From IMG/VR virus record IMGVR_UViG_3300047554_000160, positions 1-54,230 of that record: a stretch of 54,230 nt of DNA; one strand, given 5' to 3'. Shown here piece after piece: positions 1-54,230 of the stretch (the stretch's first letter is position 1; the number at the start of each line of letters is the position of its first letter). The position numbers and the translations under genes are program-made. This stretch comes from a virus (taxonomy: Duplodnaviria > Caudoviricetes). The notes below the pieces were generated by a model. It saw only the letters and a program-made list of their open reading frames with translations, searched no databases and was not told the DNA's origin.

Positions 1-10
1 GTAAATTAAA

Positions 11-1024
11 TTAGCAGTTTATGATGTTAAAAATTTTCGCTGTTGAACCGCTTCGCGGCTCCGCCGCTGGGTGGACAGGAACGGGCCCGACCGGAATCAT
101 GCGTTTAGCAGTTACTATGTCCGTAGTGCAGTGGCAGTTGTGCTGATGACAAATAACAGGAGTAGTGGGCCATTTTAATATGGGATCGCTCAGTCGTCCT
201 ATGTAACCGCCTTCTGCACAGTTACCCCTGCGATAACTGCCGTCATACTGCACAAACAGAGTGTCCAGGCCTATGTCACATTGCCAGCCTGGAAAATAGT
301 GTCGATCTTCAACTATCAGGCGAGTTGCCCAGGGTCCCGACACTCGTTCAGTAGAGCCATCCATATATACTGCTTGGGCACTGTATTCTAGCTTGGCATT
401 CTTGCCTTCGGGGTGCTTTTTAGGTCTGCTGTTCTCCAGCCATTCCAGCTGTTCGGCACTGTAGGTAACCGGTTTGCTGCCCCCACCCCAATTGACTATC
501 TTTACCGGTTCTATACCCAGATTTGTTTTTTCTAGTATTTTAAAGACTGCCAAACATTGGCTCCATCTATCAGGGTCCATCATGATACGAGCCGTAGTAT
601 GTGGTATTCTGCACTGTGTTTCCACAGCACGACCTACCCAAGACAGATCGTCAAATGCGGCATGATAGCTGAGACAGATATAGTCCGGGCGGCAGTCGTC
701 CCAATAGTGTCCTGCACGAACTCCGTTAGAAGTTAGCCCTACAGTATGTCCTCGATCTAGAAATAGATTGATTAGATCTTTAAGCCAGGGACTGACTGTA
801 GGTTCTCCGCCTGCAATACTTAACTGTATATTGGGATGTTGTTCCATTAGTTCTAGAGCAAATCGTTCGGCGTGCCGCCATTCATAATGATGATTCTTAC
901 CATTATGCAACATTGTAGGGCAATATCTACAATGATTGGTACAGATGTTGTTGATACACCAAGTCAGTTGAAATACCCGAGGTTTGTGGTTGCGTATTTC
1001 TATAAGATCAGCTTTGGTATTCAT
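11..1024 (-). CDS. Radical SAM protein with C-terminal SPASM/twitch-like Cys cluster
   Basis: CxxxCxxC (CTNHCRYC), GGEP motif, TSNG, C-terminal CDIG..DG..GNC..IG..C..C.C. Confidence 0.9.
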   Translation of the reverse strand: MNTKADLIEIRNHKPRVFQLTWCINNICTNHCRYCPTMLHNGKNHHYEWRHAERFALELMEQHPNIQLSIAGGEPTVSPWLKDLINLFLDRGHTVGLTSNGVRAGHYWDDCRPDYICLSYHAAFDDLSWVGRAVETQCRIPHTTARIMMDPDRWSQCLAVFKILEKTNLGIEPVKIVNWGGGSKPVTYSAEQLEWLENSRPKKHPEGKNAKLEYSAQAVYMDGSTERVSGPWATRLIVEDRHYFPGWQCDIGLDTLFVQYDGSYRRGNCAEGGYIGRLSDPILKWPTTPVICHQHNCHCTTDIVTAKRMIPVGPVPVHPAAEPRSGSTAKIFNIINC

Positions 1025-1030
1025 AGCTGA

Positions 1031-1059
1031 TATTTACTTCTTTAGACTTGGGCTAAATA
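1031..1059. promoter_or_regulatory. Divergent pair of T4-like late promoter boxes (TAAATA on - at 1031-1036, on + at 1054-1059)
   Basis: TAAATA core of the T4 late consensus TATAAATA; 6 nt from the radical SAM ATG; the + copy precedes the fibre gene. Confidence 0.65.
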
Positions 1060-1097
1060 TAGAAATTAGAGAACCCTTATCAGGATAACCTTGACCT

Positions 1098-6236
<5,139 letters not shown>

Positions 6237-6758
6237 TTAAATGAGTGAGAGCAGGATCTGCTCTTGCTCATACAGTACCTTTAGCTGATCTAGCGCCTCT
6301 CCATAGTACTTGGTTACACGAACTGCAAGGCCGCCTGCCTCTTTCCAGCCTTGACAATTATCAAGTCGGTCATCAACTAAGATATCACCAGGTTTGGTAT
6401 GATTGCGTTTGTCCTGACTATATGGACCAAAATGCACAGGAATATCTGGATAGCGCTCATGTGCCCACATTACTTTATCATAGTAGGCCCAATGGATATC
6501 ATTATAGTGCGGAACCGCAGTTAGAAATATCAATTCCCAACCTAGTTCATCACGAAACTTTCGAGCAAGTTCGACCAGCTCGTCGGCACGTTTCATTTTT
6601 GGTAGGTTACGGAATATTCGTTGATGGCTACGAATTTTTGCCCAGTCACTAGGCGGATAAGGTTTTTCTGGGTACTCAGAAACATATCCGACTAATTCGG
6701 CTGCACCTGCTTCCCAATCGGCTACAACGCCGTCCATGTCTAAGTAAATTGTTCTCAT
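6237..6758 (-). CDS. 5'(3')-deoxyribonucleotidase, HAD superfamily (NT5C-like)
   Basis: N-terminal YLDMDGVVAD motif I, FLTA motif II, K..ILVDD motif IV. Confidence 0.85.
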   Translation of the reverse strand: MRTIYLDMDGVVADWEAGAAELVGYVSEYPEKPYPPSDWAKIRSHQRIFRNLPKMKRADELVELARKFRDELGWELIFLTAVPHYNDIHWAYYDKVMWAHERYPDIPVHFGPYSQDKRNHTKPGDILVDDRLDNCQGWKEAGGLAVRVTKYYGEALDQLKVLYEQEQILLSLI

Positions 6759-6763
6759 AGTTT

Positions 6764-6791
6764 ATTATAGCATAAACTAAGAAAAAATCAA
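6764..6791 (-). promoter_or_regulatory. Sigma70-type promoter TTGATT-N16-TATAAT with extended -10 (TGC), 5 nt before the ATG
   Basis: Minus strand reads ttgattttttcttagtttaTGcTATAATaaactATG. Confidence 0.6.
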
Positions 6792-7474
6792 ATACTTAAT
6801 TGCTCATCTTTTAAATTGCGAACGGCGTCTATTAGCTTTCCTACATATCCGTCATTGCGTAGGCTTTTAAATGCAAGGTTGGCGGGATTCATTTCTCCGC
6901 TTTTATCTAGTCCTGCCTGCCGGAACGATCTCAGTAGATCTTTTACAGAGATACAGACGGAAAGTTCTCTAGTTGCTATTGCTTTGTCGATAATCCTTTC
7001 CCAAAGCTCAACTAATCTCATTACTTCTTTTTTATCGTATCCTGCCTTAATTGGTACTGGCTTTTTAAGCCATTCGCCGCGTACTACAGAGTAAGTAGAA
7101 CCAGTTACGGGCTCATCAACATCTTCTGCGTATAATTCTACAGGTACTCCGTGAATCGAAATATCGTGAGTTGAACGCCATAAATCTCTTTTAGTTTTAA
7201 ACAGTTGATCTATTCCCATATCACACTTAACTTTGTCATACGGAACAACAAGATGTAGATCTAGATCGGAATATTTGGTGTAGTTAAAATTTGCTTGACT
7301 ACCTGTAATAATAACATCCATTAATGTTACATTGATATCTAAAAATTTATAGTACTCTTTAGCAATCTTTAGTAACGCTACTCGAACATCAGATCGTAGG
7401 TGTTCCCCGTCCCAAATGTCTGGATTTAGTGTATTATGGATATCAATAGGATCAGTGAATTCAACAACGCTCAT
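6788..7474 (-). CDS. Pol-beta-superfamily nucleotidyltransferase
   Basis: hG[S] plus DxD signature: IITGSQANFNYTKYSDLDLHL; third acidic residue in VELY. Confidence 0.8.
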   Translation of the reverse strand: MSVVEFTDPIDIHNTLNPDIWDGEHLRSDVRVALLKIAKEYYKFLDINVTLMDVIITGSQANFNYTKYSDLDLHLVVPYDKVKCDMGIDQLFKTKRDLWRSTHDISIHGVPVELYAEDVDEPVTGSTYSVVRGEWLKKPVPIKAGYDKKEVMRLVELWERIIDKAIATRELSVCISVKDLLRSFRQAGLDKSGEMNPANLAFKSLRNDGYVGKLIDAVRNLKDEQLSI

Positions 7475-7480
7475 ACCATT

Positions 7481-7498
7481 TATTTATTTTAGTAAATA
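7481..7498. promoter_or_regulatory. Back-to-back TAAATA late-promoter boxes for the NTase (-) and YqgE/AlgH (+) genes
   Basis: TATTTA 7481-7486 is 6 nt from the CAT ending at 7474; TAAATA 7493-7498 is 5 nt from the ATG at 7504. Confidence 0.7.
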
Positions 7499-7503
7499 TC
7501 TGA

Positions 7504-8061
7504 ATGAGTAATAGTAGTTTAGCAGGACATATTTTAGTATCGCAACCTAGGAGCGAGGATCCTTATTTTTCTAAAAGTGTTATATTAGTAGCCAAGCACG
7601 GCCCACAGGGTGCATGGGGTATTATGATTAATAAATCAACACCTAACTTAACATTAGGCACAATAATGCAGGCAGTAGGGATTGATTCAAATAAACAGGA
7701 TAGAGTTTATGTTGGAGGGCCTGTAGATACACATAGAGTATTCATTGTTCATAGTATGGACTGGCAAAGTCACAATACTATACAGGTTACTAGAGATATA
7801 GGAATAACGAACGAGATGCAGGTGTTAGCCGCAATTAGCACCGGAGAAGGTCCTGCACTATATAGGACCTGCGTAGGAAGTGCAGGATGGGGACCGGGAC
7901 AATTAGACGGTGAATATAGAGGAGAGCCACCCTGGAAAACGGCAAATAGATGGCTAGATGCTCCTGCTACCATAGAATCTGTGTTTAGCCTTAGTCAGGA
8001 TGATCAATGGCAAAAGTGCATTGAATTAGTTGCACAACACAAAGTTTCTTCCTGGCTTTAA
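7504..8061 (+). CDS. YqgE/AlgH (DUF179) family protein
   Basis: L.G..LV..P...DPYF.KSVIL...H...GA.G..INK; VYVGGPV; G.AGWGPGQL..E; W. Confidence 0.88.
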   Translation: MSNSSLAGHILVSQPRSEDPYFSKSVILVAKHGPQGAWGIMINKSTPNLTLGTIMQAVGIDSNKQDRVYVGGPVDTHRVFIVHSMDWQSHNTIQVTRDIGITNEMQVLAAISTGEGPALYRTCVGSAGWGPGQLDGEYRGEPPWKTANRWLDAPATIESVFSLSQDDQWQKCIELVAQHKVSSWL

Positions 8062-9503
8062 TCCTTTTCCGGACTAAAACTACTTAAAATATCCCTAACA
8101 CTTCTCATTGTAGGTTGTGCCTGTTTAGGTTTAGGCGCAGACAAACCTTTAGTCATATCAATTTCACCAGTTTCTGGATCTACATTAGTAGCAGTTACAA
8201 CACTGGTCTTTTTCAATCCGTCGATTAGCGCATTACTGGCCGCACTACGCTGTTGGCTAAAACTATTTTCTTCTTCGTCTCCAAGATCTTTGATTCTAAG
8301 ACTGTCGATATCAAATTCTAAGTCAAGTTTTTGTCCAACACCCGATGACGAACGTGTCTTCATAAACTGAATTTGATAACGTCCTCGCTCACGCATAGCA
8401 CGACTGGTAAAGATACCAATAACGTTGTCAGCAGTTTGAATCTTACTTAAACCGCCCGAAATGTGACTGTGATCGAATTCAACTTCTTCAACGGCAGCAC
8501 GGTTTAACTGAGCGGCAGTTACTACTACACATTGAGTTTCCATAGCTAGGTTACGCAACTCTTCCGAAACATATTTGTCTTTAACAAACAGGTCACTAGG
8601 GCTAACTTTAACACTTAATGGCATCATTAAGTCTAGGTAATCAACTAATAGAACATCTGGCTTCTTACCTGTTTTAACTTGATATTCTTTTAGGTAAGAT
8701 CTCAAATCATTACAGTTTTTGCCGGATGGTAGATACTTGATCTGCATTCCGCCTGCACGTTTGCCTGTAAGTTTAACCTTCATTTCAACATCATCAAGAT
8801 TCTTAAAGATGTCTTTTGATGCCACACCGGTTAGCATACTATCCACACGCATACCTACTAACTCTTCACTAAGTTCGAAGGTAAAGTAAATGACATTTAA
8901 GCCTGCGAGAGCAAAATTAACACCAAGATTAGCCAAGAACAAGCTCTTACCACCGCCCGAGCCAGCACACCAAATATTGAGTTCGCCTCGCTTGAAACCT
9001 CCATAGAGTTTCTTATCGATACTAGGGTATCCAGTAGATATTTGACCATTATTATCTTTCAATTTCATTAAACGAGCACGGGGATCTGCCCAGTAGTCTG
9101 TGCCCATGTCTTTGTTTAGACTAATCTGAATAGCGTCCTTGATTAGTTTTTCAACTGGACTGTATTCTCCCTTTTCCAGCATGTCTGCTGACTTTAGAAT
9201 AGCACGTTCCAATCCTTTGTGCCTACTAAAGTTTTCAAACTCATCCATTAACCAATCATAGTTTTCTTTGGGTAATGTTACAGATTGAAAGTCAGTTTGA
9301 CATGAAGCATTAACAATACTAACTTCAGGCATGACCTTGTAATCATCTACATACTTTGTGATGAAAGAGGATGCATCTTGGTATCTCTTGTCAAAGTTCT
9401 CTGGGTCAAAAATATTTTGACATCGAACAAAAGTCTCTGCATCGGATAGGAACATCTCTAAATAGAGTTTTTGCATGTCTGCGTTATAGTTAGGTTTCGT
9501 CAT
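8058..9503 (-). CDS. Replicative DNA helicase, DnaB/T4 gp41-like
   Basis: Walker A AGSGGGKS, FTFELSE, Walker B VDYLDL, AAQLNR, KTRSS; next to primase. Confidence 0.92.
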   Translation of the reverse strand: MTKPNYNADMQKLYLEMFLSDAETFVRCQNIFDPENFDKRYQDASSFITKYVDDYKVMPEVSIVNASCQTDFQSVTLPKENYDWLMDEFENFSRHKGLERAILKSADMLEKGEYSPVEKLIKDAIQISLNKDMGTDYWADPRARLMKLKDNNGQISTGYPSIDKKLYGGFKRGELNIWCAGSGGGKSLFLANLGVNFALAGLNVIYFTFELSEELVGMRVDSMLTGVASKDIFKNLDDVEMKVKLTGKRAGGMQIKYLPSGKNCNDLRSYLKEYQVKTGKKPDVLLVDYLDLMMPLSVKVSPSDLFVKDKYVSEELRNLAMETQCVVVTAAQLNRAAVEEVEFDHSHISGGLSKIQTADNVIGIFTSRAMRERGRYQIQFMKTRSSSGVGQKLDLEFDIDSLRIKDLGDEEENSFSQQRSAASNALIDGLKKTSVVTATNVDPETGEIDMTKGLSAPKPKQAQPTMRSVRDILSSFSPEKD

Positions 9504-10488
9504 CTTCTAGTGCTTCTAATTTCTTTTGATATAGTTTTATTTTTATCTCGTTAGTCTCTACATAGTGCAGAATACTGAATAAAGTATAAAGCCTGCCGTA
9601 TTTTTTTACAGCATCCGCAGAGTCCTTTATGTCGTCTTCCCACTGCGGTATCGACACTGCCCAGCCTTGTTCGAGTGCATATTGCACTAACTTAGCGCCA
9701 GGCTTATCTCTGTCAGGCAGTACAATAACTTTCTTGCCAAGGCGATTAATCCTAGCAATCTGAGTAGTGTTGGGCTCGTTAGTCATAATTGCCACGCCAT
9801 CTATAGCAATAGCATCAAATTGGCCTTCAACTACAATTACATATTCTCTAGAGTCAGTCTGGCGATCAACATTGAATACATATCCGCTTTGACTGTCTGT
9901 GAGGTATTTGGGCTTACCAGGTTTGATTTTACGCCCAGTATAGCCCACTACCACTCCGTCCTGATAGAAAGGGATCATCACTCGATCGCGGTACCCGTTT
10001 TCACTAGACCACATCCAAGGATACCAGTCAAGTTCCATTCCTCTACCAGTAAGATAATCAACTACTGCTATTACTTCATCATTTGGCTCAGCCTCCAGCC
10101 ATTCTAATATTGACCTACAGTCTCCCGGCAAAGTTCTGGGCTCTTGATGAAAGTTAATAGTGGGTTTAGCCACTGGTTGATCCTCTTTGGATCGCAATGC
10201 CTCAAGATTCAGTTTATTAATTTCATCACTTGGCATTCCCATCCAGTTGAATAAGCTCTTGGTATTCTTACTTAACAACCTTCCGGGTGTCCAGCCTGCT
10301 TTGAATCCACAGTTAAAACAATGATATTGGAATCCTTCGTTGCTGAACAGCACGCCACCACGCTTTCTTGTATCTTGATGATCTCCATTGTGATGGCAAC
10401 AGACTGCGTTAAAACTTATCCAGCCGCTAGGAGTTGTCTTCCTTTTAGGAGGCAAGAAAGTTTGTACGGAAGCCTGTATGAGATTCAT
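9490..10488 (-). CDS. DNA primase, T4 gp61-like (Zn finger plus Toprim)
   Basis: CC..H / HCFNCG zinc ribbon; IPF...G.VVGY.GR; KYL; VVEGQFDA; PDRDKPG; KDSAD. Confidence 0.92.
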   Translation of the reverse strand: MNLIQASVQTFLPPKRKTTPSGWISFNAVCCHHNGDHQDTRKRGGVLFSNEGFQYHCFNCGFKAGWTPGRLLSKNTKSLFNWMGMPSDEINKLNLEALRSKEDQPVAKPTINFHQEPRTLPGDCRSILEWLEAEPNDEVIAVVDYLTGRGMELDWYPWMWSSENGYRDRVMIPFYQDGVVVGYTGRKIKPGKPKYLTDSQSGYVFNVDRQTDSREYVIVVEGQFDAIAIDGVAIMTNEPNTTQIARINRLGKKVIVLPDRDKPGAKLVQYALEQGWAVSIPQWEDDIKDSADAVKKYGRLYTLFSILHYVETNEIKIKLYQKKLEALEDDET

Positions 10489-10494
10489 ACATAT

Positions 10495-10523
10495 AGTTTA
10501 GCTTCGCACAATTAACTTGTCAA
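10495..10523 (-). promoter_or_regulatory. Sigma70-type early promoter TTGACA-N17-TAAACT, 6 nt before the primase ATG
   Basis: Perfect -35 at 10518-10523, 17-bp spacer, -10 at 10495-10500. Confidence 0.7.
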
Positions 10524-11616
10524 TTTTTCCGTTAGGATAATAAGCCGTTCCGGGAGTAGGATTGCCCGGCATTTCAGGACTGTAGAAGTTTAATAGTCCG
10601 GGAAGATCGGAATTGTCTGGGTACCATTTAACACGAACATCACTCCAAGTTCCTTCGGCGTTGGCATAATCAACGCCGGTGAAGTTGGTATAAGTTTTGG
10701 TTTCTAAAGTTGCATAGTTACCGAAGTTCGAAGGAGCATTATCCAATGTTGCCTGCACTTCTACGGTTCCTGTATAGTTGGTAAAGTACATGGCAACGGT
10801 AGTCAATTGACTGGCTTCTGGATTAGCACGTAGGTTGCCGGAGTAAAATTCGTATCGGTTAGGTTCTACATCTCTATTGGCAAAATACTTGAAAGAAGTT
10901 GTTTCAATACCTGCACTTAATACTGGAACAAGATCGCCGGCTAGTCTTGCAGTGCCGTCGATACTGTAGTAGGTATTTGAATATGCAGGTAATCTTTCTC
11001 CGTCGCTATCTGCTAGTGTAACTGAAAACTTATAGTAACTGTTATGCAGTTCTCTTGTGTCGTTATCTGATAAAGATAGCAATGCAATACCTCTGGTTGC
11101 AGTTGTGACACCATCGTCTATAACCTCAAGTGTTTTCTGGACAACCATTCTATTTTGCTCAGCGTCGAACATTGAAAATACAAAATTATGATTGAAAGTA
11201 ATTGAGGTGCCTGAATTGATGTCTGTAGTAATAGGAGATAAAAACTGGTCTAAGTCAGCATCGTATAGGGGATCTAAGTTGCTAAGAGTTAAGGTATTCG
11301 AATCAATTGCAGAAATATAAGTACCGGCAGAAACATTATCGCTATTAACTGACATGCCTAGCTGAACATTGGATGCATCGGATACTACAAGAACATTGGA
11401 TGCAGATGTTGCAGTTCCTACAGTTTCTGTGGATGCTAGTACCCTGACACGTTTTTGATCAGAGTTCATAAACTGAATTTGCACTTTGTTCTTCATGCCT
11501 CTCTGAAGTTTAAGTTCGCGTTGGTACATAACGTTATTTGTCCTTTTCTCGTAGTCGTCCAAATCTAATTGTACAGTTAGTAAATTGGAGTATAAATAGA
11601 CTGGTAATTTCTGCAT
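10498..11616 (-). CDS. Hypothetical, probably virion structural beta-sandwich protein (start revised to MQKLPVY)
   Basis: TAAATA 5 nt upstream of the ATG at 11616; S/T/V-rich beta-strand composition. Confidence 0.55.
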   Translation of the reverse strand: MQKLPVYLYSNLLTVQLDLDDYEKRTNNVMYQRELKLQRGMKNKVQIQFMNSDQKRVRVLASTETVGTATSASNVLVVSDASNVQLGMSVNSDNVSAGTYISAIDSNTLTLSNLDPLYDADLDQFLSPITTDINSGTSITFNHNFVFSMFDAEQNRMVVQKTLEVIDDGVTTATRGIALLSLSDNDTRELHNSYYKFSVTLADSDGERLPAYSNTYYSIDGTARLAGDLVPVLSAGIETTSFKYFANRDVEPNRYEFYSGNLRANPEASQLTTVAMYFTNYTGTVEVQATLDNAPSNFGNYATLETKTYTNFTGVDYANAEGTWSDVRVKWYPDNSDLPGLLNFYSPEMPGNPTPGTAYYPNGKIDKLIVRS

Positions 11617-11627
11617 AGATATATTTA
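11591..11627. promoter_or_regulatory. Opposed late promoters: perfect TATAAATA (+, 11591-11598) and TAAATA (-, 11622-11627)
   Basis: Exact T4 late consensus upstream of the 11633 ORF; the minus copy is 5 nt from the ATG at 11616. Confidence 0.65.
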
Positions 11628-11632
11628 TTGTA

Positions 11633-12016
11633 ATGACCAGCAAGGACGAGTTTCAGAAAAAATTTCCGTTTATAACGTGTATTAAAACGTCAGAAAACGA
11701 GTATTTAGGCATCATTGTGAATCACGATGACAATGTCACCAGCATATACAACTATGCAGACATACGGACCGAAACACAAAAGCAACTATTCTTAGAAATG
11801 GGCGAAGTGTGGTGGTGGGAAAGTAATAGGAAAATTCCTATTAACATTTTCCTAAAATCGGAGATGATCGACTTCCGTCCGTTTATTAAGACATTTAACA
11901 GCAAGGACGTAGAAGTACTATTTGGACCTATAGTAAATCTAGGCGAAATTGCAGAAAAACGAGTTAAACGTAAAAGTATTCAGTTAGTTAGAAGTGTTAA
12001 GCGAAAGGGTAGCTAA
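11633..12016 (+). CDS. Hypothetical protein (127 aa, basic C-terminus)
   Basis: Clean ORF with an upstream TATAAATA; overlaps the 3' end of the mini-DnaE by 20 nt. Confidence 0.65.
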   Translation: MTSKDEFQKKFPFITCIKTSENEYLGIIVNHDDNVTSIYNYADIRTETQKQLFLEMGEVWWWESNRKIPINIFLKSEMIDFRPFIKTFNSKDVEVLFGPIVNLGEIAEKRVKRKSIQLVRSVKRKGS

Positions 12017-12575
12017 CGCTTTCACATAACAGGTTAAGTTGAACTACAATTACATGAGCATAAGCAATAGCATGAGCCTTCTTAAAGAAATAAGCATCAT
12101 CCGTTTTAGTCCATATCTCTTGCTTGATACCTTGGAAGCCTTCTTTTTCACATACTGGGATGAGATGCTTTTTGCCGGGTCTGAGCAGCGCAAGGAACAT
12201 GGCTAAGTCCTCAATTGATCTAGGCTTTAGTTTAGCAATCAGTTGATGATATCCATTAATATGAAACATTTGATCACAGACTGCCTGGTCCTCTAACAAG
12301 TCCCATAACGGTTCAACACCTAATAGATGTTTAAGGTGTTCCTCATTCTTAACACCATTGTAGGCATTGACATTTAAAAAGTCAATTTTAAAGTAACCCC
12401 TATCCTCTGCTTCTTTATAGTTGATGTTTGCAAGCCCGGTTAAGGGATTCTGCGGAATAACATGACAATATACACCTGTGTTATGCTTCTTCCCATCTTC
12501 AAGACTGGCGGGAACATGATCGATTATATCAAGAATAGAAGACCTGTTTAAAAAGTCAATATCGATATCAGGCAA
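11997..12575 (-). CDS. Miniature DNA polymerase III alpha (DnaE, family C) catalytic-core protein
   Basis: PDIDIDF, KHNTGVY, GYFKIDFL, LKPRSIEDLAMFLALLRPG and YFFKKAHAIAYA match DnaE palm/finger motifs in order; TTG start with AAGGAG RBS. Confidence 0.8.
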   Translation of the reverse strand: MPDIDIDFLNRSSILDIIDHVPASLEDGKKHNTGVYCHVIPQNPLTGLANINYKEAEDRGYFKIDFLNVNAYNGVKNEEHLKHLLGVEPLWDLLEDQAVCDQMFHINGYHQLIAKLKPRSIEDLAMFLALLRPGKKHLIPVCEKEGFQGIKQEIWTKTDDAYFFKKAHAIAYAHVIVVQLNLLCESVSYPFA

Positions 12576-13263
12576 TTCCTGTCTCCTTACAAACTTCTTT
12601 TACAAATGCAACATCTGCTGGTTGATCTTTAAATTTTTTTGACCAAAATGCAAAGTCTAGAATTTGATTAACTAGATCTAATTGTTCATCATTGAACTTT
12701 CGCATGAGCTCAACTCCGCTGGCGCTGTTTAATACTAACCACGGACTAACTTTGCCATCACGAATATGATGCACTGCTCTATTGAGATTTACATAACTGA
12801 AGTAATGTGCAAAGTTTGCATTTTGCTCTTCGCCCCACTCCATCATATATTGCAGACTGCGTTCAACTGCACTTTCCACTGGTTCGATTTTAATTAAGTC
12901 AGACAGATATTGTTCATATAGAGAATCTCTGCACCAATGATCGAGTTTAACTCCGCTTTTGATTACAAAGTCAATAAATCGTTCTGGATACAGCGGATCT
13001 ACGTTGTTGATAAAGCTGCCAAATTTTACAAAGGCATTATAGTATGCGCTCTTACAAAAATCAGTATATGACTTTTGCTTCTTGGCGTTTTGTGTCAGCT
13101 GATAAAATCTGTTATAGGCGAAGAAACCCATCTGAACACGTTTCTCGTCTTTTTGCAAGACTCGACGTTTTTGTTCGCACATGTGCGCAACAAGCGTTTT
13201 TTCTTTCATAAACATCTTGCCGCAATGAACACACTTAAATGGCTGATCCACTAAATCAATCAT
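12568..13263 (-). CDS. Hypothetical protein with N-terminal C2H2/C2HC-type zinc finger
   Basis: FKCVHCGKMFMKEKTLVAHMC; helical remainder; overlaps the mini-DnaE start. Confidence 0.65.
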   Translation of the reverse strand: MIDLVDQPFKCVHCGKMFMKEKTLVAHMCEQKRRVLQKDEKRVQMGFFAYNRFYQLTQNAKKQKSYTDFCKSAYYNAFVKFGSFINNVDPLYPERFIDFVIKSGVKLDHWCRDSLYEQYLSDLIKIEPVESAVERSLQYMMEWGEEQNANFAHYFSYVNLNRAVHHIRDGKVSPWLVLNSASGVELMRKFNDEQLDLVNQILDFAFWSKKFKDQPADVAFVKEVCKETGIA

Positions 13264-13486
13264 CTTTTTCAACGCCGTATTTTTTAACCATTCGATACAA
13301 GGGATCTTGTTCGATAATTAAAAGTCTTTCAGGAAATCTTATTGCTTGTTTGCTGTCGTCAAGATAAATTTTGCCATCTGCAATTTTAGTAACAGTACAG
13401 ATATCTAATTTAGGACTCTTGCCCCACATAACTGCTCTTGCAACTTTACAGCCTTCATTAAAGGCAAAACCTTTCATGTCTTTCAT
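13256..13486 (-). CDS. Small hypothetical protein (SH3/KOW-like beta pattern)
   Basis: 76-aa ORF overlapping both neighbours; D.KG..F..GCKVA...TVTKI.DGKIY. Confidence 0.55.
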   Translation of the reverse strand: MKDMKGFAFNEGCKVARAVMWGKSPKLDICTVTKIADGKIYLDDSKQAIRFPERLLIIEQDPLYRMVKKYGVEKDD

Positions 13487-13944
13487 TCGTAGTCTTTCCG
13501 TTGCTTTTTATCAAAACCCATCTTGTCAAAGAGTTCTTCCTTGTCCTCTTTGGTCATCATTGATGCTAGAATCTTAATTTCTTCTAGCTTCATTGCAGGA
13601 TAAATTTCTTCCAACAGTTTTTCTATCTTGTTGGCTTTTTCTTTTGAACTAGCTTTTAGATATGTATATTTGACAGGCATTCCAACGCCGCAACTAGCAA
13701 ATAGTTGCCACAGCAACGGCTTATGTCCTTTGCTTAGTGTCCAGTGATTTATATTGACAAGATCATTAACTCGTTCTAGTACGAATTCGTAAGTTTCTGT
13801 ATCAACCTGTGGATTACTTACATATCTCATCAGGATGTAAGGACTGAACGCTTTCTTTTCTTCGTCAGTTAGATTTTTGTAAAAGTCGTGATTACGATCA
13901 TTTACACCTTTGAGTTCTCTGCCAATGTCAAGTTTTGCTGCCAT
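13483..13944 (-). CDS. Clamp-loader small subunit, T4 gp62-like (probable)
   Basis: AFSPYILMRYVS...VN...H..L.W; KYTYLK; lies in replication cluster; TAATG coupling gives start 13944. Confidence 0.6.
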   Translation of the reverse strand: MAAKLDIGRELKGVNDRNHDFYKNLTDEEKKAFSPYILMRYVSNPQVDTETYEFVLERVNDLVNINHWTLSKGHKPLLWQLFASCGVGMPVKYTYLKASSKEKANKIEKLLEEIYPAMKLEEIKILASMMTKEDKEELFDKMGFDKKQRKDYE

Positions 13945-14228
13945 TATACTGGATGCCACATTATGGGCTTTTCTTTCTGTTTAAGGTAATACAATACTTT
14001 AACACGATCTAGGGCTTCTTGCAACTCTTTGTCAGCCAATGCAGCCTGCCGAATATCATGCCAAAGTTGGGCATCTTTTGGACTGCTCATGTAATTTCTG
14101 TGATCCAATGGATCTCTGTGATAATTGTAGCCCACTACAGTCCTTTCAGTGCTGCCTTCCTCACGAGCATAGACAGTGTCACCTACTCGCTCGTAGATTA
14201 GTTTAACTCCGGGAGTAAGAGAACCCAT
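13944..14228 (-). CDS. Hypothetical protein
   Basis: 94-aa ORF with stop/start overlaps on both sides. Confidence 0.6.
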   Translation of the reverse strand: MGSLTPGVKLIYERVGDTVYAREEGSTERTVVGYNYHRDPLDHRNYMSSPKDAQLWHDIRQAALADKELQEALDRVKVLYYLKQKEKPIMWHPV

Positions 14229-14563
14229 TAGTGATTCCGTTTTCCGTCAAAGACACAGTTGAATACTAGGTGCATTTCGCCATCATTAATTACACGATGA
14301 AAAGCACCGTCTGGAATTAGAATGATGTCTCCCGAATTAACCCTAAATTTTTCTTCATCAACAATCATCATGCCAGTACCTTGAACAAAGAAATATACCT
14401 CTTCTTGTCCTGCATGGCTGTGTCCGCGAGTAGCTTGTCCTCTATACAATTTTGTCGAACTAAGAACAAGATTCTTTAAAGTTTTGTTGTCTTTGAGAAG
14501 ATATGTTTCGTTATCTTTAACAACTTCTCCGCCTATATCATGATTATGAAATTTAATTTGCAT
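14228..14563 (-). CDS. Cupin-domain protein
   Basis: GHSHAGQEEVYFFVQGTG and GDIILIPDGAFHRVIN cupin motifs; TGATG coupling gives start 14563. Confidence 0.88.
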   Translation of the reverse strand: MQIKFHNHDIGGEVVKDNETYLLKDNKTLKNLVLSSTKLYRGQATRGHSHAGQEEVYFFVQGTGMMIVDEEKFRVNSGDIILIPDGAFHRVINDGEMHLVFNCVFDGKRNH

Positions 14564-15066
14564 CACCAACACCTCGAATAATCGACAATTTCACTTTGTC
14601 TGCTAACCTCTTTAACAAAGTATGCACATGGAGGTTTAGGCTCATTGTTCAGTGGAGTACATAGAAGCTGGCCTGGCTTCATTTTAGGAAAATACCACTT
14701 AACATCTTGATAGACATCAATGATGTCAATGTCATAGAACTCGGGTCTAAAACTACTCAAAGGATTAAAAATAAAAGTTTTAAATCCTCGATCGTTTAGA
14801 CTAGTTAGTGGAATAATTTCCATTTCAGGACCTTCTGGATCGCCAACAATGGTGCACCAATCTAACGGCATATTAACAGTATATGGTCCTACCTTTAGCA
14901 CTGCCGCAGGTGCTGTAAAACTTTCCAAGAAAATTAATGGAATATGAAAGTAGTCAGGATTTTGATTGTCGCTGTTATCTAAAACTGCAAACCTTAAATC
15001 ATCATCAACTTCCTCTGGTAAGTCGTTTAAGTGATATATTTTATTTTCTAATGTTAAAATTTGCAT
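14563..15066 (-). CDS. Hypothetical all-beta protein (possibly a degenerate Hint-like fold)
   Basis: 167-aa ORF coupled to UvsW by TAATG; the fold suggestion is pattern-based only. Confidence 0.6.
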   Translation of the reverse strand: MQILTLENKIYHLNDLPEEVDDDLRFAVLDNSDNQNPDYFHIPLIFLESFTAPAAVLKVGPYTVNMPLDWCTIVGDPEGPEMEIIPLTSLNDRGFKTFIFNPLSSFRPEFYDIDIIDVYQDVKWYFPKMKPGQLLCTPLNNEPKPPCAYFVKEVSRQSEIVDYSRCW

Positions 15067-16523
15067 TAGTATTTTACCTTTTCAATAGCGAACGGATACT
15101 TCGCTTCCTTATAGAATTTCTTTCGTTCAGTAAGATGTCTCTTTGCATATTTCGTTGCCGCAGTAATATCCCAGATCTGTACGAAGTCTTTGTCGTCTGC
15201 TTTTCTAATGCCTCGCCCAATAGACTGTATAACTCTTGTAAAGCTCTTTCCGGCTTCCACCATAACCAGATTAAAAATACGAGGGATATTAATACCCACA
15301 GCGGCCACACCATAAGTCGCCACAATAATCTTGTTGTCAGCAGTTTTAACTTCATCGTATTCTTCTTTTCTGTCTTTAGTTTTTACTTCACCAGAAATAA
15401 AAACTGCATCTGGTATGTTCTCTACAATTATACGCCCGGTTTCAATTCTGTCAACCAAGACTAGTGTATTTCCGCTTTCTGCAATACCTTTTATCAGTTT
15501 GCTCATCCAGGTAATACGATCTTTGTCAGTGACTAGATATTTTAGTTCGGCTGGATAACTTTCAAACTCTTTCCATTCGGCAGTTTGAATAACATTCACA
15601 TGACATGCGCTCAACACACCTTTTTCTTGAAGTTCGTGTGCGGCAACTTTATGAACAACTTCGCCTAGGCCGGCGCGAATATTCATAAATTCAATGTCTT
15701 CTTTAGGTACTGTTCCAGTTAGTCCCCAACGAATCGAACAGTTGGCAAGATTTTGTGTCAATAGTTTTTTCAACACATCTGCCTTGGCCATATGAACTTC
15801 ATCAACGATAACTGTTTGAACACCGTTGAGAAATTCTGCCAATGTTAGGATGTCATCATCTGTGGTATTTTTGGATTTTTTGTCTAAAATATTCAAACTT
15901 TGCCAAGTGCAGATAGTATGTGTTTTATCTAAGTCTTTTCGATCTCCGTAATACACACCTACATCAAGCTGACAGTTGATAAAATCTTCCTCTGTTTGCT
16001 CAACAAGACTTTTGTTAGGAACAATGGTTATTGTTCGACCATATTTTTCACAAATTTTACTCAAAGTTGCGGTGGTAATGGTCTTGCCAAAACCAGTAGC
16101 AATCTCTTGAATACACTGAGGATTCTCTAAAAACTTATTGACTACTTCGACTTGGTCATCGCGTAGTCGAATAGGTTCTCCTGCAAAACGATGTCCTTCA
16201 GGCCAACACAGCTCACCCCAAAAATCTTCGGAAATTTTCTCAAATTTTAGCTCAACTGGGATACGATGATCTTCAAGTACTGGATCATATCCTTGACGGA
16301 TGAGCTCTTCAATAACCTCAGGGAGGATGCTCATGTAAGTGGTACCGCCTAGGCCAAAGAAACTGGTACAGCCATCCCACCTACCTAATTTGTATGCTGG
16401 TAGGTAACGAGCTTTTTGGTCAAAAAACTTGAATTTCTTGACCAGATCCTTTCGAGTGTCTAGGTCAAGGTTTTCAATTTTAACATTGACCTCGTCTTTG
16501 ATTACAATTTTACAATAGGCCAA
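15066..16523 (-). CDS. uvsW: UvsW-like SF2 DNA helicase
   Basis: LRDDQ Q-motif, ATGFGKT, VDEVH, GLTGT, VGINIP, QSIGRGIR. Confidence 0.9.
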   Translation of the reverse strand: MAYCKIVIKDEVNVKIENLDLDTRKDLVKKFKFFDQKARYLPAYKLGRWDGCTSFFGLGGTTYMSILPEVIEELIRQGYDPVLEDHRIPVELKFEKISEDFWGELCWPEGHRFAGEPIRLRDDQVEVVNKFLENPQCIQEIATGFGKTITTATLSKICEKYGRTITIVPNKSLVEQTEEDFINCQLDVGVYYGDRKDLDKTHTICTWQSLNILDKKSKNTTDDDILTLAEFLNGVQTVIVDEVHMAKADVLKKLLTQNLANCSIRWGLTGTVPKEDIEFMNIRAGLGEVVHKVAAHELQEKGVLSACHVNVIQTAEWKEFESYPAELKYLVTDKDRITWMSKLIKGIAESGNTLVLVDRIETGRIIVENIPDAVFISGEVKTKDRKEEYDEVKTADNKIIVATYGVAAVGINIPRIFNLVMVEAGKSFTRVIQSIGRGIRKADDKDFVQIWDITAATKYAKRHLTERKKFYKEAKYPFAIEKVKY

Positions 16524-17712
16524 ACTGATATCCTGTTTTATTCTTATCTGTATATCTTATAACATCTGGGCGATTGTCTAAGTAGGTGCTGATGCTGTAA
16601 TGCACCCCTGACAAACTGCCTAAATTCAATATTAGTTTAAAATCTATGCCAGATTTAATCAATGGCTTAGGAATCTTTTGACTAACAAAAACTACCTTGG
16701 TATTTTCGTCCAAGGGGTTGTTTAAATTTTCTTGTTTAATAAATTCATTCAACAAGTTGCCTGTACTGTTAGGCAATCTAAACAACACACTGATGTCTTT
16801 TTCAGGAATTCCTTGCTTTTTTAACCACAAAGCCCAGGCCTTTAGTGAAAAGAATTCATTGTATCCTGGAATAACGATCAAAGCTGGCAAATTATGTTTG
16901 AACAGGGTTGATAGTTGATCAACGGGATTTTCATTCAGGTCGAATTCTAGACTATTTGGTCTCGATTCTTGCAAAAATGAAGTCAAAACAGGCGAAAAAT
17001 TTGCATTTTCCATCAATTTTTCGACATTTTCGTCCCATGTTGAAATTCCGTAGTATTTGGCCAATAGCAGTGTTTCTGCAACATCATTAGATGTCGGCTG
17101 TGGAATGGTATGATGCGTGTTGATGAATGAAAACTTCTCACCGTCATGTACCACCATGGGCAAATGATCTTCAATTTTCTCTAAAATTTCGGAAATTTCG
17201 TCAAAATAGCGGGCAAACTCTTCATCCACTGTAAAGCCGAGATTTACAATGTTATAGGCAATCCAATGGATGTTAGATTCTTCGAGAGCAAACTTCCATA
17301 CCTTGTTATCAGCGTCCCACTCACAAAGCTTCATGTGATGCAGGTCCCTATATTTTCTGATTTTTGACACCAGATCTTCATTATAGGGGAATTTTACCAC
17401 AATTTCCTTGTCTCGGACCGTAATGCTCTTTTCATAGGTCGCCGGTTCGACTATGGGAAATCTAAATTCCGGATTGTCTAGTGCATCATGTGCATCTGCA
17501 CCTAAGTACATGGCCAATTGATTCCTGTATTTTTGACAAAGTCTCAAAACAAGAGCTCGTTGCTTCTCAGTAAATCCTTTTCCAATGGAGGGATTTTGAG
17601 CCAAGCTGGTAACAACCTTCTTATCCATGTCCCAGAGAGAAATTTCTGGGTCGAACATGTATTGTCCAGAGTTCCCAAGCCTGCAAATTAGGTCTTCGAT
17701 GTATAGTTTCAT
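16510..17712 (-). CDS. Hypothetical protein with HARP-like segment
   Basis: VKFPYNEDLVSKIRK...WDADNKVWKF; sits between uvsY and uvsW. Confidence 0.55.
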   Translation of the reverse strand: MKLYIEDLICRLGNSGQYMFDPEISLWDMDKKVVTSLAQNPSIGKGFTEKQRALVLRLCQKYRNQLAMYLGADAHDALDNPEFRFPIVEPATYEKSITVRDKEIVVKFPYNEDLVSKIRKYRDLHHMKLCEWDADNKVWKFALEESNIHWIAYNIVNLGFTVDEEFARYFDEISEILEKIEDHLPMVVHDGEKFSFINTHHTIPQPTSNDVAETLLLAKYYGISTWDENVEKLMENANFSPVLTSFLQESRPNSLEFDLNENPVDQLSTLFKHNLPALIVIPGYNEFFSLKAWALWLKKQGIPEKDISVLFRLPNSTGNLLNEFIKQENLNNPLDENTKVVFVSQKIPKPLIKSGIDFKLILNLGSLSGVHYSISTYLDNRPDVIRYTDKNKTGYQFGLL

Positions 17713-17714
17713 GA

Positions 17715-18170
17715 TTATATCGTCACATCTTCCATACCTGCTGTACGGAGTTTAATAATATTGCTTACCTGCCACTGTTTAATGTCTAGTCCCTTGATTA
17801 TACCTAACCATTGGTTGCGTAGTAGAGCAAATTCGTTGATGATTTTCTCCATATCAACAACATCTGCTTCGCCTTCGACATATTTTTCGACATCTCTTGA
17901 GCTTAATGCTCTCTGATAGTTTTCTAAATATTTTTTAAACGTCTTAGACTTGAGTCGTCGCAACTCTATGTTCAAATATTCAAGGATACCTTCAATTTCT
18001 TGGAGTTGATTGAATCTATGCGCTACAATGCCTGGCAAAGAAGCAGAGGCCTTCTCCACGTTTCCGTAGATCTTGACCTCTTTCTTAGCTTCTTCTAACT
18101 CAGAGTAGTAATAATCAATACAGCCTGGTAAGTGAGCAATATCCTTGCTTACTTTGCTGTACCAATTCAT
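17715..18170 (-). CDS. uvsY: UvsY-like recombination mediator (start revised to MNWYSK)
   Basis: Helical 151-aa protein; YLE.Y.RALS.RDVEKYVEGE...KQWQVSNIIKLR; next to uvsX; TAATG coupling. Confidence 0.75.
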   Translation of the reverse strand: MNWYSKVSKDIAHLPGCIDYYYSELEEAKKEVKIYGNVEKASASLPGIVAHRFNQLQEIEGILEYLNIELRRLKSKTFKKYLENYQRALSSRDVEKYVEGEADVVDMEKIINEFALLRNQWLGIIKGLDIKQWQVSNIIKLRTAGMEDVTI

Positions 18171-18421
18171 TAATAATCCTCGTCTTCGTCGTAGTAATCG
18201 CCTTCGGCCTCGTCTTCGCTCCACTCAGCTTGCTCATCAACTACTGCCTTGATGGCAATGTCGAGATGAGGGTCATACCCCATGAGCGCTTCGAGTGCAG
18301 GAACCTCAATATCTTTACCTAAAAGGTAATCGACATACTGATGTGCCGCTACTTCCTTGTTTTTGTCTGAGATATACTCGCGGAAAGTATCCCAGATCTC
18401 CATGATTAGACTTTCATCCAT
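18170..18421 (-). CDS. Small acidic hypothetical protein
   Basis: 83 aa with D/E-rich tail; TAATG overlaps on both sides. Confidence 0.7.
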   Translation of the reverse strand: MDESLIMEIWDTFREYISDKNKEVAAHQYVDYLLGKDIEVPALEALMGYDPHLDIAIKAVVDEQAEWSEDEAEGDYYDEDEDY

Positions 18422-19476
18422 TATGCTTCCTCGGTTACTTCATCTGTTGGAGCAGGAATAACAATAGTTTCATCCCACTCGTCCATAATGACCTTTAATT
18501 TATCTTCTGTCCAGTTTTTACGAAATTCTGAATGAACTTCGCCGGTCTCTTTGCTTACATATTGTAGCTTATTTCCGCTTTTTGTCAAGACACCTTTTGC
18601 TTCAAACAGATCAACTAGTCCGCTTGTGGGACTCATACCTGTTGTATAAGGAATCTCAACCTGAACAGCTTCAAAAGGTTTGGCATAACGTGTTTTCATG
18701 ATTTTACATGCTGAACGAATACCATGTACTTCAGAAGTTTTGTTGCCGTCTGCATCAACTTTAAGTTTGAGCTTACGCATAGCAACAACAATGGAACTGG
18801 CATAGATAAAGCCTTGACCACCACTGATTTTATCATCCGGGTCAAACATGTCTTGGCTTGCGTATGTGTGATTGGTACAGACCAAACCAACATTATACGA
18901 ACCAAACATATTAACACAGTTACGAACCAATGCAGTCAATGCCTTAGGCTTACGGCCCATGTCACCTTTTAGGTCGCCCGCTTCAAACTGATTCAAGTCA
19001 GTAGGGGTCAGTAACATACCAAGACTGTCTATGACAAACAAAACTTTGGGACGTTCTTCCTGAGGCATTGCCTTATACTCTTTCATGAATTCACTAATGG
19101 TTTTTGCCACGTCGTCAATCATTGCCATGTTGAGTTTTAGCAACTTATCATCGCTTGTATCTACACCTAGCGCCTCTAACCATGCTTGGTCAAGTGCGTT
19201 TTCGCTATCAACTAAGATAACATAGATGCCCTGCTCTTGTGCGTTCTTGATAATGTTTCCGGAACAGATATACGATTTACCTGCGCCAGACTCACCTGCA
19301 AACACTGTAACTTTGCCAAGGGGGACTCCCTTGTTGAAGTCCCCCGAGATCAAATAGTTAAGAGCATAGTTTCCAGTACTGATCCAGTCAGTAGGGTCGT
19401 TAAATCCAATACCTAAGCCGTCGATAGACTTGGTGATAGATTTACGAAACTTAGAAATGTCAAATGCTTTAGCCAT
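18421..19476 (-). CDS. uvsX: UvsX/RecA-like recombinase
   Basis: ISTGNYALNYLISG, AGESGAGKS, VDSENALD, VIDSLGML, TNHTY, SGGQG; GGAGG RBS. Confidence 0.93.
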   Translation of the reverse strand: MAKAFDISKFRKSITKSIDGLGIGFNDPTDWISTGNYALNYLISGDFNKGVPLGKVTVFAGESGAGKSYICSGNIIKNAQEQGIYVILVDSENALDQAWLEALGVDTSDDKLLKLNMAMIDDVAKTISEFMKEYKAMPQEERPKVLFVIDSLGMLLTPTDLNQFEAGDLKGDMGRKPKALTALVRNCVNMFGSYNVGLVCTNHTYASQDMFDPDDKISGGQGFIYASSIVVAMRKLKLKVDADGNKTSEVHGIRSACKIMKTRYAKPFEAVQVEIPYTTGMSPTSGLVDLFEAKGVLTKSGNKLQYVSKETGEVHSEFRKNWTEDKLKVIMDEWDETIVIPAPTDEVTEEA

Positions 19477-19490
19477 ATTGACCTCCTAAA

Positions 19491-20477
19491 TTATTGACCA
19501 GAACGGGCTTTGATTTTTGCTAGGATGTCCTGAGCACGGCTGGATGCTTCACTACCACCGGAACTTGCTGGAGCAGGTGCTGCCGCCTTTGGTTCTTCCC
19601 AAGGTGCGTCATCTGCGCTTTCTGCTACTGGAGCAGGTGCAGGTGCTGCCTTTGGTGCTGCCGCAGGAGCAGAAGAACCTGCTGGTGCGTTGTAGCCACT
19701 TGGCTTAAAGTATTGACCCCAACGTTCCATGTCAAATGCTTCGCCATCAACTGATGCCTCAAACATTTCTTTCATGACTTTGAGTTCAACTTCACCTGGC
19801 TTCTTAGGTAAGAAGTCCTTGAGATTGAAGGCGCCGTACTGAGTAAGAGCCGACTGTTCTTCATCATTTAGAGCACGTTCGCGACGAGCCCAGTTGGATG
19901 TAGAGTAGTCTGCGTATCCGCCCTTGCTAGTTTTAACAATGCGGAAATCAACACCGCGAAGGGTGTCTGTTGGCAATTCTTCCATATCAGGGTCAAGCAG
20001 AGCTGCCTTGATAATGTTGAAGATTTGACTACCGATGATGAATCGGCGAATTGGATTTTCTGGAAGTTTTCCATCTTCCTTGTACTGGCTATCGACTACA
20101 AAGCCTTGGAAGAGGTAACTCTTCTTTTTCCAGTATTTACGACCCATTTCTTCTAGGCTCTTGTCCTTGAACCAAGGACGAACTTCTGTAAGAATAGGAC
20201 ATGTTTCGCCCCACATTTCCATACATGGGACTTGCACAGTCACAGGCTTGGAATTGGCTTCGCCTTTAACTCCGGCGAATGGCAATTTGATCATTGCACG
20301 TTCAATCCAGAAGAAAGTGTTGTTAGGGTCTGCATCCGCGACAAAACGAACTGTTGCTGTTTGTCCTTCTGCGATATTCCAATGGGGGTAAATTGCGTTG
20401 TCTCCGCCGGTCGAGCCACCGCCGTTTTGTTGAGATGCTTGTTGAAGTTTTGCTCGGATTTCTGCTAAAGTTGCCAT
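19491..20477 (-). CDS. Single-stranded DNA-binding protein, T4 gp32-like
   Basis: ATVRF, CMEMWGETCPIL, RKYWKK.SY, DFRIVKT.KGGYADYSTS; low-complexity C-tail; next to uvsX. Confidence 0.85.
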   Translation of the reverse strand: MATLAEIRAKLQQASQQNGGGSTGGDNAIYPHWNIAEGQTATVRFVADADPNNTFFWIERAMIKLPFAGVKGEANSKPVTVQVPCMEMWGETCPILTEVRPWFKDKSLEEMGRKYWKKKSYLFQGFVVDSQYKEDGKLPENPIRRFIIGSQIFNIIKAALLDPDMEELPTDTLRGVDFRIVKTSKGGYADYSTSNWARRERALNDEEQSALTQYGAFNLKDFLPKKPGEVELKVMKEMFEASVDGEAFDMERWGQYFKPSGYNAPAGSSAPAAAPKAAPAPAPVAESADDAPWEEPKAAAPAPASSGGSEASSRAQDILAKIKARSGQ

Positions 20478-20532
20478 AATGATTTTTCCTTAAAATGTTT
20501 TTATTATGCCTCTTCTTTAAAGCCCACTGACT

Positions 20533-20586
20533 AAAAAGAAAAACTGTGCATGTGTTTAGTATGCACAGTTTTATTTATCATTGCAA
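20533..20586 (-). promoter_or_regulatory. gp32 control region: 12-bp inverted repeat (AAAACTGTGCAT/ATGCACAGTTTT) plus U tract, overlapping TTGCAA-N17-CATACT and a TAAATA box
   Basis: Arms at 20540-20551 and 20561-20572; -35 at 20581-20586, -10 at 20558-20563; TAAATA at 20572-20577. Confidence 0.6.
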
Positions 20587-20601
20587 CCTAAATGGCTTAA
20601 A

Positions 20602-21264
20602 TTATTGACTAGGTTCTGCCAACATGTGATAATGAAGATCGTACATTTCTTTACCATTATGCTTGCCGTCAAATACTCTGTAGGGCTCGCCTGCGTATCC
20701 TGGAAACTTATATTCTGTTACAACATACCCAAGGTCATTTAAGAAATTTACCACTTCTTCGTATTTGGCATCGTCAAAGTACATGTGAAAATGGAATTCA
20801 ATTGCTAGTGTAGGTTTAAATTGTTTGATGAATTCTTTACCACCTAAAATAACATCTAAGTCACTACCTTCAGTATCAATTTTTACCAGTACTCTATCTC
20901 CAGCAGTTGCTTCTGGAATTAAACTGTCAAGTGTAATAGTTTTGATATTTTCTTCGGATCGGTCAAGTTCGGAATATAAATCTTTTCCGAATACAGAAAA
21001 TTGACCGGAATCAGCCGAAGGTGTGTGGATTGATTTTTCCACTCCTAGTTCATTTGAACAGATGTTTTTTAAGAACTTAACCTTATTCTGCTGATCATTT
21101 ATTTTGGTTTTGGCAGCATCCATTGCTTCTGACGATGGCTCAACGAAAACAATCTTCTTGTAATCATCATATACTGCGGACGACCACATGCCTACATTTC
21201 CGCCAATGTCAATAAACAGATCGCCGTGAAAATCGTACTCAAACGATTCTAATTTTTTAATCAT
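20602..21264 (-). CDS. FkbM-family SAM-dependent methyltransferase
   Basis: FIDIGGNVG motif I, VEP, TITLD, VKIDTEGSD..VI.G, P.L.IEFH. Confidence 0.88.
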   Translation of the reverse strand: MIKKLESFEYDFHGDLFIDIGGNVGMWSSAVYDDYKKIVFVEPSSEAMDAAKTKINDQQNKVKFLKNICSNELGVEKSIHTPSADSGQFSVFGKDLYSELDRSEENIKTITLDSLIPEATAGDRVLVKIDTEGSDLDVILGGKEFIKQFKPTLAIEFHFHMYFDDAKYEEVVNFLNDLGYVVTEYKFPGYAGEPYRVFDGKHNGKEMYDLHYHMLAEPSQ

Positions 21265-21265
21265 A

Positions 21266-21303
21266 AGACCTCACAAATTTTATATAATTATCTTGTGAGG
21301 TCT
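21266..21303 (-). promoter_or_regulatory. 11-bp hairpin (AGACCTCACAA/TTGTGAGGTCT) covering the FkbM ribosome-binding site
   Basis: The downstream arm contains GAGG and ends 1 nt before the ATG; 16-nt AT-rich loop. Confidence 0.65.
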
Positions 21304-21310
21304 AGTTGAT

Positions 21311-23248
21311 TTAAATTTTTGAAAGCCCTGCTAGGCGCTTAATGTCTTCAAATTGCTGAGCTACTGCCTGTTGCCCACGCATTGCTTCAGTCTTCGCCTG
21401 CATTTGCTCGACATACTTTTCAACTAGTTTGCCAACATGATCACCAAACTGTTTGCCGGCCATAATACCTAGCTCAGTCGGTCCTTTACGCCACTCGCCT
21501 AATCCTTGTTCGGCTGCGTGTTTATTGTAGAACGGTTTGATAAATTCTACAATTTCTTTCATAGACGGAGTATGACCTTCTGGTTTGCTTTCTGCATTTT
21601 CCATGTCTTCTCCTTCTTCGGGCATTTCTTTGTCCATGTGTCCTAATTCGCCAAGTGTGTCAGAAACAAAGTCTTCATCGTAACTGATCATATATCTTGC
21701 CTGCTTTGGACTCATATTAAATTCTTTTATTAGAATCATTCCAATGGCACTAATTAGATCATCTTCTTTTGCCGAATCGTATTTGATGCCTTTATCAAAT
21801 AAAATTTTTGCCACTTGATAGCTTGTGCGATCTTCTGGAGATTCTGCTACAGGTTGTTGCGGTGCTGCCGCAGGATCTACAGCAGGTGCAGGAGCCGGTG
21901 CTGCCGGTACAGGTTGTTCAGCCGCACCCAATTCTTGAGCTGCTTCTGGATCGTCTTTCATTAACCAAGACATGATGATTTCTTTAGGATCACCTTCTGG
22001 ATTTAATTCTGCGTTTGCTGCTAATGCTTTTTCTAATGTTTCGTTATGAACGCCAATGCCCTGTAATGCTTCTATTGCGCCAGTTGCATCTGGGCCACCG
22101 TAAGTTAAGCCACTGTCTAGTAAATCTTTAAGAGCCATAATTGTATCTGGCTCTAGTGTTCCTTCAGTAACTGCTACTGTCCAAGACTCAAATGCAGCGA
22201 ACGGATCAACAGAATCGTCATCCATTGTTTCGTCTAGATTATTGAATGACTGTGCTACTTGTGTAAGATCAATTTCTCCGGCTTCTTGCATAATTTTATG
22301 AATTAGTGGGAAATATTGAGTTAGATCTTCTTTAAAATTCTTTTGTGTAAATTTGTCTTTGTAGTCTTCCATAGTTGCTTGGTCAAGTACAAATCCGTCA
22401 TCTTCACTAGGCTGTAGTTCAGAAATCCATTGCTCGTAAAACTTTTGTCCGCTCAGACATTCAATTGTTTTTCTAAGTTCGTTTAACTTACCTTGACTGC
22501 GTTCTAAAATCTCATTAACTTCTGTATTCATTCCGTCGTGATGTCCAACGTGACGTTTGAATGCAACTAATTGACTAACTTTTTCACTTAGGTTAATAAT
22601 TTCTTTACCGGCTTCGTCATAAGGGCGGCCGCCGTTAGCTACGTGACGTTGCATAGCCTTTGCACCAGCTAAGTGTATGAATGGATACTTGAAACGCTCT
22701 CCGTCCGAATTTTCAATGAATAGTGCATTAATGTTGCGGCTTCTTGCACCTTTTTGTGTTTCATCGATTGCTTTAGAGTGGCGTACAATTAGACGTGTAT
22801 TTTCTAATTTTCTCATGCTGGTCTTTGGACCACGTGCAATCATTGCAGATTCATTCATAGTATTTTCCTTAGTTCCTGTTTGTGCAAGATACTGAAAGTC
22901 GTTCTTGTTCAAATTACTCTTAGTAATATCTCGTGTGTCAAAACGCAACATTCTGCGCTTGGCAAAATATCGCATTTCTCTTAAAAATTCATACCACTCG
23001 TTAAGTGTAACTGTATCAACGTCTTCTGTAATTCCTTGGCTATAGAAGATTTTCAATGTTCCTAGCTCATGAATAGAAACGCTGACACGACCTAGATTGT
23101 TGCCCTCTATGACAAAATCAAAGTCAAAAAATCGTGCGTCTTTGGGGTTAGTTGTAATTGTACCCTGATCGTCGCCCATTTCTAAATTAGTGAAGCGGCC
23201 GCGAACTTTGTCAAAAACGTCTTGTGCAATAAATTCAATGATGTTCAT
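21311..23248 (-). CDS. Large hypothetical late protein, probably head-associated or internal
   Basis: 645 aa, TAAATA-N5-ATG, acidic Pro/Ala-rich linkers, C-terminal IKRLAGL. Confidence 0.6.
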   Translation of the reverse strand: MNIIEFIAQDVFDKVRGRFTNLEMGDDQGTITTNPKDARFFDFDFVIEGNNLGRVSVSIHELGTLKIFYSQGITEDVDTVTLNEWYEFLREMRYFAKRRMLRFDTRDITKSNLNKNDFQYLAQTGTKENTMNESAMIARGPKTSMRKLENTRLIVRHSKAIDETQKGARSRNINALFIENSDGERFKYPFIHLAGAKAMQRHVANGGRPYDEAGKEIINLSEKVSQLVAFKRHVGHHDGMNTEVNEILERSQGKLNELRKTIECLSGQKFYEQWISELQPSEDDGFVLDQATMEDYKDKFTQKNFKEDLTQYFPLIHKIMQEAGEIDLTQVAQSFNNLDETMDDDSVDPFAAFESWTVAVTEGTLEPDTIMALKDLLDSGLTYGGPDATGAIEALQGIGVHNETLEKALAANAELNPEGDPKEIIMSWLMKDDPEAAQELGAAEQPVPAAPAPAPAVDPAAAPQQPVAESPEDRTSYQVAKILFDKGIKYDSAKEDDLISAIGMILIKEFNMSPKQARYMISYDEDFVSDTLGELGHMDKEMPEEGEDMENAESKPEGHTPSMKEIVEFIKPFYNKHAAEQGLGEWRKGPTELGIMAGKQFGDHVGKLVEKYVEQMQAKTEAMRGQQAVAQQFEDIKRLAGLSKI

Positions 23249-23259
23249 TAGCGTATTTA

Positions 23260-24846
23260 TTAAAAATGTGATACAAAGATCGGCATGGGCAAGTCAGCTT
23301 CATCTAGCGCCCTGTCTTCGATCATTTTCTCATAAACTGTAGGATCCCAATCACCCAGCATACTGATCATACGAACTGCTAAAAGCATACTAGATACTAA
23401 ATCGTCGTGCTCATTAACTTTTGCTTCAAAACTAACACCGTTTGCAATATATGTTTTAAGCTCACTAATCAATGCTTTGCTCTTAATTTTTAGACGCTTT
23501 TGCTCAATTAACTGCTTGAGCTTTGCACAGGCAGCAATCTTGCTAACGTTAGTGGTATTGAAACCTCTACGGAACCGACGAACATGTCCTTTCTTAATCG
23601 GCTCGCTCATAAACATTCCAGGCACAGTTTCTTCACCCATTTCGTTAATAGCAACTAATGCGGCTTCTCCTACAGTATTGTTTTCGACAGAGTAATAGAT
23701 CTGTCCTCGATTTTCTGACTTAGCACATTCTCCGTCAATGTACCGGCAGATTTCTCGCATGATCCGCACTTGTTGCTGTACAGGCGTAGTGTTATGGTTC
23801 CACTCTCCTACTTGATCGAAACTAGGAACTTCTACAATTTGTATGGCTGCATAATCTCCACCCGTACCTAGGCTAGGGTCAAGAGATACTACGTAGAGGC
23901 TATCCGGTCGTATCTTTTTATACCACCGAACTTGCCCCATTTTCATTATGGGTTCTATTCCTTCTAGGTCAGACAAAGTAATACTATTGATCAGCGTTTC
24001 ATCAAAGATTAAGAATTCACACTCGTGTTCTCGACGGAATCGTTCTTCTCCAATACGTGATCTTTCTGTGTTTGCCCACTCCTCATCTCGATCAGGATGT
24101 TCGCTCCAGTGTGCTCTAAAGGGGAAGAATCCGTTACGACCTAGTTCTTGCTCGTTACCAAAGTCGTCAAATCGTTTGTTAGCTTCTTTCCAAATTTGAG
24201 CAAACTGATCTTCGTCCGAGTTAGGAGTTGAAGTAATAATTGCTTTACCACCAGTTGCTAGTGTAGGCGAAATAGAAGTCCAGAACTCGCTAGCAATGTT
24301 TGGTTCAACGAACGCAAATTCGTCTGCGTATAGTAAGGATAGCGACAAACCTCGACCAGTAGTAGGTGTAGTTGTTTGTGCAATAATACGACTACCGTTG
24401 TCAAACTCTAGACTCTGTTTGTTATAACTCTTAACACCACAACGAATGTGATCAGGACAAAGTTCGTACCCGTAACGAATACGTGACATAATTTCCTGAG
24501 CACCTGTATATTTGTGCGCGGCAACTAGAACCGTTGCATCTGGAACAAACATAGCATACCACAATAGGTATCCTGCGGCTGTAGTTGTTTTACCTGTTTG
24601 ACGAGGTAAAAGATTTACATTGAAACGATGATTATGATAACTGTCGATTAATCTCTTTTGATATTCATAGGGATCGTAAAGCAACTTGCCCTTAACTGGG
24701 TGTTGAATATGAAAAAAGTTTTCAAGAAAGTAGTGAGGGCCATTTACAGGATCCTGACATTTCATCAGATCCTCAATATCCTTTTCTGTCCATGTCTGGG
24801 TAGCAAAGGGCTTCTTAACTAGATTGTCGTACTTATTAACTGCCAT
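23260..24846 (-). CDS. terL: Terminase large subunit, T4 gp17-like
   Basis: YQ adenine-binding motif, LPRQTGKTT, LYADEFAFV, ITSTPN, RFRREHECEF, SLDPSLGTGGDYAA, HDDLV. Confidence 0.95.
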   Translation of the reverse strand: MAVNKYDNLVKKPFATQTWTEKDIEDLMKCQDPVNGPHYFLENFFHIQHPVKGKLLYDPYEYQKRLIDSYHNHRFNVNLLPRQTGKTTTAAGYLLWYAMFVPDATVLVAAHKYTGAQEIMSRIRYGYELCPDHIRCGVKSYNKQSLEFDNGSRIIAQTTTPTTGRGLSLSLLYADEFAFVEPNIASEFWTSISPTLATGGKAIITSTPNSDEDQFAQIWKEANKRFDDFGNEQELGRNGFFPFRAHWSEHPDRDEEWANTERSRIGEERFRREHECEFLIFDETLINSITLSDLEGIEPIMKMGQVRWYKKIRPDSLYVVSLDPSLGTGGDYAAIQIVEVPSFDQVGEWNHNTTPVQQQVRIMREICRYIDGECAKSENRGQIYYSVENNTVGEAALVAINEMGEETVPGMFMSEPIKKGHVRRFRRGFNTTNVSKIAACAKLKQLIEQKRLKIKSKALISELKTYIANGVSFEAKVNEHDDLVSSMLLAVRMISMLGDWDPTVYEKMIEDRALDEADLPMPIFVSHF

Positions 24847-24860
24847 GAAAATATTTACCG

Positions 24861-24887
24861 AAAAAAATAGCCTCCGGAGAGGCTATT
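24861..24887 (-). terminator. Rho-independent terminator
   Basis: AATAGCCTC-tccg-GAGGCTATT followed by a T run on the minus strand, after the 24905-25870 gene. Confidence 0.8.
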
Positions 24888-24904
24888 GATTTGTTAATTT
24901 TGGA

Positions 24905-25870
24905 TTAACGTTTGTTAGACCAAACTTTAGCGCCAGAACTTTGATTTCTCTTTTCTGTAGCGGCATCTGCGGTCTTTTGACTCTTTTCTTTCTGCTTTCG
25001 CATGAAAGCAGGAATCTTGTCCATGTCTGGACCTTCTGCTACGAACTTTTTGTATTCGTCAAATAGCTTGGCTTCAAAAGCTGCCATTGTATTAACTGAT
25101 TCGTCTTTCTTTGTCTCGTCCGGCATTGGGTTAGATCCGCTGTTTGGAGGAGTGTAATCAAAGTCACGCACTTTATTAACTACGTGAGCAAAGTCATTTG
25201 GGTTATAATCACGAGTAGAAATCTTAGGACTATTGTCATAGCTTTCCTCGCCATCATCACTACGAGCGTTCAATTTGTCAGTTGTACTGCCTTTGATTGG
25301 CTCGTCGCTAGTAACTTTAACTGGCATGTCTGTAGAAATCTTTACTGGTTGTCCAGTTTTAACTTTCTTGATCAAATCTGCAATTTCGTCTGCACCACTA
25401 TCGTCCATTCCTGCTGGTCCGCCAGTTAAAGGACCAGTGTCTGGTTTTTCTAGCTCGTGATCTTTTGAATCGTGATCACCGTCCATATCAACATCGCCTA
25501 GTGCCTTTAGCATAGGATCTGCCGACGGCATTCCCATGCCTTGACTTGGCTCGTCTGTTTTTGCAAGGTCCATAATACCACGCATCATAGCAACGATTTC
25601 GCCTGCATTGCCTGCACTCATATTGATGCTTGCTGGCATCATAGGCGGCATCGGTGCTCCCATTCCCATCATTCCGCACTCAGCAATAACAGATTCATTA
25701 AGTTGTTTCTTAACTCCGCTCAGTGCTTTTAATTCATTTAGATTAGGTTCTGGTAAATTGATTTCAACTTCTTTACCTTCGGTTAGAACTGCTGGTTTTT
25801 CAACAGGTGCAGCCTTAGGTTCAGATCCCTTTACGCTTTCTAATCTTTTAAGTATGTCTAGCATTTCCAT
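24905..25870 (-). CDS. Hypothetical low-complexity protein, probable internal head protein
   Basis: M/P/D-rich; several L/I/V-x-E sites (LTE, LNE, IAE, VAE); AGGA RBS. Confidence 0.6.
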   Translation of the reverse strand: MEMLDILKRLESVKGSEPKAAPVEKPAVLTEGKEVEINLPEPNLNELKALSGVKKQLNESVIAECGMMGMGAPMPPMMPASINMSAGNAGEIVAMMRGIMDLAKTDEPSQGMGMPSADPMLKALGDVDMDGDHDSKDHELEKPDTGPLTGGPAGMDDSGADEIADLIKKVKTGQPVKISTDMPVKVTSDEPIKGSTTDKLNARSDDGEESYDNSPKISTRDYNPNDFAHVVNKVRDFDYTPPNSGSNPMPDETKKDESVNTMAAFEAKLFDEYKKFVAEGPDMDKIPAFMRKQKEKSQKTADAATEKRNQSSGAKVWSNKR

Positions 25871-25882
25871 GTTTTATTTCCT

Positions 25883-26401
25883 TTATTGACCCGCGCTTGG
25901 GATCTGTTCGCCACGTTGCTTGCGTCTTTCGGCTGCGTCGGCGTTTAGTTGCTTTAAAAATGAGTTATTATATTTTTCACCATAGAAGTCATCAAACTTT
26001 GCATTTGGTGCTTCTTTATAATCTGGATCAGATAATAAAGCACCTGTACGAGTTTCGGCAGGTGCTTGGTATTCTTCAGTTGGTTCTAGCGGGCTACGTA
26101 CAACCATGTAGTTTTCGTTAATGCCCATTTCAGCTGTTAGGTATTTGTGTAATTCGTTAGCAGTAGTAGGGTAACTTAGTGTTACTTCGTAGATGCTAAC
26201 TTCTGCGTTTTTAATTTTAGGGAAATCTAACGGTAGTTGCTGAATAGGAGTCTTGCCTTTTTTGCTGAACTCAGCTACGCTGAAACGCTCTAGTAAGCCT
26301 TTCATTTTTGCTTCATTATCGGATGTGCATTCCTGTGCGACTTTAATTCTAAAGTCGTATTTCTTAACTGATTCTGTTAGGTATTCTTTGAATGATCTCA
26401 T
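25883..26401 (-). CDS. Hypothetical protein with T4 capsid-targeting-like N-terminus
   Basis: Starts MRSFKEYLTE (compare T4 internal-protein MKTYQEFIAE); upstream TAAATA at 26420-26425. Confidence 0.6.
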   Translation of the reverse strand: MRSFKEYLTESVKKYDFRIKVAQECTSDNEAKMKGLLERFSVAEFSKKGKTPIQQLPLDFPKIKNAEVSIYEVTLSYPTTANELHKYLTAEMGINENYMVVRSPLEPTEEYQAPAETRTGALLSDPDYKEAPNAKFDDFYGEKYNNSFLKQLNADAAERRKQRGEQIPSAGQ

Positions 26402-26418
26402 AGCGGTTTTCCTATGCT

Positions 26419-26898
26419 TTATTTATCAAGATTTTTAAGTTTTGCAAGCAGGCTATTACGGTCTGTAATCAGCGTACCCTCGGCTTGAATAGCATCTGCA
26501 GGAGCATCGCCGTTCTTTTTATCTACAGCATACTTTTTAAGCTGTAATTCTACCATCTTTAGCTTTTTGTCAATCTTTGCACTTTTGGCATCAATTGCGT
26601 TCTTAAGCATTACACCTGCAACTTCAAACATACGTGCGCCATATCTTGCTTCTACGTTCATACCTAAATCCATTAGATCGTCGTAGGCTTTTTCAGCTTT
26701 GTTTGCAAGCCCATCTAATTCTGCATCGCTTAGATCACCAAGTCCTTTTACTCTAGGAAGTGCTGCGGAAATTTTATCAAATTCTTCAAGTTTTTCTTGT
26801 AGAGAAATTACCTGCTGTTCGGGGATTTCTTGCGGAGCAATCACTGGATCAGCATCGGGCTCTGGCAGATTAAAAAGTTCTTCAAGTTTCTTAGTCAT
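26419..26898 (-). CDS. Probable terminase small subunit (gp16-like)
   Basis: 159-aa helical protein; A.KAY..LM.LG...E.R...R.FEVA..ML; C-terminal TDRNSLL; near terL. Confidence 0.55.
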   Translation of the reverse strand: MTKKLEELFNLPEPDADPVIAPQEIPEQQVISLQEKLEEFDKISAALPRVKGLGDLSDAELDGLANKAEKAYDDLMDLGMNVEARYGARMFEVAGVMLKNAIDAKSAKIDKKLKMVELQLKKYAVDKKNGDAPADAIQAEGTLITDRNSLLAKLKNLDK

Positions 26899-26906
26899 AT
26901 CTTTAC

Positions 26907-27347
26907 TTATCGCTTTTTGCTGCCATTATGGAAAATATCACGCTCACTGACTACTCTAAACTTAATACCTCTGCCCTTGCACCATGCTTGTGCAGCTTCC
27001 CATTTAGCTAGATTTTTAATATACTGTGCTTGGTTATGAGGATTTTTACCTACAGCTTCTCTAATGGCTTGATTATTAGGTTTTATTTCTATAAGCTCTG
27101 CATGACGTTTTAGATTCTTATCAGTATATACAATTAAAAAGTCCGGAACATAAACTGTGTTTTTACCTGTTAAAGGATCTCGATAGGGAATTTTTACAGC
27201 TTCACTGGCCCATTGCTCAACCGCAGGATTATTGTCACAGAACAACATAAATGTGTGTTCCCAGCTTGACCTATATATAGGATCGTGTCCGCCTACGTAT
27301 TTCTCTGGGTTCTTTGGCACAAATCTGCCCTTGGCAGTATTTCTCAT
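26907..27347 (-). CDS. Head-completion nuclease, T4 gp4-like (TnsA-type PD-(D/E)xK)
   Basis: GRFVPKNPEKYVG, YRSSWE, WASE, Y.PDF, IEIKP, N.AKWEAA, F.V..E. Confidence 0.88.
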   Translation of the reverse strand: MRNTAKGRFVPKNPEKYVGGHDPIYRSSWEHTFMLFCDNNPAVEQWASEAVKIPYRDPLTGKNTVYVPDFLIVYTDKNLKRHAELIEIKPNNQAIREAVGKNPHNQAQYIKNLAKWEAAQAWCKGRGIKFRVVSERDIFHNGSKKR

Positions 27348-27721
27348 TATGGTAGTATGTTTCGTTTAACAAAATCAACAGGCGTAACTTTTTGTACAGA
27401 ACCTAGTACGCTAGTCTTGTATCGGTTGAAGTTTAAAATCTCAGATACAAACTGGCTAAGTTCTATATTACCCAATGAGCGCATAGAGTCTAGTACATTC
27501 ATTGGATTAAAATTATCACGCTTGGCCTGCATCATAATTGTAATAGAAATGTTTTCAGCTGATTCTTCGCTAAAGCCTTTGCTAGACAATAGCCCTGTCA
27601 TAGCTGTCAGTGTTTCATTATCAAGTTGAACCGGAACGTCATTATATTGACTTAACTGTTTGTTAGTTAAATCACTAGAAGACCCCGAAGTATCTTTTGA
27701 TGGTAAGTTAGTATAAATCAT
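27347..27721 (-). CDS. Hypothetical protein
   Basis: 124-aa ORF coupled to both neighbours. Confidence 0.6.
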   Translation of the reverse strand: MIYTNLPSKDTSGSSSDLTNKQLSQYNDVPVQLDNETLTAMTGLLSSKGFSEESAENISITIMMQAKRDNFNPMNVLDSMRSLGNIELSQFVSEILNFNRYKTSVLGSVQKVTPVDFVKRNILP

Positions 27722-29313
27722 GCAAAATATGTAGTTGTAGAATCATCATCATTTTGTTCATAAACATTAGTTACCTGAACATCGAGATCCTCAGAGTCAT
27801 TAAGAGTTACAACAGTTTCATTGTCTTCTTCAAAGCTGACTGTATCATCTGGGTTTTCAGCTTGTTCAGCTTCTGCTAATTGTTCTTCTAATTCTGCTTC
27901 TTCTAGTTGAACGCTTTCTAAACTAGCTTGTAATTTATCCGGGTCGGTGTAACCTAGTTCATCGTATTCGGAATATATTGCCTCAGTTGCTTCCGGATCT
28001 CCTTCAGCTGCCGCCAGGCGTGCATCTAGTTCTTCTTTTAGACCTCGATTTTTTTCAATATCTGCTGCGAGCGCCGCGGCTGCGGCTGTTTTTTCAGCTT
28101 TGGCATTTGATAATGCAGCCGCAGTAGTACCGGCTCCGGACGGAAGTAGGCCTTTTATTGAACTGCTAATTTTACTAGTTAGTCCGCTAACAGCGCCGCC
28201 TATACCCGCAGTTAGACCGCCTAGCGTAAAACCTGCACCACCTGGTTGTGCAGATCTCGGAATTGCACCAGTTGGCTGTTCTCCAGGAAGTGTTGCTAAT
28301 GCAAGACCTGCAGGACTTTTTCCTGTGAGAATATCCGGTAGTTGCCCTGTTCTTGCAACCTTATCAAGAATGCCGTAGCCTTCTGCAAGAATTCCTGCCT
28401 TGGTAATATTTTTTGCATTCTTAGCAAGAGAAGCAACACCTCTAGCTGTTTTAAATAATCCTAATGGACTAGTATCTCCTCCACCGCCGAGAACTTCTCC
28501 AATACCGGGGATAATTCCACCTGGACCAAGAATACTGCTATTGCCGCCACCAAATACACTTAATGGACCAGGCGTACTGTCATAGTGAATAGTTGCAAAG
28601 CCAGTCGGATTATCTCTTTTAATTTGACCAGTTCCATACAATACTGTTTCGTATTGGATAGACATGTTATTTTCTAAAAGTTTAGTCTGTGTCTGGTCTA
28701 GTTTGTCGTGACTAAAATCAGTGATTACAGGATTGACTAAAATAAACGCTGTAAATTGTTTTCTGTTTAGTTGATAGATTTCGATACTTCTAAAGAAAGG
28801 ATCAGTCTGCCCGTTGTTCATACCGTAGGCAGTACTTTCGTCTATGTTTGTTCCTATCTTCTTATATTTGGTGTCGCCGAATGATGCAGGGATAGATAGC
28901 CCTGAAGTATTTTTACCATCAACAAAGTAATAATTGTAGTAAGACTTCCACAGGCCAATTGTAGTGTTGTTGTGGTCATCATGAAATGCCATGCTAATAG
29001 GTTGATATTCAATCTTGCTTTGAACTATAGTTTTCTTATTGTATTGATTAACAGTTTCAGTTGCTATTCTGTACTTAGGGAGATCAATGTTCTTTACTAA
29101 TAAACCTAGCTCAGGGCCATTCTTAGAAAGATACTGACTGATAATAGGATTGTTGTTTCTGTTAATGTTAAACACAACATAATACAGAAATCCGGCCTTA
29201 GGAGCCAGCCTAAAATAATCATCAACATACAATCTACTGGCATGTTGATAATCCCTAACTTGGTTAGGAGTCGTTAGGGTCTGACTTAAAAAATTAGTAA
29301 ATGCGTTGGCCAT
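27718..29313 (-). CDS. Tail-tube-like baseplate protein (gp54/gp48-like) with Gly-rich and acidic C-terminal extension
   Basis: LVKNIDLPKY...NQYN.K......YQPISMAFHDD...W..Y; I.YE tube-fold motifs; next to tube gene. Confidence 0.6.
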   Translation of the reverse strand: MANAFTNFLSQTLTTPNQVRDYQHASRLYVDDYFRLAPKAGFLYYVVFNINRNNNPIISQYLSKNGPELGLLVKNIDLPKYRIATETVNQYNKKTIVQSKIEYQPISMAFHDDHNNTTIGLWKSYYNYYFVDGKNTSGLSIPASFGDTKYKKIGTNIDESTAYGMNNGQTDPFFRSIEIYQLNRKQFTAFILVNPVITDFSHDKLDQTQTKLLENNMSIQYETVLYGTGQIKRDNPTGFATIHYDSTPGPLSVFGGGNSSILGPGGIIPGIGEVLGGGGDTSPLGLFKTARGVASLAKNAKNITKAGILAEGYGILDKVARTGQLPDILTGKSPAGLALATLPGEQPTGAIPRSAQPGGAGFTLGGLTAGIGGAVSGLTSKISSSIKGLLPSGAGTTAAALSNAKAEKTAAAAALAADIEKNRGLKEELDARLAAAEGDPEATEAIYSEYDELGYTDPDKLQASLESVQLEEAELEEQLAEAEQAENPDDTVSFEEDNETVVTLNDSEDLDVQVTNVYEQNDDDSTTTYFA

Positions 29314-29329
29314 AGTAATATTTAGTCGT

Positions 29330-29357
29330 AAAAAAAGCCCCCAACGGAGGCTTTTTT
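29330..29357. terminator. Bidirectional Rho-independent terminator after the tail tube gene
   Basis: AAAAAAAGCCCCC-aac-GGAGGCTTTTTT. Confidence 0.8.
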
Positions 29358-29370
29358 CGTTTGGCTAAGA

Positions 29371-30009
29371 TTAACCTGTAGCCAAGGAAGATAAGGTTCT
29401 TCCGACGCTTGCTCCCAAGCCCACCGGTGTGCCTGTAGGTCCAATTTGAAGTGCGTTATCGTATTGGATTGTAAGTGCAATTTCCATTGCTGTACTTTCT
29501 GCGTAGGCTAATTCATTGTAATTGACGCTCTGTAAGTAGCATCCATAAATTTCCCATGTTTCTAAAACATTTGCAGACCAATTCTGGTTATCGCCATTAC
29601 CGCCGTCTAACATTTCAATTCTTGTTAAGAACTTGTACTCTGCGCCAGATGCAGCACTTGCTTGTTCGAAGAAGTCGAACTGCTTCTGTAGTTGCTCGCC
29701 AACTAACTTAGTTACATTACCTTGAGAATCATCACGGATACTCAAGTTCATTGGTTGCCATGTGTGCTTACCAGCATAGTTGATCTGGCTGTTATAAACA
29801 TGTAGCACTTGGTTTTCAAACTGAACTTGTGGTCTCGCAGCAGATACAACCTGCTTTGTTAGTTCGGTTGTTGGCTTTGTAACACCAAAGTTCTCTAACG
29901 ATACACGGAAGCGATATTTCAGCTTCGGCATCAATAGGCCCTGGACGGTGCTACTCTGTCCGCCACCTGCTAGCGGAACTGTGAATCTGCTTAAACTTGC
30001 GATTGCCAT
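29371..30009 (-). CDS. Tail tube protein, gp19-like
   Basis: PKLKYRFRV, RP, YAGKHTWQP..L.IRDD, E.W...GC, L.I.YDNA; follows sheath; GGAG RBS and TAAATA at 30031-30036. Confidence 0.85.
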   Translation of the reverse strand: MAIASLSRFTVPLAGGGQSSTVQGLLMPKLKYRFRVSLENFGVTKPTTELTKQVVSAARPQVQFENQVLHVYNSQINYAGKHTWQPMNLSIRDDSQGNVTKLVGEQLQKQFDFFEQASAASGAEYKFLTRIEMLDGGNGDNQNWSANVLETWEIYGCYLQSVNYNELAYAESTAMEIALTIQYDNALQIGPTGTPVGLGASVGRTLSSLATG

Positions 30010-30040
30010 TATATTTGCTCCTTGTCCTTATATTTACCTA

Positions 30041-33000
30041 TTATAGTCCTGCCTGAATATCGCCGGTGTTCTTCAAGCGTAGTGGAATGTAAATGAATTC
30101 AACTGCCTTGACTGGTTCAACTGCAATATCTAACCATAGTTCGCTACGGTCAATTCTTGTTGGTGTGTTGTTTGTTTCATCACATACAACTAAGAAGTCA
30201 TATAGCGCTCTTTGACCTACTAATTCTAATAGGAAACTTTCTGTTGCTTGTTTAATTTCGTTACGAGTAATTCTATCGTTAGGTTCAAATAAGAACGGCT
30301 TAACTAATAGACTTAACTGTCTGCGTAAGTATGCTACTAGACGTGCAACGTTGATACGATCTAATGCACTTGCGTTTCTTGCACGAGTGTATTGACCAAA
30401 ATTAACAATACCTGCACCAGGTATTGTTGCAATTGGATTAACCTTTACACCTGCCATTACATCGCGTAAGCTCTGTGGTAGGCTTGTTGTCTTGAACTCG
30501 CCTTCGCTTGTAATGTAACCAACGCTAGTTGCGTTATCAACTGTTCCACGACGTGTTCCAGCTGGTGCAAACCATTGGAAGCTCTTAGCATCGCTATTAA
30601 CGATTGTGCGTAGCATCATGTGGCTTGGAGGAACAACGATAGCGTTACCTAAGTTGTCATTTGCATAACCGCTTGGATAGAACATAGCCATGTATTCGTC
30701 ATAGCTAACTGCGCCGTCTTCGCCGTTATCAAATGCTAGGGCAGTATTCATACCCCAGTTGTTCAATTCAGTACCAGTTGGTAGTAAGCGGAATGGTGTA
30801 TCACCAACAACAAATGCTGTTAGACCGCGGTCAGTGTTGAATGCAATCATGTTCTGAATTGCTTCTGGATATCCAGGTGTAGCAATCAAGTTAAAGATTA
30901 CGGTATCTGTATCACGGATGCTTTGGTTAGTGTCGATTAAGGCTTTTAGACCTTCGATAACGAAACCTCGCTGTGCGTGACGACCGAAGCTGCCTTGTCC
31001 AGTTGGCTGGTTAGGGCTTACTGTGATCCAACGACTAGCTACATAAGGTGTAGAGCTGTTAGATCCGTCCATTTGTTCGTCATTGTAACGAGCGTTCTTG
31101 CCGTCGTTCGCGTCAATGTTTAAGTGCTCAACTACATATTTCTTAACGTTAAATCCTGAACGACGTAGGTTCCATAGTCTCATACCGCGTGGGTATAATG
31201 CTGGATCTGGTGCGTCTGGATCTAAGTAGTCGCTAGTTAGAAGATCAGTAATATCTGCTGCATCCTCTAATGTGCCTGCGGTGCTCCAACGTGCGTCAGC
31301 AAACAACCATCCTGTAGGTGTTGTTTGATCTGCGGTGTCTTGTGCAACCCACTTGCCGCCTGTGCGTACATATACAGCCTTGCCGTACTCGCTGATATCT
31401 GCTGTGCTGATCCAAATATCGTTATCAACTAAAGGATCACCTGTGCTCTGTGTTGTTGGAGCAACACTAGCAACAATAGGACCGGCCGGATCAGTTAGAG
31501 GATATACATTTCTGTAGCCCATCCAAGTTGTTCCGTTATGAACCATAATATCTACTTCATCAACAACACTGCTGTACCATAGTTGGCCATCGGCTGCGTC
31601 AGTAAATGGAGTCTGTGCCTTAGCTTCATAAACTAATGGCTTCCAGTTACTTGCAAAGAATGTAATGTCTCTGCTGTCGTATGTAGCTTTTGCGTATAGG
31701 TTCTTTGTACCAGACTCTAAACCTGTTTCGCTGTCTCTGCTCCATGCGCTAAATCCTAGTACAGTTGTCAAAGGTGTGCCAGTACCGTTCTTTAGGTTAA
31801 TCTGACCTCCTGCGCTGTGCTGGATAGTTAAACTTGTAGCTGCCCCGCTAGCATTTGTACTTGCTACGCTAGCAGTTACGTATGTCATATTAAGAGCATT
31901 GATCTTGCTGACGATTGTATCAACTGTATCGCCTGCAACCAAACTAACTGTGTATGCACTGCTGTAGTCAGCTGCGCCGTTAGTAGAAGTTGCTAGACCT
32001 TCGCTAATTGTAAAGCTAGAAGTTGTTGTTACAGAAGCTGTAGTTGCAACACTAGTAATCTTAGTTGCGCCAGTTGCATTGCGTCTAAATGCTTTGAAGG
32101 AAACAACTTGCGGTGCTACTGTACTTGTAGAACTTGTACCAGAACCCATTGTGTAGTTCTGTTGAATGTAGATACGTCCTACAGGAATATCACCTGTTGC
32201 ATCAATGCTATTAACCGCAGTTTGATGTTCGTCAAAAATGCTTGTGCTTTGTAGGCTAAATGCTCCCTGGCTAGCACTGTAAAGTTTTACATACCAATCT
32301 GCACCGCTGTTAGGTGTAGTTGTTTTGATATAAACAGAGCCAGTAGGCATATCACCAAAGTCTGGATACTTAGTGTGAGATGCTTGGAATAGTGTTACGC
32401 CTTCGTATGTACCAGCTGTTAAACCGATAGCAGTTAGCATAACTTCTAAGCCGGTGCCTTCTTCGATCTTAATCTTTCCGTCAAGTGTTGAACCGTTGGA
32501 TTTTGCACGAGCATCTGCATATAGTTCTAAGAAACCGCCTGTATTAACGCGGCAACCTACACCGTGTGTTCTCATTGCGGCGTTGATGCTAGATGCAAGA
32601 GCGGATAATGTTGTTCCACTTAGTGTAACAGTTTGTCCGTTGATCAACAATGTGTTGCCGTTGTAGGCTGTTAGGTTAGGGTTAGATGCAGTAGCAACTA
32701 CAACAGGATGGCTTGTTTTCCAGCTTGTGCTAGAGAATGTTGCCGCACTAGCAAATCCTGTTTCGACATCAGATCCAACTACTACCCAGTTTCCGCTGGA
32801 GTTCTTGAACCATAATGTGTTGGAGTTGTCGCTAGTTACAACGATTGCGTATTGTCCGTTAGAACCATAACTTGGCTTAGGTGTTACGCCTAGACCGCTA
32901 ACTGTAGCAGTTGCATAGTTGTCGTTATCAATTACTAAAGGTACTTTGTTAGTAAAGCTATCAGAACTTGTGTTCCACTCAAAAACACCCCACTTGGTAT

Positions 33001-33421
33001 TAGAAGTGTCAATCCAATATGTTCCATCTACAGGCTCGCCTACAGGCATAGTGCTCGATGCAGTTAGTTGGCTTAGATCTAAATCTGCACGAACTACGTA
33101 TGCTCTAGAACTTACTCCTAGTACGGAATAAGCAGCCTGAAGACCGTATTCGTTTTGTTCGCCGCCATGTACTGGATTACCACTGGCATCCTGATAGAAC
33201 AATGGAGTTCCAAAGGTATCAGTTAAATCACGCTGGCTAGTAATCAAATAAACTTGGCCAGCATTTTCAGGCAATGTGCCTGGTGCTGTGCCCGTACCGC
33301 TAGCATTTTGCTTGTTGGCTGCGGTTGCAACAAAAATCATAGGTACAGTGGAAGGTGCTGCCGGTAGGTAGAAACTCTCATCGATAACACTTACTTGTAC
33401 GCCTGGTGAATTTAAAGCCAT
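30041..33421 (-). CDS. Contractile tail sheath protein, gp18-like, enlarged (1126 aa)
   Basis: SPGVQVSVIDES N-terminus; FGTP; WFAPAGTRRG, NPI, SALDRINVARL, FEPND..TR, VCDETNNTP..ID, P.KAVEFIYI. Confidence 0.93.
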   Translation of the reverse strand: MALNSPGVQVSVIDESFYLPAAPSTVPMIFVATAANKQNASGTGTAPGTLPENAGQVYLITSQRDLTDTFGTPLFYQDASGNPVHGGEQNEYGLQAAYSVLGVSSRAYVVRADLDLSQLTASSTMPVGEPVDGTYWIDTSNTKWGVFEWNTSSDSFTNKVPLVIDNDNYATATVSGLGVTPKPSYGSNGQYAIVVTSDNSNTLWFKNSSGNWVVVGSDVETGFASAATFSSTSWKTSHPVVVATASNPNLTAYNGNTLLINGQTVTLSGTTLSALASSINAAMRTHGVGCRVNTGGFLELYADARAKSNGSTLDGKIKIEEGTGLEVMLTAIGLTAGTYEGVTLFQASHTKYPDFGDMPTGSVYIKTTTPNSGADWYVKLYSASQGAFSLQSTSIFDEHQTAVNSIDATGDIPVGRIYIQQNYTMGSGTSSTSTVAPQVVSFKAFRRNATGATKITSVATTASVTTTSSFTISEGLATSTNGAADYSSAYTVSLVAGDTVDTIVSKINALNMTYVTASVASTNASGAATSLTIQHSAGGQINLKNGTGTPLTTVLGFSAWSRDSETGLESGTKNLYAKATYDSRDITFFASNWKPLVYEAKAQTPFTDAADGQLWYSSVVDEVDIMVHNGTTWMGYRNVYPLTDPAGPIVASVAPTTQSTGDPLVDNDIWISTADISEYGKAVYVRTGGKWVAQDTADQTTPTGWLFADARWSTAGTLEDAADITDLLTSDYLDPDAPDPALYPRGMRLWNLRRSGFNVKKYVVEHLNIDANDGKNARYNDEQMDGSNSSTPYVASRWITVSPNQPTGQGSFGRHAQRGFVIEGLKALIDTNQSIRDTDTVIFNLIATPGYPEAIQNMIAFNTDRGLTAFVVGDTPFRLLPTGTELNNWGMNTALAFDNGEDGAVSYDEYMAMFYPSGYANDNLGNAIVVPPSHMMLRTIVNSDAKSFQWFAPAGTRRGTVDNATSVGYITSEGEFKTTSLPQSLRDVMAGVKVNPIATIPGAGIVNFGQYTRARNASALDRINVARLVAYLRRQLSLLVKPFLFEPNDRITRNEIKQATESFLLELVGQRALYDFLVVCDETNNTPTRIDRSELWLDIAVEPVKAVEFIYIPLRLKNTGDIQAGL

Positions 33422-33455
33422 TTGTTAATCTCCCATAAATGGTTTTTCTTTTGTA

Positions 33456-33493
33456 TATTTAGTGGGAATGGATAAAAAATACTGGGTTAAATA
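33456..33493. promoter_or_regulatory. Divergent TAAATA boxes for the sheath (-, 33456-33461) and HNH (+, 33488-33493) genes
   Basis: Same hexamer as at the other late genes. Confidence 0.6.
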
Positions 33494-33523
33494 CAGGATA
33501 AAAGGGAACAAAAAGGGCGGTGT

Positions 33524-33859
33524 ATGCGCGATCTTTGTAAAAAATGTCAAAGAAGGCCAGTAGCTATCAACTATCGTAAGGGTGATAGAGTATTCTACAG
33601 GTCAATGTGCGACCACTGTGCTAAAAGTTATAAGACAGCCCGACCTACTTGGCTAACCAGTGGATACAAAAAGAAAGCCGCATGTGATAGATGCGGCTTT
33701 AAAGGAGAAGACTTAGATCAGTTTGATGTTTATCACATTGACGGAGACCTAAGCAACTGTAAGTATTCTAATCTAAAAACTGTATGCGCTAATTGTCAAA
33801 GGCTGTTGCACAAACTCAAGCTGCCTTGGCGTCGGGGCGATCTGACACCAGATTTTTAA
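33524..33859 (+). CDS. Zn-binding HNH-family endonuclease-like protein
   Basis: CKKC, CDHC, CDRC, YHIDGDLSN...NL.TVCANC. Confidence 0.75.
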   Translation: MRDLCKKCQRRPVAINYRKGDRVFYRSMCDHCAKSYKTARPTWLTSGYKKKAACDRCGFKGEDLDQFDVYHIDGDLSNCKYSNLKTVCANCQRLLHKLKLPWRRGDLTPDF

Positions 33860-34469
33860 TCTGCTCAAATAGATCGTCGATGGTAGTATCGTTAAAAATA
33901 GTATGATCAATATCTCCACCAACCCAACTAGTTTCACTTGCGTGAATACCTAGCTTCTTGATTCGGTCTGTACTAATGAGCCAACTCATGTTTGTATTTC
34001 CTGCGTTCATATTAACAGCATCTTGATACCATTCAGGCTCGTCACCCCGCTTGATACGTACTACAATTCCACCTGCGTTGTGAATAGCTTTAATTTCGTT
34101 AGGAAAGCGTACATCGCTAATAACAATGTTATCGCCTGTTTTACGCATTTTGTTTTCTAGGCTGGCAATCCAAATATCATCATGGAATCCTTTACGTAGA
34201 ACATCTGTGCCCCAATATTGTAAGACCCAACGAGGCGTTAAATTAGGCATAGCTAAACGCTCTGCCCACCAAGTATCTACCTGCTCGCGCCATTCTCGGG
34301 CTTCTTTTGTGCGTCCTTCGAGTAAAGTACGATCCCAGCCAAAAACACAGGCTACTGCATCTTTAAGTGTGTTAGCGAACGAATCTCGTCGGTATCCGTG
34401 AAAATTTACCAAATAATCTGCGGCAGTATCTTTACCTGAACCAATAAAACCGACGAAGCCAACAATCAT
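33816..34469 (-). CDS. Deoxynucleoside monophosphate kinase, T4 gp1-like
   Basis: GFIGSGKDT P-loop, SFA..LK, TPR..LQ..GT, VISDVRFPNE, HASE. Confidence 0.92.
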   Translation of the reverse strand: MIVGFVGFIGSGKDTAADYLVNFHGYRRDSFANTLKDAVACVFGWDRTLLEGRTKEAREWREQVDTWWAERLAMPNLTPRWVLQYWGTDVLRKGFHDDIWIASLENKMRKTGDNIVISDVRFPNEIKAIHNAGGIVVRIKRGDEPEWYQDAVNMNAGNTNMSWLISTDRIKKLGIHASETSWVGGDIDHTIFNDTTIDDLFEQIKNLVSDRPDAKAA

Positions 34470-34491
34470 GAGTATCCCCTTGCGATACTAT

Positions 34492-34520
34492 AATTTATAT
34501 TAGCCGATGACAAATGTCAA
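34492..34520 (-). promoter_or_regulatory. Sigma70-type promoter TTGACA-N17-TAAATT for the dNMP kinase
   Basis: -35 at 34515-34520, -10 at 34492-34497. Confidence 0.65.
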
Positions 34521-35258
34521 TGGGGTTTGGTTATCTTTGTAATTAATTAAATCCAACTCTAAGGCTTCCATTTCAGCCTTGCCCTCTGCTTTTAGAGCAG
34601 TACCGTTCAGACTAGTTCCGCCTTGCGGGCTTGCGATCTGACCGAACTTTTCGCGAGCTTCGCCTAGCATAACCTTACAGTTTGCCAGTGCGTAGTCCTT
34701 GATCCAGATACCGGAGTAAGGATCTTGAATAATAGTAAAATCAGGCTTTTGATTGTACATCCATAATAGTACGTTTTCTTCACCTCTAGGGCGCTGAGAA
34801 ATGCGTAGGCGCTTGCTTGTAGGATTCCAATCGAAGTTAATATAGCTACCAAACATTTTACCAACTTCTTTCTGGTAGCTAGCAAACATATAATAGGTAG
34901 CAATGCCGCCCATTTGTGTGCTGGCCATTAGATACATGTTTGTGTAGGCTAGGTTAAAGGGCTCAAACAGAGTTCCGCCATCTCCGCCACCTGTTCTGCT
35001 ACCAACACTTCTACGGAAAACTTGACGAACTTGCATAACTTCGGGTGCAAGGATGTAATCATTGACGTCTGTTTGCAGGGTTAAAAAGCCGAAACTTTCT
35101 TCAACAGCGTTAGAACTACGCTGTCTATACTTTGCTAGAGCTCGGTCTATGGCAATATTGTAGTGTTTAGCATCGAGTTCAACATCGATCATTCCGTCAC
35201 CTAGCATTGTGCGGATATATTCGACTACGTTTTGCCTTTGGGTGTCAAGTTCGTTCAT
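34500..35258 (-). CDS. Neck protein, T4 gp13-like (start revised to MNELDTQ)
   Basis: YI..MLG...IDVELD..HY..AI..AL; WIKDYALA..K..LGEAR.KF....PQGG..LNG..LK.E. Confidence 0.82.
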   Translation of the reverse strand: MNELDTQRQNVVEYIRTMLGDGMIDVELDAKHYNIAIDRALAKYRQRSSNAVEESFGFLTLQTDVNDYILAPEVMQVRQVFRRSVGSRTGGGDGGTLFEPFNLAYTNMYLMASTQMGGIATYYMFASYQKEVGKMFGSYINFDWNPTSKRLRISQRPRGEENVLLWMYNQKPDFTIIQDPYSGIWIKDYALANCKVMLGEAREKFGQIASPQGGTSLNGTALKAEGKAEMEALELDLINYKDNQTPLTFVIG

Positions 35259-35263
35259 ACCAA

Positions 35264-35279
35264 TATTTAGCAATAAATA
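35264..35279. promoter_or_regulatory. Back-to-back TAAATA boxes in a 28-nt spacer between divergent neck genes
   Basis: CAT(35258)-N5-TATTTA-gcaa-TAAATA-N7-ATG(35287). Confidence 0.75.
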
Positions 35280-35286
35280 TACGACT

Positions 35287-36495
35287 ATGCCAAGACTATC
35301 TCTTTACCGCCCAGAAAAAGGCAATGATTTCCGTATGCTTGATCGTGTTATATACGAGCAGTTTCAAGTGGGCGGCACAGACATTGTTATTCACAAATAC
35401 TTAGGTCCTGTTGATCCTGCAGAAGGTGAAGCAACACCTACTACACCCGTTAATAGTAATCCTATTCCTGAACTAGGAATACAAGATGTACTGTTTATGG
35501 AAAACAGAGATAGAAAATACGAAAAAGATGTATATGTTAGTCGCGGGATCTATACTATGCAGGACTTAGATTTTAACCTGCAACAGTTTGGATTCTTTTT
35601 AACTAATGATAACATTATGATAACTTTCCACCTAAGGGGAATAGTAGAGCTTTTAGGTAGAAAGTTAATGGCAGGAGATGTGCTAGAGCTACCTCACTTA
35701 AAAGATGAGTATGCCTTAGGTGATGATATGGTTGCACTTAAACGTTTTTATGTTGTATCCGATGTTTCTCGTCCTGCAAGCGGTTACAGTCAAACATGGT
35801 ATCCTCATTTGCTTCGTGCTAAGTGCGAGCCGTTAGTAGATGGACAAGAATACAAAGATATTCTTGATCAAGATAGCGGCGACGGAGCAAACAGTCTGCG
35901 CGATATTCTTTCTACTTACAATCAAAATATTGCAATCAACAATCAGATTATTGCACAAGCAGAAGAAGATGCAGGTCTAAGCGGTTACGATACTGAGCAG
36001 TTTTATATTCTTCCTTTAAAAGATGATAATCAAACACTAGATGTACGTGATACAACGGACATGGATGTTGATGCCAGCTACGAAGGAACCGCAGCAGATG
36101 CAAGTTCTATCTTTGTTACACCCGATAAAGATGTTTATATCAGCGCATATCAAGGTGACGGCAAACCGCCTAACGGAGCACCTTACACATTTGGCATAGA
36201 ATATCCTTTCAATCCAGGTATCGGTGCATACCACTTACGCACAGACTATATGCCTAATAGGCTGTTTAGATTTAATGGCAGCGGGTGGGAGTATGTAGAA
36301 AGTAATGTTAGAATGACTCTAACTAATAAACCAGTTGATGGACTTCCTGCACCAGATGCACAAACTCGTCATACACAGATTGGCGGATTTATTAACAATA
36401 ATAATACTGCAACTATTGCTGGCAAAGTTGTAGAAGAGAGACAAAGTTTAAGTAAGGCCTTGAAAAAGCGTCAAGGTCCGGAGGCAGATCTATGA
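35287..36495 (+). CDS. Neck/head-closure protein, gp14-like (start revised to MPRLSLY)
   Basis: E.....G.DI..HKY, D.LF.ENRDRKY, QFG.FL.ND, GD..ELPHL; lies between the gp13- and gp15-like genes. Confidence 0.65.
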   Translation: MPRLSLYRPEKGNDFRMLDRVIYEQFQVGGTDIVIHKYLGPVDPAEGEATPTTPVNSNPIPELGIQDVLFMENRDRKYEKDVYVSRGIYTMQDLDFNLQQFGFFLTNDNIMITFHLRGIVELLGRKLMAGDVLELPHLKDEYALGDDMVALKRFYVVSDVSRPASGYSQTWYPHLLRAKCEPLVDGQEYKDILDQDSGDGANSLRDILSTYNQNIAINNQIIAQAEEDAGLSGYDTEQFYILPLKDDNQTLDVRDTTDMDVDASYEGTAADASSIFVTPDKDVYISAYQGDGKPPNGAPYTFGIEYPFNPGIGAYHLRTDYMPNRLFRFNGSGWEYVESNVRMTLTNKPVDGLPAPDAQTRHTQIGGFINNNNTATIAGKVVEERQSLSKALKKRQGPEADL

Positions 36496-36659
36496 TGGAA
36501 AAATATATGGATGATTTTCAAAACTACAAACGATTCACCAGCAAATGTACCTGCGGTTGCCCAGCGCACTGTGGTCATAGTTGCCAAGACTGCGAATATT
36601 GTGCAGACTGTGAGTGCGAAGAATGTAAGAGGCTAGATCAGGGTCGAGGACAAAACTAA
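36492..36659 (+). CDS. 55-aa Cys/His-rich metallothionein-like peptide (absent from the ORF track)
   Basis: MMEKYMDDFQNYKRFTSKCTCGCPAHCGHSCQDCEYCADCECEECKRLDQGRGQN; ATGA overlap upstream and TAATG overlap downstream fill the gap exactly. Confidence 0.75.
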   Translation: MMEKYMDDFQNYKRFTSKCTCGCPAHCGHSCQDCEYCADCECEECKRLDQGRGQN

Positions 36660-38089
36660 TGGAACATTTTTACGACGGCCAGATTCGCCGTTATATGACT
36701 CAGTTTATGAGGTTGATGAGTAACTTTAGTTACAAAGATGCTAGAGGAAATATTACTCAGATTCCTGTAAGATACGGAGACATGAGCAGGCAAGTTGCCA
36801 GCACACTAAAGAAGAACAGTGAAAACGTTCTTAACTCTGCACCTTTTATTGCCTGCTATATTAAAAGTCTAGATATTGCTAGAGATAGACTACAAGATCC
36901 TACGTTTGTTGGCAAACTGCATATTAGAGAACGACAGTTTGGATATGTTGATGAAAATCCTAACAGCCCTACTTACGGAGAAACTATTCAAGATTATGCA
37001 AATGTTCAGGGTGAGAACTATACTGTTGAAAGACTAATGCCTACTCCTTTTAATTTGCAGTTGGTTGCAGATGTATGGAGCACTAACACTGACCAAAAGC
37101 TACAGATCTTAGAGCAGATTCTTGTATTGTTTCGTCCTGCAATGGAAATACAAACTACCAGCAACTATATTGACTGGACAAGTTTAAGTTACGTTGAACT
37201 GACAGGAATGAACTGGTCTAGCAGAACTATTCCTCAGGGAACAGAAAACGATATAGATATTGCTAGCATGAACTTCCTAACACCTATTTGGTTAAGTCCT
37301 CCTGCTAAGGTTAAGAAGCTGGGTATTATCACTAAGATTATTGCTAACATCTTTGCAGAACAGCAGGGTTCTAGTGCTATGGGGCCGGAGTTCAGTTTTA
37401 CGAATCCTGTATCGCAAGTGTATGTAACGCCTGGAAACTTCTCTATTCTATTAACTAACAACACTGCTAAACTTATGGCATCGTCTGAGAACTTGTTGTC
37501 AGATGAGTTTGATCAAATACCCGTTAAGGCAGGTGTTAAGATTAACTGGAATACCCTGTTAGATATCTATCCTGGCAAGTTTAGAAACGGTCTAAGTCAT
37601 ATTGAACTAACAAAACCAGACGGTGGTAAAATTGTAGGCTATCTAAGTATCAGTCCATTTGACGAAACAGATATGGATGTGCTGAATATTCAGTTTGACG
37701 GCGAAACATTGCTCAATACTGCAATACCTGATCTAACAAACACCAACAGCAGAGGTACAGTTAATGCGGTTGTAAATCCTTTGACTTACAATCCAGGAAC
37801 ACCTGCAGACGATACTCGTTATCTTATTTTAGAAGACATTGCCGCAACAGAAGATGATGGTCCTAATGCTTGGTTAAACAGCGACAATAGCAGTTTTACA
37901 GCCAGTGCTAATGACATTATTCAGTGGGATGGAACACAATGGAATGTAATCTTCAGTTCTGCAGACACTACAGATGTTACCTACATAACTAACTCATACA
38001 CTGGAGTACAATACAAGTGGGACGGCGAACAATGGTCTAAGAGCATCGACGGTATGTACTATCCAGGTGAATGGCGTTTAGTTTTATGA
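36659..38089 (+). CDS. Tail terminator/sheath stabiliser, T4 gp15-like, with C-terminal extension
   Basis: HFYDGQIRRY...F..L.SNF; IPVRYG; MPTPFNL; LQILEQIL..F.P; F..PIWL.PP. Confidence 0.78.
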   Translation: MEHFYDGQIRRYMTQFMRLMSNFSYKDARGNITQIPVRYGDMSRQVASTLKKNSENVLNSAPFIACYIKSLDIARDRLQDPTFVGKLHIRERQFGYVDENPNSPTYGETIQDYANVQGENYTVERLMPTPFNLQLVADVWSTNTDQKLQILEQILVLFRPAMEIQTTSNYIDWTSLSYVELTGMNWSSRTIPQGTENDIDIASMNFLTPIWLSPPAKVKKLGIITKIIANIFAEQQGSSAMGPEFSFTNPVSQVYVTPGNFSILLTNNTAKLMASSENLLSDEFDQIPVKAGVKINWNTLLDIYPGKFRNGLSHIELTKPDGGKIVGYLSISPFDETDMDVLNIQFDGETLLNTAIPDLTNTNSRGTVNAVVNPLTYNPGTPADDTRYLILEDIAATEDDGPNAWLNSDNSSFTASANDIIQWDGTQWNVIFSSADTTDVTYITNSYTGVQYKWDGEQWSKSIDGMYYPGEWRLVL

Positions 38090-38520
38090 GTAAAGAAGAT
38101 ATAGTCTGTAGCGGTGGTTTATTTTTTGCAAGAGATACAAAAAGATTTTTGTTCTTGCTAAGAAATCACGGCAAGACTGCTGGTACTTGGGGTATTGTTG
38201 GTGGCAAAAAAGAACCCGGAGATGTCACTCCTTATGCTGCCCTTGAAAGAGAAATAGTTGAAGAAATCGGTGTTAGTCCTAAGATTAAAAAGACTATACC
38301 TTTGGAACTATTTACTAGCGAAGACCAACGTTTCTTTTTTAACACCTATGTTCTTATAGTTGATAAAGAGTTTATTCCTGTACTCAATGATGAGCATGTA
38401 GGATATGCGTGGTGTGCATTAAATCAATGGCCTAAACCATTACATCAGGGTGTTAAGAGAAGTTTATCAAATAAAACTAACAAAACTAAAATAGAATTGT
38501 TAATAGATATTTTTATTTGA
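38086..38520 (+). CDS. NUDIX hydrolase
   Basis: Nudix box GGKKEPGD....ALEREIVEEIG; LNDEH..YAW; ATGA coupling gives start 38086. Confidence 0.9.
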   Translation: MSKEDIVCSGGLFFARDTKRFLFLLRNHGKTAGTWGIVGGKKEPGDVTPYAALEREIVEEIGVSPKIKKTIPLELFTSEDQRFFFNTYVLIVDKEFIPVLNDEHVGYAWCALNQWPKPLHQGVKRSLSNKTNKTKIELLIDIFI

Positions 38521-38865
38521 TTACCAGGGTCTGTTTAGTTGGACAACAGATGGTTGTTTTTGTTGTTCAATTTGATTGACTAGATTCTGTTTTAAATCAA
38601 CTAGCTGCTCTTCGCCAATAGCAGACTCAACCCATCCTTGAACAACTTCCTGAGTAATTAAATTAAATCTTTTAAAAACTTCAGGATCAGGCTCGCCTAC
38701 TCCGACAGAACTAAAATACTGACTTCCGTGACCTTCACCGTCAGTTGCAGATAAAATGTATTCTACATTGTAGATAACATTAGTCATGCCGTTTAACTCA
38801 GGGTGTGCGGAAAAACGTGGGAATTCCCAAGTAAATGTAATGCCAGGAAATAGTTCGGTGCTCAT
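38521..38865 (-). CDS. Small fibre-associated protein, paralogue 1 (start revised to MSTELF)
   Basis: TFTWE...NV..NV.Y...ATDG; F..F..IT.E.V.GWV; terminal PW; TAAATA-N5-ATG. Confidence 0.65.
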   Translation of the reverse strand: MSTELFPGITFTWEFPRFSAHPELNGMTNVIYNVEYILSATDGEGHGSQYFSSVGVGEPDPEVFKRFNLITQEVVQGWVESAIGEEQLVDLKQNLVNQIEQQKQPSVVQLNRPW

Positions 38866-38873
38866 ATTTTTAT

Positions 38874-39437
38874 TTATCTCCAATGGGGACCTTCATACCA
38901 ACCCGCTAGACTGTGTCTAACTCCTTGTGTAACTGGTGTAACTTCATGAAAAATAATGCTAGGAAATACACAAACTGTACCCCTTGTCCGCATATTTTCT
39001 ATTTTAGGATGTTGCCCTACATCTAGAAACTTTAAGTCCCCGCCTTCGTAAGTTTCAGGATCACTTAGCTGTACTGTAATGCTAAGTTTTCTTTGTGTTT
39101 TTAACGGTCCTAAAAAAACATCTTGATGTCTTTTATAAAATCCGCCTGTTTCGCTATCGTACGTTGCAAATTGAATTGCTGGTAAAAAATTATAATCAAC
39201 TTGAAACCATTCTTGATTAACTTGAGCAACTATTTTGTCGAGTTCGTTAAACAGATGGTTCCATGTACTATTTCTAATAATCGCACGAATAGTACTCTTA
39301 CGCCATTGATTGTCAATTCTTTCACTAGAAGGCCCTAAAGTTGCTTCGTATTCCGGTAACTTTAGGGCCTCTTGAATTATTTGATCACATTGTTCTGGCG
39401 TAAAGTGACTTTTAATATACGCCCACTCACCTATCAT
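38874..39437 (-). CDS. 2OG-Fe(II) oxygenase (PKHD/prolyl-hydroxylase-like)
   Basis: HQD (HxD), RKLS..VQLSDP..YEGG.L, FPS...HEVTPVT.G.R.SL.GW. Confidence 0.9.
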   Translation of the reverse strand: MIGEWAYIKSHFTPEQCDQIIQEALKLPEYEATLGPSSERIDNQWRKSTIRAIIRNSTWNHLFNELDKIVAQVNQEWFQVDYNFLPAIQFATYDSETGGFYKRHQDVFLGPLKTQRKLSITVQLSDPETYEGGDLKFLDVGQHPKIENMRTRGTVCVFPSIIFHEVTPVTQGVRHSLAGWYEGPHWR

Positions 39438-39814
39438 GGATTGTTAGGATCTGGTGTTTGGTCTTGTTTAGCGGCAGCGGCAGCAAGTTGTTCAGCTACA
39501 GTAACGCTAGTTCCTGTAGTATTCATAAATGTAATAGTAGTTACGCCCGGATTTAAATCACGTTCTATAACGCTTACTGGAACAGATGCTTTAACCCAAT
39601 CAATAATATTCTGTTTTGTAACTTCTTCAACAGGAATAAAATTCTCAGGATCAACGGCTGGATTTAACTCAATAACACCGATTTGATTTTTAGATTTTCC
39701 GGAATCAGCTGTTGCTGTGCATTTCCAAACAACTCTAAACACAACATTTTCGTTGCCTTCGTGGTTGTCGATTAAATCTACGTTTTCAATATCCCATTCG
39801 TAAGTTGTAGCCAT
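39434..39814 (-). CDS. Small fibre-associated protein, paralogue 2
   Basis: MATTYEWDI...ENVVFRVVW.CTAT; FIP.EEVT.Q.II.WV. Confidence 0.7.
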   Translation of the reverse strand: MATTYEWDIENVDLIDNHEGNENVVFRVVWKCTATADSGKSKNQIGVIELNPAVDPENFIPVEEVTKQNIIDWVKASVPVSVIERDLNPGVTTITFMNTTGTSVTVAEQLAAAAAKQDQTPDPNNP

Positions 39815-39840
39815 TGTTATCTCCGCTGCTAAACTATTAT

Positions 39841-40032
39841 TTATTCTTTACCTGGACCCATTGCGCCCTGTCCAGCGGCAGCTTGTTGTTGCTGAATTTG
39901 AGGGCCGACTTGTTGTCGAAGACTATCAACTACTGCAAAACACTGTTCATAAGGCAACTTGCCTAGGCCTGCCATAATTGTGTTAAGTTCGTTCATGTCT
40001 AAAGATAGGTTAATTTTTTGATCTGGATTCAT
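39841..40032 (-). CDS. Small helical hypothetical protein
   Basis: 63 aa; L.L...ELN.I..GL.KLPY; GGAG RBS and upstream TATAAATA. Confidence 0.7.
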   Translation of the reverse strand: MNPDQKINLSLDMNELNTIMAGLGKLPYEQCFAVVDSLRQQVGPQIQQQQAAAGQGAMGPGKE

Positions 40033-40076
40033 AGAAATCTCCGTTAGTGATTTTATTTATATATGTAGTTAATAGG

Positions 40077-40439
40077 TTAGATATTTTCGGGGTCAGGTGC
40101 AGGAAGTCCTTTGCCTGGTGCCCATGGTAATTCAGGTTGCGTTGTATGTTGAGAATCAATTTGAGCAGTAATTTTACCATTAACATGCTGCTCGTATTCC
40201 CCTGTAACAACAGATTGTATCCAACCTAGTACAATTTCTTCAGTTAGTTGGTCAAACGGCACAAACGATTCTGCAGGAACATCTACTGATGTAAAAGGTG
40301 TTGCTCCTGTAAATGTTCCAGTATGCCCGTGTTCATCTGTACCTTTCTTAATCCAGTATGTTTGAATAACTGCGTTCTCGTTAGCACCTTCAGTTCTTGT
40401 TTTAAGAGCAGTAATTTCCCATGTATAAGTAATCGCCAT
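40077..40439 (-). CDS. Small fibre-associated protein, paralogue 3
   Basis: MAITYTWEI...NAV.QTYW...GTD; FVPFDQLTEEIVLGWI; LPW. Confidence 0.7.
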   Translation of the reverse strand: MAITYTWEITALKTRTEGANENAVIQTYWIKKGTDEHGHTGTFTGATPFTSVDVPAESFVPFDQLTEEIVLGWIQSVVTGEYEQHVNGKITAQIDSQHTTQPELPWAPGKGLPAPDPENI

Positions 40440-40441
40440 GA

Positions 40442-40840
40442 TTATTCCTCAACTGCATCTGAGTAATAGCTAGTGGTTTTTAAAAAATCGTATGCTTGCT
40501 CTACAACAGTCTTTGACGAGCCCATATCAATTGTCATCCACAGGTTAGTTTCGGTCTTAGTTTCAGCTCGAAGATCTGCAGGGATGTCAGTTGGATAAAC
40601 TCCGATTTGTGCAATAGGTAATTTACCAGCATCTCTTGCCGCTTTGTTATAAAATACCTGAACGCATACTCTACCATAATATCCTTTTTTCCACTGCCAG
40701 TCTGGGCAATTTGCAGGTCTAACTCCGCCCGGATCTGGTATATCTGTGGGTATCTTATGTGTTATAACATCGCTTACAACATGATACGCTTCGTCGGCGT
40801 CAATGCCATTGGCAAGTTCGTATCGTTTAATTAGAGCCAT
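40442..40840 (-). CDS. Hypothetical fibre-associated protein
   Basis: MAL...Y....G.....AYH; QAY.FLKT...Y.DA; overlaps the fibre stop codon. Confidence 0.65.
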
Positions 40841-43800
40841 TTAATTTCCCTTTTAGTTCTTCGATTTCCGCTTTTAGATCCTTAATAGCTTGGATCAAAT
40901 ACGGTGTAATTTTGTCATATTTAACAGTTAGATAACTCTCGATGTCAGAATCTTTGCCGGCGCTTCTGCCTGCTTTGTTTTCAGCAACAGCAATTGGTAA
41001 AACTTCCTGTACTTCTTGAGCAATTAGGGCAGTTTCTGGCTGTCCTTCGTAGAACTCCTCGTTGATTTTAACAGCCTGTGCATTCCATTCGAAGCTAGAC
41101 GGTACTAGTCGATCTACTAGTGCTAGGCCAGAACCAGGTTCTAACGGCTTGATATTCTGTTTTAATCTACGATCAGACCAATAAGCTGTAACTTCGCCAC
41201 GAGCATATAAGTTGTTACCGCTGTGATAGATTCTCCAACCGTTACCCGAACGGTGAATACCACCGTCGCCGTCGTTCATCATCAGTGTAGAACCAGATGC
41301 AAAGTAAATTCCGTACCAGCCGTTACGAGTACCGTCCATGCGCCAGCTACCGTAGTCGCCGTTGTTTGGATAAAAGTGAGCTCCGTTGGTTCCGTCTGCG
41401 GCATACATACCTTGATAACCATAGACACCAATCCAACGGTCCATGTAGATGTAGTTACTACCGCCATTGACCTGCATAACACGACTACTCATGTCGTAGT
41501 CTGTGTAGAAACGCATACCTTCGTAACTTGGGTTAGCACCAAACTTTAGACCAGTGTGGAATGCAATTCTCAAGTCAGGGTATGGATAGCTCCAACCTCC
41601 ACTCTCACGATAGATTCTATAGGCTGTACTTTGATCGTTACTGAACGCAACACCAAACGGGTGATCAACGCTAACATCATAGTTGTTACGTAAGTAGAAT
41701 GTACCAATACCCCACATTCTAGACCATGTATTCATATCTACATAGTAGCCTGTGTCGTCTCTAGAATAACCAATATACCAACGTGCATCATCCATGTATG
41801 TTGTGCCATACAATTCTTGATAGCCGCCGTTAGTTCTTACACGCCAGTTACCTGCGTTATCTAATAGGCCCGAGTTCCACGATGTGTCACCGTAGAAGTA
41901 ACCCATAATGGTGCCTGCAAAACCGTTTCTTAAACGAATACCGCCTGCACCCGACTGACCAGTATTCCAATAGTTGCCTGCATCGCTGTACCAATGGTTT
42001 CCGTTGGCCTGATTATATAGACCTGTACTGTTGTTATTATTGCGGAACCAGCCGTTGTTGTATATGTTATTAAACAATACATCACTTTGACCATTGACTA
42101 CAAATCCAGGGTTATTAGATAATTGACTTAAACTTGTTAAGTTTGCACTATCCCAAATTGTTCGCCATGCATACCAGCTGTTTGACCAGCCTGTTCTATA
42201 ACGCAGGCCATCACCGTTACTAGCAGTATGCGAACGATACATTTGATAGTTGTGGTTATCACCTCTAAAGAATTCAACGCTACCGTAACTGTAGTTTCCT
42301 GGACCGTTTGTCCATGTACTACCGTTATTAATCTGATAGTAACCCATTTCGGCAGTAGCATCTCCCCATGAGTTCCAATCAGTTGCACTACCAACAGTAC
42401 CGTAGTATCGCATATATCCCGAAGAGATACCGCCGCTTGTAATAAATCCAGGTCCGTTAGTTAGCTGGCTTAAGTTGGTTAAGTTTCCGCTATCCCAAAC
42501 AGTATAACCAGTTCCTCCGCCATATGTGCTTCGATGGACATACATAGTACCGTTAGTCCATCTCCATTGCCAACCATAGCTGTTGTTATGGTGACCAGTT
42601 TCTCCAGAATTCATCATTAGAGTTACGTTACCGGCACCGTTACCTGGGAACTCCATACCTGCCCAGCTGTTACGTGTTCCTAAAACTCTCCAAGAACCGT
42701 AGCTAGCATCGTTAGGATAGAAGTGAGCGTTATTTAACGTACTGTATAGCCCGTGATAACCAGTAGTCTGTAGCCATGTATCTAGTTGATAATAAGCGTT
42801 ACCAAACTTTCCTAAGAAACCAGGTCCGTTAGTTAGCTGACTTAGGTTAGTTAAGTTGTAGTTGTTCCAAATTCTGCGCCATGTACCGTAGCTGCCGTTT
42901 TCAATACGACGGTTGTAAATCTCACCATCATCATAGAAGCTTGCGGCCCACTGGTTACCGTAGTTGTTACCGGTGTTAGTATGACGAACATGCAACATGG
43001 TGTACCATGTGCCTGTCGGTGTTCCGTTGTTATAGGCGTTATAGAATCCAGAGTTTAGAGCTTGTGTAAATCCTGTTTCAGTAGTCTTAGTGCTGTTATC
43101 ACCATAGACAAATCTGTTATAGTAGATGCCGCCTAAGTTATCAATACTACCGCTACTTGTAATATATCCCGGTCCGTTACTTAACTGACTTAGGTTAGTT
43201 AAGTTACCACTATCCCAGTTTGTAAATGCACTACCTCTTGTATAGATAGGACGGCCACTGTAATAGTTTAGATATAAATCGTAACCGTTAGCCGCATCAA
43301 TGTGCAGATTGCCGTTTGTAGCTGCAACAGTTGCTTTAGTTGCATCTGTACGTCCGTTGCCGCCGACAATTAAATCAGCACCCCAGCTCGAGTTAGGCCC
43401 TAGATATAAACGACTGTCACCTTGGAATCTAACATCTCCACTAACATGTAGTCTGTGGGTTGGATCATTGTAGTTAATACCTACATAACCATCAACTGGA
43501 TCGATAGTCATGCGTTCGATTGGTAAATCGGTGCTAGCTCCGCTAGTGCCAGTACCTGGCTTAGTTGCAAATACCAAGAAACTGCGCTCACTACCCGGTG
43601 TGTCGTGCAATCTTAGACCAATCCATGCTTGAGGACTTATGTTGTAACTTGTTCCGTCGTCATTTAATGTGCCGCCACTATAATTTAACAAGTGGTTAAA
43701 TGCAATACCGCCGTAATAGCTGTTTGCAGTTGTACCTCGTGTAGGTGCAGGGCCAACTTGTAACGCATAGGTATTTTGATCAATAGTAGTAGATCCTGTT

Positions 43801-46800
43801 CCTTCAGAGTGGAACATGTGGTCGCCGCCACGGAAATCAATTGCGCCTGTGTAGTACGCAGGAATATATCCAGGGCCGTTAGTTAGCTGACTTAGGTTAG
43901 TTAAACTGTAAGTAGTATGCGCTCTTGCGGCTGTAATAGGGCCGTTTTCAACAGTATCAAATGCAGTTGCAAAAGAAATTGCCCAGTCATCGTTCCAGTC
44001 AGTGTTAGTAAATGCGTTATAACCTGCTTGGAATTCAGTAATGAATACCTGCGGATAAGCCCAGCTGCCGCCGGTTTCGCCAATCCAGATACAGTTTCTC
44101 GAACCATCATGACCAAAACGGACATTTAGGTCGCCGCCGCCGTGCGTTGTTTGATATGCAAATACGTTATACCAGTTACCGGGTCCGTAGTTATAACCAC
44201 CAAGTTCAATTGTTCTACTTGTTCCTGCACTTCCGCCTGCATATTCGTAAATCTTTACGGTCATACGCATCATTGTGCTGGTGCGGAACTGTGGTAATCT
44301 AATCTTGATTGCGCCTGCTACACTGCTAGAACCAGTAGTGTATGCGCCGCCGCCTGGAGCATATACTTTTAAACCACCGTTGTTGTCAGTGAAGCCACCG
44401 TTGGTTGTTAATACATATTGGAATGTTGCAGCGCCGCCACCTGTTACATATCCAGGACCGTTACTTAACTGGTTAACGTTTGTTAAGTTGCCAGCATGCC
44501 AGATAACGTTTGTACCAACATACGGGTTGTAGCCGAATGTTGTTCTACCTGTACTTGCACTAACATCAAATGCGGCGTCTGCTCTGAATGCTACAGAACC
44601 TGTAAAACCGTTTCTTAATAAAGTAAATTGATTAGAATAACCTGAACCAGCTTTACCTAATAACCAAGAATCACCGCCGGTGTCAGCAGTAATAGGATAA
44701 TATACGCCTGCCCAACTGTTACTGCTAGAAGGATTAATTCTAATACCTTCACTCCAGTTGTTGCCGCCAGGAGTAATTGTAAGAGCAGGAGTTCCACTAG
44801 TACCAGCGGCTAAAGAGCTTCCGCTACTTGACCAAGTTGCCCAGTTAGTAATAGTTCCGCCACTAGTTGCCCAGGAGTTACCGTTACCAAAGTATAGTGT
44901 TCCATTAGCTGCTGTAATGACACTAGGATTGTTTGCGCCGCTACTGTCCTGGTTGCCCATCAATAAGCGTTGTGCTCCGGCAGTGTTTGTAATTCTAAAA
45001 TAATCTTGTACTGCACCAGTACCTGTTACATCTAATGTGTAAGTTGGGCTTGCAGTTCCTCCAACTCTTAACTTGCCGCCGCCGCTGGCTGCATAAACAT
45101 CGGCATTGACATAGTGGTTTAGATAAACTCCTTTGCCAGTTGTAGAACCGTCAATGATAATTTGACCTTCGCCGTAACCTTTGATGTTAGGAGTACCGCC
45201 TACCCTGTCTAGATAAAGAATATCAGTTCTATGATCTGTTGCATCATAAACAGCAGCAGAGCAGATATACCATGTTAAAGGACTTCCGCTAGACGGTGTT
45301 GGACTACCAGTGATATAGAAGAAGTGTGTTGAACTGAATGTACCAGTGTTACCGGCAATTACAACATAGATGTATTCTTCCCATTTACCTGTACCAACGT
45401 TGTTAGTTGCCCAGTATGTCTGACTGTTAGAACCAACTGCGTTACTTGCCCAGTTAAGTGTATAACCTGATGGTATCTTTGCTTTAAATCTTGCAACTAA
45501 AATGGCGTTGGCTCTTGTAGCTACACCAAAATAGAATCCACCAAATCCTGGACTTTGTCCGCTGCCTGTATGCTGTACCTGTAGGACATAACCGCTAGTT
45601 GTTGGAGTACCAGTTGGACTAGAAATTCTAGTGATAGCAGTCTGGCCAGAACCGTTATTATCATAAACACTTATACTGTTAGAACCAGATAAGAAGTTTT
45701 CGTCTAGATAACCTGCATGTTTCTTACCTTGAGCGCCAAGAGCATGGAAAGCAATTGTCGGTGCTCCGCTTTCTGTGGAATCTGCATGTTCCCAGTTTGT
45801 CTTGCTGTCAAATCTTAGAGCGCCGCCAACGTTTAAGTTAGTACCATCAAATGTTAAGTTAGCAGAACCTGCAAATACGTTACTGCTATCTTTATAGATA
45901 ACTTGATTTGCAGAACCTGCGCCAATACCTGCACCAGATTGTCCTGTTGCGCCAATTTCACCCATTGCTGAGAACGCAACGTTAGTTAGTGCTACACCAG
46001 TTGTATATAAAGACGCATCTAAGTATAGTGCAGAGCCGATAGCTCTAGCAGTTGTTTTTAATAATGTACTATTTTGCCAGTATCTTACATTACCGCCATC
46101 GTAGGTAATTGTAAAGATATCGCTAGTTGCATAAGATCCGCCTGTATAAACTGAGCTAGCACTTTCGTAAATTGTTACAGTACCAGCATTAAAATAGATA
46201 GCATAGTCTAATGTATCAAAGCTAGCACTGCCTGTTGGATCGGCATTAAGACCGAACATTGCACGACCAGTTGTGTTATTAACACTAGCACTGGCCATTG
46301 CTCCTCGAACAAATCCTTCTGCAGAGTAAAAATGAACGTCCCAAGCGCCGTTAGTTCCGCCGGTCTTGGTAAATGTTGTATAGTTGGTTGAGCTAACACC
46401 TGTGCCTAGAACAGGAACCCATGCACCTGCACCAGTAATACCAGTGGCACCTGTACTACCTTGTGGTCCTGTTGCGCCCGTAGTTCCGCCTAATCCTGAA
46501 GGACCTGTTGCACCTGTACTACCTTGGAAGCCTGTAGCTCCAGTAGCACCCGTTGCGCCAATTTGTCCAGTAGCACCTGTTGCGCCGATAGCACCTGTGC
46601 CGCCGTTTGCACCAGCAGGTCCTGTTGGTCCAGTTGAGCCAGTACTACCTTGATTACCTTGGATACCGGTTGCACCAGTAGCACCTGTGCCGCCACCGGA
46701 ACCTTGAACACCAGATGCACCAGTAGGTCCTGTTGCACCAGTAGGTCCTGTTGCACCAGTACTTCCAAACATACCTGTAACATCAATAGTCCAGTTTGCG

Positions 46801-47915
46801 TATGGTCCAGCGCCGCTTGTGCCGCCAACATAATCGACGTTAACCGTAATTGCTAGTCCTACAATGGCAGTGATTGTACCTTCCATGTAGTTTGTAGGAA
46901 TAGCAGGATAAACTACACGCACACGCATACCAGTACTGAATGCGTTTGTTTTATTAACTGTCCAAGTTTTACTGCCAGTAGTATTGGTATTAGATGTAGA
47001 ACTTGTTACATCATAGCCTAATCCAGTAGCACCTGTTCCACCAACACTACCTGCAGAACCTGCCGCACCAGTAGCACCTATTTCACCAGTAGCACCTGTA
47101 GCACCTTGAGGTCCTGTAGCACCTGTAGTTCCTGTTAAACCAGTAGCACCTGTAGCTCCAGTAGATCCTTGATTACCTACACCACCCGACGGTCCTGTTG
47201 CGCCTTGAGGGCCTGTAGCACCAGTTGCACCTCGAGCACCAGTTGCACCTACACCACCAGTTGCACCTACTTGTCCTGTGGCACCTGTAGCACCTACTTG
47301 TCCTGTTGCACCTGTAGCACCCGGATTACCTTGACCCCCAGCACCACCTGTTGCACCAACTGGGCCAGTAGCACCAGTTGCACCTGGATAACCTGTAGCA
47401 CCCTGCGGACCTGTAGCACCTGTAGCACCTCGCAAACCTGTAGCACCTGTTGATCCGTCTTGTCCTGTGGCACCAGTGGCACCAGTGCTTCCAGAAGGTC
47501 CTGTTGCACCAGTACCTCCGCCACTGCCACCTGCACCAGTTGCACCTTGTGGTCCTGTAGCACCAGTGGAACCTACAGGGCCGGTTGCACCTGTAGCACC
47601 TCGAGGACCTGTTGCGCCTGTACTGCCTGTAGCACCAATTGGGCCTGTGGCGCCAGTTGCGCCTTGAGGGCCTGTAGCACCAGTTGCACCAGTAGCTCCA
47701 TTTTCTCCATCGGGACCAGTTGCACCTGTAGCACCAGCGGCTCCACTAGCTCCTGTACCAGGTGCGATAAATGCCAAACTACCTTGTGTATCGGCTAGAC
47801 CTAATAACCAACCGCTAGTAGTTGCACTCTCGGGTAAGGTTAGAGTAACTGTTCCTGTTGTAGGAGATTTTAAGGTTATATTACCTTGCTGACTGGTATC
47901 TAAATTAATTGCCAT
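40827..47915 (-). CDS. Long tail fibre/adhesin: N-terminal collagen-like stalk, modular Gly/Asn/Trp/Tyr-rich domains, C-terminal S74 chaperone
   Basis: About 450 aa of GAT triplets; repeated [13 protein letters not shown] linkers; [11 protein letters not shown]...LIAQEV...V.YDKI...LIQAIK.L. Confidence 0.87.
42102..44501 (-). repeat. Six dispersed ~54-nt repeats encoding W[16 protein letters not shown](F/Y)
   Basis: Copies near 42102, 42444, 42816, 43164, 43866 and 44448; the 42816 and 43866 copies match at 34 of 35 nt. Confidence 0.85.
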
Positions 47916-47943
47916 AGTTATTCAACTGTTATCCAATATTTAT

Positions 47944-50900
47944 TCAGGTAGAAACTTCAACAGTTTCAACTTTTGCAACGAACCTTACTGTTGTTCCTGC
48001 AAGGCCTACTGCACGAACACTTAATCCGCCATTTACTGTATCTGCAACAAGATCAATATCAAATGCTTGACTTGCCCAGATCTTCGTTTTGTTATATCTC
48101 TTTACTACTGTAGTGTTTGCACCAGCATATCTAGAGATAGAACCGTTAAATTCCCATGCTCCTTCATCATCTGATCCTACAGACTTTGCAGTTACAAATA
48201 CTTTAAACATGTAACTAGAATTATCAGGTAAAATTACTTGATTATTTGTTGAAGCAACAAGTCCGTTAGAAGTTAAAACTGTAGTTGCTGTAGTTGCTGT
48301 AGAACTTCTTAAAATATATGTTCCTGCCTGAGCATCTCCTGCGGCAGCAAATATACCACTTGCAACAACATTTGCATCAACAATATTTCTTGTTGTTGCA
48401 CCAGTACCTATTACTAGATTTTCACCAACTGCAAGACCGCCTGCAATTACTACCGCAGCAGATTGTGTAGTTAATGCACTGGCTGTAGAACTAAAGGTTG
48501 TTAAAGTGCTAGCAACTACTAATTGTCCATAACCGTCAGTTGAACCAATATTAACATTAGATACTGAACCTGCGCCGCCATTAGTTGCAATATTAACAGT
48601 TCTAGTAGTTCCTCCTAATATTGCACCTGTAGATAAATCTAAAGTATTAGCAGAAGTTGTATTGTTCAAACTTGCACTTGTGCCACTGTGTGCAATATTT
48701 CCTGTAATTGTTAGGTCTTCAAAGGAAGTAACGTCTGTGTCATCAATGATTGCGTTGGTGCCCAACGATGTTACTGATGCAGACCAGTTGCTATCTTTAA
48801 TTATTGTAGGAGTTACAAACTGATTTACAACGCTTGCAGGAATTTGTTCAGTAATTAAGGTCCAAACTCTACCACCGGAAACTGTGGATCTTCTCCAATA
48901 CTCGAATTCACCTGTAGAAGAGTTATAAGTAACTGTATGGTTGGCTGCAAGACTACTGATTGCGGCTTCAGCATTTTCAGCTACCCAATAAACTGAGCCT
49001 GCAACAGTGCTGACAGTATCTCTTACATAACTTACCCATAAAACATCGTTGTCCATGTTATCACTATAGACAACACTTGCAGATGCTTTTACAGCACTCT
49101 TAATTTTGAATGTAGTACTATCTCCTACATTAGGTAAGGACCATGATAAACATTTAATCCACTGGTTAGTACCCGGACTTACGCCAGCTGTTTGACTGTG
49201 TTCGGTATATGCTTGAGCGCCAAAGATGCTACCTTCGACTACTAAGTTTTTCTTAATGCTTGCGCCGCCAGCGATTTGTACTGCACCAGTAGCAGTGCTT
49301 GTTGCTTCGCTAGTATTAGCAAAATATACGATCGAGGTAGCAGTTGCACCGCGTTGAGTTAAGCTGTCAAGAGTTGCTGTACTCCAGATTGTAATAGAGC
49401 CAAAGTTAGAACTTACTGCGGTATCAGTGCCGGCATAAATCTGGCTTACACCAATGCCACCACTACCTAAGCTAGATGTTGTTAGAACTTCTAGGCCTGA
49501 GGCATAAATCTTGTTATTAACATACAAGTCGCCACCAATTCCGACTCCGCCAGCAACAGTTAAAGCACCACTTGCAGTGTTAGTTGCGCTGGTTGTATTA
49601 ACTAATGCTAGACCACCAAATTGTGCAAGGCCCCATGTACCTGTATTTGAGAACAGTGCTGGGAATTCTTGTGTTCCGCCTGGATAGATATCAGTCTTAT
49701 AGACTAATTTCTTAGATGCATTGTCCATTCCTAAGAAGGAATGATTGTCATATTCGGTATTGACAGATGCAGTAGTACTGTAGTGCAGTAAAATACCTCT
49801 GTCAAGGCCATCATTTACACCTAAGTTTGCATTATCAACACCTGCGCCAATACTTATAACAGGATCAATTACAACAGTTTGTGTAGAATTTACATACGTC
49901 CATGTACCATAGACCTGTAAGTTTCCATATACCGCAGCATTTCCGCCAACAATTAAATTACGAGCAATACCGACACCGCCACTAACAATCAATGCACCAG
50001 CAGTTGATGTGTTAGAGTCAGTTGTTGTAGTAATGCTAATAGTACGATTAGTAGTGTTTCCTCTTTCAGTTACTGATTGTAATGTAGAAGTATTCCAAAT
50101 TACAACAGAGCCTGTACTCCTACTTACAGTTGTATCAGTACCTGCGGTAATAGTTTGAACACCAAGGTTAGTAAATGTAACAATACCTGTAGCAGTACTT
50201 ACACCTAAATATTGTGTGCCTACTGCGGCAATAACACCGGCGTTATTGATTGTAAAACTTGTAGCAGTTCCTACACCAACTTCGTCTGTAATAGTAATAC
50301 CCGGACCAGCAGTCGGATTAACGCTGGTTACAACACGATGTCCATCGTCATAAATTTCAGCTGCACGAACTTGTTTGCCAACACCTAAACCACCGTAGAT
50401 AACAACAGCACCATCTGTGACTGTGTTACTTGCAGTTGTATTTTCAAAAATTGCCACAGCAGCCGGACTACCGCGTAGTGTGCTAGTGATTAGAGCAGTA
50501 TCAATAGTTGCTTGCCCGCCAATGCCAACACCACCTAGCACTACTAAAGCACCGGACGATGTAGAATTAGATACTTCTGCATTATTAATAACAACTATAT
50601 TAGTTGTAGAATTACCTCGATCGGTTACTGTTTGAAGAGTATCTAGAGAACTTACAATTACAGCACCAGTTGTGGTATTAACTCCAATTCCACTACCGCC
50701 TTGAATACTTGTTACACCGTAAGTACCTAAAGAAGCGTTGGTAATTACAAGACTACCGTTAGAATAAATGTTAGCGGCCTTAATGTCGCCACCAACTTCT
50801 AACTGTGCAGTTGCAGTTGCAGTGTTAATTCCTACAAAGTTTGTACCAGTTGCTCCACCGTAAATTTTTACTACCTCATTAGCACCGATTGCTAACGATT

Positions 50901-53900
50901 GTGCGCCTGCTGGTAAGAACTGGAAATATCCTGTAACACTCGAACCTGTCCATAACAGGTCTAAAGTTCCGCCTTCTGGATCAAACCAAGATTGTAACCA
51001 ATTTGTTCCATTAACTGTTAATGCACTTCTACTGTCAATTGCTCCGATAATCGGGCTTGACATAAAAGTTACATATTCATTAACGTATAATTTCTTGCCT
51101 ACATATAGGCCGCCGTCAATACCAACTGCTTTAGAACTACCAGATATAGTTGCTTGAGAAGTATTAGTAAAGTTAATAACGTAAGGAGTGGTATTTCCTC
51201 GATATGTTACGCTTTCTAATGTATCTGTTTCAGTAGTTAATACTTGAACACCGTTTGAATAAATGTTGCCTGCATAAACACTGCCACCGATGCCTACACC
51301 GCCTGTAACAATTAACGCACCTGTATCTGTAGAAGTACTTGATGTGGTATTTGTAATATTAATTGCAGCAGTAGTTGTTGAACCTCTGTTTGCAACGGTG
51401 TCTAATGTAGAAGTATTCCAAACAACTATAACACCTGTGCTAGTGCTTACTGCGGTGTCTGTACCTGCATTTATTGCTGTTACACCTAGACTTCCAATGC
51501 TTGCTTCTGTAACAACTAAACTACCGGCTGAATATAAGTTACTTGCCCACAGGTCTCCACCAACTCCGACACCGCCCGATACTATTAACGCACCACTAGT
51601 TGTGCTAGTTGCCTGTGTCTGATTTGCAAAAGTTAAAGCAACGGTAGTTGTTGAACCTCTTTGAGTTACAGTTTGTAAAGTAGATGTGTTATTAATTGTA
51701 ACAACGCCTCGGCCGGGATTAGTAATATTACTGTCAATACTGATATCAGTTCCAGCAAGAGCTTGAGTAACAACATACGTTCCGATAGTTGCAGTAGAAA
51801 CAATTAAACCAGTCGAATCAAAATATTGGTTGGCATACACATCACCACCAAAACTTGCACCGCCCTCCACCTGCAGAGCTCCAGTATCAGGTAATCCGCC
51901 AGGTGTTGCATCATTTAATACTAAACTACCAAACTTTGCAGAGCCCCAGGTGCCAGAATTAATAAACTGCGGTATGTACTCTCCAGCGGCGCCAGTAATA
52001 ACTCGTGTCTTATAGATAAGAGTTTCGGTATTGTTGTCCATACCTAAGAAACTTCTTGTGTAAGAACTTGTTCCAGAACTTGTATTGTAATGGAACAATA
52101 GACCTCTATCATTACCATCATCAACTATTAGGTCTGCGCCGTCAGTTGCAATACCTAAATCTAGTACTGGGTCAGTGATACTAGTCTGTGTGCTATTGAC
52201 TACTGTAGTATTACCACGAACAACTAAGTCACCGACTACGGTTGCATTGCCGCCGACCCAAAGGTCTTTAGCCATTCCAACGCCACCACTAACAACGATA
52301 GCACCAGTAGTAGTCGAAACTGCGTTCTCAACACTGGTTGCTAACAGTTGTCCAGTGAAATTTAACTCTCCATTTACCTGTAGATCACTTTCAATAGTTG
52401 TTAAAGTGCCGGCAGGATCTAAAGTTAAGTTACCACTGATAGTTTGAACTCTACTACCTGCAAATAATAATTGGCCAACCTGAATACTTGTTGGTTGTAA
52501 TACGCTGGTATTAACGCCGTCGCTGATTGTTAAGCTAGATAACGGACCTAATCTAAAGTTAGCAGTACCAAAATCTACGTTACCGGTACGTTGATTGATA
52601 CGGAATTCAGGACCAACACGGAAATCACCTAAATGATCAACTGTTTGGAAATAAACTTTTGCGCCGTTTAATCTTACAACTTCGTTTGCTTGAACAGCTA
52701 GCGAAGGATCGTTAGTCATATCCTTGCCGCTACCTACATAACTCATGTTGAAAGCAATTGCTTTGAAGTCAATGCCTTCGCCATCTGTATAGATACCGTA
52801 GTTACCATAGCAGGCCGCAGATCCGATACAGCGTAATTCGCCGCCAAATTGACGATAATCTGCTAAACTAATCTGTTGAGCACTTGCAACTACTGTTGCC
52901 GTATATGTAGCAGTAGTAGTATAAACGTTTTGACTACCTAGACCGTCGTCTGTAAAACTTGTGCTTAGGTTAGCGCCGTCGCAGTGTAATAAAACAGTAG
53001 TACTAATATCACTAGCATACGCACTAGTCGGAGGTGTAAATGATCCTGTATATCTAGGTGTAGTACTTACTCGAACTTCATCTAAATAACCTCTTAAACT
53101 TAGACTTGGAGTAGTCGAGTAACCACCAATTGTTAAACTATCGGCATTACTGATGCTAGCAGTTGCACTAGTTGCTACTTCTAAGTTACCGTTAATAAAC
53201 AATCTGTTGGTATTGTTTAGATCACGGCTCATCATTACATGATACCAAGTACCTGTACTTAGAGTATTTGTAGAAGTGAATACTGTTGTACCGTGTTGTC
53301 CGACTAGTTTGTTGTTAGAGCCAATGTATAGACCAAATGCTGTTGCGGCAGTTGTGCCTTTATTAACAATATATTGTGTTCTTCCATTTTGTGTTAGGTG
53401 AACCCATGCTTCAACAGTGTATGAACTAAATCCATACTGCATGTCTGCATCGCTAACAATGTCAAGAAGGTCGCCATCGGTACTAAAATACGCTGCGCCT
53501 GTACCAAATTTACGTTCAAAGCTACTGATAACAGTATTTCCATAAACGTTGATTGTCTTTCCTGTACGGTCTTGAGCTTCTACGAAGCCAGATGCTTTAC
53601 CTTGTAAGTAAATGTAGTCAGGTGTAACTTCGTCAATTAGACCGGTGGCTAATAGTGTGCCTGTAGAGCCTACGTAGTGTAGATAATGTCCTACAGTAAA
53701 TGTTCCTGTTGAGTTTGCAAGACGTAGTCTTGTACGTCCTTCGCCGCCCCAACCTGTTGTTCCGCTTTCGCCAATAATTGCTTTATCAGCAAAATAGCTA
53801 AAGCCGTTTAGTAATTCAACCCTAGTACCGTTCTTGATATGAACAGCAGTAGAACTAGGAACAATAAATGTTGCTTCGTTAAATAAAAATGCTGCTTCGA

Positions 53901-54228
53901 TACTAGATGCATCAACATTTGCACCGTCTAGGTATGCGCCACCACCTGCATCGTTACTGTCAAAGCCGTAAGGATCAGTTGCGCTAGGGTTAGAGCCTTT
54001 TGTTAATACAGTAAAACGTTCAACGTAGGGGCTTCTTGATGCAATAGTTGCTCCCGGAGCAAACTCAAACGCATAACCTGGTTTGTAAAATCCGCCGACT
54101 GTAAAGTCACTGATTGTAGTTTCGCCATTTAATAAGAATGCTGAATAAGTGTTTGTAGCAGTAGTCGGTTGTACATAAACTTCTCGGAGTCCTGCACCTC
54201 GGACACTAACACCTTGAGGAACTGTTAA
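47944..54228 (-). CDS. Very large fibre/baseplate-associated virion protein with LamG-like domain and repeated GALxVxGGVGI modules; 5'-truncated by the window edge
   Basis: The frame stays open from 54228 (LTVPQGVSVRGAGLRE...) through the Met at 53442; YTVEAWV..WYHV..R..LFING..GYLDEVRVS LamG pattern; about 10 STTxGAxxVxGGxG repeats. Confidence 0.8.
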   Translation of the reverse strand, partial: LTVPQGVSVRGAGLREVYVQPTTATNTYSAFLLNGETTISDFTVGGFYKPGYAFEFAPGATIASRSPYVERFTVLTKGSNPSATDPYGFDSNDAGGGAYLDGANVDASSIEAAFLFNEATFIVPSSTAVHIKNGTRVELLNGFSYFADKAIIGESGTTGWGGEGRTRLRLANSTGTFTVGHYLHYVGSTGTLLATGLIDEVTPDYIYLQGKASGFVEAQDRTGKTINVYGNTVISSFERKFGTGAAYFSTDGDLLDIVSDADMQYGFSSYTVEAWVHLTQNGRTQYIVNKGTTAATAFGLYIGSNNKLVGQHGTTVFTSTNTLSTGTWYHVMMSRDLNNTNRLFINGNLEVATSATASISNADSLTIGGYSTTPSLSLRGYLDEVRVSTTPRYTGSFTPPTSAYASDISTTVLLHCDGANLSTSFTDDGLGSQNVYTTTATYTATVVASAQQISLADYRQFGGELRCIGSAACYGNYGIYTDGEGIDFKAIAFNMSYVGSGKDMTNDPSLAVQANEVVRLNGAKVYFQTVDHLGDFRVGPEFRINQRTGNVDFGTANFRLGPLSSLTISDGVNTSVLQPTSIQVGQLLFAGSRVQTISGNLTLDPAGTLTTIESDLQVNGELNFTGQLLATSVENAVSTTTGAIVVSGGVGMAKDLWVGGNATVVGDLVVRGNTTVVNSTQTSITDPVLDLGIATDGADLIVDDGNDRGLLFHYNTSSGTSSYTRSFLGMDNNTETLIYKTRVITGAAGEYIPQFINSGTWGSAKFGSLVLNDATPGGLPDTGALQVEGGASFGGDVYANQYFDSTGLIVSTATIGTYVVTQALAGTDISIDSNITNPGRGVVTINNTSTLQTVTQRGSTTTVALTFANQTQATSTTSGALIVSGGVGVGGDLWASNLYSAGSLVVTEASIGSLGVTAINAGTDTAVSTSTGVIVVWNTSTLDTVANRGSTTTAAINITNTTSSTSTDTGALIVTGGVGIGGSVYAGNIYSNGVQVLTTETDTLESVTYRGNTTPYVINFTNTSQATISGSSKAVGIDGGLYVGKKLYVNEYVTFMSSPIIGAIDSRSALTVNGTNWLQSWFDPEGGTLDLLWTGSSVTGYFQFLPAGAQSLAIGANEVVKIYGGATGTNFVGINTATATAQLEVGGDIKAANIYSNGSLVITNASLGTYGVTSIQGGSGIGVNTTTGAVIVSSLDTLQTVTDRGNSTTNIVVINNAEVSNSTSSGALVVLGGVGIGGQATIDTALITSTLRGSPAAVAIFENTTASNTVTDGAVVIYGGLGVGKQVRAAEIYDDGHRVVTSVNPTAGPGITITDEVGVGTATSFTINNAGVIAAVGTQYLGVSTATGIVTFTNLGVQTITAGTDTTVSRSTGSVVIWNTSTLQSVTERGNTTNRTISITTTTDSNTSTAGALIVSGGVGIARNLIVGGNAAVYGNLQVYGTWTYVNSTQTVVIDPVISIGAGVDNANLGVNDGLDRGILLHYSTTASVNTEYDNHSFLGMDNASKKLVYKTDIYPGGTQEFPALFSNTGTWGLAQFGGLALVNTTSATNTASGALTVAGGVGIGGDLYVNNKIYASGLEVLTTSSLGSGGIGVSQIYAGTDTAVSSNFGSITIWSTATLDSLTQRGATATSIVYFANTSEATSTATGAVQIAGGASIKKNLVVEGSIFGAQAYTEHSQTAGVSPGTNQWIKCLSWSLPNVGDSTTFKIKSAVKASASVVYSDNMDNDVLWVSYVRDTVSTVAGSVYWVAENAEAAISSLAANHTVTYNSSTGEFEYWRRSTVSGGRVWTLITEQIPASVVNQFVTPTIIKDSNWSASVTSLGTNAIIDDTDVTSFEDLTITGNIAHSGTSASLNNTTSANTLDLSTGAILGGTTRTVNIATNGGAGSVSNVNIGSTDGYGQLVVASTLTTFSSTASALTTQSAAVVIAGGLAVGENLVIGTGATTRNIVDANVVASGIFAAAGDAQAGTYILRSSTATTATTVLTSNGLVASTNNQVILPDNSSYMFKVFVTAKSVGSDDEGAWEFNGSISRYAGANTTVVKRYNKTKIWASQAFDIDLVADTVNGGLSVRAVGLAGTTVRFVAKVETVEVST

Positions 54229-54230
54229 TG

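What the first reader, a model, noticed from the sequence alone, without database searches (positions are those of the whole stretch)
11997..12575. A 192-aa DnaE (family C polymerase) reduced to its catalytic motifs, inside a T4-type replisome cluster
Seen: five DnaE motifs in the correct order (PDIDIDF at residues 2-8, KHNTGVY, GYFKIDFL with Asp65, LKPRSIEDLAMFLALLRPG, YFFKKAHAIAYA). The TTG start has an AAGGAG RBS and an in-frame TAA 9 codons upstream, so no PHP domain can be fused in frame. Known: bacterial DnaE is about 1100 aa, with roughly 150 residues (thumb) between the PDxDxD aspartates and the third Asp, and roughly 100 residues between RPG and FNKSH. Here those gaps are about 58 and 27 residues. 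So the protein is internally deleted rather than a piece of a split gene, yet all three catalytic Asp remain. T4-like replisomes (gp41/gp61/gp62/gp32/UvsXYW, all nearby) normally use a family B polymerase. Inference: a minimal family C nucleotidyltransferase with a new role (primer extension, end addition, repair), perhaps completed by neighbouring small proteins in trans.
Basis: partly seen in the sequence, partly recalled or inferred. Interest (0 to 1): 0.85.

Follow-up and report, generated by a model that had tools for sequence, protein, structure and literature searches.

The report
C-terminal half of split mini-DnaE
This 192-residue gene is a real, conserved, stripped-down relative of the bacterial replicative polymerase DnaE, but it is one half of a two-gene enzyme that was already described in giant phages in 2021, so it is a new member of a known family whose activity has never been assayed.

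Summary
ORF 11997-12575 (-) encodes 192 aa with the DnaE motifs in order. It starts at TTG behind AAGGAG, with an in-frame TAA nine codons upstream. A profile of 84 homologues hits only Pol III alpha in the PDB (E 3e-5), in three colinear blocks. D3, D5, K63 and D65 are invariant, and dN/dS is 0.035-0.12.

The reading "internally deleted rather than split" is half wrong. It is both. In 4 of 4 complete or near-complete relatives, a second small gene 31-224 kb away encodes the preceding palm segment, which carries the GRGS loop. That gene ends exactly where this protein begins: PF07733 positions 19-95 versus 98-114. One 375-aa fused form exists. The two halves are predicted to dock (score 0.89, best control 0.02).

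PHP and HhH domains are absent from those genomes, and each has a family B polymerase. So no ordinary DnaE is rebuilt.

Iyer et al. 2021 (PMC7824862) already describe this split minimal Pol III alpha in group 2.2 jumbo phages. The window is a 54-kb fragment that lacks the N half. Verdict: new member of a known kind, biochemistry untested, modest interest.

The parts
11997..12575 (-). C-terminal subunit (192 aa) of the split minimal DNA polymerase III alpha. It carries the catalytic D3, D5 and D65, plus K63, R132-P133-G134, K165 and H168.
   Evidence: ORF; phrog_11778 at E 4.8e-62; profile against the PDB hits only Pol III alpha; invariant D3, D5, K63, D65 and P133 in 84 sequences; AF2 pLDDT 95.2; Foldseek top 7 are Pol III alpha.
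12573..12588 (-). Translation start: AAGGAG (12588-12583), a 7-nt spacer, then TTG (12575-12573). The start overlaps the TGA stop of the upstream gene (12570-12568).
   Evidence: Read from the sequence. The same start position (M-P-D-x-D-x-D) is used in 74 of 80 related loci, with ATG in 68 and TTG in 6.
12600..12602 (-). In-frame TAA nine codons upstream of the start. It rules out an in-frame N-terminal extension.
   Evidence: Translation of 11997-12650 on the minus strand.
11633..12016 (+). Convergent 127-aa gene (phrog_11637) whose 3' end overlaps the 3' end of the polymerase gene by 20 nt. It is the most constant neighbour; its function is unknown. This is context, and it is not shown to be part of the enzyme.
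   Evidence: phrog_11637 at E 3.8e-34. A homologue abuts the 3' end in convergent orientation in 75 of 76 loci with enough flank, and also in Phosso, 121Q and PA5oct. AF2 pLDDT is 70 and there is no fold match.
12568..13272 (-). Upstream 234-aa protein with an N-terminal C2H2-like zinc finger (phrog_11058). Here its stop overlaps the polymerase start by 8 nt. This is context; its function is unknown.
   Evidence: phrog_11058 at E 7.3e-60 and weak zf-C2H2 hits below cut-off. It lies on the same strand within 3 kb upstream in 75 of 77 loci and is directly adjacent in only 20 of 77.
8058..10488 (-). Primase (9490-10488) and DnaB/gp41-like helicase (8058-9503), downstream on the same strand: the primosome genes to which the C subunit is linked.
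   Evidence: phrog_47 primase at E 1.9e-37 and phrog_19 helicase at E 3.3e-75. A primase lies within 4 kb downstream in 60 of 60 loci with enough flank.

Best explanation
ORF 11997-12575 (-) is the C-terminal subunit of the two-gene 'minimal DNA polymerase III alpha' of group 2.2 (121Q/Rak2/PA5oct/Atu_ph07-like) jumbo phages.

What it contributes: the strands of the Pol-beta-like palm that carry the three metal-binding aspartates (D3, D5, D65), K63, and a cut-down finger segment (RPG, KxxH). What it lacks: the thumb, most of the fingers, and the PHP, beta-clamp-binding, HhH and OB parts of DnaE.

The other half of the active site is a 169-177-aa protein ending in ...GVGRGSS...EFL(R/K/N). That protein is the nucleotide-triphosphate-binding part of the palm. 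It is made from a distant gene that lies outside this 54-kb fragment.

The two proteins most likely assemble without a covalent join, since there is no room for intein pieces. Together they would form a nucleotidyltransferase of about 360 aa that works beside the phage's family B replicase.

Shown: homology, the exact split junction, conservation of the catalytic residues, purifying selection, co-occurrence of the two halves in relatives, and one fused form. Inferred: that this phage also has the N half, that the halves bind, that the enzyme is active, and what it does. My best guess is short-patch DNA synthesis at the primosome or in repair, given its constant linkage to primase and helicase.
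For: Homology:
- phrog_11778 'DNA polymerase' at E 4.8e-62 and phrog_405 (a 1190-position DnaE-type profile) at E 3.1e-6.
- The A1 profile against the PDB gives 9 Pol III alpha sequences at E 3.3e-5 to 3.5e-4 and nothing else below 0.3.
- The Foldseek top 7 are all Pol III alpha, with prob 0.89-1.0.

Split junction:
- PF07733 positions 16-97 lie at the C-terminus of a separate small ORF in Phosso, 121Q and PA5oct.
- In the 94%-complete contig G002, positions 19-95 are in a 169-aa ORF and 98-114 are in the C piece.
- The N pieces end ...EFLN...EFLKW or ...EFLK. The C piece begins MPDIDIDF. An ordinary DnaE reads ...ERFLNPDRISMPDFDIDF....

Fused form: P0314 (375 aa) matches the query's residues 2-178 at its positions 190-372. 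It matches PF07733 12-121 in one stretch across the junction.

Co-occurrence:
- 4 of 4 fuller genomes have both halves and a family B polymerase.
- Genus counts in the phage collection match for Escherichia (34/34), Pseudomonas (11/11), Erwinia (8/8), Salmonella (8/8), Xanthomonas (4/4) and Yersinia (4/4).

Constraint:
- D3, D5, K63, D65 and P133 are invariant in 84 sequences at 30-86% identity.
- 78 of 80 loci are intact at 188-198 aa.
- dN/dS is 0.035-0.117 in 14 unsaturated pairs.

Docking: complex prediction gave 0.89 as the median of 3 runs, against a best control of 0.02. That mark was reached by 58 of 80 solved complexes and 2 of 110 mismatched pairs. The runs agree in at least 95% of contacts and the partner's pLDDT is 86. 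The interface joins C residues 2-9 to N residues 130-143, which is the GRGS loop.

Literature: Iyer et al. 2021 describe exactly this.
Against: - The N half is not in the window. Its presence in this phage is inferred from relatives whose C piece is 42-64% identical.
- The complex used a partner from another phage (G002). It can pass from memory of solved Pol III alpha chains, where these contacts lie within one chain. The calibration counts hold only roughly with my own alignments.
- Alone, the protein is below the Pfam cut-offs. Foldseek E-values are 3e-3 with TMq 0.42. The N-piece profile A3 found no PDB chain at E <= 0.01.
- Only 1 fused form is among the 150 listed representatives (407 had E <= 0.001). 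I could not place it on a contig.
- The 'longer' word-indexed search found none.
- No thumb, clamp-binding or HhH/OB module is detectable, so templated DNA synthesis is not assured.
- My searches found no biochemical paper.
Confidence: 0.85

Rival explanations
1. One reading: a stand-alone minimal family C nucleotidyltransferase. The 192-aa protein would be catalytically self-sufficient, or completed only by its immediate neighbours (the 234-aa zinc-finger protein, the 127-aa protein, or primase).
For: - All three aspartates are present, along with K63, RPG and KxxH.
- The AF2 model of the protein alone is confident, at pLDDT 95.2.
- The neighbours are very constant: the 127-aa gene in 75 of 76 loci, the 234-aa gene within 3 kb in 75 of 77, and primase in 60 of 60.
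- The start overlaps the stop of the 234-aa gene.
Against: - The GRGS triphosphate-binding segment of the DnaE palm (PF07733 positions up to about 97) is missing from this protein. It is supplied by a separate conserved gene in 4 of 4 fuller relatives.
- A fused N+C form exists.
- The predicted N-C interface is large, at 155-159 contacts, and it covers the catalytic strand 2-9.
- The 234-aa gene is directly adjacent in only 20 of 77 loci.
Confidence: 0.06
2. A two-piece Pol-beta-fold nucleotidyltransferase that is not a templated DNA polymerase. It could be a terminal transferase or tailing enzyme, or a maker of a nucleotide signal or modified nucleotide. On this view the DnaE ancestry is only history.
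For: - The thumb, most of the fingers, and the HhH, OB and clamp-binding modules that hold primer-template in DnaE are absent.
- The Pol-beta superfamily contains many non-polymerase transferases; this point is from established knowledge and was not tested here.
- A full family B replicase is present in the relatives, so a second replicase is not obviously needed.
Against: - The retained finger segment (RPG, KxxH) is nearly invariant. Iyer et al. call it the template-binding subdomain.
- Both halves sit in replication clusters. The C half is with primase and helicase in 60 of 60 loci. The N half lies near the clamp loader in 121Q.
- There is no direct evidence for any alternative product.
Confidence: 0.07
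3. A non-catalytic remnant kept for a structural or regulatory role, for example as a decoy for host Pol III partners, or a decaying pseudogene.
For: It is very small, has no Pfam hit above cut-off, and uses a TTG start.
Against: - The catalytic aspartates and K63 are invariant in 84 diverse sequences.
- dN/dS is 0.035-0.117, and length is constant at 188-198 aa in 78 of 80 loci.
- At least 7979 clusters at 90% identity have E <= 0.001.
- The regions of DnaE that bind the clamp, tau and epsilon are the ones that are missing. That these regions bind those partners is recalled textbook knowledge.
Confidence: 0.02

Closest known systems
Split minimal DNA polymerase III alpha of group 2.2 jumbo phages (Iyer, Anantharaman, Krishnan, Burroughs and Aravind 2021, Viruses 13:63, PMC7824862). 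The C-terminal 'Mg2+- and DNA-template-binding' subunit corresponds to PHROG phrog_11778, for example 121Q gp16, PA5oct gp264 and Phosso protein 437.
   Same: - Full-length match to the family profile.
- 42-48% identity to the isolate-phage members over 95-97% of the length.
- The same gene order: 158-aa, 234-aa zinc finger, C piece, convergent 120-130-aa gene, structural gene, primase, helicase.
- The same invariant residues.
   Different: It comes from an uncultivated phage known only as a 54-kb fragment, and is at most 48% identical to any isolate. It uses a TTG start, as 6 of 74 related loci do. The N-terminal partner and the family B polymerase are not on the fragment.
Bacterial replicative polymerase DnaE / Pol III alpha (family C), for example the Thermus aquaticus structures 2hpi, 3e0d and 4iqj and the E. 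coli structures 2hnh and 5fku.
   Same: The Pol-beta-like palm with the PDxDxDF and KxDFL aspartates, the RPG motif and the F(N/K)K(S/A)H motif appear in the same order. These are the only PDB sequence and fold matches.
   Different: - About 1100-1220 aa against 192 aa, or about 360 aa with the partner.
- No PHP domain.
- About 95-105 residues (the thumb) are missing between the aspartates, and about 80-90 are missing from the fingers.
- About 355-360 C-terminal residues are missing (clamp-binding, HhH and OB; the domain names are recalled).
- It is split at ...FL(N) | (M)PDxDxDF.
- It is not the main replicase, because relatives carry a family B enzyme.
Cyanobacterial split-intein DnaE (DnaE-n / DnaE-c joined by protein trans-splicing). 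This comparison is recalled from the literature and was not retrieved here.
   Same: A family C polymerase is encoded by two distant genes.
   Different: There are no intein fragments here. The N piece stops at the palm's EFL(R/K/N), and the C piece starts directly with MPDIDIDF. Assembly must therefore be non-covalent. The split site and the domain content also differ.
Full-length phage DnaE of group 3.2 jumbo phages (Bacillus phage G type), as described in PMC7824862, section 3.4.1.
   Same: A phage-encoded relative of Pol III alpha.
   Different: Those enzymes keep the PHP domain and the bacterial architecture, and they act as the sole replicase. This one is minimal, split, and accompanies a family B polymerase.

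Membership tests
Split minimal Pol III alpha, C-terminal subunit (Iyer et al. 2021; phrog_11778) | Full-length similarity to the roughly 190-200-aa phage family | tested here: met
   phrog_11778 at E 4.8e-62, residues 3-186 against profile 8-194 of 197. In the phage collection, 91 of 96 records cover at least 80% of the query.
Split minimal Pol III alpha, C-terminal subunit (Iyer et al. 2021; phrog_11778) | Metal-binding aspartates of the Pol III alpha palm retained | tested here: met
   D3, D5 and D65 are invariant in 84 sequences. They align to Taq PDIDTDF (from position 460) and to the KMDFL block (602-707).
Split minimal Pol III alpha, C-terminal subunit (Iyer et al. 2021; phrog_11778) | A separate N-terminal (NTP-binding) subunit gene elsewhere in the same genome | not testable with these tools
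   It is not in the 54-kb record, which is about 15% complete. It is present in 4 of 4 fuller relatives: Phosso, 121Q, PA5oct and G002.
Split minimal Pol III alpha, C-terminal subunit (Iyer et al. 2021; phrog_11778) | Host genome is a T4-paradigm (group 2.2) jumbo phage with a family B polymerase | tested here: inconclusive
   The window has gp41-like helicase, primase, UvsW, UvsY, UvsX, a gp32-like SSB, terminase, tail sheath and tail tube. It has no DNA_pol_B, but the record is a fragment. A family B polymerase is found in 4 of 4 fuller relatives.
Bacterial DnaE / Pol III alpha (family C replicative polymerase) | PHP domain at the N-terminus | tested here: not met
   The in-frame TAA nine codons upstream of the start excludes it. 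PF02811 is found in 0 of 4 relatives' whole genomes.
Bacterial DnaE / Pol III alpha (family C replicative polymerase) | Complete palm-thumb-fingers core (Pfam DNA_pol3_alpha and DNA_pol3_finger above the curated cut-offs) | tested here: not met
   PF07733 gives no hit in the window. PF17657 scores 20.1 bits against a cut-off of 22 and covers only 30 residues. The D1-to-D3 spacing is 62 against 157 and 168; RPG to KSH is 33 against 112 and 120.
Bacterial DnaE / Pol III alpha (family C replicative polymerase) | C-terminal HhH, clamp-binding and OB region | tested here: not met
   Only 27 residues follow the KxxH motif, against 388 and 382. PF14579 is found in 0 of 4 relatives' genomes.
Bacterial DnaE / Pol III alpha (family C replicative polymerase) | Catalytic aspartate triad in a Pol-beta-like palm | tested here: met
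   In the AF2 model the strands at 4-8 and 64-68 carry the aspartates. The Foldseek top hits are Pol III alpha.
Split-intein DnaE | Intein N- and C-fragments flanking the split | tested here: not met
   The C piece starts with M-P-D-I-D-I-D-F. The N pieces end at EFL(R/K/N/KW). There are no extra residues on either side.

The most novel reading that the evidence does not exclude
The two-subunit mini Pol III is an active, primosome-associated DNA polymerase. That is a Pol-alpha-like division of labour in a phage replisome that combines family B and family C enzymes. The always-adjacent 127-aa protein and the nearby 234-aa zinc-finger protein would serve as accessory subunits in place of the lost thumb and clamp-binding parts. 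Such an enzyme would also be the smallest working family C polymerase and a model for the ancestral form.
Probability: 0.2. Interest if true: 0.8.

Novelty: new member of a known kind. Interest (0 to 1): 0.3.

Why it matters
The family is a natural minimal form of the bacterial replicative polymerase: the catalytic core is cut to about 360 residues and divided between two genes. If it is active, it would show the smallest set of parts that a family C polymerase needs. It would also show that some phage replisomes use family B and family C enzymes side by side.

This has been pointed out in print (Iyer et al. 2021), so the window adds no new concept.
- The family is very abundant in metagenomes (at least 7979 clusters).
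- It is under strong purifying selection.
- It is locked to the primase-helicase genes and to a convergent 127-aa gene.
- It has at least one fused relative.

The open question is biochemical, and it can be tested directly with two small proteins.

Tried and rejected
- Looked for the N half in the window. The PF07733 search and a tblastn with three N pieces found nothing better than E 1.2. It is absent from this fragment.
- Looked for the rest of DnaE in fuller relatives. PHP was found in 0 of 4 and HHH_6 in 0 of 4. DNA_pol3_finger matched only the C piece itself, in 3 of 4 and below cut-off. The idea that an ordinary DnaE is reassembled from pieces is rejected.
- Pseudogene reading: rejected on length, motif conservation and dN/dS.
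- Intein trans-splicing: rejected, because there are no spare residues at the junction.
- A paralogous roughly 235-aa protein upstream of each half: PA5oct gp197 and Phosso 134, which lie upstream of the N piece, resemble each other (E 5e-13). They do not resemble the 234-aa zinc-finger protein by BLASTP at E <= 1e-3. I dropped the idea.
- The 127-aa neighbour: AF2 gave pLDDT 70 (the five models ranged from 47.7 to 70.0), Foldseek against the PDB gave nothing below E 0.14, and the Atlas gave no usable hit. Its fold is undetermined.
- The 234-aa neighbour: only weak zf-C2H2 hits below cut-off, and the Atlas returned only viral hypothetical clusters.
- The N-piece profile A3 against the PDB gave no hit at E <= 0.01. 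The alignment is shallow (79-99% identity). Pfam PF07733 does hit the N piece at 45.8 bits, above the 23.9 cut-off.
- Fused forms: the 'longer' search found none among 561 candidates, which is weak evidence. P0314 has no relative in viral contigs. The two metagenome loci returned (L101, L102) are ordinary DnaEs of 933 and 1093 aa. I used them only as yardsticks.
- The window's 400-aa ORF at 16510-17712 sits where 121Q has a DnaQ-like exonuclease, but it shows no similarity to it (E 0.24).
- Megablast of 9000-16000 against the phage collection gave no match.
- Literature: searches found no paper on the biochemistry of this enzyme. Only CC-licensed PMC papers and bioRxiv were searched. Supplements were closed, so Iyer et al.'s supplementary lists of family members were not seen.
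- Papers seen: for PMC7824862, passages and the whole of section 3.4.1; for PMC5259590, passages; for all others, the search listing only.
Full report
**1. The observation**

The ORF lies on the minus strand at 11997-12575 and encodes 192 residues. Its start is TTG at 12575-12573, seven bases behind AAGGAG at 12588-12583. An in-frame TAA at 12602-12600 is the ninth codon upstream, so nothing can be fused in frame at the N-terminus.

On its own the protein only grazes Pfam: DNA_pol3_finger scores 20.1 bits against a cut-off of 22, over residues 107-136. Against the PDB it is not significant (E 1.7).

It does match PHROG phrog_11778 'DNA polymerase' over its full length at E 4.8e-62. It also matches the DnaE-type phrog_405 at E 3.1e-6.

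A profile of 84 homologues (A1, 30-86% identical to the query) hits nine PDB sequences below E 0.001. All are Pol III alpha, and the next hit is at E 0.32. The match falls in three colinear blocks: Taq 460-521, 602-707 and 809-824.

The AF2 model is confident (pLDDT 95.2, pTM 0.86). Its seven best Foldseek matches in the PDB are all Pol III alpha, with prob 0.89-1.0. Their E-values are only 3e-3 to 3e-2, and TMq is about 0.4.

| Spacing | This protein | L102 | L101 |
|---|---|---|---|
| First to third aspartate | 62 | 157 | 168 |
| RPG to K(S)H | 33 | 112 | 120 |
| Tail after KSH | 27 | 388 | 382 |

**2. The surroundings and the source**

The window is the whole record: an IMG/VR fragment that CheckV rates about 15% complete.

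On the same strand, downstream of the gene, lie a structural-protein gene, a primase and a DnaB/gp41-like helicase. Upstream lie a UvsW-like helicase, UvsY, UvsX and a gp32-like SSB. Farther off are terminase, tail sheath, tail tube and giant fibre genes.

No phage record matches at the DNA level. At the protein level, 96 phage records hold a homologue at 42-48% identity. All 40 listed rows are phages with records of about 284-490 kb, except one unannotated 94-kb record. They include the 121Q/PBECO4 group, PA5oct, Atu_ph07, Phosso, XaC1 and a Vibrio phage.

**3. It is half of a split gene**

I searched the complete genomes of Phosso, 121Q and PA5oct with Pfam DNA_pol3_alpha (PF07733). In each there is one hit above cut-off, and it is not in the homologue of our gene. 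It lies at the very C-terminus of another small ORF of 169-177 aa and covers profile positions 16-97. These ORFs end ...WGVGRGSSVASY...EFLN...EFLKW or ...EFLK.

In G002, an IMG/VR contig of 345 kb rated 94% complete, the C piece is 64% identical to ours. There, PF07733 positions 19-95 fall in a 169-aa ORF and positions 98-114 fall in the C piece.

An ordinary DnaE reads ...GRGS...ERFLNPDRISMPDFDIDF... at this point. The cut therefore lies between the nucleotide-binding half of the palm and the strand that carries the first two aspartates.

The two genes lie about 31 kb apart in 121Q, 44 kb in PA5oct, 175 kb in G002 and 224 kb in Phosso (coordinates).

There is no room for intein fragments on either side of the cut.

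One representative protein, P0314 (375 aa), contains both halves in a single chain. Our residues 2-178 match its positions 190-372, and PF07733 positions 12-121 match it in one uninterrupted stretch across the junction.

The N half is not in our window. In 121Q's gene order it would lie about 28 kb beyond the helicase, and the window has only 8 kb on that side.

**4. No ordinary DnaE is rebuilt**

In the four fuller genomes, PHP is absent (0 of 4) and HHH_6 is absent (0 of 4). DNA_pol3_finger touches only the C piece itself, in 3 of 4 genomes and below cut-off. Each of the four has a family B polymerase above cut-off.

**5. It is maintained by selection**

All but 4 of the 120 listed proteins are 189-204 aa long; the other four are 174-179 aa.

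The exhaustive search of 50% representatives gave 407 proteins at E <= 0.001 and 65 at E <= 1e-30.

Of the 80 IMG/VR loci returned (541 confirmed in all):
- 74 have an intact ORF starting xPDxDxD, 68 with ATG and 6 with TTG, at 188-198 aa.
- 4 more start M(T)DIDIDF and are intact.
- 2 are cut by a contig end.

D3, D5, K63, D65 and P133 are invariant. D7, R132, K165 and H168 are at least 90% conserved.

Nei-Gojobori dN/dS is 0.035-0.117 in the 14 close pairs with a defined ratio (dS 0.06-0.83). Comparisons with the window itself are saturated, with dS at or above 1.35.

The N-half family is also large. It has 1380 proteins at E <= 0.001, and 119 of the 120 listed are 169 aa long.

Genus counts in the phage collection for the two halves coincide for Escherichia, Pseudomonas, Erwinia, Salmonella, Xanthomonas and Yersinia. 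The extra N-piece hits (Bacillus 14, Cellulophaga 5) have no counterpart among the C-piece hits. They may be full-length phage DnaEs, but I did not check.

**6. Do the halves fit?**

I ran complex prediction with the window's C piece (alignment A1) and the G002 N piece (alignment A3).
- The scores were 0.89, 0.89 and 0.88, against a best control of 0.02.
- That mark was reached by 58 of 80 solved complexes and 2 of 110 mismatched pairs.
- The runs agree in at least 95% of contacts, and the partner's pLDDT is 86.
- The interface joins C residues 2-9 (the aspartate strand), 37-41, 59-62 and 165-178 to N residues 130-143 (the GRGS loop) and 152-168.

Three cautions apply. The partner comes from another phage. 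The contacts mimic intra-chain contacts of solved Pol III alpha, so the pass may come from memory. The calibration holds only roughly with my own alignments. The model supports binding; it does not show it.

**7. Gene linkage**

I tested 80 related loci.
- A homologue of the 127-aa gene (phrog_11637) abuts the 3' end in convergent orientation in 75 of 76 loci with enough flank.
- A homologue of the 234-aa zinc-finger gene (phrog_11058) lies on the same strand within 3 kb upstream in 75 of 77 loci, but is directly adjacent in only 20 of 77.
- A primase follows within 4 kb in 60 of 60 loci.

The same order holds in Phosso, 121Q and PA5oct.

I could not assign a fold or function to either neighbour.

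**8. What is known**

Iyer et al. [quoted passage not shown] They suggest that it may cooperate with the family B enzyme in synthesis of one strand or in repair.

Buttimer et al. 2017 (PMC5259590; passages) had noted a truncated 172-aa Pol III alpha-like protein in phage CBB. By its length, that is the N half.

RefSeq and GenBank already label some members 'DNA polymerase' or 'DnaE-like DNA polymerase III alpha'.

My four searches found no biochemical study.

**9. Verdict**

The feature is real and under selection. It is correctly recognised as a stripped-down family C catalytic module.

It is a new, diverged member (at most 48% identical to any isolate) of a family that is already in print.

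The mechanism I commit to is a non-covalent N+C heterodimer that forms a Pol-beta-like active site and carries out short-range DNA synthesis at the primosome or in repair, beside the family B replicase. I give about 0.85 to the identity and the split architecture. I give roughly even odds that the activity is templated DNA polymerisation.

Noticed in passing
window 11633-12016 (+): A 127-aa protein (phrog_11637) with an invariant WWWESNR motif and a basic C-terminal tail (R110, K112-K114). Its gene converges on the mini-DnaE gene and overlaps its 3' end by 20 nt. The arrangement is kept in 75 of 76 related loci and in Phosso, 121Q and PA5oct. The fold is undetermined: AF2 pLDDT is 70 and there is no Foldseek match.
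   Followed up: partly
window 12568-13272 (-): A 234-aa protein (phrog_11058) with an N-terminal C2H2-like zinc finger (below Pfam cut-offs). Its stop overlaps the start of the mini-DnaE gene. It lies within 3 kb upstream in 75 of 77 related loci, with small genes often inserted in between. Function unknown.
   Followed up: partly
window 16510-17712 (-): A 400-aa ORF between UvsY and the UvsW-like helicase has no PHROG or Pfam hit. In 121Q this position holds a DnaQ-like 'DNA polymerase exonuclease subunit', to which it shows no similarity (E 0.24).
   Followed up: partly
P0314 (375 aa; from the 50% representative library): A single-chain (fused) mini Pol III alpha that joins the N and C halves through a linker of about 9 residues. 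It keeps a D-x-D motif (ADFDIDT). It is the only fused form among the 150 listed representatives. Its contig and host phage could not be traced.
   Followed up: partly
L101 4366-5514 and 5581-8382 (+): A metagenome contig with an otherwise ordinary DnaE whose PHP-like N-terminal part (382 aa) and polymerase part (933 aa) are separate adjacent ORFs. This is a different kind of DnaE split, or a frameshift or assembly break.
   Followed up: no
window 7504-8061 (+), 14228-14572 (-), 6237-6758 (-), 11-1024 (-): Auxiliary genes among the replication genes: an AlgH-like DUF179 protein (E 4.9e-34), a small cupin (Cupin_2, E 1.2e-13), a weak match to 5'-deoxynucleotidase NT5C (E 2.7e-4, below cut-off), and a weak radical-SAM-like PHROG match (E 4.6e-7).
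   Followed up: no
window 1098-6236 (+), 40827-47915 (-), 47944-54228 (-): Three giant ORFs. The first two (1712 and 2362 aa) have many repeated matches to tail-fibre and collagen-like PHROGs. The third (at least 1832 aa, open at the record's end) was not scanned.
   Followed up: no
L017 3326-4033 (PA5oct gp197) and L016 2772-3482 (Phosso protein 134): A protein of about 235 aa lies upstream of the N-half gene in PA5oct and Phosso. The two are homologous to each other (E 5e-13). By BLASTP they are not detectably related to the 234-aa zinc-finger protein upstream of the C half.
   Followed up: partly
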